A DNA stretch of 64,000 nt from Acidobacteriota bacterium. GTDB lineage: Bacteria > Acidobacteriota > UBA6911. Both the position numbers and the translations under genes were made by a program. The notes under the pieces were generated by a model. The model searched no databases. It was given only the letters and a program-made list of their open reading frames with translations, and was not told the origin of the DNA. The stretch's first letter is position 1. Each line of letters starts with the position of its first letter. The stretch is from the NCBI GenBank assembly GCA_963664705.1, contig OY761556.1:672001-736000 (forward strand). Reading direction: 5' to 3'. Shown one piece after another: positions 1 to 64,000 of this stretch.

Positions 1-335
1 CCTGCACTCCAGAGCCGGATCTTTGAGTCTGAGGTCCGAAGCTCCGGCAGAATGTTGGCCCGCAAAAAATCAAAGTGATGCGATTCGCGGAAGAAATTAG
101 TCTTATTCGTGGTCAGAGCATCGATCATGGTCGACAGCTCGTTTCCCGATGAATCTTCCTCGACATACCGAAGATACTGATCGAACCCGGACAGCCCGAG
201 GATCCGCAATCGTTTCATCAGTCGAGACTTGACCAGTACCTCCTTTCCTTTTGGGAAACAGATGCCGCAGCGCTGGTGAATAATGCGACTGATCGTCGCG
301 AACTGAGATGCGCTCAAAACTGCAGAATCATTCAT
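1..335 (-). CDS. cheR: Chemotaxis methyltransferase CheR, 5' part (runs off the window start)
   Basis: Not in the ORF track. Manual minus-strand translation from ATG 335 gives MNDSAVLSASQFATISRIIHQRCGICFPKGKEVLVKSRLMKRLR...LTTNKTNFFRESHHF...IRLWSAG, which has the CheR TTN(K/E)TxFFRE and IWSAG motifs. It lies directly downstream of cheA. An alternative in-frame ATG exists at 362. Confidence 0.92.
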   Translation of the reverse strand, partial: MNDSAVLSASQFATISRIIHQRCGICFPKGKEVLVKSRLMKRLRILGLSGFDQYLRYVEEDSSGNELSTMIDALTTNKTNFFRESHHFDFLRANILPELRTSDSKIRLWSA

Positions 336-348
336 CCCATCTGATATA

Positions 349-375
349 AACTCGGACAACATAAGAAAACCTTTA
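349..375 (-). promoter_or_regulatory. Possible sigma-28 (FliA/SigD)-type promoter upstream of cheR
   Basis: Minus strand TAAA-N15-TCCGAGTT versus consensus TAAA-N15/16-GCCGATAA. The -10 element is degenerate. Confidence 0.4.
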
Positions 376-403
376 CCTTTTCATCCCAAAATTCTCGATC
401 TTC

Positions 404-2665
404 CTAGGCGGCGTTCAGGTCGTTCGATTCCTTTGGCCCGCCGTTGGATGATCCCGTGCGCGCCAGGGATACAAGTTCGGAAACATCCAGGATCAGACCG
501 ACGCGACCATCTCCCAGAATGGCGCCGCCGGCTATTCCCTGGACTTTGGCCATCCCTTCGCCCAGTGATTTGGCCACAACCTGCTGCTGCCCGATCAGTT
601 CGTCCACGAGCAGAGCACAGCGTTTATCTCCTTCACCGACGACGACCAGCAACCCTTCTGTCGGGTTTGTAACCGCACCCTGAATCTCAAACAGTGAATG
701 AAGCCGGTAGACAGGCATCAGTTCGCCGCGCAGCATGACCATTTCGCCTTTGCCTGAAACGGTCCAAAGCGCACTCGGCTCGGGCTTGAAGCTCAGGTGA
801 ATATTGACCGTCGGGATGATGTACCGTTCGCATCCAACCTTCACCAGCATGCCGTCGGTGATCGCCAGCGTCAGCGGCAGCCGGATGAAAAAGGTGCACC
901 CCTGGCCCGCTTCTGAATTGAGATCGATGCGCCCTCGAAGCGATTCGACATTTTTCCGGACTACGTCCATCCCAACGCCGCGCCCGGAAATTTCGGTGAT
1001 CTTGTCGGCGGTGGAGAAGCCCGGCAGAAAAATCAGCTTCAGAGCCTCGCTGTCGGAGAGATTCTTTTCCGAATCCAGCAGTCCCTTGGAAATTGCCTTT
1101 TGTACGATCTTGTCTCTGTCCAGCCCTTTGCCGTCGTCGCGAAGTTCCAGCACTACATTGCCGCCGGCATGATACGCGGCAAGCCGCACGATTCCTGTGG
1201 GAGGCTTGCCTTTGGCTGCTCTCACGTCCGGCGGCTCAATTCCGTGGTCGATGGAATTCCGGACCATATGAACCAGAGGATCTCCCAACACATCCACCAT
1301 GTTACGGTCGATTTCCGTCTCGTCCCCTTCACTGATAAATTCGATGGGTTTGCCGCTTTTGTGAGCGAGGTCGCGCACCAGTCGGGCCACTTTTTGAAAA
1401 ACTCCTTTGAGCGGCACCATGCGCATGGACATTGCCAGATCCTGCAATTCCCGAACGATCTTGCCGGCGTGCGTTATCTTGCGCAGCAGGTCATGATTGC
1501 CCGATTGATGCGCGATCTGATCCTGGGAAAGCATGGATTGTGCGATGACCAGTTCACCAACCATGTCTACCAGTCGGTCCAGACGATCTGTGCGCACCCG
1601 CAGAGTCGTCTCTGCATCGCTCGGTGGGCCTGATCGTCGCTGCACTGTGCGCTGTGCGCCGGCCATCGCGGGTGCTGCTGTTCCTACGGAGACGGAGGCT
1701 GTTGCAACGGCCCCCTGGGGTTTTTCAGATTCCGCCGGTACCGGCAGATCTGTTTCGGTAGCCGTGGTTTCGGGTTCATAGGTTGCCTGCACTTGCGGCA
1801 TCATGTCCGCCGGCCGCATCGAAATCTGGGCGGCCTCCGGGTTTTGCAGGTGCTTCATCAACTCGGCATAACTATCCGGGAGGAATGCGTCTCCTCCCGA
1901 TAACAGGGATTGCACGCCCTGGATAAGTTCCTTGAAGATGTCCGTCGAACGCAACGACAGGTCGGCATAAATGCCTGCGAATCGTATCTCCCGATCCCGC
2001 ACGCGGCTTAACAGGGATTCGGCGAAATGCGCAAATTCCTGAACGTGCAGGAGCCCAAGAAATCCGGACGTCCCCTTGATCGTGTGAAATGTCCGGAAGA
2101 CCGTGTTGACGGAATCCATGTCTTCAGGATTCGTTTCCAGCAGGAGAAGAGCCGCTTCCGCTTTTTCCAGGAGATCCTTGCACTCGGTGACGAATTCGCC
2201 AATCAGATCCACATCAGCGTCCGATGGCAGCGTCAGCCTTATAGGGCAAGCGGAGGGTGCTTCTGCCGCCGGCGCTTCGGATGTGCTGGCGCCCGCAGCG
2301 GCCGGAGCCGGTTTGTCGGCGGTCGCGGCATAGGAATCGTCCTGCAGCTTCCGGGCTGTATCCAGTGCGATTAGCGCATGATTCAGATCCTCACCGGCAT
2401 CCTTCGATGAGCCCTGGATGATCTGCTTCAGCAACCCAAGGGCGCTGCTCAGATGCTCTCGAGACGGGTCTGCCGTGGGCAGCGGCGCGATGAGGGTTTC
2501 CACGCTCTCACTGATCTGGGCTATCTCAGGCTTATTTTCCGGCTCGAGCTGGAGCAGCAATGCAACCGCATCATCAAGCGATGTGCATGGCGCAAACCCT
2601 GCTCCCGGCGGTTCTGCTTTGCCCTGAATAGTGTTGCTACCCAATTTGCTATCGTCACTGGACAT
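404..2665 (-). CDS. cheA: Chemotaxis histidine kinase CheA
   Basis: HPt motif FRTFHTIKG, dimerisation RLDRLVDMVGELV, HATPase HMVRNSIDHG / DDGKG / SGRGVGMDVV, C-terminal CheW domain. Start placed at ATG 2665 behind a GAGGAG RBS (ORF track extends to 2680). Confidence 0.97.
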   Translation of the reverse strand: MSSDDSKLGSNTIQGKAEPPGAGFAPCTSLDDAVALLLQLEPENKPEIAQISESVETLIAPLPTADPSREHLSSALGLLKQIIQGSSKDAGEDLNHALIALDTARKLQDDSYAATADKPAPAAAGASTSEAPAAEAPSACPIRLTLPSDADVDLIGEFVTECKDLLEKAEAALLLLETNPEDMDSVNTVFRTFHTIKGTSGFLGLLHVQEFAHFAESLLSRVRDREIRFAGIYADLSLRSTDIFKELIQGVQSLLSGGDAFLPDSYAELMKHLQNPEAAQISMRPADMMPQVQATYEPETTATETDLPVPAESEKPQGAVATASVSVGTAAPAMAGAQRTVQRRSGPPSDAETTLRVRTDRLDRLVDMVGELVIAQSMLSQDQIAHQSGNHDLLRKITHAGKIVRELQDLAMSMRMVPLKGVFQKVARLVRDLAHKSGKPIEFISEGDETEIDRNMVDVLGDPLVHMVRNSIDHGIEPPDVRAAKGKPPTGIVRLAAYHAGGNVVLELRDDGKGLDRDKIVQKAISKGLLDSEKNLSDSEALKLIFLPGFSTADKITEISGRGVGMDVVRKNVESLRGRIDLNSEAGQGCTFFIRLPLTLAITDGMLVKVGCERYIIPTVNIHLSFKPEPSALWTVSGKGEMVMLRGELMPVYRLHSLFEIQGAVTNPTEGLLVVVGEGDKRCALLVDELIGQQQVVAKSLGEGMAKVQGIAGGAILGDGRVGLILDVSELVSLARTGSSNGGPKESNDLNAA

Positions 2666-2749
2666 TCTATTTCTCCTCATCTCTGGAGTATGCAGGTGTG
2701 ATTGCGCTCTTTCGCTCTCAGCCCACCTTCATGCGAAAATCCTGATTTC

Positions 2750-5700
2750 TTATGAACCGCTATTTTCCTTTGCGGGCCCCAGGCCATTGCCCTGTTCCGC
2801 TCCTGTCTGCAGGAGTTTCCGCACATTGTTGGCCAGGCCCGCCACAGTGAACGGTTTTTGCAGAAAGTTGTCTTTGGCATCCAGCAGTCCATGGTGCACA
2901 ATGGCGCTGTCGGTGTAGCCGGAGATAAAGAGAGCCTTAATTTCAGGCTGAATGCCTCGGATTGCCGAAACCAGTTCGCTGCCGCTGAGTCCCGGCATTA
3001 CAACATCCGTTAATACAAGGTCGATTTTGCCGCCGAATTCCTTCGCCATCTCCAGTGCTTTGGTTCCGCTTTCCGCCTCGATAACATGATAGCCGCGTTC
3101 GCGCAGGATTCTTGCCGCGAGAGTGCGGACATAGGCCTCGTCTTCGGCGATGAGCACGGTCTTTCCGGCGGCATTCGAATCAGCCTGGGCTTTGACGGAT
3201 TCCCCGTTTCCGCTGCGATGCATTTTCACTCTGGGGAAATAGATCTTGAATGTAGTTCCTTGGCCCGGTTCGCTGTAGGTCCAGATATGGCCGCCGCTTT
3301 GTTTGACAATTCCATAAACAGTCGACAAGCCCAGCCCCGTGCCCTTTCCCTGTTTTTTGGTGGTAAAGAATGGTTCGAAGATCCGCGAACGGGTTTCCTC
3401 GTCCATGCCGGTCCCGTTGTCGCTGAAGGCAAGCATGGCATAAAGCCCCGGCTGGATGGAGGGATGCTCCCGGGCATACTCTCTGTCGAGAACGACATTG
3501 TTGGTTTCGATAATAAATTTGCCGCCCCGGGGCATCGCATCACGGGCATTCACCGCGATGTTCATGATGATTTGCTGGATCTGCGCGGGATCTGCGCTGA
3601 CCAGTTCCAGGTTGGGCTGCACAATCATAGTCAGCTCAATGTCTTCACCGATCAGCCGGCGGAGCATCTTGCCCATATCCGTAACAATTTCGTTCAGGTT
3701 CAGTACTTCAGGCTGCAGGACCTGTTTGCGGCTGAACGCAAGAAGCTGGCTCGTGAGGGATGTCGCCCTGTCGGCGGCTTTTTCTATCTGCTCCATGTCG
3801 GCGCGCTTGGGGTCCCCTTCGGGCGTATCCATTACCAGCAGTTCCGAGTAGCCTCGGATCACCGAAAGCAGATTATTGAAATCGTGCGCCACGCCGTCCG
3901 CCAGCACTCCAACGGCTTCCATTTTCATCGCCTGTTGCAGTTGTTGCTGGAGCCTGTTTCTTTCCGAGATATCGCGAAGGTTCAGGACGATTCCCTTGAC
4001 CAATTCATTGGTCAGAAGGTTGGTGCCGACAGCTTCCATAAACACCCAGTTGCCGGCCTTATGCTGATACCTGAACTCAAACCGTCGCGCCACGCCGGGT
4101 TGTTTCAGGATTTCCCAAAATGTTTTCATCACGGATTCGAGATCATCGGGGTGAATCTTCTCGAAACCGCTGGCGCCGAGAAGCTCCTCCGGCCGATAGC
4201 CGGTTATGAGTTCCATCTGACCGTGAATGGCCTGTTGTGCGCCGTTCTGATCTAAAACCGCAATGACATCACTGGAATTTTCCAGGAGCCGTTTGAACCG
4301 TTCCTCGCTGGCACGCAGGGCTTCTTCACTCTGCCGGCGTTCCATGATGTCCTGTAAAACCCAGATGGATCCTTCCTCCGGATCCTGAGGGTTGATGGCG
4401 CGACCGGAAATTGTGCCCCAGAACGTGGACCCATCTTTTCGACTGAAGCATCGGTCCGCTTTGTAAACTTCCCCTTTTGCCAGCCGGGGAAAAGCCAGTG
4501 CGTTGATATCCTTGTATGCTTCCAGGAATATGGCATTGTCCTTGGGATCCGTATAGCCAAACATCTGTGCAAAGGCGGGATTGATCCATTGCACACTCCG
4601 TTTTTTGATATAGATGATCCCGAGGCTTACGGTGTTGAGAATTGTCTTCTGTTCATTAGCGAGCTGCTGGATCTGGTACGTGGCGGATTTTCGGTCTGTG
4701 ATATCCATGTGGATTCCCACGACCTTTTGCGGATTGCCGGCGCTGTCCCGTTCCACGATTTTTCCACGGCTCATAGTCCAAACCCAATGGCCGGCTTTAT
4801 GGCGGACCCGCCCCTCAAAATCATAGAACGGAGTTTCCCCCTTGCTGTGATTTTCAAAGCTGGCTTGTATCCGCGGCAGATCAGCCGGATGGATGAGTTC
4901 ATTCCACTTATCAATGTGGGGCTCAATTTCATCCGGCTCATATCCAAGCATCTGAACCCACCTGGGATCGATCTCCATGTGACCGCTCGGAACGTCCCAG
5001 TGCTGCGTTGCCATTCCGGTTCCTTCGAGCACGAGGGCGAGTCTTTCGCTTATCTCGGAAGCCGCCTTTTCCGCGCGTTTCAGTTCCGTAATATCGACGC
5101 AGGCGGTTTGAATGGCTGGTCTGCCATGATAATTGATCCGGCATGCGGAGGCCTGCGTCCAAAAGGTTGTCGCATCTTTTCGGACTCCGCGAATCTCAAA
5201 TTTCGATTGAACAGGTCGATCCGCAAGAATATCCCGATAGTGCCTGGTAATATGAGGGCGGTCGTCCGTGTGCACGAGCTTCGGCAATTCCAAACGGTCG
5301 AAGGAAAGCAATTCTTCAACGGAATACCCGGTCATCTCTGCAAAGGCACTGTTGCAGAATACAATCCGCCCGGCCTGGCTGATCGTTATTCCCTGGAGCG
5401 AGTTCTCGACCAGCGCGCGGTATTGTTCCTCCGATTGCCGCAAGGAAAGGGTTTCCTTCTCCCTGGAAGTTATGTCCGTAAAAATACAGGCGAGGCAGAG
5501 CTGATCTTCGATGTTAATTGCATTTGCCGCGAGAAGGACCGTTCGAGAACCCGATGACTTCGTTTTGATGCCGATCTCAAAGTCCGTGACTCGGCCGGTG
5601 TACTGGAACCTCTGGATCAGTTCCCGCCGTCGATTGGGGTCACTGTACAACATTACGGATTGGCAGCCCAATAGCTCGCTGCGTTCATATTCGAACAGTT

Positions 5701-5884
5701 GAGCCGAAGAATGGTTCAGATCAACGATGATGCCCTGGTCGGCGGTGGTGATCATCATCGGGCTCGAGGAAGCGTGAAAGAGCTTGAACCATCGGCTTTC
5801 ACTCTCCGCCAAACTGCTGTTCAGTCTGTCCACTTCCGAATCCAGTTCGATCATTTTGCGACGCAACTGGTCTGACCGGCTCAT
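2750..5884 (-). CDS. Cytoplasmic multi-PAS hybrid sensor histidine kinase / response regulator (CckA-like architecture)
   Basis: About five PAS/PAC repeats, H-box [10 protein letters not shown]-box NARDAM, G-boxes DNGTGM and GTGLGL, C-terminal receiver (AEDE...LTDVVMP...KPF). Start at ATG 5884 after GAGGGAG (ORF track extends to 5956). Confidence 0.93.
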
Positions 5885-5984
5885 TCTAAATCTCCCTCGC
5901 CATGAAAGACCGGCAGCTTTCTGCCGCTCTTTTGTGCAGGCAATGCCCGTGAACAACTAAGGTTTTGTTTCCCTGCCGGGGAAA

Positions 5985-6035
5985 TCCCGGCGGGTCGAAA
6001 GCTTGGTTGCCTTCGACCCGTTCCCCGGAGGATTT
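5985..6035. terminator. GC-rich hairpin between the MCP and kinase genes
   Basis: Inverted repeat CGGGTCGAA...TTCGACCCG with outer AAATCC/GGATTT pairing just after the MCP stop. No clear U-tract. Confidence 0.4.
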
Positions 6036-6036
6036 C

Positions 6037-8298
6037 TTAAAAATCCTTCAGAATCGCCTGATCATCATTGTCGAATGGAATCAGTCTGGCAGGATCGATA
6101 TGGCCCTGAAGCCCGCCGTTTGGCCGCGAAGCGACTACGGACTTCTCCGGAGCCTTTCTCGGTTTGGGAGCCATGGCGGCCGCCTGTCTGCGAGCGTGAT
6201 GAACAGTTCGAACTGCCGCATTTGAATTGTTGGTCAAATTGAAAGCGCCAACCAATCCCTTCATCTCTTCAGCCTGCCCCGACAGTTCCTCCGCGGCACT
6301 TGCCGATTCTTCCGCGTTGGCGGCAACCTGTTGCGTCACCTGGTTCATCTGTTCCACTGCGCTGTTGACCTGTTCAACGCCCTGGCTTTGCTGATCGGAT
6401 GCGGCAGCAATTTCAGCCATCACGGCGCTGACCTTGTTTACCTGTCCGTTGATCTCGGTCAGGTTTTTCAGAACTTCCTGGTTGATTGAGACGCCGCCCT
6501 CGGCATTCTTGACCGATTCCTCGATCATGTTGGCGGTGTTCTTTGCGGCATCAGCACTGCGCATCGCAAGATTGCGGACTTCCTCGGCAACGACGGCAAA
6601 CCCCTTGCCTGCATCTCCGGCGCGGGCCGCCTCAACGGCTGCGTTGAGGGCAAGCAGATTGGTCTGGAACGCAATCTCGTCAATTGTCTTGACGATTTTT
6701 GCCGTGGAATCGGACGATGTTTTGATGCGGTCAATCGCTTCCGAAAGCCGCTTCATGCTTTCGACTCCGCGGTCTGCTGTCGTTAGCGCGCCTTCCGAGA
6801 GGCTTCTGGCTTCCTTGGCATTCTCCGCATTTCGCTTGGTCATCGAAGCCATTTCCTGGAGACTGCTCGAAACCTCTTCCAGAGAACTGGCCTGCTCCGA
6901 AGAGCCCTGCGACAGCGTCTGGCTTCCGGAGGAAATCTGGCCGGATGCGGAAGCCACCTGTTCGGCTGCAATGGCAACCTGGCTGAGCGCCTCATCGAGG
7001 TTGGTTATCAGGGTATTGATGTTATTCTTCATCTTTTCAAAGGCACCCTGATATTCGCGTTTTGCACGAGCCGTCAGGTCTTTGTTGGCCGCGGCTAGAA
7101 GCGCCGCGCCGCCGTCTTCCTCGATAAGAGACCGCAGCGTTTCGATGCAAAGGTTCAAACTGTTCTTGATGTTGTTAAAATCACCATTGTAGTGATCGTT
7201 GATCTTCGGCGGGATGTCGCCTTTGCTGATGCGATCGATGTAAGTGGAGGCCATCTGCAGCGGCCCGACGACGGCATCGAGTGTCGAATTGAAGCCTGAT
7301 ACCATCTGGCGGTAGCCGCCTTCAAATTGCTCCGCTTTGCCTCGGTTGGCAAGTTTGCCGGCCCGGGCACTCATGATCATGCTGTTGATCTCGTCGGTCA
7401 CCTTTTGAAGGTTCGCCGAGGCAGACTGGAACGAAGCGATGGTGGATTGAGTCTGTGTGATAATCCCGTTCACGCTACGGGCCAGATCTCCAACCTCGTC
7501 TTTGCTCTCTATCTTCAGCGGTTCAGTGTCCGAGATAATCTTGACATCGAGATTGCCGTGAGCCATCGCTTCACTGGCTTTGCCGAGATTTGTAATGCAG
7601 ACGGTCTGCAGTCTTTCGGCCCGCTCTGCCACCTGTTTGATCGGGTTGGCAATAAGTCTTGAAAGCCATAGGCCAATACCGATTGCCATTGCCATGCCGA
7701 GCGCAATAATTACCAGGCTCAACTGCGTTCCTCGGCTCGCGGTAGCTGAATTTTTCTCTGATGACGCCTTGGCCTGATCGGTTTTCTGCTGGACCAGCTT
7801 GTCGACTGCATTCGCTCCCATTTTTGCCGTTTCCAGGAACGGTCCCTTCAGATAGGTAATGGCATCCATGCGTCTGCTGTCTTCAAGCAGCTTTACGAAT
7901 TCATCATAATTGACGGAGTATTTTTTTATGCTGGTGCTCAGATCCCCGGCAGCCGCCTTCTCCTCGTTTGTGGTGATTGAGCTCTCGTAATTTTTCAGAA
8001 GACCGGAAAGCTCGCTCAGCAGAGTTCGTACTGCGGCAGTCTGGGCGTCTCTCTCTTCCTTGGTCTCCGCAAGGAAGGCATCGCGAGTGGCAACGCGCAG
8101 CTGTTGATACTTCTTCGACGCCTGTGCCGCGGTGCCGAGAGGAACAACATTCTTCTCGTACATCGCTGTGTCCGCCGCATCAATAATGTGCATTTGGGAA
8201 ATGCCGACATATCCGACAACTCCGGCAACGAGGGCCAATAGAATCGAGAAGCTAATCAGTTTCGAGGCGATTTTCAAATTGTAAAACCACTTCATCAT
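6037..8298 (-). CDS. Methyl-accepting chemotaxis protein (4HB sensor, HAMP domains, signalling domain)
   Basis: Two TM helices flanking a four-helix-bundle-like periplasmic region, and the hairpin tip [34 protein letters not shown]. Confidence 0.97.
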
Positions 8299-8324
8299 GA
8301 TCTCCTTTGAGGCCGGTTCTGGTG

Positions 8325-8864
8325 CTAATTAACGTTTTCTGTTTCCGCGGTAGGGAGCGCATTGACTTCCTGAGTTGACAGGACCCGGTCGATATCTAGC
8401 AGGATTTTTACTTTGCCCTGTGATTTGCCGATTCCCAGGATGTAATCCGTGCTGACATCGGCGCCGAACGAAGGAGGGTCTTCGATGTCGTTGCCGGCAA
8501 TGTTCAGAACTTCCGAAACCCTGTCTACCACTATTCCAATTTCTATTCCCTGCACATGGACTACGATGATGCAGGTTTCCGACGTCTGATCCTGGGCGGG
8601 CATGTCGAATTTCAGTCGAAGGTCGACAATGGGGATGACTTTCCCGCGCAGATTAATGACTCCACGAATAAATACGGGAGTTCGAGGAACGCTCGTTATG
8701 GCCATCATCCCGATGATTTCGTGCACTTTTAGGATGGCAATTCCATATTCCTCTCCAGCCAGAAAAAAGGTGAGGAATTTACCCCCCAGATTTGCGGTGT
8801 TGCTTGCGATTGCTGAGTTTTTCCGGGTTGCCGCTGATTCGGACTCAGCCAATACTGTTGACAT
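8325..8864 (-). CDS. cheW: Chemotaxis coupling protein CheW
   Basis: [13 protein letters not shown]...[16 protein letters not shown]...[11 protein letters not shown] CheW signature. Confidence 0.96.
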
Positions 8865-8922
8865 AATGGACTCCTCGACCTATTCGTTGCCCACTGACTG
8901 CGGACAATTGTCCAGTGGAGTG

Positions 8923-8970
8923 AAAAAAAAGGCGCAGCACGCACACCCGAGGATGTGCTTGCTGCGCCTT
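8923..8970 (-). terminator. Intrinsic terminator in the 5' leader of cheW
   Basis: Minus strand AAGGCGCAGCA-A-GCACA-loop-TGTGC-G-TGCTGCGCC followed by 8 T. Confidence 0.85.
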
Positions 8971-9066
8971 CAACTTGCAGACCTGATGCCTACCCGTTAA
9001 GACGCATGTTTTCACGTCATGGGAATCTTGCAGCCTAGCCACTGCATCCCCATGCCTGCGATAGTA

Positions 9067-9094
9067 TTATCGGTGTGGGATTTAAGCTGCTTTA
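9067..9094 (-). promoter_or_regulatory. Sigma-28 (FliA/SigD)-type promoter for the chemotaxis operon
   Basis: Minus strand TAAA-N16-ACCGATAA, one mismatch from GCCGATAA, upstream of cheW-mcp-cheA. Confidence 0.65.
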
Positions 9095-9155
9095 ATGGAA
9101 AAGGAACCGGGAGTGCCTAATTTCGTAAAGGTCCGCCGACACAAATCGAAAAACC

Positions 9156-10733
9156 TCAGGGAACAAGCACTTTCAGAATATGATTGCCGGGATCCAGTTC
9201 GACCGCGGTTGGCTTCGCAGTGAAGGGCAGCCGGAAGACGTGGGCAGCTTGATGAACGCGAAAACGATGAGTTTCGCTGCGGTTTCCTGCGGCGACCCTG
9301 ATTTCCACCGGCATGTCAAAGAGTCCTCGAAGCTGAGTCTGTTGTACGAATACATCCAGATTTCCGGCAGACTGATCCCATTGCCATGAAATGCGGTATT
9401 CCGGTAGTCCGGGTTCATAGAGCCACTGCTGGAAAAAGTGTTTCAAGTCCAGGCCCCCGGCCAGTTCCATGGCTTTCTGAAAATCCGCCGTTGATATGTT
9501 TCCCCCGGCATATTGGACATAAAATTGATGCAACCCGGCGAAAAAGGCTTTGTCTCCAAGCATGCCTCTCAGCATGTGCAGAACCCAGGCGCCTTTTTCA
9601 TAGGTGAGCGGGCTCAACTTCTTCATGAGGTCGGTCTGCAGAGGATCAATGATGGGTCTATCCATCGATTGCCTGTAGGAAAGGATCCTGGTCGTGTGCC
9701 GCTCCATGGCCCGGGTCATCGCCTCCGGGCCGTTCACGTGTTCGTAAAACAGGGCTTCCAGATAGGTGGCGAACCCCTCGCTCAACCAGAGTTGATCCCA
9801 GTCGGATTCTGTAATTGAGTCTCCGAACCACTGGTGTGCGAGTTCATGCGCCACCGGCTCCTCCGAAAGCGAACCAAAAAGGTCCTCTCCATAAAAAATG
9901 GTATTGGAGTTTTCCATGGCCCCCAGCCGGATTGTCGATTCCACCTGCGCAAGTTTATCGTAAGGGTACGGGCCCAGTAGTTTTTCAAAGTAGGAAATCA
10001 TCTGGTCGGTTCTGCGAAACTTCACGGAAGCGGCCTGCGAATCCTGCGGGTATACATACCAGGTTAGGGGCAGTGTGTCCTTTGTGGAGCGCAGGAGGGA
10101 AAACTCGCCGATCCCCACCACCATGCAATAGGTGGGGATGGACTTTGTTTCCGCCCATTGTGTCATTTTGCGATTGCTGGGAAGTAAAGCCGTCTTCTTC
10201 AGAAGCCCGTTGGCAATGACTTCGTATTTATCCGGTGCTGTCACGGTGAAAGACACGGATGCCTTGTCGGATGGGTGGTCAATCGATGGAAACCAGTGGT
10301 GCGCTTTGTCCGGCCAGTTTTCTGCAAATACGACTCTTCGGCCATATTTGTTTTTTCCGAACAAAAGCCCGTCGCCGGGTTTCCCACGATACCGCACCTC
10401 TATGTCCACCATATCGTTGCGGATGTACGCGTGGTCGAATTCGAAGGAAAGACGGCCCTCATTGCATTTGAATGATCGGGTCATGCCTCCAACCAGCACC
10501 TTGCTGACCGACATATCTGCCAAATCCAGCCACATGCCGGTGGCAGATTCGCCTCGAATCAGAGCCTGAATTTTGGCGATTCCGGCAATGGCATTCGATG
10601 AATCGCTCAGCTGGATGGAAATGTCGTAGTGAATAACGTCGACCGAAGGCTGCCGGACGTAGGTGTCCGCAAATGTCGAAAGACTGGAAAGTGCTGAAAT
10701 CAATAGAATTATGAGGGCGTATCTTTTTCCCAT
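9156..10733 (-). CDS. Secreted M1-family zinc aminopeptidase
   Basis: Signal peptide, GAMEN exopeptidase motif, HELAH-x18-E zinc motif (WLSEGFATY), YEKGAWVLHMLR. Confidence 0.95.
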   Translation of the reverse strand: MGKRYALIILLISALSSLSTFADTYVRQPSVDVIHYDISIQLSDSSNAIAGIAKIQALIRGESATGMWLDLADMSVSKVLVGGMTRSFKCNEGRLSFEFDHAYIRNDMVDIEVRYRGKPGDGLLFGKNKYGRRVVFAENWPDKAHHWFPSIDHPSDKASVSFTVTAPDKYEVIANGLLKKTALLPSNRKMTQWAETKSIPTYCMVVGIGEFSLLRSTKDTLPLTWYVYPQDSQAASVKFRRTDQMISYFEKLLGPYPYDKLAQVESTIRLGAMENSNTIFYGEDLFGSLSEEPVAHELAHQWFGDSITESDWDQLWLSEGFATYLEALFYEHVNGPEAMTRAMERHTTRILSYRQSMDRPIIDPLQTDLMKKLSPLTYEKGAWVLHMLRGMLGDKAFFAGLHQFYVQYAGGNISTADFQKAMELAGGLDLKHFFQQWLYEPGLPEYRISWQWDQSAGNLDVFVQQTQLRGLFDMPVEIRVAAGNRSETHRFRVHQAAHVFRLPFTAKPTAVELDPGNHILKVLVP

Positions 10734-10859
10734 ACTCTCCTGCTATATAATGACCAGCTTCGTATCGGCATTGCCCGCTTGAATCTTTGGAAATACTCCC
10801 TTATTCCTTTGAGTCTTCGGATCTTTAAGGTTAAATACAAACATCGGTGGAGCACAAGG

Positions 10860-11726
10860 ATGAAGAATGATCTGCTTCCCAGACGGGCGTTTCGTGATGA
10901 GGTAAATCTCTCCATTCTGGGGTTGGGAGGAATGCTCCTGCTCGGCCTAGATCCGGGAGATGTGGATGCCATTGTGGGCGAAGCGCTGTCGTTGGGCATC
11001 AATTACTTCGATGTGGCTCCTTTTTATGGAAGCGGCGAGGCGGAACAGAAGATGGGGAAGGCCTTGACCAGCCACCGGAAGCATGTGTTTCTCGCCTGCA
11101 AAACGCTCGAGCGATCCGCCGCTGCTGCCCGGACCGAACTGGAGCACTCCCTCCGCGAGTTGCACACCGATCATTTCGACCTGTACCAGTTTCATGCAGT
11201 TTCTGATCTTCAGGATGTAGAGGAAATATTTGAAACCGGTGGCGCGATGGAAGCGTTCCTGAAGGCGCGTGATCAGGGGAAAATCCGCTATATCGGGTTT
11301 TCTGCACATTCCGCAGAGGCTGCGCTGGCCATGATGGATCGATTCCCTTTTGATTCGATCCTGTTCCCGGTGAATTTTATCAACTTTGCCCGCGGCAATT
11401 TCGGCCCGCAGGTGCTCGCCCGGGCAAAAGAACAGAATGTTGCGCGTCTCGCCATCAAGGCGATGGCGCATGGCCCATGGCGAAAGAATGATGATCGGAA
11501 ATACCCCAATTGCTGGTACCGTCCGATTGAAGACCGCGCGCTTGCACGCCAGGCGCTTCGGTTTACGCTGTCCGAAGGCGTAACAGCAGCCGTTCCGCCG
11601 GGAGATATAAGGTTGTTTCGGATGGCATTGGAATTGGCCGCGGATGGCTTGCCGCCTCTCGAGGCTGATGAGCGTGAAGCTTTGTTGGCAAGCACGCGCG
11701 GATTGAGACCCTTAATGCGAGTATAG
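10860..11726 (+). CDS. Aldo/keto reductase
   Basis: [39 protein letters not shown] motifs. Start taken at ATG 10860. Confidence 0.92.
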
Positions 11727-11770
11727 AAAGCCACCATCCTTATTTCTTGTGGCTACATTGTGAGGAATCT

Positions 11771-12964
11771 ATGGGGATTGATAAACTGCAGTTTATTCTG
11801 GATGAAAAAGCCCGGCTGGAGAGAGAGGGGTTGCTGGTAAAGATCCGCACTATCGGGTCGCCACAGGGCGCTTGGATTACGGTAGATGAAAAAAAGGTTT
11901 TGAATCTCTGCTCAAACAACTATCTCGGGTTCGCCAACGATCCGCGGTTGAAACGGGCGGCTCAAAGTGCCATTGAGAGCTATGGTGTCGGACCGGCGGC
12001 CGTTCGTTCCATCGCGGGAACAATGACGCTCCATACCGAACTGGAAAAGAAGCTTGCCCGCTTCAAGCGGGTCGAAGCCACGATCTCCTTTCAGTCAGGA
12101 TTCAACTCCAACATCGCTACTGTCCCGGCCCTGGTGGGAAAGGATGATCTCATCTTCTCTGATGAACTGAACCATGCCTCCATTATTGATGGATGCCGTC
12201 TTTCGGGCGCTCCCATCATTCGATTCGAGCATTGCAATCCCGCATCGTTGGAACAGAAGCTGAAGGAAAATCGGCCCGGCGACGGACGCCGTGCGCTGAT
12301 TATCACCGATGGCGTTTTTTCAATGGATGGAGATATTGCCCCACTGCCGCCGCTGGTCGAACTGGCGGAAAAATTCGGTGCGATGATCATGGTGGACGAT
12401 GCCCATGGCGAGGGAGTCCTCGGCCAAGGGGGCCGCGGCGCCGTCGATCACTTCCATATGCACGGACGTGTGGATGTTGAGATCGGGACTCTTTCCAAGG
12501 CCTTCGGCGTCGTAGGCGGTTTTGTAGCGGGCAAGGAAATCGTCATCGATCATCTGCGTCAGAAGGGTCGACCCTTTCTCTTCTCCAGCGCGCTGCCGCC
12601 GGCAGACGTGGCTGCCTGCAGCGCCGCTGTGGATATTCTCGAATCATCGGACGATCTGGTTCAGAAACTCTGGAGCAATGCGCGCTACTTTAAGGACCGG
12701 ATGCGCAAGGCAGGATTTGATACGGGAAAGAGCGAGACTCCGATCACGCCGGTTATGCTGGGAGAGGCAAAAACGGCGCAGGAATTCAGCCGTCGCCTCT
12801 TTGCCGAAGGGGTGTTTGCGATGGCCATTGGTTTCCCGACGGTCCCGATGGGGAAGGCGCGCATCCGCGTCATGATCTCCGCCACACATTCCGAGCAGGA
12901 TCTCGACTACGGCGTAGAGAAGTTCACCCAGGTGGGCAGACAGCTTGGTCTTCTGACATCGTAG
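11771..12964 (+). CDS. kbl: Glycine C-acetyltransferase / 8-amino-7-oxononanoate synthase family PLP enzyme
   Basis: [44 protein letters not shown] (PLP Lys), ARIRV. Kbl versus BioF-like specificity is not resolvable by eye. Confidence 0.85.
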
Positions 12965-13042
12965 GGTAACCGGGAAGGCTGATGGTTCGCGTTGAACGTT
13001 CAACGAACTTGTTCACAGTTGATGGAACCGTCTCCACCCCAC

Positions 13043-13073
13043 GGGGAGCGCCGGGCGAGACGCCGGCGCTCCC
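13043..13073. repeat. REP-like GC palindrome between convergent genes
   Basis: GGGAGCGCCGG-GCGAGACG-CCGGCGCTCCC, a perfect 11-bp stem. The 14-mer GGGGAGCGCCGGGC recurs at 63029-63042. Confidence 0.6.
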
Positions 13074-13083
13074 AGACTTCCGA

Positions 13084-15147
13084 TCATTCTCCTGATTTCT
13101 TGAAGCCATAGGCATCGCTGATATCGAGCGGCGGCATAGGGCCGTTCAACGGCTTCAGGTCTCTCACATACCAATCGAACCATGCGAGGTGCCGATACAG
13201 CATATCCGTTCTTCCCGGCTGCATGGAGTTCCCATGCCCCTCGCCCGGGTACTGTACCAGCCGTACCGCGGGATGGCCATTCAGCTTGAGTGCCCGGTAC
13301 AATTCAATGCTTTGCGATGGATGGACGCGCGTGTCCGCCGCGCCTCCCGCAATGAGAACGGCAGTTTTGCTCTGCTTCGCATAGTAAATCGGGCTGTGTT
13401 TAAGGCTGAAATCCCATGCGTCCTCGAGAGGTTTGCCGGAGTGAACATAGAGTTCTTCGTACGGGATGTCTGTCGTGAGCCGTTTGCTTGTGAGGTCGCT
13501 GATCCCCACAAACATGCAGACCGCACGCACCTTCGCCGTGTAATAGGTTGCAAACCAGGCTGCAGCAAAGCCTCCATAGGATCCCCCGCCCAACCCGATG
13601 CGGGCAGGATCCGCAAGCCCCGCTGAAACCAGGTAGTCGATTCCATCCGCAATGTCATCAAACTCCTTCCCGGCTGCGTCCTGGTAGCCGCGGAGCGCGA
13701 ATTCAACTCCATAGCCGGTGCTTGCCCCGTAATTGGGAAGGAAGACAAGGTATCCCTTGTTTGCGAGAACCTGCGAAGGCATAAAGTAATTGGTATGCCA
13801 TCCATTCAGGTGATTGGATTCGGGGCCGCCATGCACATTTACAATCAGAGGATACTGCCGGCCCTGTTTGTAATCGCGGGGATAGTAGAGGACTCCCTCG
13901 ATTTCCACACCGTCGCGCGCCTTGTAGCGAACGATTTCCTGCCGGGCCAGCGCTCGCGCATGGATCCAGGGGTTACTGTCTGTCAGGCGTTTGGGCGCAG
14001 TCTGCCCGGGCTGCCATAGATAGACGTCGCCCGGGACATCGGGTGCGGTGGCCGGGAACGCCACACGCTTGAAGCCGGACGCAATACTGGGAGCATCGAA
14101 AATAACTCCGGAGTCCTTTCCATGGAGAAGGATCTTGCGGGCGCCGCCATTCGCAGAGACAGAACTCAGCGTCGGCCAAGCCCCTTCCGATGAACGATAT
14201 AAAACGGTTGATGCATCCTGCCATCCAACCCAGTCGACATGGCCGCGAAAGCGCGGCTCCGTGAGATTCCGTGTCTCGCCGGTGCCTGCGTCAGCAATGA
14301 AAGCCTGGCTGATATTGTGGTCCTTTCTGTCGAGGGCGCTGTTATAGACAATGAACCGGTCATCCGGGCTCCAGGCAAAATTTCCAAGCTTGCCCGGATT
14401 GTCGACAAGGCGGCGCATCGCCTTTGTGGCAACGTCAATCGTGTGTATTTTCTGGAACATGTAACTGTGATCCACGAGGTTCAGCGGGGAAACGGCGGCC
14501 GCAATCACTGTACCGCCATGATTCCACTCGAAACCCCATACCGAGACGCCCTGGGTCAGTTGCGTAATCTCCCCGGCAGGATTGCGGGGCTCCACTGTAA
14601 CGAGGTAGAGGTTGCGATCCCGTAAATTCTCCTCGTAGAAAGTGAATCCATAGCCCTTCTTCTCCATGTCCTTTTCGCGCGCCGTCTGGGGCGCAACAGC
14701 CGTATACGCAATCCGTTTCCCGGATGGATCCCAACGAAACTCCAGAACGCTGGATTTTGCATTTGTCAGTTCCACCGCTTCGCCGCCATCCACGGGAATC
14801 ACCCAAACCTGGGTTTTGGAGTCTTTCCCACGAGCCATGCGGAATGCGATGGACTTTCCATCCGGGCTCCATTGCGGCGTGCTGACACTGACTTTTCCTG
14901 TAAGAAACGGCCGGATCTGTCCGGTGGTGGTGGAAACCAGGTACAGCTCGTTCCAGGCGCTTCCGGCCTCTTCCTCCGCGGCGCGAGGCACATTGAGCGT
15001 ATAGGCGATCCAGGCTCCATCCGGACTGATTTCAACGGTCGTTGCACGTTTGAGATTGAGTGCGTCAGCGGCCGAAAACGGTTCCGCTGCAAGTGCCGGG
15101 AGACAGGAGACCAAAAGCAATGCAAGTATCTGACAATATTTTTTCAA
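13084..15147 (-). CDS. Secreted S9-family (prolyl oligopeptidase / acylaminoacyl peptidase-like) serine peptidase
   Basis: Signal peptide, PD40/TolB-like propeller repeats (WSPDG), VHGGP, nucleophile GGSYGG, DTRV Asp and EGHG His. Confidence 0.93.
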   Translation of the reverse strand: MKKYCQILALLLVSCLPALAAEPFSAADALNLKRATTVEISPDGAWIAYTLNVPRAAEEEAGSAWNELYLVSTTTGQIRPFLTGKVSVSTPQWSPDGKSIAFRMARGKDSKTQVWVIPVDGGEAVELTNAKSSVLEFRWDPSGKRIAYTAVAPQTAREKDMEKKGYGFTFYEENLRDRNLYLVTVEPRNPAGEITQLTQGVSVWGFEWNHGGTVIAAAVSPLNLVDHSYMFQKIHTIDVATKAMRRLVDNPGKLGNFAWSPDDRFIVYNSALDRKDHNISQAFIADAGTGETRNLTEPRFRGHVDWVGWQDASTVLYRSSEGAWPTLSSVSANGGARKILLHGKDSGVIFDAPSIASGFKRVAFPATAPDVPGDVYLWQPGQTAPKRLTDSNPWIHARALARQEIVRYKARDGVEIEGVLYYPRDYKQGRQYPLIVNVHGGPESNHLNGWHTNYFMPSQVLANKGYLVFLPNYGASTGYGVEFALRGYQDAAGKEFDDIADGIDYLVSAGLADPARIGLGGGSYGGFAAAWFATYYTAKVRAVCMFVGISDLTSKRLTTDIPYEELYVHSGKPLEDAWDFSLKHSPIYYAKQSKTAVLIAGGAADTRVHPSQSIELYRALKLNGHPAVRLVQYPGEGHGNSMQPGRTDMLYRHLAWFDWYVRDLKPLNGPMPPLDISDAYGFKKSGE

Positions 15148-15165
15148 AGGAAAAACTCCCTAAAG

Positions 15166-15229
15166 GATTTCAGATTCCAGACTCAATCTGGAATCCGGAA
15201 TCTGGAATCTAGAATCTGAAATCTGAGAT
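15166..15229. repeat. Heptamer tandem repeats arranged as an imperfect hairpin
   Basis: GATTTCA-GATTCCA-GA followed by TGGAATC CGGAATC TGGAATC TAGAATC TGAAATC TGAGATC. Confidence 0.75.
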
Positions 15230-15236
15230 CGCGTAA

Positions 15237-16676
15237 TCATTCCATCGACACCCAGACCGATTTTACCTGTGTATATAGGTCAATGCCGTATTTCCCCAAT
15301 TCGCGGCCGAAGCCTGATTGTTTGTATCCGCCGAAGGGAGACTCCGGCGAGAGCATCCCGTAGGCATTGATCCAGACCGTGCCGGCCTGCATTTGTCTCG
15401 CAAGTTTGTGTGCTTTGGCAATATCCCGCGTCCAGATTCCGGCTGCGAGCCCATAAATCGTGGAGTTGGCCTTTTGCACGAGATCGTCGAAGTCCTCGAA
15501 CGAGAGCACGGTAAGGACGGGACCGAAGATCTCTTCCTGGGCAATCCGCATGGACGCATCGGCGGCATCGAAAATAGTGGGTTTTACAAAATAGCCTCGC
15601 TGGCCGCATCTTCCTCCGAGCAGAACGGGGAGGGCCCCTTCAGTCCGGCCGATCTCAACATATTGAAGCACGCGATCCATTTGGGTTTTGGAGACGATAG
15701 CGCCCAGCCGCGTTTTAGGGTCCTGGGGATCGCCCGGTTCCAGTTTTCGCGCTCTGTCTATGAGCCGTTCCAGCAGTGCGTCGTGCACCGGTTTTTCGAC
15801 AAACAGCCGGGACCCTGCATTGCAGACTTCTCCCTTGCCGTAAAAGATCCCATTGAACGCCCCCTTGGCGGCGGCATCAAGGTCGGAATCGGCGAATACA
15901 ATATTCGGCGACTTGCCGCCCAGTTCGAGAGAGACCTTTTTAAGCGTGTCCGCGGAGGTGCGGATGATTTCCTTGCCGACGGCAGTGCTCCCGGTGAAGG
16001 ATATTTTATCCACGCCGGGATGAGCGACGAGCGCGCGACCGGCCGTCTCGCCAAACCCCGGGATCACGTTGACCACGCCCTCGGGGAATCCGGCCTCCAG
16101 GCACAGTTCTCCCAGCCGAAGTCCTGTCAGCGGCGTCTCTTCGGCTATTTTGAGCACGGCCGTATTTCCACAGGCGAGTGCGGGAGCCAGTTTCCATGCA
16201 ACCATCAGCAGCGGGAAATTCCACGGCGTGATAATGCCGCAGACGCCGTAGGGTTCGCGTAATGTATAGTTCAGGAAGTTTCCGGGGACCGGGATGGTTT
16301 CGCCTTCAATCTTCGTACACCAGCCGGCGTAGTAATAAAAGGTTTCGGCGGCGGATGGGATGTCGACATACCTGGACTCGGTGATCGGCTTGCCGTTGTC
16401 GAGGCTTTCCGTCATAGCCAGTTCGTCGGCGTTTTCCAGGATGAGGTCGCCCAGCTTCCAGAGCAGCTTGGATCGCTCGCGGGCTTTCATGTTCTGCCAG
16501 GATTTGTGCTGAAAAGCTGTGCGCGCGGCCTGCACGGCGGCATCCACGTCCGGGGCATCTGCCTCGGCTATGTCTGCGATGACCTCTTCGGTTGCCGGGT
16601 TGATGGTCGGAAAAGTTTTGCCCGACCGGGCATCCTGGAACCTGCCTCCAATAAGCAGCTGTGTTGGTCCCCCCAT
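15237..16676 (-). CDS. NAD(P)-dependent aldehyde dehydrogenase
   Basis: PWNFP, FTGSTAVG, LELGGKSP, catalytic Cys in GEVCNAGSR, EEIFGPV, PFGGYKQSG. Confidence 0.96.
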   Translation of the reverse strand: MGGPTQLLIGGRFQDARSGKTFPTINPATEEVIADIAEADAPDVDAAVQAARTAFQHKSWQNMKARERSKLLWKLGDLILENADELAMTESLDNGKPITESRYVDIPSAAETFYYYAGWCTKIEGETIPVPGNFLNYTLREPYGVCGIITPWNFPLLMVAWKLAPALACGNTAVLKIAEETPLTGLRLGELCLEAGFPEGVVNVIPGFGETAGRALVAHPGVDKISFTGSTAVGKEIIRTSADTLKKVSLELGGKSPNIVFADSDLDAAAKGAFNGIFYGKGEVCNAGSRLFVEKPVHDALLERLIDRARKLEPGDPQDPKTRLGAIVSKTQMDRVLQYVEIGRTEGALPVLLGGRCGQRGYFVKPTIFDAADASMRIAQEEIFGPVLTVLSFEDFDDLVQKANSTIYGLAAGIWTRDIAKAHKLARQMQAGTVWINAYGMLSPESPFGGYKQSGFGRELGKYGIDLYTQVKSVWVSME

Positions 16677-16851
16677 TTACGCCTCCTTCCATATCTTGCA
16701 AAATACACCTTAGCCATGGAAGGCGTGAAACAAAAGCGGAAAACACCCAAGGCCGGATTTGAAATATTCTTCATCGCGGGGTTCCGGGCAAGACAGGCTT
16801 TTAACCGGCAAATCTGAAGGGTATCATTAGCTTTCAAGATAAGGGTAGACC

Positions 16852-19800
16852 ATGAAAAAATGTTCATTGCTGTTGCTGCTTCTGTCCACGATTTTCATTG
16901 TGCCTGTTTTCTCTCAGACGGAAACGAGGCTGCTGCGTTTTCCCGCCATTTACGGCAACCAGATCGTCTTCAGCTATGCCGGGGACCTGTATACGGTTCC
17001 AGCCAGCGGTGGAACCGCCCGCAAACTGACCAATGATTTGGGCTACGAGATGTTTGCCCGCTTTTCGCCCGATGGAAAGCGGCTGGCGTTTACGGCTCAA
17101 TACGACGGGAACACCGAGGTCTACCTGATGCCTGCAGAGGGAGGGATTCCCAAAAGGCTGACCTATACCGCCACCCTGGATCGTGATGAGGTGTCCGATC
17201 GCATGGGGCCGAACAACATCGTGATGGGCTGGAAGGATGACGGCCAGATCGTTTATCGATCCCGTCGGACGCAGTGGAACGATTTCAAGGGAGATCTTCT
17301 TCTGGCTTCCACGGAAGGAGGGCTGTCCGAGCAGTTGCCGCTGCCGCGCGGCGGTTTCTGTTCCTTTTCGCCGGATAAGAAGAAACTGGCGTACAACAGA
17401 GTTTTCCGCGAATTCCGCACCTGGAAACGCTACCGCGGCGGCCAGGCGGATGATGTCTGGATCTACGACTTCGACACGAAACAGACAGTCGACATTACCA
17501 ACAACCCCGCGCAGGACATAATTCCGATGTGGAGCGGGAACAGGATTTACTTTATTTCGGATCGCGATGAAAACAAGCGCTTCAACCTGTATGTCTATGA
17601 CCTTGGAAACAAGCAGACGCAAAAGCTGACCAGTTTTGTCGATTTTGACATCAAGTTCCCGTCTCTCGGCAACAACGCCATTGTTTTTGAAAATGGCGGA
17701 TATATTTACAAATTCGATCTGAAGAGCCAGAAGACGGCAAAAGTTTCGATCTCGGTGGATGATGACCAGGTGGGCAGTCGCGGCGGCTGGGTGGATGTCA
17801 GCCGGAGTATTACGAACTATGAGATTTCTCCCGACGGCAGCCGCGCACTGTTCGGCGCACGCGGAGAAATCTTCACCGTCCCGGCCAAGTATGGAAATAC
17901 GCGCAACCTGACCAATACCTCAGGTGTTCAGGAAAGGGCTTCGAAGTGGTCGCCGGACGGCAAATGGATTGCGTACATATCCGATGCATCCGGCGAGGAT
18001 GAGATTTACCTGGCGCCGCAGGACGGATCCGGCCCGGCAAAGCAGCTTACCAAGGGGGCCGACACCTACAAGTTCTATCTGGAATGGTCGCCGGACAGCC
18101 GGAAGCTGCTTTGGGCCGACAAAAAACTCCGCCTGCAATATGTGGATGTCGAATCCGGCGGGGTGACGCTGGTGGTTCAGGCAAAGAAATGGGAGATCGA
18201 AGAGGCGGTATGGTCGCCCGACAGCCAGTGGATATCCTACTCGAGGCAGGAAGACGATAAGATGCAAACCATCTATCTCTACTCTTTGGCGAGCAAGGAA
18301 ACCATGGCGGTGACGGATGGATGGTTTGAATCCGGCGGCGCCGCATTCAGTGCGGATGGGAAGTACCTGTTCTTTGTTTCCGACCGGACCTTCAATCCGA
18401 CTTACGGTCAGACGGAATTCAATTACAGCTACCAGGATATGTCGAAGATTTACCTGGTAACGCTTGCGAAGGATACGAAGTCACCATTTGAACCCAAGAG
18501 CGACGAGGTAAAGATCAAGGAAAGCGCCACGCCGCCGGCAGGCGATGCCGCGGAACCGGGGAAGAAGCCGGAAGCTCCCAAGACGGTCACCGTCAAGGTG
18601 GATGCGGATGGCCTGCAGAGCCGGATCGCCGAGCTTCCGGTTCAGGCCGGACGCTACAATCACCTGGTTTCGGTCGGAAGCAAGCTCTACTACATGCACC
18701 GAAGCGGCCGCCAGGGCAGTCAGAAGCTGGCGGTGTACGACCTGGAAAAACTGAAAGAGACGGAACTGGCGGATGCCAACGGATATGAGATATCGGCGGA
18801 TTCCAAAAAAATGCTGATTGGGCAAGGCGGGTCGTACGCCATTGTGGACCTTCCGCAATCGAAGCCGGATATGAGTGAGCGGCTCAACCTATCGGATATG
18901 AAATTCAAGCTGGACCGCGAGGCGGAATGGAAGCAGATCTACAATGAATCCTGGCGGGAAATGCGCGATTTCTTTTACGCCCCCAACATGCACGGCGTGG
19001 ATTGGGAGAAAGTGCGGAGAAATTATGAGCCGCTGCTCCCCTTCGTCAGGCATCGCGCGGATCTCACGTATATCATTGGTGAGATGATAGGAGAGCTGAA
19101 CGCCGGTCATACCTATGTCGGTGGTGGAGATTTGCCGAAGGTCGAGCGGGTCAAGCTGGGGCTGCTCGGGGCGGTGATTGATCGGGATGCGGCTTCGGGC
19201 TATTACCGCATTAGAAAGATATTGAAGGGGCAGAATTGGGATAAGGATGTGCGGTCTCCGCTCACGGAAATCGGTGTCGATGCCAGGGAAGGAGACTACA
19301 TTCTGGCGGTGGATGGGAAGTCGACGGCCCAGATGAGGGATATTTACGAATCTCTGGTAAACACGGTCGGGAAGCAGGTCCGGCTGAAGCTGAATGCCAG
19401 GCCACAAGCCGAGGGAAGCCGGGAGACCATCGTTGTGCCGATTGCCAAAGAGGGCCCGTTGCATTACTACGAATGGGTTCAGGGGAACATTGAAAAGGTC
19501 AACAAAGCCACCAATGGCAAGGTGGGATACATTCACGTGCCGGATATGGGAGTCGAAGGGCTGAATGAATTCGTCAAGTACTTCTATCCGCAGCTCAGAA
19601 AGGAAGCGTTGATCATCGATGTCCGCGGGAACGGCGGCGGGAATGTTTCGCCGATGCTGATTGAGAGGCTGCGCCGCGAGGCTGCCATGATTGACATCGC
19701 GCGGAATGCGACGCCGAATTTTGACCCGGAAGCGATCATATCGGGTCCCCGAGTGTGCCTGTTGGATGAATTTTCCGCATCGGATGGTGACATCTTCCCT

Positions 19801-20118
19801 TATCGTTTCAGGTATTACAAGTTGGGGAAGCTGATCGGGAAACGCTCATGGGGCGGAGTTGTGGGCATCCGCGGGACGCTGCCGATTGTGGATGGCGGCT
19901 TTCTGAACAAACCGGAGTTTTCCCGGTATGATATGGCCGGCAAAGAGTGGATCATGGAAGGTCACGGGGTTGATCCGGACATTGTAGTTGATAATGATCC
20001 AGCCAAGGAGTTTGCCGGGATCGATGAACAGCTGGATAAGGGGATTGAAGTGATTCTGCAGGAGATGAAAGCCAAACCGGTCACGATTCCCGGACCGCCG
20101 CCTTACCCGAAAAAGTAG
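16852..20118 (+). CDS. Tricorn protease homologue (S41), secreted
   Basis: Signal peptide, beta-propeller repeats, WKRYRGG, ELNAGHTY His, PDZ-like segment, IIDVRGNGGG, ASDGD Ser, WGGVVG. Confidence 0.95.
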   Translation: MKKCSLLLLLLSTIFIVPVFSQTETRLLRFPAIYGNQIVFSYAGDLYTVPASGGTARKLTNDLGYEMFARFSPDGKRLAFTAQYDGNTEVYLMPAEGGIPKRLTYTATLDRDEVSDRMGPNNIVMGWKDDGQIVYRSRRTQWNDFKGDLLLASTEGGLSEQLPLPRGGFCSFSPDKKKLAYNRVFREFRTWKRYRGGQADDVWIYDFDTKQTVDITNNPAQDIIPMWSGNRIYFISDRDENKRFNLYVYDLGNKQTQKLTSFVDFDIKFPSLGNNAIVFENGGYIYKFDLKSQKTAKVSISVDDDQVGSRGGWVDVSRSITNYEISPDGSRALFGARGEIFTVPAKYGNTRNLTNTSGVQERASKWSPDGKWIAYISDASGEDEIYLAPQDGSGPAKQLTKGADTYKFYLEWSPDSRKLLWADKKLRLQYVDVESGGVTLVVQAKKWEIEEAVWSPDSQWISYSRQEDDKMQTIYLYSLASKETMAVTDGWFESGGAAFSADGKYLFFVSDRTFNPTYGQTEFNYSYQDMSKIYLVTLAKDTKSPFEPKSDEVKIKESATPPAGDAAEPGKKPEAPKTVTVKVDADGLQSRIAELPVQAGRYNHLVSVGSKLYYMHRSGRQGSQKLAVYDLEKLKETELADANGYEISADSKKMLIGQGGSYAIVDLPQSKPDMSERLNLSDMKFKLDREAEWKQIYNESWREMRDFFYAPNMHGVDWEKVRRNYEPLLPFVRHRADLTYIIGEMIGELNAGHTYVGGGDLPKVERVKLGLLGAVIDRDAASGYYRIRKILKGQNWDKDVRSPLTEIGVDAREGDYILAVDGKSTAQMRDIYESLVNTVGKQVRLKLNARPQAEGSRETIVVPIAKEGPLHYYEWVQGNIEKVNKATNGKVGYIHVPDMGVEGLNEFVKYFYPQLRKEALIIDVRGNGGGNVSPMLIERLRREAAMIDIARNATPNFDPEAIISGPRVCLLDEFSASDGDIFPYRFRYYKLGKLIGKRSWGGVVGIRGTLPIVDGGFLNKPEFSRYDMAGKEWIMEGHGVDPDIVVDNDPAKEFAGIDEQLDKGIEVILQEMKAKPVTIPGPPPYPKK

Positions 20119-20127
20119 CCGGGCTAT

Positions 20128-20180
20128 CGGCCACAAATTCCACGAATTATTTTCGTGTCCATTCGTGAAATTTGTGGCCG
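20128..20180. terminator. Long inverted repeat (terminator / REP-like) after the tricorn gene
   Basis: CGGCCACAAATT-C-CACGAAT ... ATTCGTG-A-AATTTGTGGCCG. Confidence 0.6.
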
Positions 20181-20284
20181 CAATGCAAAACTGGCTTCAC
20201 AATCAAGCCGAGGCATGCTAACCTCTTGTGCGTTGTTCGGGGCAGGAGGTCTGTGTCTGCGAGCAGCATAATTTCCTCAAGAGT

Positions 20285-20360
<76 letters not shown>

Positions 20361-20365
20361 TTTAG

Positions 20366-20378
20366 AATCAATAACTTA
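20366..20378 (+). promoter_or_regulatory. IHF-type binding site immediately 3' of the tRNA
   Basis: AATCAATAACTTA matches the IHF consensus WATCAANNNNTTR. Confidence 0.55.
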
Positions 20379-20431
20379 CAGGCAATAATCAAAATACAAA
20401 ATTTGTTCTGGATCACGCCGGGATCATAGCC

Positions 20432-21943
20432 TCAGTCTTCGTCCCCCTTTGCCTTCTTGCAGCCGGGGAATTTGTAGCGCAACTCGATGCCATGCAGATC
20501 GGCATCAGTTGTCGTCTGCTGTCCTTCGGTGGTGACTTCGGACATTGTCTTGCCAGTCGAACTGATAATCTTGTCCAGCTCAGGGCAGTTCTCAAACTCT
20601 CCGATGTAAGTGAACATTTTGCCGTACAACTTACCCTGCAAGCCCTTCAGGATTTTAATGGAAAAGTGCCCCTGGGCGTCTGTTTGCGCTCTTGAAATCC
20701 CGTCTATTTCCGGCTGCTTCGTGTCAGCTATAAACTCGACAAATTCCTTAACTACGGGCTTCCCGTCTGAATACAAAAACACTCCATCTGCCGTTATTGT
20801 TTCGGATTGTGCAGGGACGTGAATATCATAATTTTCTCTGACATCTCCCTCCCCCATATTGACTATGGTTGCCTTTTCCTTCTCAAAGGTGTTTGGGTAA
20901 TAAAGCGTGGGAAACGGCTCAGTGCTACTTATTTTGTTGTCCTTGTTAACAACAATCAGATATTTCCCCGGAGGCATGTCTTTTAGTGCATAACTGCCAT
21001 CTTCTTCCGTGCAATCAAAGACACGGAAATATTTCGAAACCTTATCTGCCACCGGAATCAAATCCATGCAAACATCTTTCATCGGCATGCCTTTTGATGA
21101 GATGACCTTTCCATTGATACTGTTGTTTGCGTTGAAAACGAAGCTAACGCTAACACACCCATTTTCTTTAAGATTAACCATGACCGAATTCGGATTTCCT
21201 GAGGTGTTGCGCATCAATCCCCCAAATCCGGAGAACATGGGAAAACGGATTTTCAAACCTGGCGGAACTTCTGGCGTTACCGTGTACTGATCTGGAGGCA
21301 GATCATAGATTTCGTAAACGCCATTCTGGTCAGTCATAGCTTCATACGTTTTGTTTTTGCCTGCAATTTTGACTCTGGCTCCAGCAAAACTGCCAGTCTT
21401 TGTGAAACCCTTCTCCGGTGTGTCCTCGTCCCGCGACAATTCACCTGATAACCGCGTTCTGCCTAAACTATTCGGCAATCCTTCTAAGAAAAGCAGATCC
21501 TCAGCTGCATCTGCAACAAACACATTTCTATTGCATGGAGGGATTACCCACATTCCAAGCTCTTTGTTGAATTGAGCATAAAGCAGTAGTCGGGCCCCGA
21601 TCTCGAATTTTCCGGAGCAGCTATTATCTTCACGAGCGAGGACTATTTCTTTCTGGGGTTTGCCTTTATATGTTTTCTCGATCTCTACGTAAATCTTCCA
21701 TCCCCTCGCCTTGATAAGCTCCTCTTTTGGGTTGAGATCAGTTAAGGATTGAGCTGTATAGGTTCTGATTACTGGAACATCTTCGACCCTGGTCACAGTG
21801 CCGACAAAAATGCTCTCGGCAGAAGCGTAGGCCTGGCAAACTGAGGCCCAACCTGCACAGGAGCATCCTAGGACTAATTGCTGATGGCAAAGCATGGCTA
21901 TCGAGGCCGAAAAGAGAAGGATCAATGTTTTTACTGTTCTCAC
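20432..21943 (-). CDS. Secreted protein: N-terminal TIMP/NTR-like CxC domain plus carboxypeptidase-regulatory-like (prealbumin-fold) repeats
   Basis: Signal peptide then CSC...C...IFVGTV. Repeats TDQNGVYEIYDLPP, TEEDGSYALKDMPPGKY and TDAQGHFSI. Visibly more AT-rich than flanking core genes. Confidence 0.65.
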   Translation of the reverse strand: MRTVKTLILLFSASIAMLCHQQLVLGCSCAGWASVCQAYASAESIFVGTVTRVEDVPVIRTYTAQSLTDLNPKEELIKARGWKIYVEIEKTYKGKPQKEIVLAREDNSCSGKFEIGARLLLYAQFNKELGMWVIPPCNRNVFVADAAEDLLFLEGLPNSLGRTRLSGELSRDEDTPEKGFTKTGSFAGARVKIAGKNKTYEAMTDQNGVYEIYDLPPDQYTVTPEVPPGLKIRFPMFSGFGGLMRNTSGNPNSVMVNLKENGCVSVSFVFNANNSINGKVISSKGMPMKDVCMDLIPVADKVSKYFRVFDCTEEDGSYALKDMPPGKYLIVVNKDNKISSTEPFPTLYYPNTFEKEKATIVNMGEGDVRENYDIHVPAQSETITADGVFLYSDGKPVVKEFVEFIADTKQPEIDGISRAQTDAQGHFSIKILKGLQGKLYGKMFTYIGEFENCPELDKIISSTGKTMSEVTTEGQQTTTDADLHGIELRYKFPGCKKAKGDED

Positions 21944-22298
21944 GTGTCCCTCCTGTTCAATGAAGTGCTGATCTTACGTGAGCTTGCCGCCCCTTGTTCG
22001 AAAGCAATACTTAAAGCTGCAACCTGGTGGGATTCCAATATATTAGATGCCTTTCGCTCCCATTTGTTCAAAAACAAAGAATCTGGACACCCATGATTTG
22101 TTCGGAAAACCGAGCGAGGAGTTTCGGGAAAGATCCCGGTAGAAAAGCTCCGACTTTCGATGCGAGCTGTTGGAGAATACCATAAGAAGAATTGTGATGT
22201 TCTTCGTAGTTGATGAGCTATTCGAGAGTATTTTACGCGGGTAGGCAGGCGGACATTGGATTAATCCCGAAAATGCGCTGAGTCCAGAATACTCCGGA

Positions 22299-23342
22299 CT
22301 ATGCGAAAACGGATCGAGCGGTCGACAAGCCTTTGAACCAATGCCGGTTGAGCCGGTCTGCGAATTCACGCATGTGGGTCAGGCTGCCAGCGGCCAGCAG
22401 GAATGTGGAACCAAAATGAGATATGGTTTCCCTCCATTCCTTGGGAACAGCTCCGATGCGATTCAGGATCGGGGCAAGGCGGGCGTCGATGAACCCGGGC
22501 TTATCAGAGCGAATCACGCGTCCCGATCGGTCGACCAGATCAAAATATTCGGCTGCGGATATGTCGAGGATGCCCCGTCGACCGGGGGTGGACTGAATCG
22601 GAGCCAGCCAGCTGTCGGAAGCAGTTTCAAGTGGAGAATGATCGAAAGCCGGGTCCGAATCACTGGGTTGAGAGGCTGGTTGCTGGGACAAGGATTGGCG
22701 ATGCCAGGCGCGGAGACGCTCCTGGATGCTGGCGAAGTCGCTGTCTTCGGGAGTAGAAGCAATACCGGCCCGGACCAGATTCAAATCAACATAGACCATG
22801 CAGGCTGTGATAGCGGGGCCATCCAGGAGTGCCTGGCATTTGAAGCGGGATTCCCAGAAGCGGCCCTTGACGATATCCTCCTTGTTGGCCTTGCGCGCGA
22901 TGAATTCATTGAATTTGGACATGAACCAACTCAAGCTGCCCAACCGCTTGCGCAGAACCGCAATGTGTTCCGGACAATCGGTTAAGGCCTGGATCTGTTC
23001 AGCCCGAGGAGGAAGGGGTTTTTTGCCGATGCAGGATTTTCGGGGGCAAAGCTCAAGCCAGCGAGCGGCGACATCGGAATCAGACCAGGAGCGAAGAATG
23101 TCGGGTCGAGTGCGCAAGATGGAATGCACGTGGTTTTCCATGATGGCGTAAGCGCATACGTCGATGGCGAAGATGCCGGCAAGATGTTTCAAACGATCGA
23201 GAATCCATTTTTTGCGATGGGAGAAGTCCCGGCCGCTAAGCGGGTCATATCCGCAAAGATAAGCTCTGCGGACGCATCGGCTGATGCAGTGATAAACACC
23301 TTCCTCCCCTTCGATGACATAGTTGTTTCTTGCCAATCCCAT
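22299..23342 (-). CDS. REP-associated tyrosine transposase-like (Y1/HUH, IS200/IS605 superfamily) protein
   Basis: YHCISRCVRR, CAYAIMENHVH (HUH), GRFWESRFK, YVDLNLVRAG (catalytic Tyr; Leu at the usual NP position). Confidence 0.9.
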   Translation of the reverse strand: MGLARNNYVIEGEEGVYHCISRCVRRAYLCGYDPLSGRDFSHRKKWILDRLKHLAGIFAIDVCAYAIMENHVHSILRTRPDILRSWSDSDVAARWLELCPRKSCIGKKPLPPRAEQIQALTDCPEHIAVLRKRLGSLSWFMSKFNEFIARKANKEDIVKGRFWESRFKCQALLDGPAITACMVYVDLNLVRAGIASTPEDSDFASIQERLRAWHRQSLSQQPASQPSDSDPAFDHSPLETASDSWLAPIQSTPGRRGILDISAAEYFDLVDRSGRVIRSDKPGFIDARLAPILNRIGAVPKEWRETISHFGSTFLLAAGSLTHMREFADRLNRHWFKGLSTARSVFA

Positions 23343-23409
23343 GGTTTGCCTCCTTGCATAGTTACTAATGGCGAACCATGGGAATTGAGCGAAGAAATAT
23401 TCAAAAATA

Positions 23410-23447
23410 GTGGGTGTCCAGGTTTCAGGTGGGTGTCCAGGTTTCAG
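23410..23447 (+). repeat. Exact 19-bp tandem duplication GTGGGTGTCCAGGTTTCAG x2
   Basis: Read directly: 23410-23428 and 23429-23447. Confidence 0.9.
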
Positions 23448-23450
23448 CTA

Positions 23451-23843
23451 TTATGAAATCGGCTGCCAGAGTTCGACTTTGTTGCCGTCTGGGTCGATGA
23501 ACCAGCCGAACTTGCCATAATCGCTGGTCTGCGGCTCTCCGGCCAACTGGGCGCCGCCGGTCTGCACCTGGCGCAGGGCTTCCTCCACGTCGTCGACGAT
23601 GAGGTTGAACATGTAGTCCTTGCCTGAGGGAGCAAAATAATCGGCATCCGCCGGGAATGCCGCCCAGACCGTGAGGCCATTCGCCGGCATGTTCCGGGGT
23701 AGGAAGTTTGCTCCTCCCTCCGGGCTGCCATCGATGCCCAGCCACTGTTTGTACCAGGCAAGCAGCCGGGCAGGGTCTGGAGATTTAAAGAAGATGCCGC
23801 CAATGCCTAAAACTTTTGCCATAGTCATCCTTTTGAAAAACAA
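23451..23843 (-). CDS. VOC / glyoxalase family protein
   Basis: KVLGIGGIFFKS, MFNLIVDD, YGKFGWFIDPDGNKVELWQP. The real start is probably one of the internal Met codons near 23822-23828. Confidence 0.9.
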   Translation of the reverse strand: MFFKRMTMAKVLGIGGIFFKSPDPARLLAWYKQWLGIDGSPEGGANFLPRNMPANGLTVWAAFPADADYFAPSGKDYMFNLIVDDVEEALRQVQTGGAQLAGEPQTSDYGKFGWFIDPDGNKVELWQPIS

Positions 23844-23861
23844 GCGCGTGGGAATCCTGAT

Positions 23862-24467
23862 TCATAGTGCCTGTTTGTTCGAAGGCGCACTTTTTGAGTT
23901 GAGGAGGCTCTTCAGTTCCTTTGTCATCTCTTCATTTAGTGCCTTGACTCTGTTTTGTATGCGCTGCAGCACTACCGGCAAATATTCCTGCAGGATGGTA
24001 GGCTGAACATCGAGCAGATGCTGTCCGGCCGGGGAGCTATAGAAATCGATGATTCTATCTATATCCGGACCGGTCATATACTTCTGATACAACCCCGCCA
24101 TATCTTCCATCATTTCATCCGTACTGTTTAGCGCCATGGCTCGTTCCATATACTTTGTCATAATATCCGTGAAGAACTGCTGCGCTTCGGCCTTGGATGC
24201 CAGTTCCGGCTGATTCTGCTGCATCTGCCTGAACTGTGCCGTCATCTGCTGCTGAATTAGGGCGGGCATGGTTTTCCTGATCGAAGCGACCTGCTCAGGC
24301 ACCCGTATCAATTTGAATAGGCTGTATAGTTGTTCCTTCGTTGCCTGCTGATTGGCGGGGATAACAGGCGGAACCGTGGATGCTGTCTGAGCCGGTCCTG
24401 ATGCGGGCCAAAGCAGTAATGTAAAAAATACTCCAAGGAAAGCTGCAACTCTATTGCCTCTCGTCAT
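23862..24467 (-). CDS. Secreted DUF2059-like helical protein
   Basis: Signal peptide and LYQKYMTGPDIDRIIDFYSSPAGQ motif. Confidence 0.75.
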   Translation of the reverse strand: MTRGNRVAAFLGVFFTLLLWPASGPAQTASTVPPVIPANQQATKEQLYSLFKLIRVPEQVASIRKTMPALIQQQMTAQFRQMQQNQPELASKAEAQQFFTDIMTKYMERAMALNSTDEMMEDMAGLYQKYMTGPDIDRIIDFYSSPAGQHLLDVQPTILQEYLPVVLQRIQNRVKALNEEMTKELKSLLNSKSAPSNKQAL

Positions 24468-24699
24468 AAATTCTCCCGGGCCTGGATAGAATGCATGGCC
24501 AGTCTTTTATCGTATCGGTGCACATTTCTGAATGGCCCGCAGGCCACCGCAAAATGCGCTCTATCTTATTCCCACGGGACGGTGGAGTGGAACATTATTT
24601 TGTCGCTGTAGCCAGACTTGCCTGTCCCGAAGCGCAGCCCTGTTCAGACTGGCGCGCACCTTTCTTTCCTGCGCAGCAGACACCATGGGGCCATGTCAT

Positions 24700-25527
24700 T
24701 TAGTCGAGAATCGCTGCCGCGTGCTCGCTGCCGAACTTGCGGTAAAAACTGCGGATCACTTCCATGAGGCTGTGGCTCAATATCCGCTTTACGCAGAGGA
24801 TAAGTTCATCGGGAATTATTCCATAAAAGGCTTCAGCGATGCCCCCGGTTATACATGCCAGTGTGTCGGCGTCGCCTCCGAGGGAGATGGCATTGCGGAT
24901 CGCATCTTCATAGCTGGTGGATTCCAGAAAGGCAACAATGGCTTCGGGAACGGTTCCTTGACAGGTTCCGTTAAATGCGTAGGAAGGCCGTATCTGATCA
25001 AGGTTTCTGCTCAGATCATAATTGAACCTCGACTCCAGCAGGCGTCTGATCTCCTGCCTGTCGCTGGTGCGTCGTGCGTAGTAGATAGCTGCCGCTGTTG
25101 CCTGGGCTCCCTTGATGCCCTCCGGATGATTGTGCGTGACGCTGGCGCTGCGTTCAGCCCAAAGGAGGACCTCATCAATGGTTTCAAACGCAAACCCGAC
25201 GGCGCTGGCACGCATGGCGGAGCCGTTACCATAGCTGTTGTATGGGCTGCGATTTCGTGTTCTTGCCCATTGATGAAACATCCCTCCATAGCCGCGTTCC
25301 GGATACAGGTGATAGTAGGAATGCAGAAGATCCGTCAGGTCTTTCCCGGTCAATAGCCAGTCGGCAACCGCTACGCTTAGAACCGTGTCATCCGTATAGG
25401 TTGATCGGGAGGTGACCAGCGGGAAGTCCTTCGTTTTCGTGCCGGTGAATTCGTGAGTGGATCCTGCGATATCGCCTATGATTGCTCCGATCACCCTTGC
25501 CCCCTTGTGAAAATAATTGCTGTCCAT
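24700..25527 (-). CDS. ADP-ribosylglycohydrolase family protein
   Basis: GAIIGDIAGS, TDDT, SYGNGSAMR, THNH, GGDADT motifs. Confidence 0.92.
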   Translation of the reverse strand: MDSNYFHKGARVIGAIIGDIAGSTHEFTGTKTKDFPLVTSRSTYTDDTVLSVAVADWLLTGKDLTDLLHSYYHLYPERGYGGMFHQWARTRNRSPYNSYGNGSAMRASAVGFAFETIDEVLLWAERSASVTHNHPEGIKGAQATAAAIYYARRTSDRQEIRRLLESRFNYDLSRNLDQIRPSYAFNGTCQGTVPEAIVAFLESTSYEDAIRNAISLGGDADTLACITGGIAEAFYGIIPDELILCVKRILSHSLMEVIRSFYRKFGSEHAAAILD

Positions 25528-25672
25528 TTTGCCACACAGCGGATGTCGACGCGAGGTTTGTGATTTGCCACTGAAAGCGCGGCGGCAAGTCGCTTGGCGG
25601 GATGATGGCGCTCCCAGTGCCCGATTTTATTGAGTCAAGGATGGATGCCGGGAACAGAACCAAACACGCTTT

Positions 25673-26974
25673 TTACCGGTCGCCAGGAAATCGGCGCTGT
25701 GGAATTGCCGCGAAATCTTTTGTCAGGTTTGTGTTGGCATTCCAAGACACCCTGCTTTCCGAGTCCAGGAGGAAGCTGCCGGAAGTAACAATCTGTTCGC
25801 CCTGGTTGAGCCCGCTCAAGATTTGAGTATGCCCATCCAGACGCCATCCCGTCTGTACTATGCGCTGGGCAAAGAAACCATTGCCTCTATCTACATAAAC
25901 GATTTTCTCGCGGCCGGTGTCAATAATGGCGTCGGTTGGAATGGCTACGGCGGGACTCAGCCCGATGCTGAATTCGACATTTACAAACATCTCGGGCCGA
26001 AGCAGCAGGCCTGGATTGTCCAGTTCCAGCCTGATTTTCAATGCGCGGCTGGCCGGGTCGAATTGAGGCGGCGTTTTGCATATTTGAGCGGCATAGATGC
26101 GGTCCTGATATTCAACGGAAGCATTGGTGGCGGACCGGATAAGGCGAGCGTCATTTTCAAAGAGGTTGGCGAGGACCCAAATTTTGCTTACGTCCACGAT
26201 TCGAAAAAGCTCCGTCCCCCGTTCAAAGCGCGTTCCCTGATACGCGTTTCGCAACATCAGAATTCCTGATGCCGGCGCACGGATTTCGGCTTCGGGAGTG
26301 GTCTTTCTCGTTAAGGCGATATGTCGAATCTGCAGTTTGGAGATGCCTAGATACTCCAGATTATCCTCGCCGGCCAGAATCAGGGATTGAGCGGAATCCG
26401 ATGGATTCGCATCGGACGGCAGTCCATATTTTTCGGAAGCATTGAGCGCCTGGATATAGGCCTGCTGCGGGCGCAGTATCTCTCGATTGAGAAAGGTCGC
26501 CAGTACGGAATTCTTTTTTACATAGTCTCCCGTGACGAAGGGCGCAACCTGGCGGATCAAACCGTCAATTGGCGGGACTATTCGAAATTCGCGCGTTTCA
26601 TCCGGGGCCACGCGTCCAAATGTTCGAAATTTGAAAATGCCCACCATCCGATCCACGGTCGAAACCTTTACACCGGCAAGCTGCTGTCTTTCGGAGTCGA
26701 TTTGGACATTGACTGGGGCCGCGTTCGTCGAATCACTTCCTGCAACAAGGCTTGGATATGCATAGAGTGGTTCGACCTGCATTCCGCAACAGGGAGCTAT
26801 CCCGGGCTTGTCTGTTCGATAGCTCGGGTGCATCGGGCAGTAATAATACAGTATGTGCGTTTTATGTGCCTCCGCATTGACGCTGTTCTGGTGGTGTAAA
26901 TGGGAAACGCCATAGATGAACATGATCAAGAGGATGACGCAAAGCGATACAAAGATTCGTGCATACAGTTTCAT
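25673..26974 (-). CDS. CusB-like RND periplasmic adaptor with heavy-metal-binding domain
   Basis: N-terminal TM, YYCPMHP...PGIAPCCGM, IRAPASG, LRPEMF, GSFLLDSES. Start taken at MKLYA (ORF track extends to 27025). Confidence 0.85.
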   Translation of the reverse strand: MKLYARIFVSLCVILLIMFIYGVSHLHHQNSVNAEAHKTHILYYYCPMHPSYRTDKPGIAPCCGMQVEPLYAYPSLVAGSDSTNAAPVNVQIDSERQQLAGVKVSTVDRMVGIFKFRTFGRVAPDETREFRIVPPIDGLIRQVAPFVTGDYVKKNSVLATFLNREILRPQQAYIQALNASEKYGLPSDANPSDSAQSLILAGEDNLEYLGISKLQIRHIALTRKTTPEAEIRAPASGILMLRNAYQGTRFERGTELFRIVDVSKIWVLANLFENDARLIRSATNASVEYQDRIYAAQICKTPPQFDPASRALKIRLELDNPGLLLRPEMFVNVEFSIGLSPAVAIPTDAIIDTGREKIVYVDRGNGFFAQRIVQTGWRLDGHTQILSGLNQGEQIVTSGSFLLDSESRVSWNANTNLTKDFAAIPQRRFPGDR

Positions 26975-27103
26975 ATAAGCACCATGCCGTCTTTCGCTGT
27001 TGAATTGACAGGAGCGTTTATCCATGACTTCAACGCAAACCTGGATGAGGGAATGGAAGGGGGGGAGTATGGATTCAGACGCATATCCTGATTTCCAGAC
27101 GCA

Positions 27104-29080
27104 CTACGAGTCCGGAAGCACACGGTAGGGGCGCATCATTTCATTATCTTCGTGTTCCAGAATGTGGCAGTGCCAAACGTAAAGTCCGGCAATGTCAAAA
27201 TGAGCTTTGATGCGTGTGATCTGTCCCGGATAGACGATCAGGCTGTCCTTGCGACCGGTCTCCCAGACCTCCAACGGCTGCAGTTCTCCCGGTGCTCCGA
27301 CCGCGGGATCGAAGACTTCGCGACTTAAAATTTCAAATTGTACCTGATGAACATGGAAAGGATGAGCATCCTCCGTGAAGTTATAGATCTCCCATACTTC
27401 CGTCGTATTCTGGGAAGGAGTTTCAGTCGGATCGTCCATCCAAAGCTTCGGAATTCCGGCCGGGACGCCGGGATCCGAGAGATCTACGGTTCCCAATAGC
27501 GCAATGCGCGGACCCACGCCGGGCAGAACTTCCGAATCGAGCTCATTAAAGGAGATCTGCCGTGTGCGGACTGCAGATCCCAGATCGGGCGGAGTTGGAA
27601 GTCTCAGGCGCTCCGGTGGAGTGCTGGTGTCTGGCCTCGTGAGGCCGATCACACGAAATTGCAGGACCTGCCCGGTAGTGCCTGGATTTGCGGATGGGAA
27701 GTCAACTCCGGGTGTTCCTCCTCCAAAGGGTTCGTCGGGGCCAACATTCAGCAAGGTGATCCTTGATCCCGGACGGATGTCTGAAAAGTCCACAATGACA
27801 TCAGCGCGTTCGGAAGGGAAGATCATGACGCGATCGGACTGTGCCGCTTGCGGCAGGAATCCGCCGTCAGAACCTATATGCCAGAATGGCAGCCCATTCT
27901 CCATCTGCAGGATGAGAATACGTGTATTGCTGGCATTGAGGATGCGGAAGCGATATCGCCTCGGTTCCACCAGCAGGTAAGGCCATGTCTGCCCATTTAC
28001 AAGCATAGTGTTGCCGAATGTCTCCGGGTTTTGAATGGGAGCAATGTCGCTGTACGGGATATAGGGACCAGCGAATCCATCAAAGAAGACACGACTGTCC
28101 GGATAGAACAGTGAACCATCCCGGTTAAAGGAACGGTCTTGTATTACGAGCGGGATCTCATAGGGATTCGGTCCGCGCCCCGGGGCGCCGGGTAAAACTC
28201 CGTCGATCTCATCACCTGGACCGCCCCGCAAAAAATAGAGACCTGCAAGGCCGGAGTACATTTCTACACGTGTCACGCCAAGGCTGTGGGCGTGGAACCA
28301 CAATCCTGCTGCACGCTGGTCGTTGGCATATTGATAGGTTGCGCTCCCCGTTTCCCAGGCCACTCCGTATTTTTCGTAAAATCTGTTCTTGAATTCATCA
28401 TAGGCCGAACCCACCCGTGCATAACCGGCAGGTATGGATAATGCATCCGGGAGATACCATGCTTCGGGGTAGCCATCACTTTCTTCATCGGTATGCCCGC
28501 CATGAAGATGGGTTACAAATGGCATCGGTCCCTGATAGGGTTCCGGATTGCTGGCATGAGAATCGCGAGGTCCGGGAGGATTTGCCCAATGGAGGGTCTG
28601 GTCCACAGCCAGAAGTGGGGGGAGATATCGCCCGGTTTCAGGATCTTTCAGATCATTAATCCATTTCACTCGCAGGGGAATATTGTATTTCGCCTCGATC
28701 GAAAAGGCTGGGGAATGGAAACTGCCGCCACGAGCCGCTGAACCCGGATTTGTGATGGACCCGTAACCCCAGACCTTTGTAGAAGGGAAGCCGGGCGGCA
28801 GCATCTGCTGGCGGAACTGGCGCGCGGCAATCTCATAATAGTCGATCAGCGTACCGTCATGACTGACCTGCCCGCTTGGGGGCATGGTGGGTAGGATGCT
28901 GAGGGGCATGCGATATTTTGGGATTTGAGTAGGATCCAGTGTGCCGCCCGAGGAACGAATTCGTGTGCGTCTTGAGAATCCAGCCGCCGGGGCAAATAGA
29001 ACCGCTCCCGTCAACCCTACTGTTTTGAGAAATGCTCTGCGTGATGTGCGGGTAGAGCGTTTTTGTGCCTTTACCTTCAC
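27104..29080 (-). CDS. Tat-exported three-domain multicopper oxidase (CotA / bilirubin oxidase-like)
   Basis: Twin-arginine SRRAFLK and all four Cu motifs: THLHGG, WFHAH, HPFHVH, WHCHILEHEDNEMM. Start taken at GTG 29080 behind an AGGGAG RBS. Confidence 0.93.
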   Translation of the reverse strand: MKVKAQKRSTRTSRRAFLKTVGLTGAVLFAPAAGFSRRTRIRSSGGTLDPTQIPKYRMPLSILPTMPPSGQVSHDGTLIDYYEIAARQFRQQMLPPGFPSTKVWGYGSITNPGSAARGGSFHSPAFSIEAKYNIPLRVKWINDLKDPETGRYLPPLLAVDQTLHWANPPGPRDSHASNPEPYQGPMPFVTHLHGGHTDEESDGYPEAWYLPDALSIPAGYARVGSAYDEFKNRFYEKYGVAWETGSATYQYANDQRAAGLWFHAHSLGVTRVEMYSGLAGLYFLRGGPGDEIDGVLPGAPGRGPNPYEIPLVIQDRSFNRDGSLFYPDSRVFFDGFAGPYIPYSDIAPIQNPETFGNTMLVNGQTWPYLLVEPRRYRFRILNASNTRILILQMENGLPFWHIGSDGGFLPQAAQSDRVMIFPSERADVIVDFSDIRPGSRITLLNVGPDEPFGGGTPGVDFPSANPGTTGQVLQFRVIGLTRPDTSTPPERLRLPTPPDLGSAVRTRQISFNELDSEVLPGVGPRIALLGTVDLSDPGVPAGIPKLWMDDPTETPSQNTTEVWEIYNFTEDAHPFHVHQVQFEILSREVFDPAVGAPGELQPLEVWETGRKDSLIVYPGQITRIKAHFDIAGLYVWHCHILEHEDNEMMRPYRVLPDS

Positions 29081-29356
29081 AGGCTGCTCCCTTAAGGAAA
29101 GTGTCTTGGATTTATTCACGGGGGATCTACTGACAGCCGGTGGATGCAGTACCCTATCCGCCGGCAATTTGCTGGTCTGAATAGATCGGGTCGGTGCCTG
29201 GAGCATTCACTGCAATGAAGTGGGTGATATGCAGTTTAAATACTTCGTTGAAAAAATGTAGCCGGCTTCGGGCCAATTCTGAATATACAAAAATACTCAT
29301 TTCCAAGTGAGTAGTCTTACGAGCCTTTGTGCGCGCCACCAATGGCAGTCTGCCTA

Positions 29357-30082
29357 TCAGCCAATCAAGGAATGGCCAAGCAGAAGTATTGAAACAGTTG
29401 CTATAAACAGGAATGGACTTGTGTGGACCTGGAATGCCAGCCGTCTTATTGCTGCCGGTGCTAATTTCAGCCAAATCAGCAGTCCCGCCGCGGAAATCAG
29501 AATCATGGCAGCCATCCCTAATTCAGGAAAAATGCTGACGGTACATTGGGAAAGATAAAAGTGCGTGATGGCTACAATCATTGCTATGGGATTCAGCCAA
29601 TAGTGAACCGGCCTAAGATATTTTTTTTGGGTCTGATTGAATCCTTCAATCTTCCTTCTGCGAGTGTCCCCGGGTGACATCGCCTTGACTGCAATCTTCA
29701 ATGAGATGCTCAGCGCTACAGTGACATTGGCTATGACAAAAAGCCATGCGGCAAGCACACCGGAAGCGCCATCGCCCTGGTTATGCCCGGCAGGATTCCT
29801 TTCGCCATAGCGGGATAGGTCATGATGCCCGGGGATTCCATGGCCACCCATGGAAATTGCGGCCGTAGCTAAAATAACCAATGCCAAAAATGCCGCGATC
29901 TGAGGCCGAATGCCTGGTTGTATGCGCACAGCCCGCCTTTCTGTTTCAGCTTGCGAACATGAATACGCAAGAAGGAGGAAGCGTTTCATCATTTTCGCAA
30001 AAAATCCAGTTGCCGTCAGATGTCTGCATAATTTTTGCAACACAAATTCTAATTTGCGTATTTGAAAGCGAACGCCATGCAA
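29357..30082 (-). CDS. Membrane protein with intramembrane histidines (cytochrome b / ferric-reductase-like TM?)
   Basis: Several hydrophobic helices with VHYWLN...ITHFY and QVHT...LGH. The true start is probably downstream of the ORF-track start. Confidence 0.5.
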   Translation of the reverse strand: MHGVRFQIRKLEFVLQKLCRHLTATGFFAKMMKRFLLLAYSCSQAETERRAVRIQPGIRPQIAAFLALVILATAAISMGGHGIPGHHDLSRYGERNPAGHNQGDGASGVLAAWLFVIANVTVALSISLKIAVKAMSPGDTRRRKIEGFNQTQKKYLRPVHYWLNPIAMIVAITHFYLSQCTVSIFPELGMAAMILISAAGLLIWLKLAPAAIRRLAFQVHTSPFLFIATVSILLLGHSLIG

Positions 30083-30180
30083 AGGTGCTTTGGATCCATA
30101 TGATGGAAATGGTGTGATTTCATCAAGGCCGCATCGATAGGAAATAGGATGTGCTCAGATACCAGCACTAAGGAAATATT

Positions 30181-31335
30181 ATGATATTGCGCAAGACAAT
30201 CTTCTGGCTTCATCTGGTGAGCGGAGTGTTTGCTGGAATTGTTGTGTTGATTATGTCTGTCACCGGCGTCGCTTTGATGTATCAAAAGCAGATAACGGGA
30301 TGGGCTGATAAACAACAATACAAAATGCAAATACCTCCCGGAGGAGCGCCGCTGCTTGTACAGGCACTGTTGGAGAAATACCGCGCAGCGCGACCTGATG
30401 TTCGTCCTGTCAGTGTGAGTCTTTCGTCCGATCCAGAAATGCCTGCCGCGATTGTGTCTGGACCAAACGAGACTACCTATGTGAATCCCTATACCGGTGA
30501 AATCCTTGGGAAGGGCGCTGAGGGCGTGCGAACTTTTTTCAAAGCCATGACAGACTGGCATCGATGGCTGTCCCTGAGCGGCGAAAATCGCGGAATTGGT
30601 CGTGCTGTGACCGGTGTGTGCAATTTTATGTACCTCATGCTTGTTATTACCGGGTTTTATCTTTGGTTCCCTCGAAAATGGAAAAGCGGTATTTTCCGCG
30701 GCATATCATGGTTTCGGCCCGGACTTTCCGGAAGGCTAAGAGATTCGAATTGGCACTATGTGTTCGGGTTCTGGTGCGTTGTCCCTCTGATACTGATTGT
30801 ATTGAGCGGCGTGGTTATTTCCTATTCATGGGCCAGCAATCTGGTATTTCGGCTTTCGGGCAGCATACCTCCTGCGCGTATGGGGCCTGGGGGAAGGCCC
30901 GGTGGAGGAGTTCCCGTCTCGCGCCTTCAAGGGGCTCCGGTGGATATTCAGGGATTGGACAATGTCCTGAAGACTGTTCAAAATAATGCCGCCGACTGGC
31001 AAAGCATCAACTTCCAGATTCCCTCGTCTGGCGACAAAGCCCTTACCTTTAGCGTGGACAAAAGCTTGGGCGGACAGCCGCAAATGCGCTCCACCATTAC
31101 TCTCGACCGCTTGTCGGGCCTGGTCATCAAGTCGGAAGGTTTTGACAATATGGATCGAGGGATGAGAGCTCGTCTGTGGATGCGTTTTGTTCATACGGGT
31201 GAATACTACGGTGTGTTGGGTCAGACAATCGCCGGTGTCGCTTCGGCGGCCGGTGTGGTGCTGGTGTGGACTGGGATAGCGCTTACTTTCCGCCGGTATT
31301 GCTCCTGGATGAAACGCAGAGCTCAATTGGCATAG
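30181..31335 (+). CDS. PepSY-associated TM helix domain protein
   Basis: FWLHLVSG, SVTG, YVNPYTGEILG, WHRWL, TGFYLW, WHYVFG, FVHTGE. Confidence 0.9.
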   Translation: MILRKTIFWLHLVSGVFAGIVVLIMSVTGVALMYQKQITGWADKQQYKMQIPPGGAPLLVQALLEKYRAARPDVRPVSVSLSSDPEMPAAIVSGPNETTYVNPYTGEILGKGAEGVRTFFKAMTDWHRWLSLSGENRGIGRAVTGVCNFMYLMLVITGFYLWFPRKWKSGIFRGISWFRPGLSGRLRDSNWHYVFGFWCVVPLILIVLSGVVISYSWASNLVFRLSGSIPPARMGPGGRPGGGVPVSRLQGAPVDIQGLDNVLKTVQNNAADWQSINFQIPSSGDKALTFSVDKSLGGQPQMRSTITLDRLSGLVIKSEGFDNMDRGMRARLWMRFVHTGEYYGVLGQTIAGVASAAGVVLVWTGIALTFRRYCSWMKRRAQLA

Positions 31336-31427
31336 ACATATTGAGAAGAAGGTGAATGCGCGATTCCTGCGGTAGCGAATCGATGCAAGAGCATTTCCGT
31401 CTTACTTGTTAGGAAAGGAGTTTCTCA

Positions 31428-32507
31428 GTGGATTCACCAAAAGACAAGCTTCTCCATAATTCCGCAGGAACGGCCAGGCAACTCAGCCGAAGGCAGATGA
31501 TTCAAACGGCGCTGGCGGCTGCCGCGTTTCTACCTCAGGATTTCCAGCGAGAATGGGGAGGTGGACGGCGTCGAGCGCGCATCCCGCGAGTTGTGGATCC
31601 TTCGCAGATTCCAGCCTACAAATATAGGATTGTATCCGTGGACCGGTTCGCGGCTCTTCAAACTGAATACAATATGGCGCGGAACAATGCCCAGTTTGGC
31701 AGTGCCAAGGCTTATCGGGACCAGATTGCCTCATTAAATTATAAAGTTTCGGATAATTTCAAGAATGCCAAGTGTGTCGTCGTTGTTGCGGCCTACTCCA
31801 AGAACATGTATGCAAATTTCCACCTGGATGGGAACGCTTACAAAATTCTTGTGCCGTTCCAATACTACAATGACGATTTAAATGCGGAGAAACTAAAGGC
31901 AATTGTTCAGAAGGAAATTATCAAGACTCCCGGCCGGCGGATTGAGGATGTCTCTTCACAGTTCCCCCTGAAACTTCTTGCGGCGCGCAGCGGCCTGGGA
32001 CGTTATGCGCGCAACAGCCTGGTCTTCGTAGATGGAATGGGAAGCTACAATTTGCTGTATGCATTTCTTTCCGACCATCCCGTTACGGAGGATAACTGGG
32101 TAAATCTTGAAATTCTGGAGGAGTGCAACCGCTGTCATGCGTGTGAACGGACGTGTCCAACGGGATGTATTCAGCGCTGGAAATTCGGGGCCAATGTCGA
32201 CAAATGTCTGACGCTCTACAATGAAAACGGCGGCGATTTTCCCAACTGGATCTATGGAAGCATGCATCATGCACTGATGGGCTGTATGAAATGTAAATCG
32301 CCGTGCCCCGTGAACGAAGGAATTGCGGAACTTTCGGGTAATCTGGAGGCAGTCTCCGAGGAGGAAACCCGCAAGATTCTCAAAGGGACTCCCGATGACC
32401 TGCTTTTGAAATCGTTGCAGCGGAAGTTGCGCCAGTTTCGCGCCGTCACATCTAAGGACCAGTTTCCGATTATGAGCCGCAATCTGAGAGCACTGATTCG
32501 AGCGTAA
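31428..32507 (+). CDS. QueG/reductive-dehalogenase-superfamily 2x[4Fe-4S] protein with Tat-like signal
   Basis: SRRQMIQ, PLKLLAARSGLGRYARNSL (cobamide-binding region), CNRCHACERTCP, C-x25-CMKCKSPCP. Confidence 0.7.
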   Translation: MDSPKDKLLHNSAGTARQLSRRQMIQTALAAAAFLPQDFQREWGGGRRRARIPRVVDPSQIPAYKYRIVSVDRFAALQTEYNMARNNAQFGSAKAYRDQIASLNYKVSDNFKNAKCVVVVAAYSKNMYANFHLDGNAYKILVPFQYYNDDLNAEKLKAIVQKEIIKTPGRRIEDVSSQFPLKLLAARSGLGRYARNSLVFVDGMGSYNLLYAFLSDHPVTEDNWVNLEILEECNRCHACERTCPTGCIQRWKFGANVDKCLTLYNENGGDFPNWIYGSMHHALMGCMKCKSPCPVNEGIAELSGNLEAVSEEETRKILKGTPDDLLLKSLQRKLRQFRAVTSKDQFPIMSRNLRALIRA

Positions 32508-32593
32508 TGTTGGTGACAAGAGCATCCTGCACGCGATTCGTGGCGTACCTGTATGCCGCGAATCGCGTACGATGATCTGGGGAGATAGGGGCA

Positions 32594-34162
32594 GTGAATG
32601 CGAAGCATTCCGCTTTTTACCGACTGGTTCAACGGGGGCGTATATTAAGCCAGACGGCATTTTTCCTGCTGTTTCTCGGGTTGCTGCTGCAGACTCACTT
32701 CTCAAATGAAGACTACATCGGCAATACTGAAGGCTTCTTCCGGTTTGACCCCCTTCTTGCGGTATCAACTCTATTTGCTTCCCGAACATTTGCCCAAAGT
32801 ATCGCATTGGCTTTTATTTCGCTCGCGCTGACGGTCCTATTCGGGCGATTTATTTGCGGATGGGTCTGTCCCATGGGCAGCGTTTTGCAGTTTTTCTCGT
32901 TCATTTTTAAGAAATCAAAACTACATGTTCCGGCGATTCAACGTAACGGACTCCTGGCTCTCAAATATGCAATTATGATGGTGGTGTTTGTCTCAAGCAT
33001 GTTTGCGCTAGATCTTGCCGGGTTGTTGGATCCGCTGAGCCTGCTCTACAGATCTTTCATTCTGGCTGTTTTGCCCGCGATTGCTGTTGTAAGCGAATCG
33101 GCTATTGCGCTCATGCCCCATCAGGGAATGCGGGAGAGCCTGTCACGAAGCCTTCAGGACCTGGCGATCGGCCATACATTCGATCAGGCTCTGCTGATTG
33201 CAATGATATTTATTTCTTTGTTGCTGCTTAATCTGCTGCGGGAGCGATTCTGGTGCCGATATCTTTGTCCTGCCGGGGCGTTGCTTGGAATTTGTGCGCG
33301 CCGAAATCTTGTACAAATCAAGGTGGATGCAAACAAATGCACAGGATGCAACCTCTGCACTCTTCAATGCCAAACTCAAGCGGAACCCTTTCCGCAAGAG
33401 AAGTGGAAATCTGGAGAATGCATCTATTGCTATACATGTGCATCGGCTTGTCCAACGGCTGCCATCCGATTGCCCGTTGAGTTTGGTTCCAAGGTATCAA
33501 GGCCCATTAGCCTGGGACGCAGACGGTGGGTTCTGTCAGCCGTGTTTGGCTGCTCTATAGTACCGTTCTTTAGGATCTCCGGTTCTTCCACGCGAGCGGG
33601 AGCAAAACTGATCCGCCCGCCGGGCTCCAAGCCCGAAGGACAATTTCTCGGCCTTTGTGTCAAATGCGGGGAGTGTATGAAGGTATGCCCCACGAATGCT
33701 CTTCAACCTGCTTTTGACCAGGCCGGACCCGAAGGTTTATGGACTCCGGTCCTTGTTCCAAGAATGGGCTATTGTGAGTATTACTGCTCTCTCTGCGGTC
33801 AGGTATGCCCAACGGGTGCCATCAAGGAGCTTAAAATCCGAGAGAAAACAAAAATTCGCATCGGCACCGCATGGATCAACAAAAACAGATGTCTCCCCTA
33901 TATTCTTGGAAAAGCCTGCCGCGTGTGCGAGGAAAAATGTCCGACTTCTCCCAAGGCAATTGAGATCGTCGAAACCGAAGTGATGCTCCCTAACGGAACT
34001 TGGGATGCCCAGGATGTTCCTGTGGTAAACCCCGACTCCTGTATTGGTTGCGGTATTTGCGAGACAAAATGCCCTGTAGCGGATGAGCCGGCAATATATT
34101 GTACCAATTTCGGGGAGTCTCGATCGGCCCAATCAGCCGCGACAGGTGATCTTTTTCAATAG
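32594..34162 (+). CDS. Membrane polyferredoxin, NapH/MauN-like fused to NapG/MauM-like domain
   Basis: TM helices with GRFICGWVCPMG and RFWCRYLCPAG, multiple CxxCxxCxxxC(P) motifs, and IRPPGS...CVKCGECMKVCP as in NapG/MauM. Confidence 0.85.
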   Translation: MNAKHSAFYRLVQRGRILSQTAFFLLFLGLLLQTHFSNEDYIGNTEGFFRFDPLLAVSTLFASRTFAQSIALAFISLALTVLFGRFICGWVCPMGSVLQFFSFIFKKSKLHVPAIQRNGLLALKYAIMMVVFVSSMFALDLAGLLDPLSLLYRSFILAVLPAIAVVSESAIALMPHQGMRESLSRSLQDLAIGHTFDQALLIAMIFISLLLLNLLRERFWCRYLCPAGALLGICARRNLVQIKVDANKCTGCNLCTLQCQTQAEPFPQEKWKSGECIYCYTCASACPTAAIRLPVEFGSKVSRPISLGRRRWVLSAVFGCSIVPFFRISGSSTRAGAKLIRPPGSKPEGQFLGLCVKCGECMKVCPTNALQPAFDQAGPEGLWTPVLVPRMGYCEYYCSLCGQVCPTGAIKELKIREKTKIRIGTAWINKNRCLPYILGKACRVCEEKCPTSPKAIEIVETEVMLPNGTWDAQDVPVVNPDSCIGCGICETKCPVADEPAIYCTNFGESRSAQSAATGDLFQ

Positions 34163-34533
34163 TGCCCTGGAATACCGGTTTGCTATGCTGCCGTTAACTT
34201 TCGTGACGAAACATTTATCGAGAAGCAGCAGTCGGATACGGCAGGATCCCCAATCAAAGCTTTGATAAGCCTATTAGCTCCAGCGGATGTCATGACCGGC
34301 AAGCGCACGCATCTCCAAATACCGCGGATTATCTTCACGGGCACACTTTCCGAGAATCCTACGGCTTGTTCGCTGTGATTCCATGAAGATCTCAAATGAA
34401 TGGTGGCCTATTCCATTGCGCAAATTACGCTCCCTCAAATAGGCAATTTTCACAAGTATCGCCGTTAAGGCATCTTCAATAGAATCATCGAGGCAAACAG
34501 TTCTGAAGACTGTTTCCGTTAATCCGTGGCAAA

Positions 34534-35055
34534 TTGGGAAAAATCATGGGATCTCCAGAAATCTCTTACTACTGCCCATTCTGTTCAGGTGCCGGGGTGT
34601 TGCCTTCGGATTCCAGCTGTATTCATTGTGGCGTAGATTTGCATGACCGATACTTCATCATCCAGGAAGGCTTCACCTTCGGAGTTTCGCACCAGGGTGA
34701 AATTAAGGCTCGGGGCTTGAAACTGGATAAGGCTATCGGTCTTGTTACGATCCTCAATCAAAGCGGCATGGGGAAGATGGGTGTATACCTGAAAGAAGAG
34801 GACAAGTACATTGGACCCTTTCACAGTCACAAGGAGGCGGAAGGGTTTCTGGTGTTGATGGAATTGCACGGAGAGAATTGCTGTGGTATTGAGATTGTGA
34901 ACGCAAGCAACTCGGCAGAGCTGCTTATAAACGCAATTTCGGTTGAGGAGCGTCAGCAATTACTCGGGAAGGTCCGGCCCGGAAGGTCCAAACGACAGCC
35001 AAGACAGCCGCATCGGACGGCTTCTATTCCGCGGAAAGGCCGCAATATCAATTAG
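34534..35055 (+). CDS. Hypothetical protein with N-terminal CxxC...CxxC zinc-ribbon-like motif
   Basis: YYCPFC...SCIHCG. Fills an otherwise empty intergenic space. Confidence 0.45.
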   Translation: MGKIMGSPEISYYCPFCSGAGVLPSDSSCIHCGVDLHDRYFIIQEGFTFGVSHQGEIKARGLKLDKAIGLVTILNQSGMGKMGVYLKEEDKYIGPFHSHKEAEGFLVLMELHGENCCGIEIVNASNSAELLINAISVEERQQLLGKVRPGRSKRQPRQPHRTASIPRKGRNIN

Positions 35056-35139
35056 CCCGATCACGAGCTTTGTGCAAGACTTTGGAATCCTTGATTGTCC
35101 CGGCACAGCGGGAATCCTGGCTCTGATGGAATGATCCGA

Positions 35140-35691
35140 TCATGCCTCCCGGGCCATGCGACGGGAATTGTTAAGGACCTGTACGGCGGTTGCTGCGGAT
35201 GATCGACTCGCTTCAGGAACCGGAATGCTGATTTCTTTTTGATGCCTTCCGTGCTTGCGAGGGATGGAAATCACAAACAGCACCTGCGGGCGGGGAGCCT
35301 CAACCAATGTGACGCTCTCGAGCCGGCAGGAATAGGCAGAAAAGGTATATAATTCTCCCTCGGCATAAAGACCGGCCGATCCAATCACTATTTCTCCAAA
35401 CTCATCTTTCAGATTCTGGTCCGGTGGAGAGTCATAGGTCCATCGGGCAAGGATCTCGAACCCGGAACTCATTCGTCTGAGAATTCGAGCCCGGTTAAAC
35501 AGCGACCTGGAGGAAAGCAAGCCGATGATTGCGAACATGCTGCCAAATATGACAATGGCCGGGGCGCCGTCCTGAATGCTAATGCCCAGGAGCCAGGGCA
35601 GGAGGCAAAGCGCAATGCCGACAAGCCCGATTGCCAAAAATATTTTGGCCAGAAGCTTTTGCGATGCATGCTTTTCATCCAGGTTTTTCAT
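35140..35691 (-). CDS. Hypothetical membrane protein (two N-terminal TM helices)
   Basis: Hydrophobic hairpin plus soluble domain, with an RBS-like GGAG upstream. Confidence 0.6.
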   Translation of the reverse strand: MKNLDEKHASQKLLAKIFLAIGLVGIALCLLPWLLGISIQDGAPAIVIFGSMFAIIGLLSSRSLFNRARILRRMSSGFEILARWTYDSPPDQNLKDEFGEIVIGSAGLYAEGELYTFSAYSCRLESVTLVEAPRPQVLFVISIPRKHGRHQKEISIPVPEASRSSAATAVQVLNNSRRMAREA

Positions 35692-35890
35692 TTCCTACTC
35701 CATTGCTGCCAGAAAGTGGAGGAGATCCAATATCCCGAATTATCATTGGCTTAATCAGAATATTTGATTCTCACGAACCATATTTCGACTCCTTTTTAGC
35801 ACATTTGTTCTCTGGGCCCGGCAAAGAAAGACAAGAATTTCAAAAGTCTTTCAGGTGCGGAGGTGTAATATGCCATGACATCCTTATTGA

Positions 35891-36085
35891 ATGACCCCTA
35901 AACGGAGAACTACAGACATGTTTCAGATTCATGCGATGGAAATCTTTGTTGCCCTTTTGGTGTTGATCCTGAATACGCTTCCGATTGCTCTCTCCATTTG
36001 GGTTCTCTTGACAGTAAGGCGCTTTGAAAGACGGGTGGAAATTAAACTTGCCGAGATCCAGCAATTGCTTCAAAGCAGGAATTGA
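35891..36085 (+). CDS. Small single-TM protein
   Basis: One long hydrophobic helix followed by a charged coiled tail. Confidence 0.45.
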   Translation: MTPKRRTTDMFQIHAMEIFVALLVLILNTLPIALSIWVLLTVRRFERRVEIKLAEIQQLLQSRN

Positions 36086-36138
36086 AGGGCAGCACTTGCT
36101 CTGAACATGGACAAAATACTATTCCGAAGGGAGAGGAT

Positions 36139-36642
36139 ATGGGATCCCTACTGAACGCTGCAGCAGGAGTCTATTCAGCATGGTGGAAGGATGCCGATTA
36201 TCCGGCCGTTTGCATCCAAGGCCCGAATGGAATTGAGGAATTTTGCTTTGAGATTCTTCCAGCCGTGGATCTCAAAGGAGCTCTTTGCCTAAACTCTCAA
36301 GGACAGCTTGCTGGCTGGGGTGAAGCCACCGGGGATTCTTTCGGATTTTATGCGGTGTATGGTTATGGCGGTGGACGTAAAGAGGGATGGGGGCCCGGAT
36401 TTGGTCCGGATAAAGTTATGCCCGGAGAGATCGCCACTGCCAGTTTTGGCGCCCTGGGTTTTGACAAAAATAGCCCCCTTTCAGCCGATAATTTGCCGTT
36501 GGCGGTTCAGCCCACGCATAATCCCCAGGTTTTGCGCATCGATGAAGATGGCGCTATTCATGGAGTCGTCTGTTATGGCGTGAGCGGCTCCGGTTTGCTC
36601 CGAGCCCAGGCGATTTGGCGGCTTGGTTGTGTTTGCCCCTGA
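36139..36642 (+). CDS. Hypothetical Gly/Trp-rich protein
   Basis: ORF with GGAGAGG RBS before ATG 36139. No family recognised. Confidence 0.5.
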   Translation: MGSLLNAAAGVYSAWWKDADYPAVCIQGPNGIEEFCFEILPAVDLKGALCLNSQGQLAGWGEATGDSFGFYAVYGYGGGRKEGWGPGFGPDKVMPGEIATASFGALGFDKNSPLSADNLPLAVQPTHNPQVLRIDEDGAIHGVVCYGVSGSGLLRAQAIWRLGCVCP

Positions 36643-36708
36643 AAGCTTCGGCTGACAAGCTGCCGTCTCGTGCCCTCAATCGACAGTCCCGGTACCTGCT
36701 TTTGAAAA

Positions 36709-37437
36709 TCAGGATTCCGCAACGCCATAGGAGACAGATGCCCAATCCGTGTCGTCGCTTTTTGTCCTCATGGTGAATTGATCGATCCTATCCTGCTCCA
36801 AAATAATGAAACCTTCTTTGGTCACTCGGATAAGCCCCCGTTGACGGAATTTTTTCAGCAGTACACCAACCCTGGGACGTGTCGCTCCGATCATAATCGA
36901 CAACTCCTGATGGGAAATGCGTTGAGGAATAAACAGCCTGCCTGATTCCTGCCGGCCCAGCTGGTGTCCAAGGTGAAGGAGAGTTTTCAAAAGAAGGTGT
37001 TCTCCGTCGGCAGTGGTGAGAGCGCCGATAATCTCCAGCTGTTCGGATACCTTTACCGCCAGGTATTGAATCAGGCTCTCCATCATCGAATTACTTTTCA
37101 TGTATCTCACAAATTCGCCAGCCTGAATCCTCTTAATTGAACAGTCCATCATGGCCACTGCCATTTCCAATCGCACGGATTGGCCCGATAAACAAGGCTC
37201 CCCAAAGATATCTCCGGATGTCCTGATTGAGGTCAGGCATTGCTTTCCTTCAGTGGAAGGCAGCAGCAGTTTGACCTGGCCGCCTTCAATGTAGTAGATC
37301 ATTCCATCCTGTTCCCCCGGCGTATAGATGAACTGTGATTTTGCATACTTGAGGGCGCGCCAGCCGGGAGCCTGGCTGCCAAGGGAATTTTTCAGCTGTT
37401 GTTTAAACCTGTCGCACGGAAGCGTGAATTCAACCAT
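36709..37437 (-). CDS. Crp/Fnr-family transcriptional regulator
   Basis: cNMP-binding-like YIEGGQVKL...GDIFGE and C-terminal HTH ISHQELSIMIGATRPRV...FRQRGLI. Confidence 0.9.
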   Translation of the reverse strand: MVEFTLPCDRFKQQLKNSLGSQAPGWRALKYAKSQFIYTPGEQDGMIYYIEGGQVKLLLPSTEGKQCLTSIRTSGDIFGEPCLSGQSVRLEMAVAMMDCSIKRIQAGEFVRYMKSNSMMESLIQYLAVKVSEQLEIIGALTTADGEHLLLKTLLHLGHQLGRQESGRLFIPQRISHQELSIMIGATRPRVGVLLKKFRQRGLIRVTKEGFIILEQDRIDQFTMRTKSDDTDWASVSYGVAES

Positions 37438-37593
37438 GAAATACCCCGTTCGAATGGAAACGGTTGTAATGAAATACCGATTTCATTATTGCCAGGGGGA
37501 CGGAGATAGTTGTCGGCCGAAAGCATGTCAGGATTGGTGCGCGGGTTAACCCGCTCAGTTTGAGGACCATTCAGACATGTCCATGGCTTCCTA

Positions 37594-38226
37594 TTATAAA
37601 ACCTGACCAGTCTGTGGATTGAAGGGCTGCGGAGGACTTCTGGATCCGTATGCGAGGATGTTTGGCTGAGAGTTTTGAATCGGGATGGCGCCCGGTATAT
37701 TTCCGGACGGCTTAAGCTGCAGATCGCCGTTGGCTCGACATGGTGCTGCTGTATATTCGGGTTCAGGCAGAAGATCTCTGTTTTTTGTTTCCCTTTGATT
37801 GGAGTACTGCCCGGAATCGCCCATTGCATCAATCCGACGGATGAGCAAGTCCCCTCTGCTGAAAAGTCCATTGCCATCATTGATCCAGGTTGTAAGCAGA
37901 AACCGGAAGAACAGGTCGGATACAAGCAGATCCTCATCCCCATCGTGATCCGCATCAATGGGAGCAATGATCCCCGCAAAGGTAATCGCGGATGCTCTCA
38001 GCAAAAGTCTGTCCGACGGGCAAACAAAACTGTGTCGCGAGGCAGGATGTGAGATGAATAATGACTGGACCGCCCCTTGGGTCGTTGTGGATGCTAGATT
38101 AACAACGCGACCGCCGCCAAGGTGAGCATGATTGCTGCAGATAAAGCCATAACCATGAGTCACGAAGAAAACTGCGACGAGAAGCGTTTTCAAGGATGAA
38201 AAAATGGCTTTCCTGATGGAGGTCAT
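37594..38226 (-). CDS. Hypothetical secreted protein with a single FG-GAP/VCBS-like Ca-binding repeat
   Basis: IDADHDGDEDLLV...WINDGNGLF with an N-terminal hydrophobic segment. Confidence 0.55.
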   Translation of the reverse strand: MTSIRKAIFSSLKTLLVAVFFVTHGYGFICSNHAHLGGGRVVNLASTTTQGAVQSLFISHPASRHSFVCPSDRLLLRASAITFAGIIAPIDADHDGDEDLLVSDLFFRFLLTTWINDGNGLFSRGDLLIRRIDAMGDSGQYSNQRETKNRDLLPEPEYTAAPCRANGDLQLKPSGNIPGAIPIQNSQPNILAYGSRSPPQPFNPQTGQVL

Positions 38227-38531
38227 TTTTCTATCTCGCCCGGATGGATATGTCCTCGTGCGTAATCATGCTCGATATATTTGCAGCTCGTTGAATTCAA
38301 AGAGGGAGGGTAGTGCTAAGCTAATATCCTTTGTTTAAAAACTTAGGCAATTCCAAATAGAATATATCAAAGCGATATACATCTTGAACTTATGGTGCCA
38401 GTGAAGCCTGGGCGGTTCAAGAGTCATTAGAGGAAAATAATGGCAAGGCAGGGCTGGTATGTTCGCTCGAATGACAGGCCGTTCGGTGTGCGCTGGACCG
38501 GACCGCCTTACGAGAATAGATGTTGCTTTTT

Positions 38532-40757
38532 CTAGGGGGCCGGCTGCGCCGGAATTGCGGATAGTACCGACAGGCTGTTTGTGCCGAATACTCCAAAACA
38601 GGCTATGCCCTGATCCGCGGTTATTTTTATGTAGCCCGAGAGGCGGCTCTGTCCATTCAACTGGGGAAAGTATTCCGTTAACAGTCGAGATATCCGGTTT
38701 CCTGCTGGAACTGTCAGGGTGAGGCTCTGATCCAGTTGACTAGTAGCCGTATACACCTGGATCGTCACCGTTGCATCTACAGTGTTGGGGTTCAGAATGG
38801 CCAGACCTGTAAAATAAGATGTGTCGGAAGCGAGGTCGCTAAGTATTTCCATTTGCTGCAAGGATGATATCAGAGGGAGTGATGTCAGGAAGATTCCATT
38901 CTGTGCGTCGGAGAACATTTCAATGCCGGAGAGGTGGACTCCGTCTGATGCTATCACTACATATCCGTCTGTAAGCTGAGTTGGCAAGGTACCAAAGAAG
39001 AAGGACGGGTCCGAGATAAAGATCTTCCCGTTGCCTGCGATGGACATTATTTGACGATTCCCCAAAGGAAGTCCGTTTCCCGCAAATAGTGTCAAGGTCA
39101 CTGTTCCAGGGGTTGAGTCCAGGTTCAGGATTGACAGCGAGGAATCATAGGGGCCTCCCACCGCATACTGGGGCGCATATAAAGTGGTAGCTCCCGATGT
39201 CGATGCCTGTCCTGCAACGACCGCAATGTCTTTTGAAGCGTTACCTGTGAATTCATAGGGCACTAATGGCACCGAGGCGGTCAAGCGCAGGTAATCCGAG
39301 GGTGATATTGATGCGGTCGCAAACATATTTCTTGCCAGATCCCCGGTGTATGTTGCAAACGGAGGAATACTTGTCTGGAACGTGCTGCGTATGGTTCCAT
39401 CTGTTTTAACGAGATCAATATCAACGCGGGCTGATGCGCCGTTCGGATTTCCAAGCAGGATATCGGTAAATCCCTGGCTGAGGCTTTCGGGAAAGACAAA
39501 GGAATCGAGCAGACTGGACGACATGGTTGCTCCGTCCATTAGAGTGAAGCCTGTGTCAAAGGTCAGGAAAAAACCGGATACCAGAGGACTGGAGCTATTG
39601 ATGGATGTCCACCCAAGTTGCCAGTCACCGGGAGTTACACTGAAAAGCTGATCTACCAGGATTCCCGACTGAGATCCGGGAACCAGAGTTATGGGATTAC
39701 TGGAGTGAGAGAGTTGATTGCCGGCGCCCGCGAAGGCGGAGAAGCCAATTGTCGCGCTGGATTGATCGAGATTAGTCAGCGCGACACCGGTGTATTGATT
39801 TGAAGTAAACCTCATTTGGGGAAGGTAATAGGTCAATACCGGAGTGGTGAAAGAGAGTTCTGTTGATGTCAGCACGCCGCCGGTGACATCCATCGATTGC
39901 ACGCGATAGACATAGGTTGTATTCGGAGTCAGCCCGCCTAGAGTGATTGAATGGATGGTTGTCAGTGTGGGGTCCTGTACTGTCGTGCTGCCTAATAGAA
40001 ACGAAATGCCATAGTCGACCTGTGAAGAAGACGGTGTGTCCGTGGACCAGGTTATGGTTGCCGATGTGCTTGCCAAAAAGGGAACCGCAATTGCGTTCAA
40101 GGCTGATCCCGCAGAACTCGGAAGAGTCGTGAAAATAGCGTCGCTCGAAACTCCATAACGCCCCGCAGCGTCGATGGACCACACAGAGAAATGATATGTC
40201 GTGTTTGAAGTCAGTTGACTGATCATTACAGAATGGGAAACAACCAGGGCCGGATCGAGTCCCGTCCATGTGCCGGCATTGGCTGTTGTTCCATATTGAA
40301 CTTGTGAGCTTGCCGGCGTGTTGGTCGTCCAGTTTATTATTGCCGATGATTCCGTTATCCCCGAAACGTTTACCCCGCTGACCATGCCCTGGACAATATT
40401 GGGGGAAGTCAGAAAAGTGAAGTCGCCTGCCACATATTGCGTCCCATTGCCTGTAACTGAGATCACCTGGTAATGGTAGGAGGTGTTGGGATCCAGGCCG
40501 CTGATTGTCTGGGAATGCGATGTCACCAGGGTTGAGTCGAGGGTCGTGAGATTTCCATAGCCGGGAGTCTTCCCATAGGCTAATTGCGAGGATGCCGGAA
40601 GCAGCGTTGACCAGTTGATTGTCGCCGATGCAGAGGTGATTCCCGTGGCATTGATGTTATATATGTAGACCGCTGTTCCCGCGGAATATGCGACCTGGGA
40701 TGCACTCAAAAGCAGTGCTGCAGCGATGATAAGCCACTGAATTATTGGCACTCTCAT
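38532..40757 (-). CDS. Secreted protein with three fibronectin-III-like repeats and repeated C-terminal beta-sandwich modules
   Basis: Three copies of SAxIxWxT..PxSSQxxYG...HS..IxxLxPNTxYxYxVxS, then modules beginning TGVALTN / ILLGNP / LSILN / TGLAILNP. Confidence 0.85.
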   Translation of the reverse strand: MRVPIIQWLIIAAALLLSASQVAYSAGTAVYIYNINATGITSASATINWSTLLPASSQLAYGKTPGYGNLTTLDSTLVTSHSQTISGLDPNTSYHYQVISVTGNGTQYVAGDFTFLTSPNIVQGMVSGVNVSGITESSAIINWTTNTPASSQVQYGTTANAGTWTGLDPALVVSHSVMISQLTSNTTYHFSVWSIDAAGRYGVSSDAIFTTLPSSAGSALNAIAVPFLASTSATITWSTDTPSSSQVDYGISFLLGSTTVQDPTLTTIHSITLGGLTPNTTYVYRVQSMDVTGGVLTSTELSFTTPVLTYYLPQMRFTSNQYTGVALTNLDQSSATIGFSAFAGAGNQLSHSSNPITLVPGSQSGILVDQLFSVTPGDWQLGWTSINSSSPLVSGFFLTFDTGFTLMDGATMSSSLLDSFVFPESLSQGFTDILLGNPNGASARVDIDLVKTDGTIRSTFQTSIPPFATYTGDLARNMFATASISPSDYLRLTASVPLVPYEFTGNASKDIAVVAGQASTSGATTLYAPQYAVGGPYDSSLSILNLDSTPGTVTLTLFAGNGLPLGNRQIMSIAGNGKIFISDPSFFFGTLPTQLTDGYVVIASDGVHLSGIEMFSDAQNGIFLTSLPLISSLQQMEILSDLASDTSYFTGLAILNPNTVDATVTIQVYTATSQLDQSLTLTVPAGNRISRLLTEYFPQLNGQSRLSGYIKITADQGIACFGVFGTNSLSVLSAIPAQPAP

Positions 40758-41044
40758 TTTGTCCTCAATTGGAAAAGTGTTTGCGGCGTCTTTTAAAGGA
40801 TCTGTCTTCTTCGAAAGATAGTCGCGAAACAGGCATCACTTGCGGGGAGGCTTGAATGGTAATTTTCCTATCGATCATTACGGGAATGCTCGAAAATATT
40901 GTGGACCGCCCTAAAATCACGTCCACGGGATAAACAACGCTAAAGAACCAACCCTTTCTCAACGAGGCAACAATGACAGATCTGGAAAAGTTCTTCTGTT
41001 CATTATTGAACATCTCTGGCATTTCCGTTATTGGCGGGGAGATT

Positions 41045-41821
41045 CTAGGGGCTGTCTGCCGGTTTAAACCCGCGGGCAAGAAAGTCCCGGATATTTGCCG
41101 CCAGCCTGCCAAAATCCCCGGAAGGAAGTGTTCGGGGGCTGTCTTTTAGCGATGGGAATTGTGTATACAGGTAATTTGTCAAATTCCGAATCTCAACCTT
41201 TCGCAAAATCAGATGATCGAATTCTCCTTGTTCATTTGCCCGGTTGTCATCGACCAGCATGCCCAGCGAGAGATTTATCTGGTTCGCTACAGACCGAAGA
41301 AGAGCCTGGCGCTTTGCCATCAAATCCGCGAACTGTTTTTGAGGTGACGGTCCGTTTATTTTGCGTATGGTCTTTTGCAAATGGATACCAAGCAACTCAT
41401 CGCTCATTTTGCCCAGGGCGTTGTACGAAGAAATGAGATCTCCTGCAATCGCAGCAATGGCAGGATCCTTACTGTGGTTGTAATAGGAAATGACAAAGGA
41501 TGCGCATGTGTTTTCTATGCGCTCTTCGCGCAGACCATTAATGGCTTTGTCCATATCATCCAGGGAGGCTCCGCCGGGTGTCTTGAGCATTCTGGCGTTG
41601 GCCTGTTCCCCCCGTTGCGCCAGCGACAAAGTTTGGATTTCGGCCCTTAGAAATGCATAAGGATTTTCAGGCTCCGCCGGATCCAGCAGATAACAATCTT
41701 CCGGCGGTTTCACAAAAGGCCTGATTCCGGGTCGTTGTTGCGCCCAGGCAGCATAAGGCCAGGGGAGCAGAACAAGGCCGATGAACAACCAAAGAGCTAT
41801 CGTTACACCACCGATTTTCAT
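41045..41821 (-). CDS. Hypothetical secreted helical protein
   Basis: Signal peptide ending AWA-QQ, GGAGG RBS before ATG 41821, co-oriented directly after the FKBP gene. Confidence 0.6.
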   Translation of the reverse strand: MKIGGVTIALWLFIGLVLLPWPYAAWAQQRPGIRPFVKPPEDCYLLDPAEPENPYAFLRAEIQTLSLAQRGEQANARMLKTPGGASLDDMDKAINGLREERIENTCASFVISYYNHSKDPAIAAIAGDLISSYNALGKMSDELLGIHLQKTIRKINGPSPQKQFADLMAKRQALLRSVANQINLSLGMLVDDNRANEQGEFDHLILRKVEIRNLTNYLYTQFPSLKDSPRTLPSGDFGRLAANIRDFLARGFKPADSP

Positions 41822-41872
41822 GCGGGCCTCCATCTGCTCACAACATTGCCGACGTCCGCCATTTGCCATGGA

Positions 41873-42367
41873 TTACTGCAGCGCGATTAGTTCAACGTCA
41901 AATATCAGGGTGGCGTTTCGTGGTATAAGCGGCGGCACTTCGGTCGATCCGTAGGCAAGGTCGGGAGGGATTTTGATCTGTCGCCTTCCTCCTACCTTCA
42001 TTCCTTCGACTCCTTCTTCCCAGCCCGGGATAACTTGACTGGCTCCCAGTGTGAAAACGGGGAGCCGGCCATCGGAATACGAACTGGCAAATTCCCTCCC
42101 GTTTTCTACCCAGGCCTTATACTGGACCATAACCGTATGCCCCCTTCCTGCTGGCATTCCTTCACCTGTCAGGATGTCCCAATAGATTAAACCGGACGCG
42201 GTTTTTACCCCTTCGCCCGTCACTTTGGTCGGTCTTTCAATGTTGATAACGGACTGTTCCTGCGGGTTCAGCTTTCTTCGGAAATATCTCGATGCAGAAT
42301 GCTGCGATTGTGCCGGCAGGTCGGGGGCTGCCAATATCGCCAATACCAGGATCAAAATGCCGCGCAT
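41873..42367 (-). CDS. Secreted FKBP-type peptidyl-prolyl isomerase
   Basis: TASGLIY, VIPGWEEGVEGMKVGGRR, IPPDLAYG, NATLIFDVEL. Confidence 0.95.
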   Translation of the reverse strand: MRGILILVLAILAAPDLPAQSQHSASRYFRRKLNPQEQSVINIERPTKVTGEGVKTASGLIYWDILTGEGMPAGRGHTVMVQYKAWVENGREFASSYSDGRLPVFTLGASQVIPGWEEGVEGMKVGGRRQIKIPPDLAYGSTEVPPLIPRNATLIFDVELIALQ

Positions 42368-42388
42368 CCATCCTCCTTCTGGCAGGCG

Positions 42389-44002
42389 CTATGGGACGAT
42401 CCAATCTCCCTCCGGGATCAGGGTCCTTTCATCGGCGCCGCCGAATCTCACGATATATCCGCCCTTGGATGCAAAACGCTGCCCTGGGCCTAAGCTCAAT
42501 CGTGTGTAGTACCCATCAATCACTCTTGTGCTCAGCATGCCCTCTACATTTTCCACCAGATAATCGCGCAGGAAGTTGTCCAATACCTCATTCAGGCTCT
42601 CGGAGATTATGTTGCAGGCAATATAAGTGTCGACTTGTGTTTCTTCTGCAACGACCGGGATTTGCTGAATCCGAAACCATCCCAATGGATAATCGAGAAG
42701 GGCACCCCGGCGGGATGGTATTTCAAAAGGATAGGCCATATGAGCCACGCTTCGCCAGGAACCGGGAAGCGGAACATCGTCCAGCCCTCCCATTATTGCG
42801 GATAGAAATATGTGTGTTGCTTTCGGCGGTTCAGCCGGAAGCATTTTTAAGTCATCTGGCCGCAGCCACAAAATCAACACATCCCGAGGACGTGCTTTCC
42901 GGAGCGAATGCCTTATGAGCATTTGGCCCGGGGATGAGGGAAGAGGCTGGTCGATTACAGTAATGCCGTGAGCTGCACTCTCGGCATGAAAAGCCTTTGC
43001 GGCAGCGTCGCCCACATCATCTTTTCGGAAGACTTGCACAATGCGACGAGCGTTTTGTGGCGATGGCCCTCGGCTCAACTGCTGTGCAATCAACTGGGCC
43101 TCAAGCAGTACCCCCTTGGAGAAATAGAGATTGTAGAAGTCCTCCTCTGCCACAACCGGCAACTCCACATTGGGGAAGAAGCAGGGGATGGACTCCTGTT
43201 GGCAAAACTGATGAATGGGCTGCCAGTTTGCGCCTCCCATTCCGGAAAGAACCGCAAAAACAGGTTCGGCCTTGAGCTTCGCCCGCAATTGTTCCATCCA
43301 TCCTGTTGCGTCTCCGGACAGCTCCCAGATGTGCAGTTGCCATTTGCGGGGCACACGGTACATCATTTTGGTATATCGCGCTGGGGCTGGTATCGGGCGA
43401 TAGAAGACATTTTTTGCCGCAAAAAAATGCTGCAATACATCCAGCATGCCCTTTCGCTTTACCGGATCCGAATCAGGAGTGATGATGGTTGCGAAGTGCA
43501 GGGTATCCCCGGTAACACCTGGAACACTCCCGCTGGACAGGCTTGCGAGATAGGAAATCAGCGCGCTCATCGTGTCATTGTCAAGCGGATATCTTGGCAT
43601 GACATAGTTGAGCGGACGCCCGTCAGGAGTGATACCTTCACGAATCGCTTTTGCAAGAGTCTCGCCCGTGTAGGGTGGCCTATTAGGCGTTGTCCGCTCG
43701 GTGTGGTCCGTTGCTTCTCGCGCAAAAAGTCCTCCCGAACTGAAGAGATACTTCGCGGTAACAGGAGGGATCAGGGTTCCGCCTTCTACGCTGCCCATTC
43801 CGCTTGGCCGATGGCAGTTAACGCAGGCGGCTGTGGATCCGGAGATCGATCCGCCGCCCGGCCGTTGTGCGGTTACCTCTGCTCCCGAGGCAAGGATTCC
43901 TTTCCGGTACAGCACTTCGCCTTCGGTCAGTGCATTGGTAGCTGCCCATATCCACGCGACAAAGAGCACGATGCACGACACGAATATCAACGGAATGCGC
44001 AT
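42389..44002 (-). CDS. Cytochrome c fused to periplasmic-binding-protein-like domain
   Basis: Signal peptide, CVNCH heme motif, distal MPRY Met, and a C-terminal type-I PBP-like region ending LGPGQRFASKGGYIV. Confidence 0.8.
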   Translation of the reverse strand: MRIPLIFVSCIVLFVAWIWAATNALTEGEVLYRKGILASGAEVTAQRPGGGSISGSTAACVNCHRPSGMGSVEGGTLIPPVTAKYLFSSGGLFAREATDHTERTTPNRPPYTGETLAKAIREGITPDGRPLNYVMPRYPLDNDTMSALISYLASLSSGSVPGVTGDTLHFATIITPDSDPVKRKGMLDVLQHFFAAKNVFYRPIPAPARYTKMMYRVPRKWQLHIWELSGDATGWMEQLRAKLKAEPVFAVLSGMGGANWQPIHQFCQQESIPCFFPNVELPVVAEEDFYNLYFSKGVLLEAQLIAQQLSRGPSPQNARRIVQVFRKDDVGDAAAKAFHAESAAHGITVIDQPLPSSPGQMLIRHSLRKARPRDVLILWLRPDDLKMLPAEPPKATHIFLSAIMGGLDDVPLPGSWRSVAHMAYPFEIPSRRGALLDYPLGWFRIQQIPVVAEETQVDTYIACNIISESLNEVLDNFLRDYLVENVEGMLSTRVIDGYYTRLSLGPGQRFASKGGYIVRFGGADERTLIPEGDWIVP

Positions 44003-44016
44003 GGAGGAAATCCTCG

Positions 44017-44601
44017 TTATCTGGCGGCCGCAACCTCACGGCGGACTTCGCTGAACAGCTGATCGGTGGTGGCAAATCCATCAAAACGAACCCAAGGCTT
44101 GTCTGCCGCAGGGCGCACTAGAATCACCGGCGCATGATTCATTTTGTCGCCGCGATAAACACCGAAAGCACGTGCCGCGGCAATAACCGCCTGTGTGGTC
44201 CCTGTATAGTGATGCCATTCGGATCCTGCATGCAATCTTTTTGCATAGGCTGCCAGGCGTGCAGGCGTGTCCTGTTCCGGGTCGATTGAAATAGAGAGCA
44301 TATGCACGTGATCCCGGTCCTTTCCCAGTCGGTCCTGGAACTTGGCGAGCGTCTGACTGATTATTGGACAGATCGAAGTGCAGGAAGTAAAGATGAAGGT
44401 CATCAAGGTTGGCCGGTCATCCCTGAGTTCATTTTGCAGCGTCACCTTTTCGCCATCATCTCTTACCAGTTCCACCTGGGGAACGACGTATTCCGCCGTT
44501 GAACGTTTTGCCCCCGTTTCATTTCCGCGCGCCATCGGTCCACTAAGGGCTGTGAATACAATAATCATAAGTAATGCTGTGCCGCTGGGACATCGGTTCA
44601 T
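44017..44601 (-). CDS. SCO1/SenC copper chaperone
   Basis: FIFTSCTSICP (CxxxC), SISIDPEQDTP, conserved His in MNH. Confidence 0.92.
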   Translation of the reverse strand: MNRCPSGTALLMIIVFTALSGPMARGNETGAKRSTAEYVVPQVELVRDDGEKVTLQNELRDDRPTLMTFIFTSCTSICPIISQTLAKFQDRLGKDRDHVHMLSISIDPEQDTPARLAAYAKRLHAGSEWHHYTGTTQAVIAAARAFGVYRGDKMNHAPVILVRPAADKPWVRFDGFATTDQLFSEVRREVAAAR

Positions 44602-44614
44602 TCAAGGCCTCCCT

Positions 44615-45385
44615 CTAGTTTGCAGCACGGATGCCGGAATAATCCGGCTTCGCAAAAATGCTGTTTTCCAGATTCGGATTCAGATTAACTGTTTCGATCC
44701 TTATGTTGCGTGCAGGAACTACATTCTCAACCACCGTTTCCAAAACAAAAGGCATCATTAATCCGCCAACGGATCGATAGTCGCGATAGTTGATATAGAC
44801 CCTGTGTGGTTTTCCGTCGAGCATGCGCGGAAAACCCTCTACTCTGACTTCGAGAAATGTTTGGGCATCAATCCAGATATTTCGCACCTGATTATCCCTG
44901 GTTGTAAGCCTCAGCTTGTAGGCCGCGCGTTCTTCTATCGGCTCTACTCCTGCCAGTTCTATTTTGATGCCTTTAGTTTCATGGTCGATCAGGAGGCCAT
45001 CCAGTGCTTCTTGTTCCGTGGCACTTTGCATTTCGGCCTGGGTGAATGGTTCTACCTGCAGCCGATTCAGGAATGGACGTACCTTCCAGCCGTTACTGCC
45101 ATCATAGACCTGTAATGCGGTTTTTCCGGCAAACTCCAGTTCAAGCCTCGACATTCGAGGCCGTTTGAGTTTTAGCGTAAATGGCAGTTGAGCATTTTGT
45201 TTACCTCCGGCGTCCATTTTACCGGTCATGGTCATTGACTTAATTCCGCGCCAAGCTTGCAATCCACCTCGGGCAGCGATGTTCTTTTCCACCACCTGCT
45301 CTGCCGTCATGGTCTCTGCGAGAGCTGCATGGGCCGGTATTTCTATTGCTAAAGAAAGGCAAACCACAAGAAGCAGTTTGTGCAT
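44615..45385 (-). CDS. LolA-like / outer-membrane lipoprotein-sorting family protein
   Basis: Signal peptide, ARGG, KRPRMSR, YDGSNGW, WIDAQTFL, YRDYRSVGGLMMP. Confidence 0.7.
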   Translation of the reverse strand: MHKLLLVVCLSLAIEIPAHAALAETMTAEQVVEKNIAARGGLQAWRGIKSMTMTGKMDAGGKQNAQLPFTLKLKRPRMSRLELEFAGKTALQVYDGSNGWKVRPFLNRLQVEPFTQAEMQSATEQEALDGLLIDHETKGIKIELAGVEPIEERAAYKLRLTTRDNQVRNIWIDAQTFLEVRVEGFPRMLDGKPHRVYINYRDYRSVGGLMMPFVLETVVENVVPARNIRIETVNLNPNLENSIFAKPDYSGIRAAN

Positions 45386-45482
45386 CTTGAATCACCTCCA
45401 AATGATCCTAAGCATTCACGATGTAAACAATCGATCACGAAAGCATCATCGCTAACAGTCTAGCCGGCGACAATACGGGAGG

Positions 45483-45500
45483 ATGTTCACTATTGAACAT
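45483..45500. promoter_or_regulatory. Palindromic operator-like site ATGTTCA-CTAT-TGAACAT
   Basis: Perfect 7-4-7 inverted repeat upstream of the LolA-like gene. The same core occurs at 58816-58833. Confidence 0.7.
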
Positions 45501-45522
45501 AATTCAATAAGCATAGGCATTT

Positions 45523-46053
45523 CTATTGCACCTCCAAACCCTCTGCCCTAAATAGGCCAATAGCCAGGGCAACTCGATCTCCTCGTTTTACCAGCCTTCC
45601 CTTATTGGAGAAAGCCATCCAGTAGAATTTCCCGGCCTCCGGATGATTGGTCTGGCGCAACTGCCCGATTTTATCCATGGATGGAACCACCAGTTGGACT
45701 CCAGCCCGCGGATCGATCAAAATCGGCTGATTGGTTTTTTCATTAAGCGGGGCGGCCTTGTCCGCGTCCAGGATACGATAGCTGAATCGAATGAGTTCGC
45801 CGGCTTCAGCCGTCCTGATTTGAAGAGAATCAATGCCCCAGACTCTGCTGTAATAAAGCTCCGCCCGTTTGGGAAATTGGGCGGAGCGATAGTGGCGGGC
45901 GTTTTTTGACGCGGCCGGCTGCAGGGCTGAGACCACGGATTGAGCTTTACAGGGTGAAATGAGCAGACCGCTGATTACCATTCCGAGAATCATTATTTTT
46001 GTATCATGTGTGAAGCGACGCTGGAACATGACAGGGTCTTCTCCTTTAGCCAA
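45523..46053 (-). CDS. Hypothetical secreted protein of the copper-oxidase cluster
   Basis: Signal-like segment and FSYRILDADKA...VPSMDKIGQLRQ...YWMAFSN. Co-oriented inside the cluster. Confidence 0.65.
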   Translation of the reverse strand: MAKGEDPVMFQRRFTHDTKIMILGMVISGLLISPCKAQSVVSALQPAASKNARHYRSAQFPKRAELYYSRVWGIDSLQIRTAEAGELIRFSYRILDADKAAPLNEKTNQPILIDPRAGVQLVVPSMDKIGQLRQTNHPEAGKFYWMAFSNKGRLVKRGDRVALAIGLFRAEGLEVQ

Positions 46054-46079
46054 AGTTGAGGGCAGGCTTCCTGGCTAAT

Positions 46080-46117
46080 GCATAGAAGGAGCATCCATCC
46101 GGATGCCCCTTCTATGC
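46080..46117. terminator. Hairpin just after the giant gene
   Basis: GCATAGAAGG-A-GCATCC-ATCC-GGATGC-C-CCTTCTATGC. Confidence 0.6.
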
Positions 46118-46125
46118 GACCTCAC

Positions 46126-49100
46126 CTAAGGTGTGATTGTGAAACTCACATTGCCGCCGGATCCGCCGGGCGTGGTAACGCTTACGTTCCGCGTTGCATT
46201 GGATCCATTGATGTTGGCATTGGTTGCAATGGTGAACGTTGTTGTGATCGTGGTGCCATTGGCTGAAACCGCTAATGCTCCAACCGTTACGCCACTGCCG
46301 GATACATTCACCGCAGTGGCTCCCGTCAGGTTGGTGCCAGTCAATGTAACGTTGAATGCTACACCATTCCTTGCATGTGTAGCCGGACTGATGGCGCTTA
46401 ACGCCGGCGCTGGAGGAGCCGTCACCGTGAAATTCAAAGTGTTGCTGGTTCCTCCGGGAGTGGTGATGCTGACGGTCCTTGTGCCCTGGCCTCCATTGTT
46501 TCCTATGGGAATCACAAAGGTGGCGGTGGCCGTTGTGGCGTTGACAACGACAAGGTTGGTGACAGTGATTGCATTTGGCCCGCTACCTGAAACAGTCACC
46601 GATGTTGCTCCCGTCAGGTTCGTTCCAGTCAGGGTTACCGGAACACTGCTGCCTCGAGTGCCTGACGCAGGACTGATGCTTGTCAGGGTTGGGGCGGTAT
46701 TGCCTCCGCCACCAGCAGCCGAGCCCTGGATTTCGATGGCTCCGGCATCGGTGGTGTGTGGGTTTGCGCCTGGATCCGGCCTTGGATTGCCAAAAAAGTC
46801 GGTCCTTGGGGCTGTGATGGTCGGGCCATTGCCATCGGGAATTACCTGGCAGCCAACAGCTGCCGCATTTGCATTGGAGCACTCCACGAAATCAATGGCC
46901 GATGAACCCGATTGCAGCGAGTAATTGCCCAGCACTGCGTTGGTCACGGGGTTTACAAGAGACAGGGGGCCCCAACTCATGTTGATCCAGTTGTTGCCCT
47001 CATCCACGGTTGCGGCAGGAGTCAGGCTGAAAATTGGATTGGGCACCGTTGCATCGGAAATGCCCGGCGGGACCTGATAGCCCAGGCCACCGTTTTCCGG
47101 GGGAACTCTTGCCCCATTGCAATATTGCCTGATCACCGACGGATTACTATTTGCGTTGTGGCCATTGTAGCCTGCGATGCTCGTCAGCAGTGACCACTGT
47201 GCGTTCAGAGTGAATCCTGAACTGTGATTGGCGGGTCCGGTGTCGCCACGCACGCCGATATCCCAATAGTTTGACCCATTCACGCATTGGCCGGTTGCCG
47301 TTTGGCTTGCCGGTGCCGTTCCGGTTAACCCGTTGAGCAACGCGACCACGTTCTGCTGGTTGAGTGCCCCCGTTCCCAAACCTCCCACGTGAATGTCAAA
47401 CGTCCGGTTCTGCCAGAAAATATTGTCGTACAGAAGCGGATAGGAGATTTTGGTGCAGGTCCCATTCGTGGCCGTTCCGGAGTAATGACCTGCCGGGCAT
47501 GTAATGGGGCCGATACCGGCGAAGGAGGATACCAGCTGGGGGCTGTTTTGCAGCGATACCAGCCCCGCAGGTTGAGGACAGGAACCTGTGCCGTTAGCCT
47601 GCCCGGGGCAGTTGGCCGGTGGTGACTGCGAGCTTGCGAGTGGAGCTCCCAGTGTGTTGAAGAGAACACCTGCGGATGCGGTGCTGTCATTGGACATGAT
47701 CGTATTGTTCACGATGTTTACTGCCAACGAGTCTTCGAGCGAAATACCGCCGCCATCCCAGCCGGCCACATTATTGGCCAGAATATTGTTGGTGACAGCG
47801 ACAGAGTACCAGCTGGCGGGAGCACCCGGGAACCGGGCAACCTCGGTGCCATTGACCGCCTGGAAACGCAGTCCACCGCCGCTGCCGCTCTCCGCGCCAT
47901 TTCCCATGATGAGGTTTGCATTGATTACCAGACCTGGGCCGGCGCCATCGCCCAATCCCGGTACGCAATCGACGTCGGTCACAGTGCCGCATTCTGTGGC
48001 GACTCCATTGACGATCTGCGTGCCGTCAGGTGGAGCACCCATGACGATAATACCGCCGCCATTGGTCGGTATCGTCGGGTTGATACTTTGATTGAACAGG
48101 AACGTGTTGTGTTCAATGTCTCCGTTGTAGATAAAGCCGAGGTGTCCTAAGCCTCCGCCATCGCCAGTGCTCAGGTTGCCGCATACCCAGTTGTTGTTGA
48201 ACCGGTAGTAATCGGCTCCCGTGGTGAAACTTGCGCCACCCGCTCCGGCCGGTGTGGCCGTAAACAATTCATCACCAGTGGAGGAATTGTTAAAGATGGA
48301 ATTGTTGTGCACATTCGTGTGCAGGAAGAAGCAATAGGGTAATTGAGTGTTTGTGACCGTGCTGTCCTGGCAGGAACCGGGAGCGATGACTCCGCTGTTG
48401 GGTGCCAGGTAGGCATCCGTAAATTCGCCCTGCCCGATGCTTATCCCGCCGGATAGAGTGCCGGCATTGTTGTTGACCTGGTTGTTGGCGATCTGGAGGT
48501 TGTGTGCCCAGCCGTGCACCAGGATGCCGCCTCCGCCCTGGGAGCTGTTTGTGATTCCCAGCCCATCAATACTCGATGGATTGCATTGGAAGTTGCTGGG
48601 ATATGGATTGGACCCTCCTGAACTGCTCTTACAAATGGGATTGGTGTCACCCGACAGGAATATTCCTGAAGCTGTTCCCTGTCCGGAAAGCAGCGTGCTG
48701 CCGGCGGGAAAGTCTGCTTCCGCGCCGCTGCCGAAAACATCTGCGGCACCCTGTGGAATATTCACTCCCTTGGACAGGACCGTGATGGCTGCTCCTTCGT
48801 AAGCTCCCATCAGCGAGGGCTCCTGCAGCATTTCGGCCAGGTTGCCATTGAGCGTTGTATCCCATCCGACAATACCCTCTCTTGGAAGACGGTCGACCGC
48901 CATGAACGGGAAGCTGGGGCCTCCGGAGAAATAGCTCCAGGTGTTACCGTTTGGCCCAGGCTGTGAGTTTCCTGTGCCGTCCGGGCATCCGAAAGCGCCT
49001 GTGGAGTCAAAGGGGTTGGCATTGGTGCGTGGTTGGCCATTGAGCGCCAGGCCAAACAAGCAATTCACGCTGCGCCGCCATGGATCCAGCTTAGTAATTC

Positions 49101-52100
49101 CAGCCGGGTGGGTGTTGGCATTAATGATGCTGGATGCAGCGCCAACTCCCTGCAGCCGGACCGGTTTCCACATAAGCAGCAGTTCATTGTAAGTGCCGGG
49201 CGGAACGACAATGAGGTCGCCGGGAGCGGCCGCATCGAGATACGGTTGAATTGTTGACCCTGGGGCCACGGCAGTGGGCGCCTTGCCGCCAATGGTGACT
49301 GTAACCGCATCGACAGACTGCTGTCCCTTTGGGAAAGCTGTGGAAGGAGCCGTTGTAATAACCAGTTCTCCGCACTGAGCTGAAGAGCCTCCGTACTGAG
49401 CCTGTTGTTGCACATCACATAACGGCACGTTACTGGGAACATTAAGCACAATGGTTGTGTCGTTCCAGGTTGTGATCTGGTTGGATGGTACGTTGACACC
49501 TCCGATGCTGACCGTTCCTTGCGTTGTCCCGAAGCCGTAGTGACGACTGACTGTTTTTTGATTGAAGGGAGTCGTGTGTGCGGCGGGACCGGAGTAGCCG
49601 TAGTTGTTGACTATCTGATCGCCCAGTGCCGTGATTGTAATGCTATGACCGGCGGCGCTTACCCAGGGTCCCGTCCGGGCAGGGAAGCTTCCCTCCGTCG
49701 ATGTGTTGACAACCGAACTGATCGCGGGAGTGGATGCAGGAAATGCACAATCGGGGTTGTTGTATCCGGCGCCGACAAAGCCCGAGGTTGGCACTACGGG
49801 CGTGTCCATATACTGCGTTTGTCCCGGCATGAATGGGATTTCATAACAGAACTGACTATATCCCGGATTAAACAACGGATCCGTTATGGTCTGTCCCGGA
49901 TGCGCCGGATCAGCAATGGGTCCGGCATCGTTCATGCACGTTACCATCATGGTTGGCGCATAACCAGTCGGGTTGGGTGGATTTACTTCCCAGGTCGAGT
50001 AGGTAATGCCGTCATAGGATCCCCACTGATCGGAGTAGGTGCGGGAAATTTCATTGTAGTTGAAATCTCTGATGGAAACGGGAAGGTTCGCCGGCGAGAA
50101 TTTTTCGCCGAACGACGGGGAGAAGGGATCAAATTCCGAAGTGAAATCATCCGTGATGATCCCGGTAAAATGTGCGGCGGCATGGGTCGAGGTGAAAATA
50201 TAGAATTTCGCCAATGCGGAAGCTTGATCTGTGAGCGTCACCTCTTTGCGATCGCACAGGTTTCGTGTCGCACCCGCGAATGGAGCAACTTCCCTGGATT
50301 GCGGGAAAAGGCTGATGTAATCCGGAACGACGCGAGGCTCGCCTACACATGGCCAGAAGCTCTCAACACTGCCTGTATCCCCCTCATGTCTGGGGAAAGC
50401 GCCCAAATCCGTTGTCGGGTTCTGGGCATTGCTGGCATTGTACGATGCCGCCACTGCCGCCTGATCGGGTAGGATAAAAATGTTGGCCAGCGGGCCAAAC
50501 TGTTGTGTGACTGGCGCGATGTAGTTGTCGCCGATGAGTATGTTTTTGTCTTCTTCTTTCACCAGTTCGTATCCCGGAGGTACTACAATTTCCACAACAT
50601 ATTTGCCTGCCGGCAGCATGGGAAGTCCATGCCGATATGGATCCGTTGTGTCCGGATCGGGTATGCATACGGTCGGGTCGCAGTTTGTTCCGGTGGGTCT
50701 TCCCGTGTTGGGATCGAGACCGGTTACACTGGGGAATTGATACATCCCATCGTAGGGCGCAGGTTGCACCTGGTTCCAGTTGTGCATGCCGTCATAGCAT
50801 TTGAACTGAGAGTTGTTGGGCATGGCGTGAGCCGGAATACCGCTGTTGCCATACATGTCGAGCCACATTGGCTGGTTGTACAGCGAGAAGAAGAAGAGAT
50901 CGCCCGCGGAACCTGATGTTGGTGCCGGTTGCTGTCCCGGGCAGTTCATATAGGGCTTATTGGTCCCCGGGTAAAATCCCTGGGCCCAATCATCCCAACT
51001 GCTGGTTTTTGTGGTGTCAATCAGCTTGAGGCTTTTGCTCCCATCCGGCGCAGTCCCTTCCTGATACAAATTGATGGTGACTCCCGGGACGAGCGGTTCC
51101 CAACTGGTCTGCAATAGCAATTGCGGATCGTCAAAGGGACGGGTAGAGGCATACACTACGTGGCCCCTGATGCCGCCATTTTCTCCTACGGCATAGGGCT
51201 TTTTGCCGAATTCGATGAAACTGTTCTGGCCGGAAAAGCCCTGCCACCCTTCGCTTGTAACCCAGGGAGGGTCAATTCTCCCGGTAGATAACGTGCGGGT
51301 ACAGGTCGTTACCCCGGTTGTGGCATTGGTGGTACAGGTGCTGGGAGCGTCGCTGGCATTGCTGCCGTTTACCCCGCTGATCGACTTGCCAATGCAATCC
51401 GCGCCTGCGCAATACACGGCACCGGGCACTCTCAGCGCTGTCGGCAGGGATACCTGCTCCACAGTGTTGGCCATTTTCTGGCCGATGGAGGAATTGCCGC
51501 AGGGTGCAGTGGGTGGGTTTGAGGCCGAACCGCATGGAGTCCCATCGGCCGGTCCGCCCGCATCGTAAACCACATGGGTTCCGGTGTTCTTATAGCGGGT
51601 TGCATCTGTTTCAATGACATACCAGCTGAATAGCGGGAACACTTCATTGAAGCCGGCATTCCCATCCAAATCCGTGTTGTTGAAGTTTGAAAAACTCCCA
51701 TCCCGGAACCGGATGTTGGTGGGAACCAAAGTAAGTCCGTTTTCGTTACTGTCGCGCAATCCATTGCCGTTGGAATCAATAAAGGTATTGGTGTAAATAT
51801 TCGCTTGCCACTGATTGGTGGCTATCTGTCCCAGGTTGCCGGAATTTGCGACGGTGTGATCAAGTTTGACTGGTGTCGACAGGCCGTCCACAAGCATGTC
51901 ATTCCATTGATCAAAAACTGTGACTCTCCAATTGCCATCCGGAAGACCCGGAATGTTGAAGGATCCGTCTCCTGCGCATTTGGCAAACGCAAAGTCTTCG
52001 CCATCCGGATCTCCGATGCTCACATAACATTGTGTGAAGGCAAAACTGCTGTTGTCTCCGCTGCTGTAAAGCCGCTCATCGGGTGTTCGGCTCATGCGTT

Positions 52101-55100
52101 CGGTGGTGATACTGCCACTCAATGTGTTGGTGCAGCTTGTGCCGGTGATTGTCGGGTCAGTCCCCGCACACACCCCCTTCAATCGCCCATTGATGATGGT
52201 TGGATTGGCAAAGCCTATCGATACGTGGTATCCGGCCGGTCCGTATTCTTGAAAGTAGGCCGGCTCTCCGATGCGAAGGAAAGAATCGTGAGCCTTCTGT
52301 CCATCCAGCGTGTTGGTTTGCATCCATTCTTCACCGCGCGCGATCCTGTCCGCCCCTGGAGTGGCAACCACTCCATATCTTCCGGGCATAAGATTTGCAA
52401 TGACTGCTTGCCCGGCCAAAGGCGATAGCGTTGTCCCGTCAGATTCGTATCGCGGACATGTGACAATCATGCCCGTAATGCCTTTTTGACTTCCGTTGCC
52501 GCCGGTTGCGTTGGCGGTGACTTTGGTGGAAATGGGACAGGCATCTTTTCCGGTTGCCGGGTCGATTGTTCCAGCAAGACTGTTCGACAACGGCATATTG
52601 AACATGTCATAGGTCATTTGCCCCGTGGCATCACCGGTGCCTCCGGCATCGTCAAAGAGAACAATGTTGAATCCACCCAGCCCCGGTTCGTTACTGGCAA
52701 GAACATCAATGCCGCCTCCGGCATCCTGCTCGCCGTTGAGCGGGAAATCGTCTTCAAATACCTGGACCGACAACTTGGCGGGCTGAAAAGGAGTGGGATT
52801 TGTAAGCACCGTAACGCTCGTTTGCCCCGCAGCAATAGGAGCGCCGCCCATGGCATGCCCACTCTGGGCATTTCCGGTGTTAAATGGATTGGCGGCGTCT
52901 CCCGGCAATATTGAAATGTAGTAGCGCTTGGTTGGATCGAGATGAACTTGACTGGGGTTGACCGGGGACTGTTGCGCCGCACCGGTTCGACAACTTCCGT
53001 TGCCGACGTCGCACACTGCCGGTAACCCCTGAAGCGTCTGTCCCGATTCGCATGCTATGGTGCCAATGCATCCCTGTGCGACTACCGGCATGTAGCTCGT
53101 GTGAAAGTTGGTTCCAAGCGTAGGAACAATTCCGGTCACGCCCTGTCCCGGGATACTTGCAGTCGGGCAGCCGGCGGGCGGCGGATTTACCTGGCATTTG
53201 GGATCGACATAGAAGGTGCGATCCTCTTCAATGATCCAGCGATAATCCGTCACGGGAGTGCTTTTGTTGGCACCGTCCAAAACGGTCACATTGAGACCGC
53301 TTGCCGTCGGGAATATTAGTGTCACGGTTGCGGCCACAGAGCTCACGGTTCCCTGCGAGTTTTGTGCAAAGTAGGAGAACGTATAGCTTCCAGAAGCGCT
53401 GACGGCAGCGGTGAAGCCGCCGTTGGAATCCACTGTAATCGTTCCCGAACCAGGACCGGAAAGGGTTGTTACACCTGCAGAATTGTACACTTTGAGCGGA
53501 TATCCCGCGGCGTCTTTATCCGCCGACAGGATCCCCGGAGGATTGATGCGGATGCCGGAGGCCAGATTGGAGGTGTAGGTGGCGTTCTGCATCAGGATGC
53601 CCGCGGCACTTTCAATAGGCGCCGGGCCTAATGTAACCGTTGTGCAGAGACCGCCCGCCGTTGCCCCGTTTGCGCAATATCCAAAAGCATCCGATGTCGC
53701 GGTTCCGGAGGGTATGTAAGTAAATGTGCCATTCTTGTTGAGGGTTACAGTGCCGCTGGCTGCCGGAGTCGATATCTGAACTCCATAGACATTGATATCG
53801 TTGGCGATCACGCCTCTGGAAGGATCCGACACTGTGAAGGTTTGCCCCGCAATCAGGGAATTGTAGGTGTCTGGTGTGACCGTAGCGGCAAACGTGTTTG
53901 GCAGCGTTGAACCGGGGATTCCGGTTGTCGAGCCTCCTCCGGCATTGGTAGTGCCGGCCAGATTTCCATTGATGCTTATATAGGCCAGCATCCCGCCGTC
54001 GCGTGCGGTAGAGTTGCCGGATAGACTCAGTTGGCGATCAAACACCGGGAGTGCCCGCATGGTGCACGTTGTCCCCGGAGTCGCAGGAGTGCATGTGGCT
54101 GGGCCGTCTATCATCACATCAAATGTTTTGCCTGCAGCCATGAAAACATCGCTTTGCACTCGGCCTGATCCAGGCAGGGTATTGCCGTCTTCGGCCATCA
54201 GTGTGAAGCCCGGACTTGATCCGGTGGAAGCCCCTACGATGGAGGGAACATGCATGCGCAATCCCGCATTGACCATGCGCACCAGGACACTGCCTGCGGC
54301 GCCTGTAACAGGCAGACTGGCAAAATTGGAAATAGCGGGATTGTTCTTATCAAAGGCCACTCCGTTGATCAGGTAATACAAAGGAGTATAGTTCACGGCT
54401 GGCGGATAGCACTGGTGATAAGTCGAGGAACTGGGATTGCCGCATCCCCCCGGTTGACCTGACCAGACCATGGTTTCGCTGAAGTTGGCCGTGTTCACCG
54501 CGGCATTCACAGCTGCATTTTGTACAGGATCGATTTCACTAAAGAGCAGCGGTATTTCCTGGTTGTACACAACCGCCGGATTACTGCCGGAGGCAGGATA
54601 GGCTGTGCCGGGGTTTGATCCGGCCGGTGCCGAAGTGACCACAACCATTCCATATAATCCCATGGGTCCCTGAATGGATGGGTGGGTGCCGGACTCGAGA
54701 AGGTACGTGCCCGGCCGCAAACTGCTCCATGTCAATGCGGTTGTCTGACCTGTCGCCACTTCGGTTGAGAAAGATTGAATGCGAGGGCTTTGTGCTGGCG
54801 GTGATGCTGAGACACCGGTGTTTGCAATCGGCCATGTGGCATTTGCCTGAGCATTCGTATGGCTTGGGCTGGGCGTGTAGGTCGCAGCGCTTCCCAAGCC
54901 CGCTCCGATCTGCCCCACAATTACCAGCGAGGTCGGAATACCCGCCAGGGCTCCCGGTGGAACAGGCAGGCTATTTGTCAAATTAACGGTCAGGCCTTGT
55001 CCGGTTGGAACGGTAATAACAACGGGAGACCAGTTCGTAGTTCCCTGGTTCAGTTTTGCGCATGTTGCCGTTGATCCGGTTACGGCGGGTCCGCAGCTAT

Positions 55101-55263
55101 ATCCCCACATGGGTACGGCTGAACCATCGGGCAAGGTAATGCTCGTGGTTGTGGCCGTCATGTTCACCTGTTGTTGTGCTTCTGCCGCAAGTGTTCCAAT
55201 GAACAGGAAAACAGCAGCCAGTGTCGCAATGCTCCAGTTTGTCCTTAATGCTCTCGATCCCAT
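46126..55263 (-). CDS. 3045-aa secreted multidomain protein: two degenerate cupredoxin domains, Ig/cadherin-like and SdrD-B-like modules, beta-helix, choice-of-anchor-Q-like segment, two IPT/TIG-like repeats
   Basis: Signal peptide. Cupredoxin landmarks (PMWGY, VNLTNSL, GPMGLYG, YYLINGV, VRMVNAG, DGGMLAYI) lack the His/Cys ligands. Also DSNGNGLRDSNE, Asn/Gly-rich NN...GGGI helix repeats, DFFGNPRP...DAGAIE and two PxLxxISPA...VTLTGTNLTGAT repeats. Confidence 0.85.
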   Translation of the reverse strand: MGSRALRTNWSIATLAAVFLFIGTLAAEAQQQVNMTATTTSITLPDGSAVPMWGYSCGPAVTGSTATCAKLNQGTTNWSPVVITVPTGQGLTVNLTNSLPVPPGALAGIPTSLVIVGQIGAGLGSAATYTPSPSHTNAQANATWPIANTGVSASPPAQSPRIQSFSTEVATGQTTALTWSSLRPGTYLLESGTHPSIQGPMGLYGMVVVTSAPAGSNPGTAYPASGSNPAVVYNQEIPLLFSEIDPVQNAAVNAAVNTANFSETMVWSGQPGGCGNPSSSTYHQCYPPAVNYTPLYYLINGVAFDKNNPAISNFASLPVTGAAGSVLVRMVNAGLRMHVPSIVGASTGSSPGFTLMAEDGNTLPGSGRVQSDVFMAAGKTFDVMIDGPATCTPATPGTTCTMRALPVFDRQLSLSGNSTARDGGMLAYISINGNLAGTTNAGGGSTTGIPGSTLPNTFAATVTPDTYNSLIAGQTFTVSDPSRGVIANDINVYGVQISTPAASGTVTLNKNGTFTYIPSGTATSDAFGYCANGATAGGLCTTVTLGPAPIESAAGILMQNATYTSNLASGIRINPPGILSADKDAAGYPLKVYNSAGVTTLSGPGSGTITVDSNGGFTAAVSASGSYTFSYFAQNSQGTVSSVAATVTLIFPTASGLNVTVLDGANKSTPVTDYRWIIEEDRTFYVDPKCQVNPPPAGCPTASIPGQGVTGIVPTLGTNFHTSYMPVVAQGCIGTIACESGQTLQGLPAVCDVGNGSCRTGAAQQSPVNPSQVHLDPTKRYYISILPGDAANPFNTGNAQSGHAMGGAPIAAGQTSVTVLTNPTPFQPAKLSVQVFEDDFPLNGEQDAGGGIDVLASNEPGLGGFNIVLFDDAGGTGDATGQMTYDMFNMPLSNSLAGTIDPATGKDACPISTKVTANATGGNGSQKGITGMIVTCPRYESDGTTLSPLAGQAVIANLMPGRYGVVATPGADRIARGEEWMQTNTLDGQKAHDSFLRIGEPAYFQEYGPAGYHVSIGFANPTIINGRLKGVCAGTDPTITGTSCTNTLSGSITTERMSRTPDERLYSSGDNSSFAFTQCYVSIGDPDGEDFAFAKCAGDGSFNIPGLPDGNWRVTVFDQWNDMLVDGLSTPVKLDHTVANSGNLGQIATNQWQANIYTNTFIDSNGNGLRDSNENGLTLVPTNIRFRDGSFSNFNNTDLDGNAGFNEVFPLFSWYVIETDATRYKNTGTHVVYDAGGPADGTPCGSASNPPTAPCGNSSIGQKMANTVEQVSLPTALRVPGAVYCAGADCIGKSISGVNGSNASDAPSTCTTNATTGVTTCTRTLSTGRIDPPWVTSEGWQGFSGQNSFIEFGKKPYAVGENGGIRGHVVYASTRPFDDPQLLLQTSWEPLVPGVTINLYQEGTAPDGSKSLKLIDTTKTSSWDDWAQGFYPGTNKPYMNCPGQQPAPTSGSAGDLFFFSLYNQPMWLDMYGNSGIPAHAMPNNSQFKCYDGMHNWNQVQPAPYDGMYQFPSVTGLDPNTGRPTGTNCDPTVCIPDPDTTDPYRHGLPMLPAGKYVVEIVVPPGYELVKEEDKNILIGDNYIAPVTQQFGPLANIFILPDQAAVAASYNASNAQNPTTDLGAFPRHEGDTGSVESFWPCVGEPRVVPDYISLFPQSREVAPFAGATRNLCDRKEVTLTDQASALAKFYIFTSTHAAAHFTGIITDDFTSEFDPFSPSFGEKFSPANLPVSIRDFNYNEISRTYSDQWGSYDGITYSTWEVNPPNPTGYAPTMMVTCMNDAGPIADPAHPGQTITDPLFNPGYSQFCYEIPFMPGQTQYMDTPVVPTSGFVGAGYNNPDCAFPASTPAISSVVNTSTEGSFPARTGPWVSAAGHSITITALGDQIVNNYGYSGPAAHTTPFNQKTVSRHYGFGTTQGTVSIGGVNVPSNQITTWNDTTIVLNVPSNVPLCDVQQQAQYGGSSAQCGELVITTAPSTAFPKGQQSVDAVTVTIGGKAPTAVAPGSTIQPYLDAAAPGDLIVVPPGTYNELLLMWKPVRLQGVGAASSIINANTHPAGITKLDPWRRSVNCLFGLALNGQPRTNANPFDSTGAFGCPDGTGNSQPGPNGNTWSYFSGGPSFPFMAVDRLPREGIVGWDTTLNGNLAEMLQEPSLMGAYEGAAITVLSKGVNIPQGAADVFGSGAEADFPAGSTLLSGQGTASGIFLSGDTNPICKSSSGGSNPYPSNFQCNPSSIDGLGITNSSQGGGGILVHGWAHNLQIANNQVNNNAGTLSGGISIGQGEFTDAYLAPNSGVIAPGSCQDSTVTNTQLPYCFFLHTNVHNNSIFNNSSTGDELFTATPAGAGGASFTTGADYYRFNNNWVCGNLSTGDGGGLGHLGFIYNGDIEHNTFLFNQSINPTIPTNGGGIIVMGAPPDGTQIVNGVATECGTVTDVDCVPGLGDGAGPGLVINANLIMGNGAESGSGGGLRFQAVNGTEVARFPGAPASWYSVAVTNNILANNVAGWDGGGISLEDSLAVNIVNNTIMSNDSTASAGVLFNTLGAPLASSQSPPANCPGQANGTGSCPQPAGLVSLQNSPQLVSSFAGIGPITCPAGHYSGTATNGTCTKISYPLLYDNIFWQNRTFDIHVGGLGTGALNQQNVVALLNGLTGTAPASQTATGQCVNGSNYWDIGVRGDTGPANHSSGFTLNAQWSLLTSIAGYNGHNANSNPSVIRQYCNGARVPPENGGLGYQVPPGISDATVPNPIFSLTPAATVDEGNNWINMSWGPLSLVNPVTNAVLGNYSLQSGSSAIDFVECSNANAAAVGCQVIPDGNGPTITAPRTDFFGNPRPDPGANPHTTDAGAIEIQGSAAGGGGNTAPTLTSISPASGTRGSSVPVTLTGTNLTGATSVTVSGSGPNAITVTNLVVVNATTATATFVIPIGNNGGQGTRTVSITTPGGTSNTLNFTVTAPPAPALSAISPATHARNGVAFNVTLTGTNLTGATAVNVSGSGVTVGALAVSANGTTITTTFTIATNANINGSNATRNVSVTTPGGSGGNVSFTITP

Positions 55264-55276
55264 TCGCTCTTCTCCT

Positions 55277-56935
55277 TCAATTTGTCTCGTCTATGACAAA
55301 TTCCCGGGAGTCAACCAGCATCATCATCAACATGCCGCCAGGGAAAATGTTGTTGGTCGTGATTTCGCGTTCGTTATGTGAGTGCCACATAAATGCGAAT
55401 CCAGCTTCTGAGGAGGGATTGTTGGCAATGGTTCCGGATGGGGGCGTTGTTCCTGTTGTAGCGCAGTTGTTTCCGGCGCAGGTTCCGTAAGTCGCGCGGG
55501 TGGTTGCGTCCGGACCCAGATAGGGACTGCCGCCGAACCAGGGCCCATTGGTTAACAGATTCGGATCAGGCAGGGTCATAGGTCCGCCTGCGCCCACATC
55601 ACCGAAAGGAGCCTTCTCCATTGGCTTGTTGTGGTCCTGGCACCATTCGTAGTAATTGATCGCCGTCGGATTCCCGGTGTTATATCCATTTGCATCAGGC
55701 GTGCAGGGAAGCTTGGCATTAGGATCGCTGGAGCCCGGCGTATGGCCGTACATATCCCAGTTCAATCCCTTTCCCGTGTAGTAGAAGATTCCATCCATTG
55801 CCTGACCGGGAGTAGTCGTTGTGGTAAACAATAACGGCCCTGCGAGAGCTTGAGTCGCGGCGCTTGAGCCGGCATAAGTGATTGTGGAGCTACTGAGGAG
55901 TAGATTGCCATCGCGTGCAAGAATGCGCACATGGTTGCCATGTTCATGGAAGGGATGCTGCCATCGTCCCTGCCCTACAATCCGAAGCAGAACCAACTCT
56001 CCAGGGTGCATATGTGGATCCCCGTTGTAGGGCTGATGGGGATATTGGATCGCATAATTAGCATCCATGTCGTCGGGCATCGAACGTCCGTTGATCATGA
56101 AATATGCAGGGTGATATGGTTCTGTTGCGATGTTGAGGCTGCATCCCGTGGCACCGGCCACGCAAGCGCCCAGTGCTGTTACCTGTGCCAAGGCTTGACT
56201 GTGAATGTCAGGATCGATCTCCGAGAATTGGAATAGGTATTCCCTGTCATAGCAAGTGTCGGGATGGTTGTAGGCGGCCTTGGTCAATCGAAAATCCTTT
56301 TCCCCCCAAAACGCTTCTGCCTGGAGATTTTTGGCAGCCAGTGTTCCGGTTGCGGTGCAGTTTTGCGGAATGGAATTTGGGAGCACAATGATCGCGCCGT
56401 ACAGGCCCATCTCAATCTGAAGGTCGCCCTGGGTTCCGCTGTAATAGGAGCGAGTCCCCGGCGTGGTGGCAGTGAATGTATAGGTGACGGTTCCACCCGG
56501 CGCGGCCTCCTGCGTCAGAAGTCCGGCCACGCCGCCGCTGGTGGATACCGCAAAACCCGGGAACAGGATCGATGTGTTTCCGGCCGAACTCGGCAGATTG
56601 TTGTGCAAGGTAATCGATACTGACTGCCCTTGATTGACAATCAGAGTGGGGCCCGGGACTTGCATGGCGCCGCAAAACGGATTGTTGGCCAGGTTCGCGG
56701 GGAGATAACCGGACGGCGTACTGTTGCAGCCATAGCCCCATGAATAAACGGACTGACCATCCGGCTGGCTGATATAGGCGTCCTGGGCCGTCAAATCGAA
56801 AGTACCTGCCGCGCTGGTTCCGGTTATGCCGGGGACTGCCGAATACGCTGGTGGCGTGAGGAGCAGGGCGGCTGTCAGGATGGTCAAAGCCAGTATCCAG
56901 GGGTATTCTTTTTTTATTCGCATCACTTTCATCAC
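55277..56935 (-). CDS. Two-cupredoxin-domain multicopper-oxidase-like protein with Cu ligands only in domain 2
   Basis: Domain 1 is degenerate (TSILFPG, YYSGTQ...MGLYG). Domain 2 has HPFHEH and WHSH with no T1 Cys. Confidence 0.85.
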   Translation of the reverse strand: MMKVMRIKKEYPWILALTILTAALLLTPPAYSAVPGITGTSAAGTFDLTAQDAYISQPDGQSVYSWGYGCNSTPSGYLPANLANNPFCGAMQVPGPTLIVNQGQSVSITLHNNLPSSAGNTSILFPGFAVSTSGGVAGLLTQEAAPGGTVTYTFTATTPGTRSYYSGTQGDLQIEMGLYGAIIVLPNSIPQNCTATGTLAAKNLQAEAFWGEKDFRLTKAAYNHPDTCYDREYLFQFSEIDPDIHSQALAQVTALGACVAGATGCSLNIATEPYHPAYFMINGRSMPDDMDANYAIQYPHQPYNGDPHMHPGELVLLRIVGQGRWQHPFHEHGNHVRILARDGNLLLSSSTITYAGSSAATQALAGPLLFTTTTTPGQAMDGIFYYTGKGLNWDMYGHTPGSSDPNAKLPCTPDANGYNTGNPTAINYYEWCQDHNKPMEKAPFGDVGAGGPMTLPDPNLLTNGPWFGGSPYLGPDATTRATYGTCAGNNCATTGTTPPSGTIANNPSSEAGFAFMWHSHNEREITTNNIFPGGMLMMMLVDSREFVIDETN

Positions 56936-56942
56936 CGCTCTC

Positions 56943-58544
56943 CTAATTGATGTGGATCTCGGTCATCAGACCGCCGAAATTCTCCGCGTCGTTAGACAGG
57001 TGATCGAGGTTTGGGGTGTAAAGAAAGAAAACGCTGCCCGGGGGATACATCGTTGTGTCGGTTGCATCCAGGATTGCGTCAAGGGACTCTCCGCCGCCAA
57101 GCGTGATGGAATTGGTTTTATAGGACATGTTGTTCCCAGCCTGATCCCTCAGCAGCTTGGCGTTGTATCCAATGACAGTCATTGGGATCCCCAGGGAAGC
57201 CAGCGTCTGATACTCGCTGACGTCGAGATCGGAGATCCGCAGCAGAGCCTTTTTTCCTGCAGGAATGTTGATAATGGATGGGAGTGGTTGTGAATAATGC
57301 ATCGCTCCATCCGAGGAAACGGTTGCCAACGGTCCAGCCGTTACCGTGTCAGGATAGCTCCGCCCGTTCAGAAGAAAGTATTTGTCCTTCATATCGGCGA
57401 ACCCTTCAGGGTTAAAGGTCATTCCAACGAAGTGAAAATTGGGATCAAATCCGTGGATCTGGATCGGGTATTCCACATCATAGTAGGTAGAACCATCGCC
57501 ATCGTTATAGGCGTATTTCCCTCCTCCGGTCGCGCTTGTCTGCGCCGCAGGCAATGGATTGCTGCACAGAATATCTTCTGTGGAATCGCATTTTGTGCGA
57601 TTGTCCAGTTGCTGTTGCTGCAGGCCGGCAAACAGAGTGGTGGTGCTTGGGACGCGATTCTGCCGTGGCCTTACGAAGAGCTGGCCGACCATGCCCATCT
57701 GCAGGTGCTCCGGGGGCGTGATGTGGCAGTGCCAGAAATAGGTGCCGGCATCCGGCGCCAGGTAGTAATACGTGAAGCTGGCACCGATATTGATTGCAAC
57801 GGAAGCATCGGGAACACCGTCGTAGAAGGCGGAGGCATTGGGATAGCCGTGAAAGTGGACTGTATGCTGCTCGAATAGATCGGGCCGCATGATCATCCCT
57901 ACATTAGTGAGAGTCAGAAAGAACTCGTCATCTTCATCGATTGCCATGAGTGGCGCCGGTATATTTCCGTTCATCACCCCCACATCCATAATCGGACGCG
58001 GATCCACATGCCCATTGATAGTAGGGTTGCCTGCAGTATCGATGTTTTCAGAGTAGGTATCCGGGGTTAAGCCGACCGCGCCATTGTAGGTAAATGCTCC
58101 CAGCGTGCCGGGTGAGGCTCCGCTTGAGGCTCCGTTTGTTGTGGCAGGGTCACCGGGTTGCAGCGATCCAGGCGATACCGTGTTGAACGTACTGGGAAAC
58201 TGGGTGCCAGGTAGTCCGTTGGCAATATCTGCAAGCCCTGACAAAGGTCCAAAAGAGAACATGTATGTCTGGGTGCCGTCTCCCATCGTGGCGTATCCGT
58301 CACCGCCGGAAATCTGCTGACACTTAATTGCGCCATTGATATTTGCGGGAGTTGATGGATATCCATTGGTACCGGCATAGGTCGGGCCGGTGTATGCCGG
58401 TTCCGCATTGTTTGCAGCTGCATTGGGATGGGTGATGGTGGTACTGGGGCATTGCACCCTAAATGACTGGGCACTCACTACCCCGGACAGAAGAAACAAC
58501 AAAGCCAGGGATAGACCAAGTCGATGCTGCCTATTCGGGATCAC
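56943..58544 (-). CDS. Two-cupredoxin-domain multicopper-oxidase-like protein with Cu ligands only in domain 1
   Basis: Domain 1 has HTVHFHG and YFWHCHITPPEHLQMGM (complete T1 site). Domain 2 is degenerate (YQTLASLG, LYTPNLDHL...GGLM). Confidence 0.88.
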   Translation of the reverse strand: MIPNRQHRLGLSLALLFLLSGVVSAQSFRVQCPSTTITHPNAAANNAEPAYTGPTYAGTNGYPSTPANINGAIKCQQISGGDGYATMGDGTQTYMFSFGPLSGLADIANGLPGTQFPSTFNTVSPGSLQPGDPATTNGASSGASPGTLGAFTYNGAVGLTPDTYSENIDTAGNPTINGHVDPRPIMDVGVMNGNIPAPLMAIDEDDEFFLTLTNVGMIMRPDLFEQHTVHFHGYPNASAFYDGVPDASVAINIGASFTYYYLAPDAGTYFWHCHITPPEHLQMGMVGQLFVRPRQNRVPSTTTLFAGLQQQQLDNRTKCDSTEDILCSNPLPAAQTSATGGGKYAYNDGDGSTYYDVEYPIQIHGFDPNFHFVGMTFNPEGFADMKDKYFLLNGRSYPDTVTAGPLATVSSDGAMHYSQPLPSIINIPAGKKALLRISDLDVSEYQTLASLGIPMTVIGYNAKLLRDQAGNNMSYKTNSITLGGGESLDAILDATDTTMYPPGSVFFLYTPNLDHLSNDAENFGGLMTEIHIN

Positions 58545-58815
58545 GCAAACCTCCTTTCGACGGCAATAGCCGCCTTCGCATTACGTGCGTGTCGGAACAA
58601 GTGGTCCGTATGCAACGGCTCGAAGGGGATGGCAGCAGGAGATCGCCGCGTTGCTGTTTTATCCCTGCCGGGTTGTCTGAACTGAGACAGGTTCTCAAGC
58701 TAGAACTCCTTGCCGTACGGCAGTCGCTCCCTTGGCCAAACCGAGCTCAATAGAGCTGACATGCTCCTGAGAGCATGTTCATTGGGGTAAATGTAGGAGG
58801 ATTTGCGTGATTGTG

Positions 58816-58833
58816 GTGTTCACTATTGAACAC
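58816..58833. promoter_or_regulatory. Palindromic operator-like site GTGTTCA-CTAT-TGAACAC
   Basis: Perfect 7-4-7 inverted repeat about 270 bp upstream of the first gene of the copper-oxidase cluster. Confidence 0.7.
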
Positions 58834-58975
58834 TTCAGCAATATTTGTGAATTGCAGATAAAATCAGCACCCGTTCCGGGATGCGATGGGAGTGCAGATT
58901 GACTGGTAATTTTCGACCGGATGGGGTTCTGCAAGAACTCCTGCTGTTGAGATGCGCGGATTCAGGCCACAATTG

Positions 58976-60835
58976 TTATCGCCGTCGAATTGGCAGGCTT
59001 GGATAGAGCGCAAATAAGAGCAACCCTAGAAGCGAAGCAACCGTGAGTACTTTTCCCGCTATTCGATAGCCACTTGGTTCGAAAACCAGATCAATGATGT
59101 GACTTCCCTTTGGCACATCGATCCGGATAAGGCCTGTTTCAGCGTCCGGCTTTAGGGCAATCGTGCGGCCATTTTCGTAAGCTTTCCATCGTATGTAGTA
59201 GAAAGTCCGTACCAGAACCCCGGCGGATTCCCTGGCTTCGATCTTGATTCGTCTTCTTTCCGGTTCCCAAAGAATGATTTCATAACGGCCAATGTCTGCT
59301 GGGATGCTGATTCTATTGTTTTGCAGGGCTGTGGGAATTTTGACGATTGCTTCCGGGTAATTGCGCGTCTCCAGCCAGTCATAGGTCGGGTAAATGATAT
59401 AGGAGCCGCAGGTGTCAAAAATGGCGCCGCGTATGCAGGTTGATTTCTCCGGAAGGCTCTTTGGGATAGACCATATTGGCTTGTACTCAAGCGAGTCAAT
59501 CAGCCATGGATTGGATGGCACATAGCGGGCGGAATCTTTACTGAGATTCCGTAGATAAAGATCGTACCCTTTGGCCGAGTCTTGGCGCAGTTGATCCATC
59601 TTGATGATCCAGCCGTTGCGCTTCAGGGCTTGCCCTTTTTCATACAGTGCTCCGCTCAGAGTCGGAAGGGTCCCGTAGGCGTTATGAAAAACAGCAGCGA
59701 GGAGGCCGAAAAACAACAAGCTGAACAGGACCTTTAGTTTTCGACCATACCCGTCAGAGCGAAACAGCAGCGAAGCAATGAAGCCGGAGCAAATGGAAGC
59801 ACAGAATGATGCAATTGACAAAAGCCTCCAGGGGAACTGAATCCGTTGAAGCAGCGGCGCTGCCAGCCAGAGAGGGGCAGTCCAATGGAACAGGGCTATG
59901 AAACACACAAGCCCGGATATCGCAAAGAATGCCACATGGGAACGGTCGGGAAATTTGCGGGAGCGAAGTGCCAGGGTGGCCAGGAGTCCCAAGGCGGCGA
60001 CCAAAACAATTTCCACCGCAGCCTGGTTCAATGCGGCGGTGAAACCGCCGCCTGCGTTAAAAAGAAAGTTGTCTTCGATGCGGAATTCAGACAACTGTCT
60101 GATATTGACGTATTGTTGTTCGGAAAGAGCGGGAATGAGATAGATGGCAGAAATTCCAATCCCAAAAATGAATGCAGCCTGGCGCAGACAAAATGATTTT
60201 GAGCTTTTTTCTATATAAAGGAGATATGAAACAAAGACCTCAAAGAACAGCAGGGCGAGAAGTGCCACCGGAAGGTGCGTCAAAATGAGTCCGGCAATAC
60301 AAGCCGCCAGGCAGATAAATCCGCAGGTTTTTCCCTCCCTGGTTTTCAAAATGCAGAGCGCGATCAGCGGAAGCCAGACAAAGGCCCAGAATTCAGCGAG
60401 CGTACCTCGCACATAGAGATCTATGAGGTGGTAAGAGAACGTCGTATATAGGACGGCGGCAAGGAATGCCGGAATCCTAGCCATGTGCATCCGGGAAAAT
60501 GCATACATCGCTATCCCCGAGGCCCAGAGCCCAATCCAGGCGGAAAGGCTGATAACGGTTACGACATCGCTGGTAAAGAAACCGGCAAGAATGTATGTGA
60601 AAAAAAGGAAGGGTGGATAAAAAATGAACGAGGCATCCCCGCACCCAAGAAATGCATCGGGTACCCATTGCGGGTAGAGCACGCCCAGCTTGAAAGATGC
60701 CAACCATTGATGCGCCCAGAGGAGATGATGCCATGCATCATGCCCGTCCAGGGTTCCTAGGGCGAAGAGAGGATAACAAAGAAGCGAGGCGATGATGAAG
60801 ATGCAGGCAACAGCCAGAGTCTCTCGAAGCATCAT
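58976..60835 (-). CDS. Polytopic membrane protein, PTPS-related / YfhO-like GT-C glycosyltransferase
   Basis: GHDAWHH, YPQW, FIFYPP, RGTLAE, LTHLP, IQFPWR and a YfhO-like C-terminal YYxxWKAYxNG. Confidence 0.8.
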   Translation of the reverse strand: MMLRETLAVACIFIIASLLCYPLFALGTLDGHDAWHHLLWAHQWLASFKLGVLYPQWVPDAFLGCGDASFIFYPPFLFFTYILAGFFTSDVVTVISLSAWIGLWASGIAMYAFSRMHMARIPAFLAAVLYTTFSYHLIDLYVRGTLAEFWAFVWLPLIALCILKTREGKTCGFICLAACIAGLILTHLPVALLALLFFEVFVSYLLYIEKSSKSFCLRQAAFIFGIGISAIYLIPALSEQQYVNIRQLSEFRIEDNFLFNAGGGFTAALNQAAVEIVLVAALGLLATLALRSRKFPDRSHVAFFAISGLVCFIALFHWTAPLWLAAPLLQRIQFPWRLLSIASFCASICSGFIASLLFRSDGYGRKLKVLFSLLFFGLLAAVFHNAYGTLPTLSGALYEKGQALKRNGWIIKMDQLRQDSAKGYDLYLRNLSKDSARYVPSNPWLIDSLEYKPIWSIPKSLPEKSTCIRGAIFDTCGSYIIYPTYDWLETRNYPEAIVKIPTALQNNRISIPADIGRYEIILWEPERRRIKIEARESAGVLVRTFYYIRWKAYENGRTIALKPDAETGLIRIDVPKGSHIIDLVFEPSGYRIAGKVLTVASLLGLLLFALYPSLPIRRR

Positions 60836-61032
60836 TGCGTGAACCGGCTCCTCAATCCTTTACACCTTGGGAAACTCAGAGCGCTTGCCATGGACGTCTT
60901 GGCAAGCTTTGAGCCGGGCCAGCATATCACAATGAGGCAGCCATGCCATATCGGGCAGGAAATTCGGCGGCAGTGCCCGGTGGCGCGCAATAAAGCGATG
61001 GGGGCAAGCTATGCGTCTCCGATTTTACTGCA

Positions 61033-61404
61033 TCAGTTTTTGGGAATCGGGAGCGATTTGCTTAAAACCGCTACGCCCGCGATAACCAGGAAAATGGGCC
61101 ACATGGTTCCCCAGTCCAAATCGAAGAGGAATATAAGGGCTACGGCAAGTGGAAACATCCCGCCGAAAAAAGGGCCCAGTACGGCCTGCGTCAGCCGTTG
61201 GCCATTATTTTGATAAACGTGCAGGGCGCCGCCCCATGCGGCGGCCGTACCCAACAAAATGAACAATGCCCACCAGTTGCCAATAAAAAACAAACCGTAG
61301 TTCTGCAGCAGGAAGATTACGCCCAATCCGATGAGCACAATTCCTCCAACAACAGAGCTGGCGCGGTTTGCTGAAGGTGGTTCCGGCGGCGGCAATGTGC
61401 TCAT
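61033..61404 (-). CDS. LiaI/LiaF-like (DUF5668) small membrane protein
   Basis: GIVLIGLGVIFLLQN...WWALFILL and WPIFLVIAG repeats. Confidence 0.75.
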   Translation of the reverse strand: MSTLPPPEPPSANRASSVVGGIVLIGLGVIFLLQNYGLFFIGNWWALFILLGTAAAWGGALHVYQNNGQRLTQAVLGPFFGGMFPLAVALIFLFDLDWGTMWPIFLVIAGVAVLSKSLPIPKN

Positions 61405-61574
61405 AGGCGCTCTGCTCCTTTATTATGTGTAGTCAGCGAATGCCGGGCACCCGTTGCGAGAAGCATATCCACCCTCCCGAAATCCGGCGTCCACATTTCC
61501 ATACGGGTTTGTACACAAAAATGTTCACTATTTCAACGCTGCAATGGGCTTCGTGTCTCCGGATGAGGCGATGG

Positions 61575-62270
61575 CTATTGAACGGGGCTGAACTGTGCCG
61601 CCCTGCTATTATTATTTCCCTCTATGAACAGACCCATGTGAATATAGGCCCGATCCTTTGAATCGTAGGGCGGTTTGCCTTCATAATCATGCCAGCGAGA
61701 GAGAAATTCCTGCTGCGGAATTACTCCTCGGCTCCCAAGAAGCGATGGGTCTTCCACATAAATATTCCGGTCATCAACTCCCAGGAGCACCACATAATGG
61801 CCATCTTCCCAGTCGCTGTCCCAGGGAGGGCTGGTTTGAGGATTGTCCTGCCATGCCTGGATGTCAACGATTACGGGAATCCTTGCTTCCCATGCTTTCC
61901 GCAAGTCCGATATCCCGATTCCTTCTCTCATTTCGGCGCGCAGCCCATGTTTTCTGGCGACGCGAATGATGTCCTCCGGCTTCGTTCCATCTTCGGGGTT
62001 ACTGCGGAGCTCTTTCCTTAATGTGCTCTCGGTCATATCAATTCCCCAGTAGGCAAATACCGCCTGCAATGCGGATGCGCCGCAGGAATAGTCTGTATCC
62101 TGTCGAAGATCGGGTACGGTGAGGAGCAAGGGCGGCTCCGGCTTGATTAAAGTTTCCTTTGCTGGGAGGGATTTGGGATTACGCCGCATGGTTGAGTTCA
62201 GCCCGATACCGAAGGCAATCCCCAGTGCCAAGGAAAGGATAATCCATAGAATCCTGCTCATGCCCCGCAT
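61575..62270 (-). CDS. Stand-alone C39-like cysteine peptidase with N-terminal anchor
   Basis: Q-x5-C (RQDTDYSCG), GHYVV and EDP catalytic motifs. Confidence 0.85.
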   Translation of the reverse strand: MRGMSRILWIILSLALGIAFGIGLNSTMRRNPKSLPAKETLIKPEPPLLLTVPDLRQDTDYSCGASALQAVFAYWGIDMTESTLRKELRSNPEDGTKPEDIIRVARKHGLRAEMREGIGISDLRKAWEARIPVIVDIQAWQDNPQTSPPWDSDWEDGHYVVLLGVDDRNIYVEDPSLLGSRGVIPQQEFLSRWHDYEGKPPYDSKDRAYIHMGLFIEGNNNSRAAQFSPVQ

Positions 62271-62433
62271 AAAAAACTCCGGTTTGAGTGATGTCCGATG
62301 CTCTTCCTTAGCCGCCGCCTGAATTGCAAAAAGGCAAAACCGCAGCCCGGGAGTGTATCCTAATTCTCCAATACGCCTCCCAGTTTACGATAAAATAGAC
62401 AAATGAAGGCAAGGGCTTAAAGATAATTCGACT

Positions 62434-63015
62434 ATGGAAAAGAACCGACTGGAAGCGTTCAGTGATGGCGTGCTTGCAATTATCATTACTATTATGGTTT
62501 TGGAGCTGAAGGTGCCGCATGGCATTGAGTTGACGGCTTTGCGTCCGTTGTTGCCGGTCTTTTTGAGCTACATCCTCAGCTTTGTTTACATCGGAATCTA
62601 TTGGAATAACCACCACCACATGCTTTATGCAACCAGGCATGTCAGCGGCGGGATTCTCTGGGCAAACCTTCATCTGCTCTTCTGGCTGTCGCTATTCCCA
62701 TTCACAACTGCCTGGATGGGTGAGAACCAATTTGCTTCCACTCCGACCGCGATCTATGGAACTGTCCTGCTGATGGCTGCCATTGCCTATGTCATTTTGC
62801 AGCGAGCCATTATCGTCAGGCAAGGCCCGCAATCGCTATTGGCAAAGGCAGTCGGAAACGACTGGAAGGGAAAGCTGTCACCGATTCTTTATTTTGCTGC
62901 AATCCCCCTTGCCTTTGCGAGTCCCTGGATCTCCAATGGGATTTACATTGTTGTAGCCTTCATCTGGATCATTCCGGACCGGCGGATTGAGCGAGTACTG
63001 ACGGATCGGCAATAG
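62434..63015 (+). CDS. TMEM175-family (DUF1211) potassium channel
   Basis: RLEAFSDGVLAIIITIMVLEL, YWNNHHH, PFTT motifs. Confidence 0.93.
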   Translation: MEKNRLEAFSDGVLAIIITIMVLELKVPHGIELTALRPLLPVFLSYILSFVYIGIYWNNHHHMLYATRHVSGGILWANLHLLFWLSLFPFTTAWMGENQFASTPTAIYGTVLLMAAIAYVILQRAIIVRQGPQSLLAKAVGNDWKGKLSPILYFAAIPLAFASPWISNGIYIVVAFIWIIPDRRIERVLTDRQ

Positions 63016-63082
63016 ACTACTGGCGTTTGGGGAGCGCCGGGCTTTCGAGCTTTGATCTGCGATTGGGCATCCCGTAATTTGG

Positions 63083-63943
63083 TTAATGCCCTGGTTTTTG
63101 CTGGTTCATATCCTCCAGCACCCAGATGAGCGCCGACTGCTCAGGTCGTATAAATCCACTTCGCGGTTTGTTTAGATCGATGACAAGCAGAATGGCAATG
63201 GTAAATCCGATCGTGAGAAGGGTTGAAAGAATCGGGTGCCTCACTCCGCAGACGCCAAAATAATAGCCCATCATGCCTGTCGACAGAAAACAGAATACCA
63301 GGAGCAGATTAAGGACATAGGGAGGGACGTGCACCTCAAGCGCCCATCGTCTTGATGTGGCCAAGTCAAACATCTCGTTCAATGATGACAGGAGCAGCGC
63401 ATTGACCGGTGTTGGTTGGGCGCCGGCAATGGTGGATGCGTGTGCCCACATGTGGTCCTGGAGTTCGGATGTCTGCCTGTAGATTGAGCTCAGGCGATTG
63501 CTGTCTTCTCCCGCCTTAAAAAACTCAATTCTCAGTTGCGTATAGTCTTTTAAGCTACGGACAATTTCCATGCCATGATCCGTGCCAACCGTAAGCGCAC
63601 GGAGACGGCTGGTGCCGATGGCATTGGCTTCAGCCAGGACAAGTTTGCGTCTGGCCTCAAAGTGCGAATCGGCCATGGAAAGGGAGACCGCCAGGATAAA
63701 TCCGAACAGCGCCAGCATGGCACCTGTGATGGTTCCCGCTGTCTTTTCGCGTTCTTCAAGCAGCTTCCCCTGTTTGCTCTGCTTTCTGCCTGCCCGGAAA
63801 CTCAGCTCGGTTACGAGAATCAGCAGCAAAATGATCACTGGAGCATTGATATAGGGGCTCTGACTGAAAAGAAGGGTTCCTTCCATTACTTCGATCTCCT
63901 CGTAATTGATTTCCTGCACTACCAAACAAGTCTGACCGCACAC
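63083..63943 (-). CDS. DUF4239 / bestrophin-like membrane protein
   Basis: LFGFILAVSLSMA...FEARR...EANAIGT and IDLNKPRSGFI. The real start is probably at MEGTLL (about 63886). Confidence 0.75.
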   Translation of the reverse strand: MCGQTCLVVQEINYEEIEVMEGTLLFSQSPYINAPVIILLLILVTELSFRAGRKQSKQGKLLEEREKTAGTITGAMLALFGFILAVSLSMADSHFEARRKLVLAEANAIGTSRLRALTVGTDHGMEIVRSLKDYTQLRIEFFKAGEDSNRLSSIYRQTSELQDHMWAHASTIAGAQPTPVNALLLSSLNEMFDLATSRRWALEVHVPPYVLNLLLVFCFLSTGMMGYYFGVCGVRHPILSTLLTIGFTIAILLVIDLNKPRSGFIRPEQSALIWVLEDMNQQKPGH

Positions 63944-64000
63944 GCAATGGTCAGAAGGTCAGTCCGATTCCAATGGATATGCGCTGGTGACGCAGCATGC

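Follow-up and report, generated by a model that had tools for sequence, protein, structure and literature searches.

How could three adjoining cupredoxin genes, none of which holds a complete set of copper ligands, encode a multicopper oxidase (MCO)? This question is raised by a locus in a 64,000-nt window of an Acidobacteriota bacterium (UBA6911; GCA_963664705.1, contig OY761556.1, positions 672,001 to 736,000), by which we mean the whole stretch of DNA that was analyzed. We refer to the three genes as A, B, and C and to the giant region of C as X. An initial annotation had proposed that the active site is divided between A and B, with C as a ligand-less third subunit. The genes and the elements relevant to this proposal are as follows; orthology to the Slit and Rmet genes is based on peptides of Sideroxydans lithotrophicus ES-1 together with gene coordinates.

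56943..58544, minus strand: subunit A, two-domain cupredoxin, 533 aa; ortholog of Slit_1818 / Rmet_4702
57690..57866, minus strand: codons spanning the A ligands H227, H230, H232, H272, C273, H274, H280, and M285, each kept in 167/167 rows
55277..56935, minus strand: subunit B, two-domain cupredoxin, 552 aa; ortholog of Slit_1817 / Rmet_4701
55940..55957, minus strand: B domain-2 motif H327-x2-H330-x-H332
55376..55384, minus strand: B domain-2 motif H518-S-H520
46126..55263, minus strand: protein C, full ORF, 3045 aa
53959..55263, minus strand: subunit C proper, signal peptide and ligand-less cupredoxin pair, about residues 30-435; ortholog of Slit_1816 / Rmet_4700

As annotated, the three ORFs lie on the minus strand and are separated by only 7 bp (from the stop codon of A to the GTG start codon of B) and 13 bp (from B to C). 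AG-rich stretches resembling ribosome-binding sites precede the gene starts. The Sec-type signals also agree with inspection by eye; i.e., the N-termini are hydrophobic, and an RR pair is missing from residues 1-35. We note that operon linkage alone is no proof that A, B, and C bind each other.

A has the motifs H227-x2-H230-x-H232 and H272-C273-H274-x5-H280-x4-M285, both in domain 1, and no further HxH; accordingly, domain 1 has a full T1 site and four cluster His, and domain 2 has none of these ligands. B has lost the ligands of domain 1 and kept four cluster His in domain 2; it has no T1 Cys, and its HMH at residues 308-310 is not part of a motif. In the T1 slots, both B and C have Ser for Cys and Gln for His. 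HxH is absent from all 3045 aa of C, which shares homology with B over its residues 33-369 (blastp E of 1e-9). The family profiles of A, B, and C align across both domains (hhalign: B-C, 6e-52; A-B, 2e-30; A-C, 1e-21), and A and the profiles of B and C all have their top PDB sequence match in 3G5W, a two-domain MCO that has the same T1 motif as A in domain 1. Thus, the two-domain cupredoxin build of all three proteins is supported by Pfam, PDB matches, and profile alignments. Inspection of ORFs and motifs upholds the proposed half sites, which are confined to domain 1 in A and to domain 2 in B and are missing from the cupredoxin pair of C. Similarly, the arithmetic of eight cluster His, with four from domain 1 of A and four from domain 2 of B, is correct and extends to the relatives. 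Because of this ligand count, neither A nor B would be expected to function individually.

A survey of homologous loci for the same complementary loss of ligands, as proposed in the initial annotation, revealed that the split is fixed across diverse relatives. In A, domain 1 has four of four cluster His in 167/167 rows, although this invariance is to some extent circular, because 80 metagenome loci were retrieved with patterns containing these His; the His slots of domain 2 hold no His in 160/162 rows and one in the other two. In B, four of four cluster His are present in domain 2 in 134/135 rows, and the domain 1 slots have at most one His in 139/140. In C, the slots have at most one His in domain 1 (121/121 rows) and none in domain 2 (114/114 rows). 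Among the aligned relatives of A, B, and C, no row has both half sites, and in a motif-blind HMMER set listing 150 A relatives, HxHG in domain 2 was found in 0/64 examinable proteins.

The gene order is equally constant. In 160 loci from two scans, B follows A in 144/144 loci with room to judge, and C directly follows B in 120/120; in each of two apparent exceptions (one A-B and one B-C), inspection revealed the start of the expected gene, B and C, respectively. When the B profile was used for a reverse search, 13 of 301 genomes matched strongly, and all eight loci fetched from seven of these have the order A-B-C. Homologues occurring singly would have spoken against the split, and no lone A was found in any locus with room to judge. 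Among four longer matches, from a search that is weak for long proteins, there was no true A-B, B-C, or A-B-C fusion; P0271, a candidate B-C fusion, was rejected because its reading frame switches midway. In many loci, the cupredoxin pair of C is a stand-alone gene of 296-375 aa without the giant part. Because this pair trails B in every one of the 120 loci, and often stands alone, C gains independent support as a real third member. Most carriers are soil Acidobacteria, Burkholderiaceae, and sediment organisms that are not known as iron oxidizers, which weighs against iron as the substrate.

Among the sequences tested, the nearest relatives of A, B, and C form an unsplit sister family (L195, L196, and P0275-P0394; 496 proteins at E≤1e-30), which, by contrast, keeps all ligands on one chain; all four motifs are present in 114/120 listed proteins. 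Some of them are named "manganese oxidase" in databases, by annotation rather than by assay. Trees were built by a quick method from 70 rows with eight outgroups and without the solved type-C sequences. When the ligand columns were left out, each of the four families (A, B, C, and unsplit) formed one group, and the four were jointly set apart from other two-domain MCOs (SH-aLRT 95). The sister paralog of B is C (SH-aLRT 98). With the whole alignment, A, B, and C as a single clade are not rejected (p-AU 0.68); in domain-1 trees, the unsplit family joins A (95).

In two-domain MCOs, the trinuclear cluster is formed where domain 1 of one chain meets domain 2 of the following chain. Consequently, only a contact between domain 1 of A and domain 2 of B can supply eight His. 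The ring order would then be A1:B2, B1:C2, and C1:A2, with C as a spacer closing the ring. Based on the sequences, we consider it likely, although well short of certain, that A, B, and C form an obligate ring with one catalytic center that descended from a type-C two-domain oxidase. In an analysis of inter-chain coevolution in 71 paired loci (effective number 35), A1:B2 was enriched by no more than 1.0-1.3 fold and A2:C1 by 1.0-1.45 fold, B1:C2 was depleted, and pairs for which no contact was predicted scored equally high; in the intra-chain control, 38 of the top 100 pairs were local versus 2.6 expected.

Alternatively, A and B could be active by themselves, as an A2B or AB2 ring or as a dimer, with C secreted alongside just as a scaffold or carrier and its cupredoxin pair docking externally. 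The ligand logic needs just A and B, and C in the window is mostly a giant adhesin-like protein, in agreement with this idea. However, it does not account well for a ligand-less pair that is retained right after B even as a gene of 296-375 aa, or for the observation that this pair is paralogous to B over the full length and has conserved residues where the ligands used to be, and we consider it unlikely.

In the obligate A:B:C ring that we favor, the role of the giant part of C is a separate issue. This part is composed as follows.

53314..53958, minus strand: Ig-like linker repeats of C; Big_9 match at residues 571-648, below cut-off
49714..53313 (boundaries approximate), minus strand: first part of X, predicted compact cluster of prealbumin / SdrD-B-like beta-sandwich domains
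46714..49713 (boundaries approximate), minus strand: second part of X, IPT-like domain and right-handed beta-helix
46126..46695, minus strand: C-terminal TIG / choice-of-anchor-Z-like repeats

In structure models of the L114 homolog, the first part of X (pLDDT 83, pTM 0.87) resembles pilin/MSCRAMM chains only weakly and in part (TM-score on query ≤0.13 among the matches listed), and the second part (pLDDT 88, pTM 0.91) has weak matches to polysaccharide-active beta-helices. Depending on the relative, X occurs free, fused to A (X-A), or fused to C (C-X). Because X moves between these forms, A:B:C plus X is the better description of the complex; C is retained as the third member, but the giant region that had been counted as part of it is a separate mobile module. 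The initial annotation had also tethered the enzyme to a giant surface protein. Inspection of the C sequence revealed neither a C-terminal membrane segment nor a recognizable anchor, and the label "surface protein" is, therefore, unsupported.

Downstream of C, the window contains the following genes.

45523..46053, minus strand: D176, small exported protein, no Pfam family; ortholog of Slit_1815 / Rmet_4699
44615..45385, minus strand: LolA-like exported protein, Slit_1814-like
44017..44601, minus strand: SCO1/SenC copper chaperone, CxxxC present
42389..44002, minus strand: monoheme cytochrome c fused to a periplasmic-binding-type domain, MofC-like; ortholog of Slit_1812 / Rmet_4696
41873..42367, minus strand: FKBP-type peptidyl-prolyl isomerase, MofB-like
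41045..41869, minus strand: 274-aa exported protein, no family, 3 bp after the FKBP gene

The gene for the 274-aa protein, which was not seen as a recurring neighbor at other loci, probably ends the run; a promoter/terminator scan of 38000-46200 gave results at chance level. In most complete loci, the gene after C is D176, which is likewise found after the unsplit relative, adjoining that gene in both genomes seen; in these two loci, B, C, or X was not detected beside the unsplit gene. Some loci are flanked by genes for type II secretion (secretin 15, GspG 12, and GspF 9 of 165). The window also encodes a CotA-like MCO, which was overlooked by a genome scan with one T1 pattern; therefore, A is not the sole T1 protein of this genome.

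The same operon is present in the iron-oxidizing bacterium ES-1, in which Slit_1812-1818 encode A (515 aa), B (520 aa), C (2873 aa), D176, a LolA-like protein, SCO, and cytochrome c. By eye, ES-1 tryptic peptides match A, B, C, D176, the LolA-like protein, and the cytochrome of the window, and gene order and sizes agree. Two reports (He et al. 2017, PMC5566968; Keffer et al. 2025, PMC12016527) describe this cluster; their accessible portions assign it no function and regard two of its proteins as typical MCOs and the third as lacking the motifs. According to this published work, the cluster is expressed as protein, and its proteins rise together in late magnetite cultures. Half sites, a complex, the shuffling of X, and the unsplit relative are not mentioned in these portions. 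Literature searches by Slit locus tags retrieved only Keffer et al. 2025 and those by Rmet tags only mutation work; in the literature covered, which left most subscription papers outside the search, no description of the split was found. Hence, the assertion that the architecture is undescribed holds for the half-site reading in the print found, but not for the gene cluster itself.

In ES-1, A is about 12-fold scarcer than its partners by total iBAQ (about 1.4e7 for A versus 1.7e8 for B and 1.7e8 for C; columns read by position), and the top percentiles in Table 1 are 29.5, 74.8, and 79.3 for A, B, and C, respectively; A was quantified from 7 peptides (15% coverage) and B from 1-2 peptides per sample. 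The similar abundance of B and C agrees with a shared ring. Because A is far scarcer than B and C, a strict 1:1:1 stoichiometry is disfavored, unless A is under-detected. These values raise the possibility that B, C, and X form an abundant non-catalytic assembly, which A joins in a minority of rings, making the oxidase site occasional; the sister relationship of B and C points in the same direction. However, label-free abundance from so few peptides is unreliable, and in many relatives A is translationally fused to X, fixing A:X at 1:1 there. We regard such an assembly as very unlikely.

It is highly improbable, in our view, that the locus encodes an electron-transfer or copper-handling device, in which the T1 site of A and the MofC-like cytochrome would exchange electrons and the sets of His would do no more than bind copper. 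In favor of such a device, the operon includes a gene for a heme protein, the same cassette also accompanies OmpB of Geobacter, a protein linked to Fe(III) reduction, and many carriers are from sediment metagenomes (by record names). Nevertheless, conservation extends to precisely the eight cluster His and the His-Cys-His bridge, which would be needless for a simple carrier, and the C. metallidurans CH34 genes are not copper-induced (log2 change of -0.53, -0.42, and +0.16; FDR about 1). A role in copper resistance was rejected based on the same CH34 data. Finally, A as a copper nitrite reductase (CuNiR)-like homotrimer with B and C as decayed copies can be dismissed as exceedingly improbable, because, despite many weak sequence matches to CuNiRs, TIGR02376 scores 35-43 bits versus a cut-off of 296, domain 2 of A is without His slots, and B and C, which are conserved at 40-75% identity, are intact rather than decaying.

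For the obligate A:B:C ring, we suggest that the chains are likely Sec-exported and copper-loaded by SCO, and that a type II secretion system likely carries them outside together with X, which would fix the enzyme to a surface or matrix. The T1 site of A would take up the electrons, and O2 would be reduced to water at the A/B cluster. The complex is probably secreted, and the ring probably oxidizes an extracellular substrate. Because ordinary single-chain MCOs are also accompanied by the accessory cassette, this cassette does not name the substrate. Given the ring, mineral-bound or chelated Fe(II)/Mn(II) is the leading candidate, with somewhat less than an even chance of being this substrate. 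The most complete model, in which a widespread, secreted, obligate A:B:C oxidase on X uses one shared site to oxidize mineral-bound Fe(II)/Mn(II) and passes some electrons to the MofC-like cytochrome, is tentative and, taken as a whole, rather doubtful.

Thousands of A-like genes (at least 7802 clusters) are annotated as separate "multicopper oxidases." Slit_1817 or Slit_1818 expressed singly would be expected to have no activity and lead to a misleading conclusion; the half-site reading, by comparison, offers a direct route to testing the magnetite-induced copper proteins of ES-1. More generally, the locus would be a natural case of a homotrimeric enzyme sharing its active site among paralogs, with the unsplit sister family for comparison. 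If the most complete model is true, it would represent a living three-gene counterpart of the step from a two-domain trimer to a six-domain oxidase, and a new route of solid-mineral oxidation.

The type-C two-domain MCOs (3G5W, 2ZWN, and 3GDC; Nmar_1354, 9CCK) resemble A, B, and C in having two cupredoxin domains per chain, and their T1 site is in domain 1, as is the case here for A only (167/167). However, they have all ligands on one chain and are single-gene trimers with three centers, whereas here three genes divide one ligand set. According to the accessible part of the source, the cluster of type-C enzymes sits at the interface of two chains (PMC11761707), and the Nmar_1354 "heterotrimer" was rejected as a precedent, because its chains differ only by a missing pendant domain (PMC11761707). 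Leptothrix mofABC and Geobacter ompB, matched by descriptions, resemble the window in combining an MCO with FKBP, a cytochrome c/periplasmic-binding protein, and SCO, and the cytochrome family of the window flanks single-chain MCOs in two of the loci fetched; MofA and OmpB, unlike A, B, and C, are each one large chain with all four motifs. In ceruloplasmin and Bacillus MnxG, a ring of six cupredoxin domains has a single trinuclear cluster, as predicted for A:B:C, but each of these enzymes is one chain, and the MnxG partners MnxE/F form a separate hexameric cap. The T1 sites of ceruloplasmin are in even domains. Because the single T1 site here is in an odd domain, the likeness to ceruloplasmin drawn in the initial annotation is topological and goes no further; within this topology, the ligands of A and B, by count, would fit one trinuclear cluster per predicted six-domain ring.

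The active site of one multicopper oxidase (MCO) is split over two paralogs, A and B, that are accompanied by a third, ligand-less paralog, C, and this arrangement is real, widespread, and conserved. The genes of the window discussed here are as follows.

56943-58544, minus strand: A, two-domain cupredoxin subunit
55277-56935, minus strand: B, two-domain cupredoxin subunit
46126-55263, minus strand: C, subunit whose N-terminal part is a ligand-less cupredoxin pair
38532-40757, minus strand: 741-aa exported protein that has three fibronectin-III-like repeats; its gene lies directly past the operon
27104-29206, minus strand: ordinary second MCO, 700 aa, all four copper motifs on one chain, twin-arginine-type N-terminus
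25673-27025: CusB-like protein with a heavy-metal-binding domain, adjoining the 700-aa MCO
22299-23342, minus strand: 347-aa ORF without a Pfam match at 1e-5, beside the window's lowest-GC stretch; by eye, its N-terminus is presumably Y1 (REP-associated) transposase-like

Re-reading of the sequence bore out the ORFs, the 7- and 13-bp spacings, and the motifs that the initial annotation had given for A, B, and C. The trinuclear copper cluster (eight His) of two-domain MCOs follows a 4+4 His rule. In A, the type-1 copper site (T1) is complete (H227, C273, H280, and M285) and lies in domain 1, as does every cluster His (H230, H232, H272, and H274); the cluster His of B (H330, H332, H518, and H520) lie in domain 2. 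Residues 1-435 of C are paralogous to B and A over their full length; HxH is absent from all 3045 residues of C. The closest sequence relatives in the PDB are two-domain MCOs with a domain-1 T1, with 3G5W on top, and PMC11761707 places the trinuclear cluster of this type at the interface of two chains. Altogether, A and B very likely complement each other in one active site, and the predicted A:B:C ring is likely, if less firmly so. Outside the copper motifs, polar residues are near-invariant in A (R220, D222, E279, D367, and H371) and in B (H327, S519, E522, and E524); judged from conservation, they are candidate residues of a substrate site or of an additional metal site.

Complementary ligand loss was surveyed in homologous loci, as the initial annotation had proposed, and the split is kept. 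Among 7999 candidates scored, at least 7802 were relatives of A. We retrieved 80 loci from genomes (70-82% identity) and 80 from metagenomes (46-74%) and added genome and chromid regions. Once duplicate loci and fragments of <230 aa had been set aside, the alignments held 167 rows of A, 147 of B, and 121 of C; ligands were counted in those rows that had no gap at any of the four slots. The domain 1 slots of A hold four His in 167/167 rows, a count that is partly circular because the patterns for the metagenome scan contained A's His motifs; no such patterns entered the genome scan, and B and C were never motif-selected. The domain 2 slots of A lack His in 160 of 162 rows, and domain-2 HxHG occurred in 0/64 examinable A relatives from a motif-blind HMMER list. 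B has four His at its domain 2 slots in 134/135 rows; at its domain 1 slots, 107 of 140 rows lack His, 32 have one, and 1 has two. The domain 1 slots of C (n=121) hold none in 102 rows and one in 19, and its domain 2 slots none in 114/114.

The gene order is conserved as well. Where the fetched sequence left room, A was followed by B in 143/144 loci and B by C in 119/120; the exceptions are L132, where a B start leads into unrelated sequence, and L158, where a C start sits at the contig end. A B-based search gave strong matches in 13/301 genomes of the window's phylum, and loci fetched from 7 of these 13 showed A-B-C in 8/8. The spread is patchy, with the system in 2/18 genomes of the window's genus and in 3/351 of a second phylum sample. 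Twelve plasmid or chromid records from Cupriavidus, Paraburkholderia, and Ralstonia carry the system together with the cytochrome gene. The whole operon also occurs in two or three copies within several genomes, some copies in tandem (L004/L065/L070, L037/L061, and L197/L198).

Searching with a B profile, we also found, in two genomes, a chain that bears all four motifs and whose gene precedes one for a homolog of D176, the small exported protein encoded after C.

L195:7542-8930, plus strand: unsplit two-domain MCO, relative of A, B, and C (also in L196)

At both loci, a TonB-receptor-like gene and Cus-like genes follow this pair. At E<=1e-30, the unsplit family comprises 496 members, clostridial ones included, and all motifs are present on 114/120 members among the matches listed. 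A tree of 70 rows places A, B, C, and the unsplit family in one group each, with B and C as sisters (SH-aLRT 98). With ligand columns removed, the four groups stand jointly apart from eight other two-domain MCOs (95), and an A+B+C clade is not rejected (p-AU 0.68). B and C have domain-1 substitutions in common, i.e., Ser at the Cys slot and Gln at the T1 His slot, which fits T1 loss before B and C separated. On the simplest reading, the ancestor would have been a self-sufficient trimer; two duplications of its gene would have been accompanied by a division of the ligands among the copies.

The giant third subunit of the initial annotation does contain a ligand-less cupredoxin pair; its giant part, however, is a separable module. 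The window's C consists of the cupredoxin pair, Ig repeats, and a 2200-residue module, X. In close loci, X follows the cupredoxin pair of C in 72/73, whereas in the more distant ones, it is located upstream of A, as a separate gene or joined to the N-terminus of A (42/47 with room), and C is short (296-375 aa) or has Ig repeats only. Thus, the ligand-less pair accompanies A and B regardless of X. Fusion of X to two different subunits would be expected if A, B, C, and X form one complex. One part of an X homolog was modeled as a compact prealbumin-like sandwich cluster (pLDDT 83, pTM 0.87) and another as an IPT-like domain with a beta-helix (pLDDT 88, pTM 0.91); no close solved structure was found for these models. 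Because the 153 conserved columns of X (from 39 rows) include just one near-invariant His and one Cys, X seems to serve for binding or as a scaffold. C shows no membrane anchor. In L133 (2870-5257, plus strand), A is fused behind a PAP2/vanadium haloperoxidase-like domain.

Downstream of A, B, and C lie genes for D176, a LolA-like protein, SCO, a cytochrome c with a periplasmic-binding domain, and an FKBP. Across 165 distinct loci, the recurring neighbors are D176 (32), S8 peptidase (17), secretin (15), cytochrome (14), SCO (12), GspG (12), and GspF (9), and do not include the 741-aa fibronectin-III-like protein; in most close loci, the downstream genes are unseen because the 10-kb flank stops inside C. 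Members of this cytochrome family also lie next to ordinary single-chain MCOs in two fetched loci (L181 and L193), and the family is therefore a marker of MCO maturation in general. GspD/G/F-like genes lie elsewhere in the window's genome, and export probably proceeds through Sec, with type II secretion as the second step. Four divergent A-, B-, and C-like proteins (P0242, P0244, P0273, and P0274) have N-terminal twin-arginine-like stretches, which suggests a Tat-exported branch of the system. In L192 (5463-8082, plus strand), an FKBP and a MofC-like cytochrome follow a PilY1-like pilus gene; no oxidase gene was found in this 9-kb contig.

The initial annotation knew of no description of this architecture. 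That stands for the split, which was not found in the literature searched, most subscription journals lying outside that search; the operon itself, however, is in print. In Sideroxydans lithotrophicus ES-1, He et al. 2017 (PMC5566968) noted three MCO genes in tandem, accompanied by mofC-like and SCO genes, for which the paper, in the sections available, draws no function. Keffer et al. 2025 (PMC12016527) report that Slit_1812-1818 are up in late magnetite cultures and suggest that they take part in oxidizing solid Fe(II). On that paper's log scale, fresh magnetite versus Fe(II)-citrate gives 7.7 for C, 5.5 for B, 3.5 for A, 5.5 for D176, and 4.2 for the cytochrome (supplement). Sizes and peptides show that these are orthologs of the window's operon. 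The link to magnetite is correlative and comes from late cultures. B and C are about equally abundant in ES-1 and A is ~12-fold lower (PMC12016527), a gap that could come from biased detection or from a stoichiometry truly other than 1:1:1. In C. metallidurans CH34, the orthologs, Rmet_4702-4695, show no copper induction in the supplement of PMC7563307, and Rmet_4700 appears in PMC13192273 solely as a mutation site. Fe(II)/Mn(II) is our leading guess for the substrate, though a tentative one; most carriers of the system are not known as iron oxidizers. Since an oxidase passing its electrons to O2 would not on its own feed respiration, a role in energy conservation would need the operon's cytochrome to tap T1.

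The window's downstream cassette matches the mofA/ompB cassette as described in PMC8218464 and PMC5566968. The motifs as complementary halves are not remarked on in the accessible portions of He et al. 2017 or Keffer et al. 2025. The operon is known but uncharacterized; as far as we searched, its architecture is a previously undescribed form of the type-C two-domain MCO.
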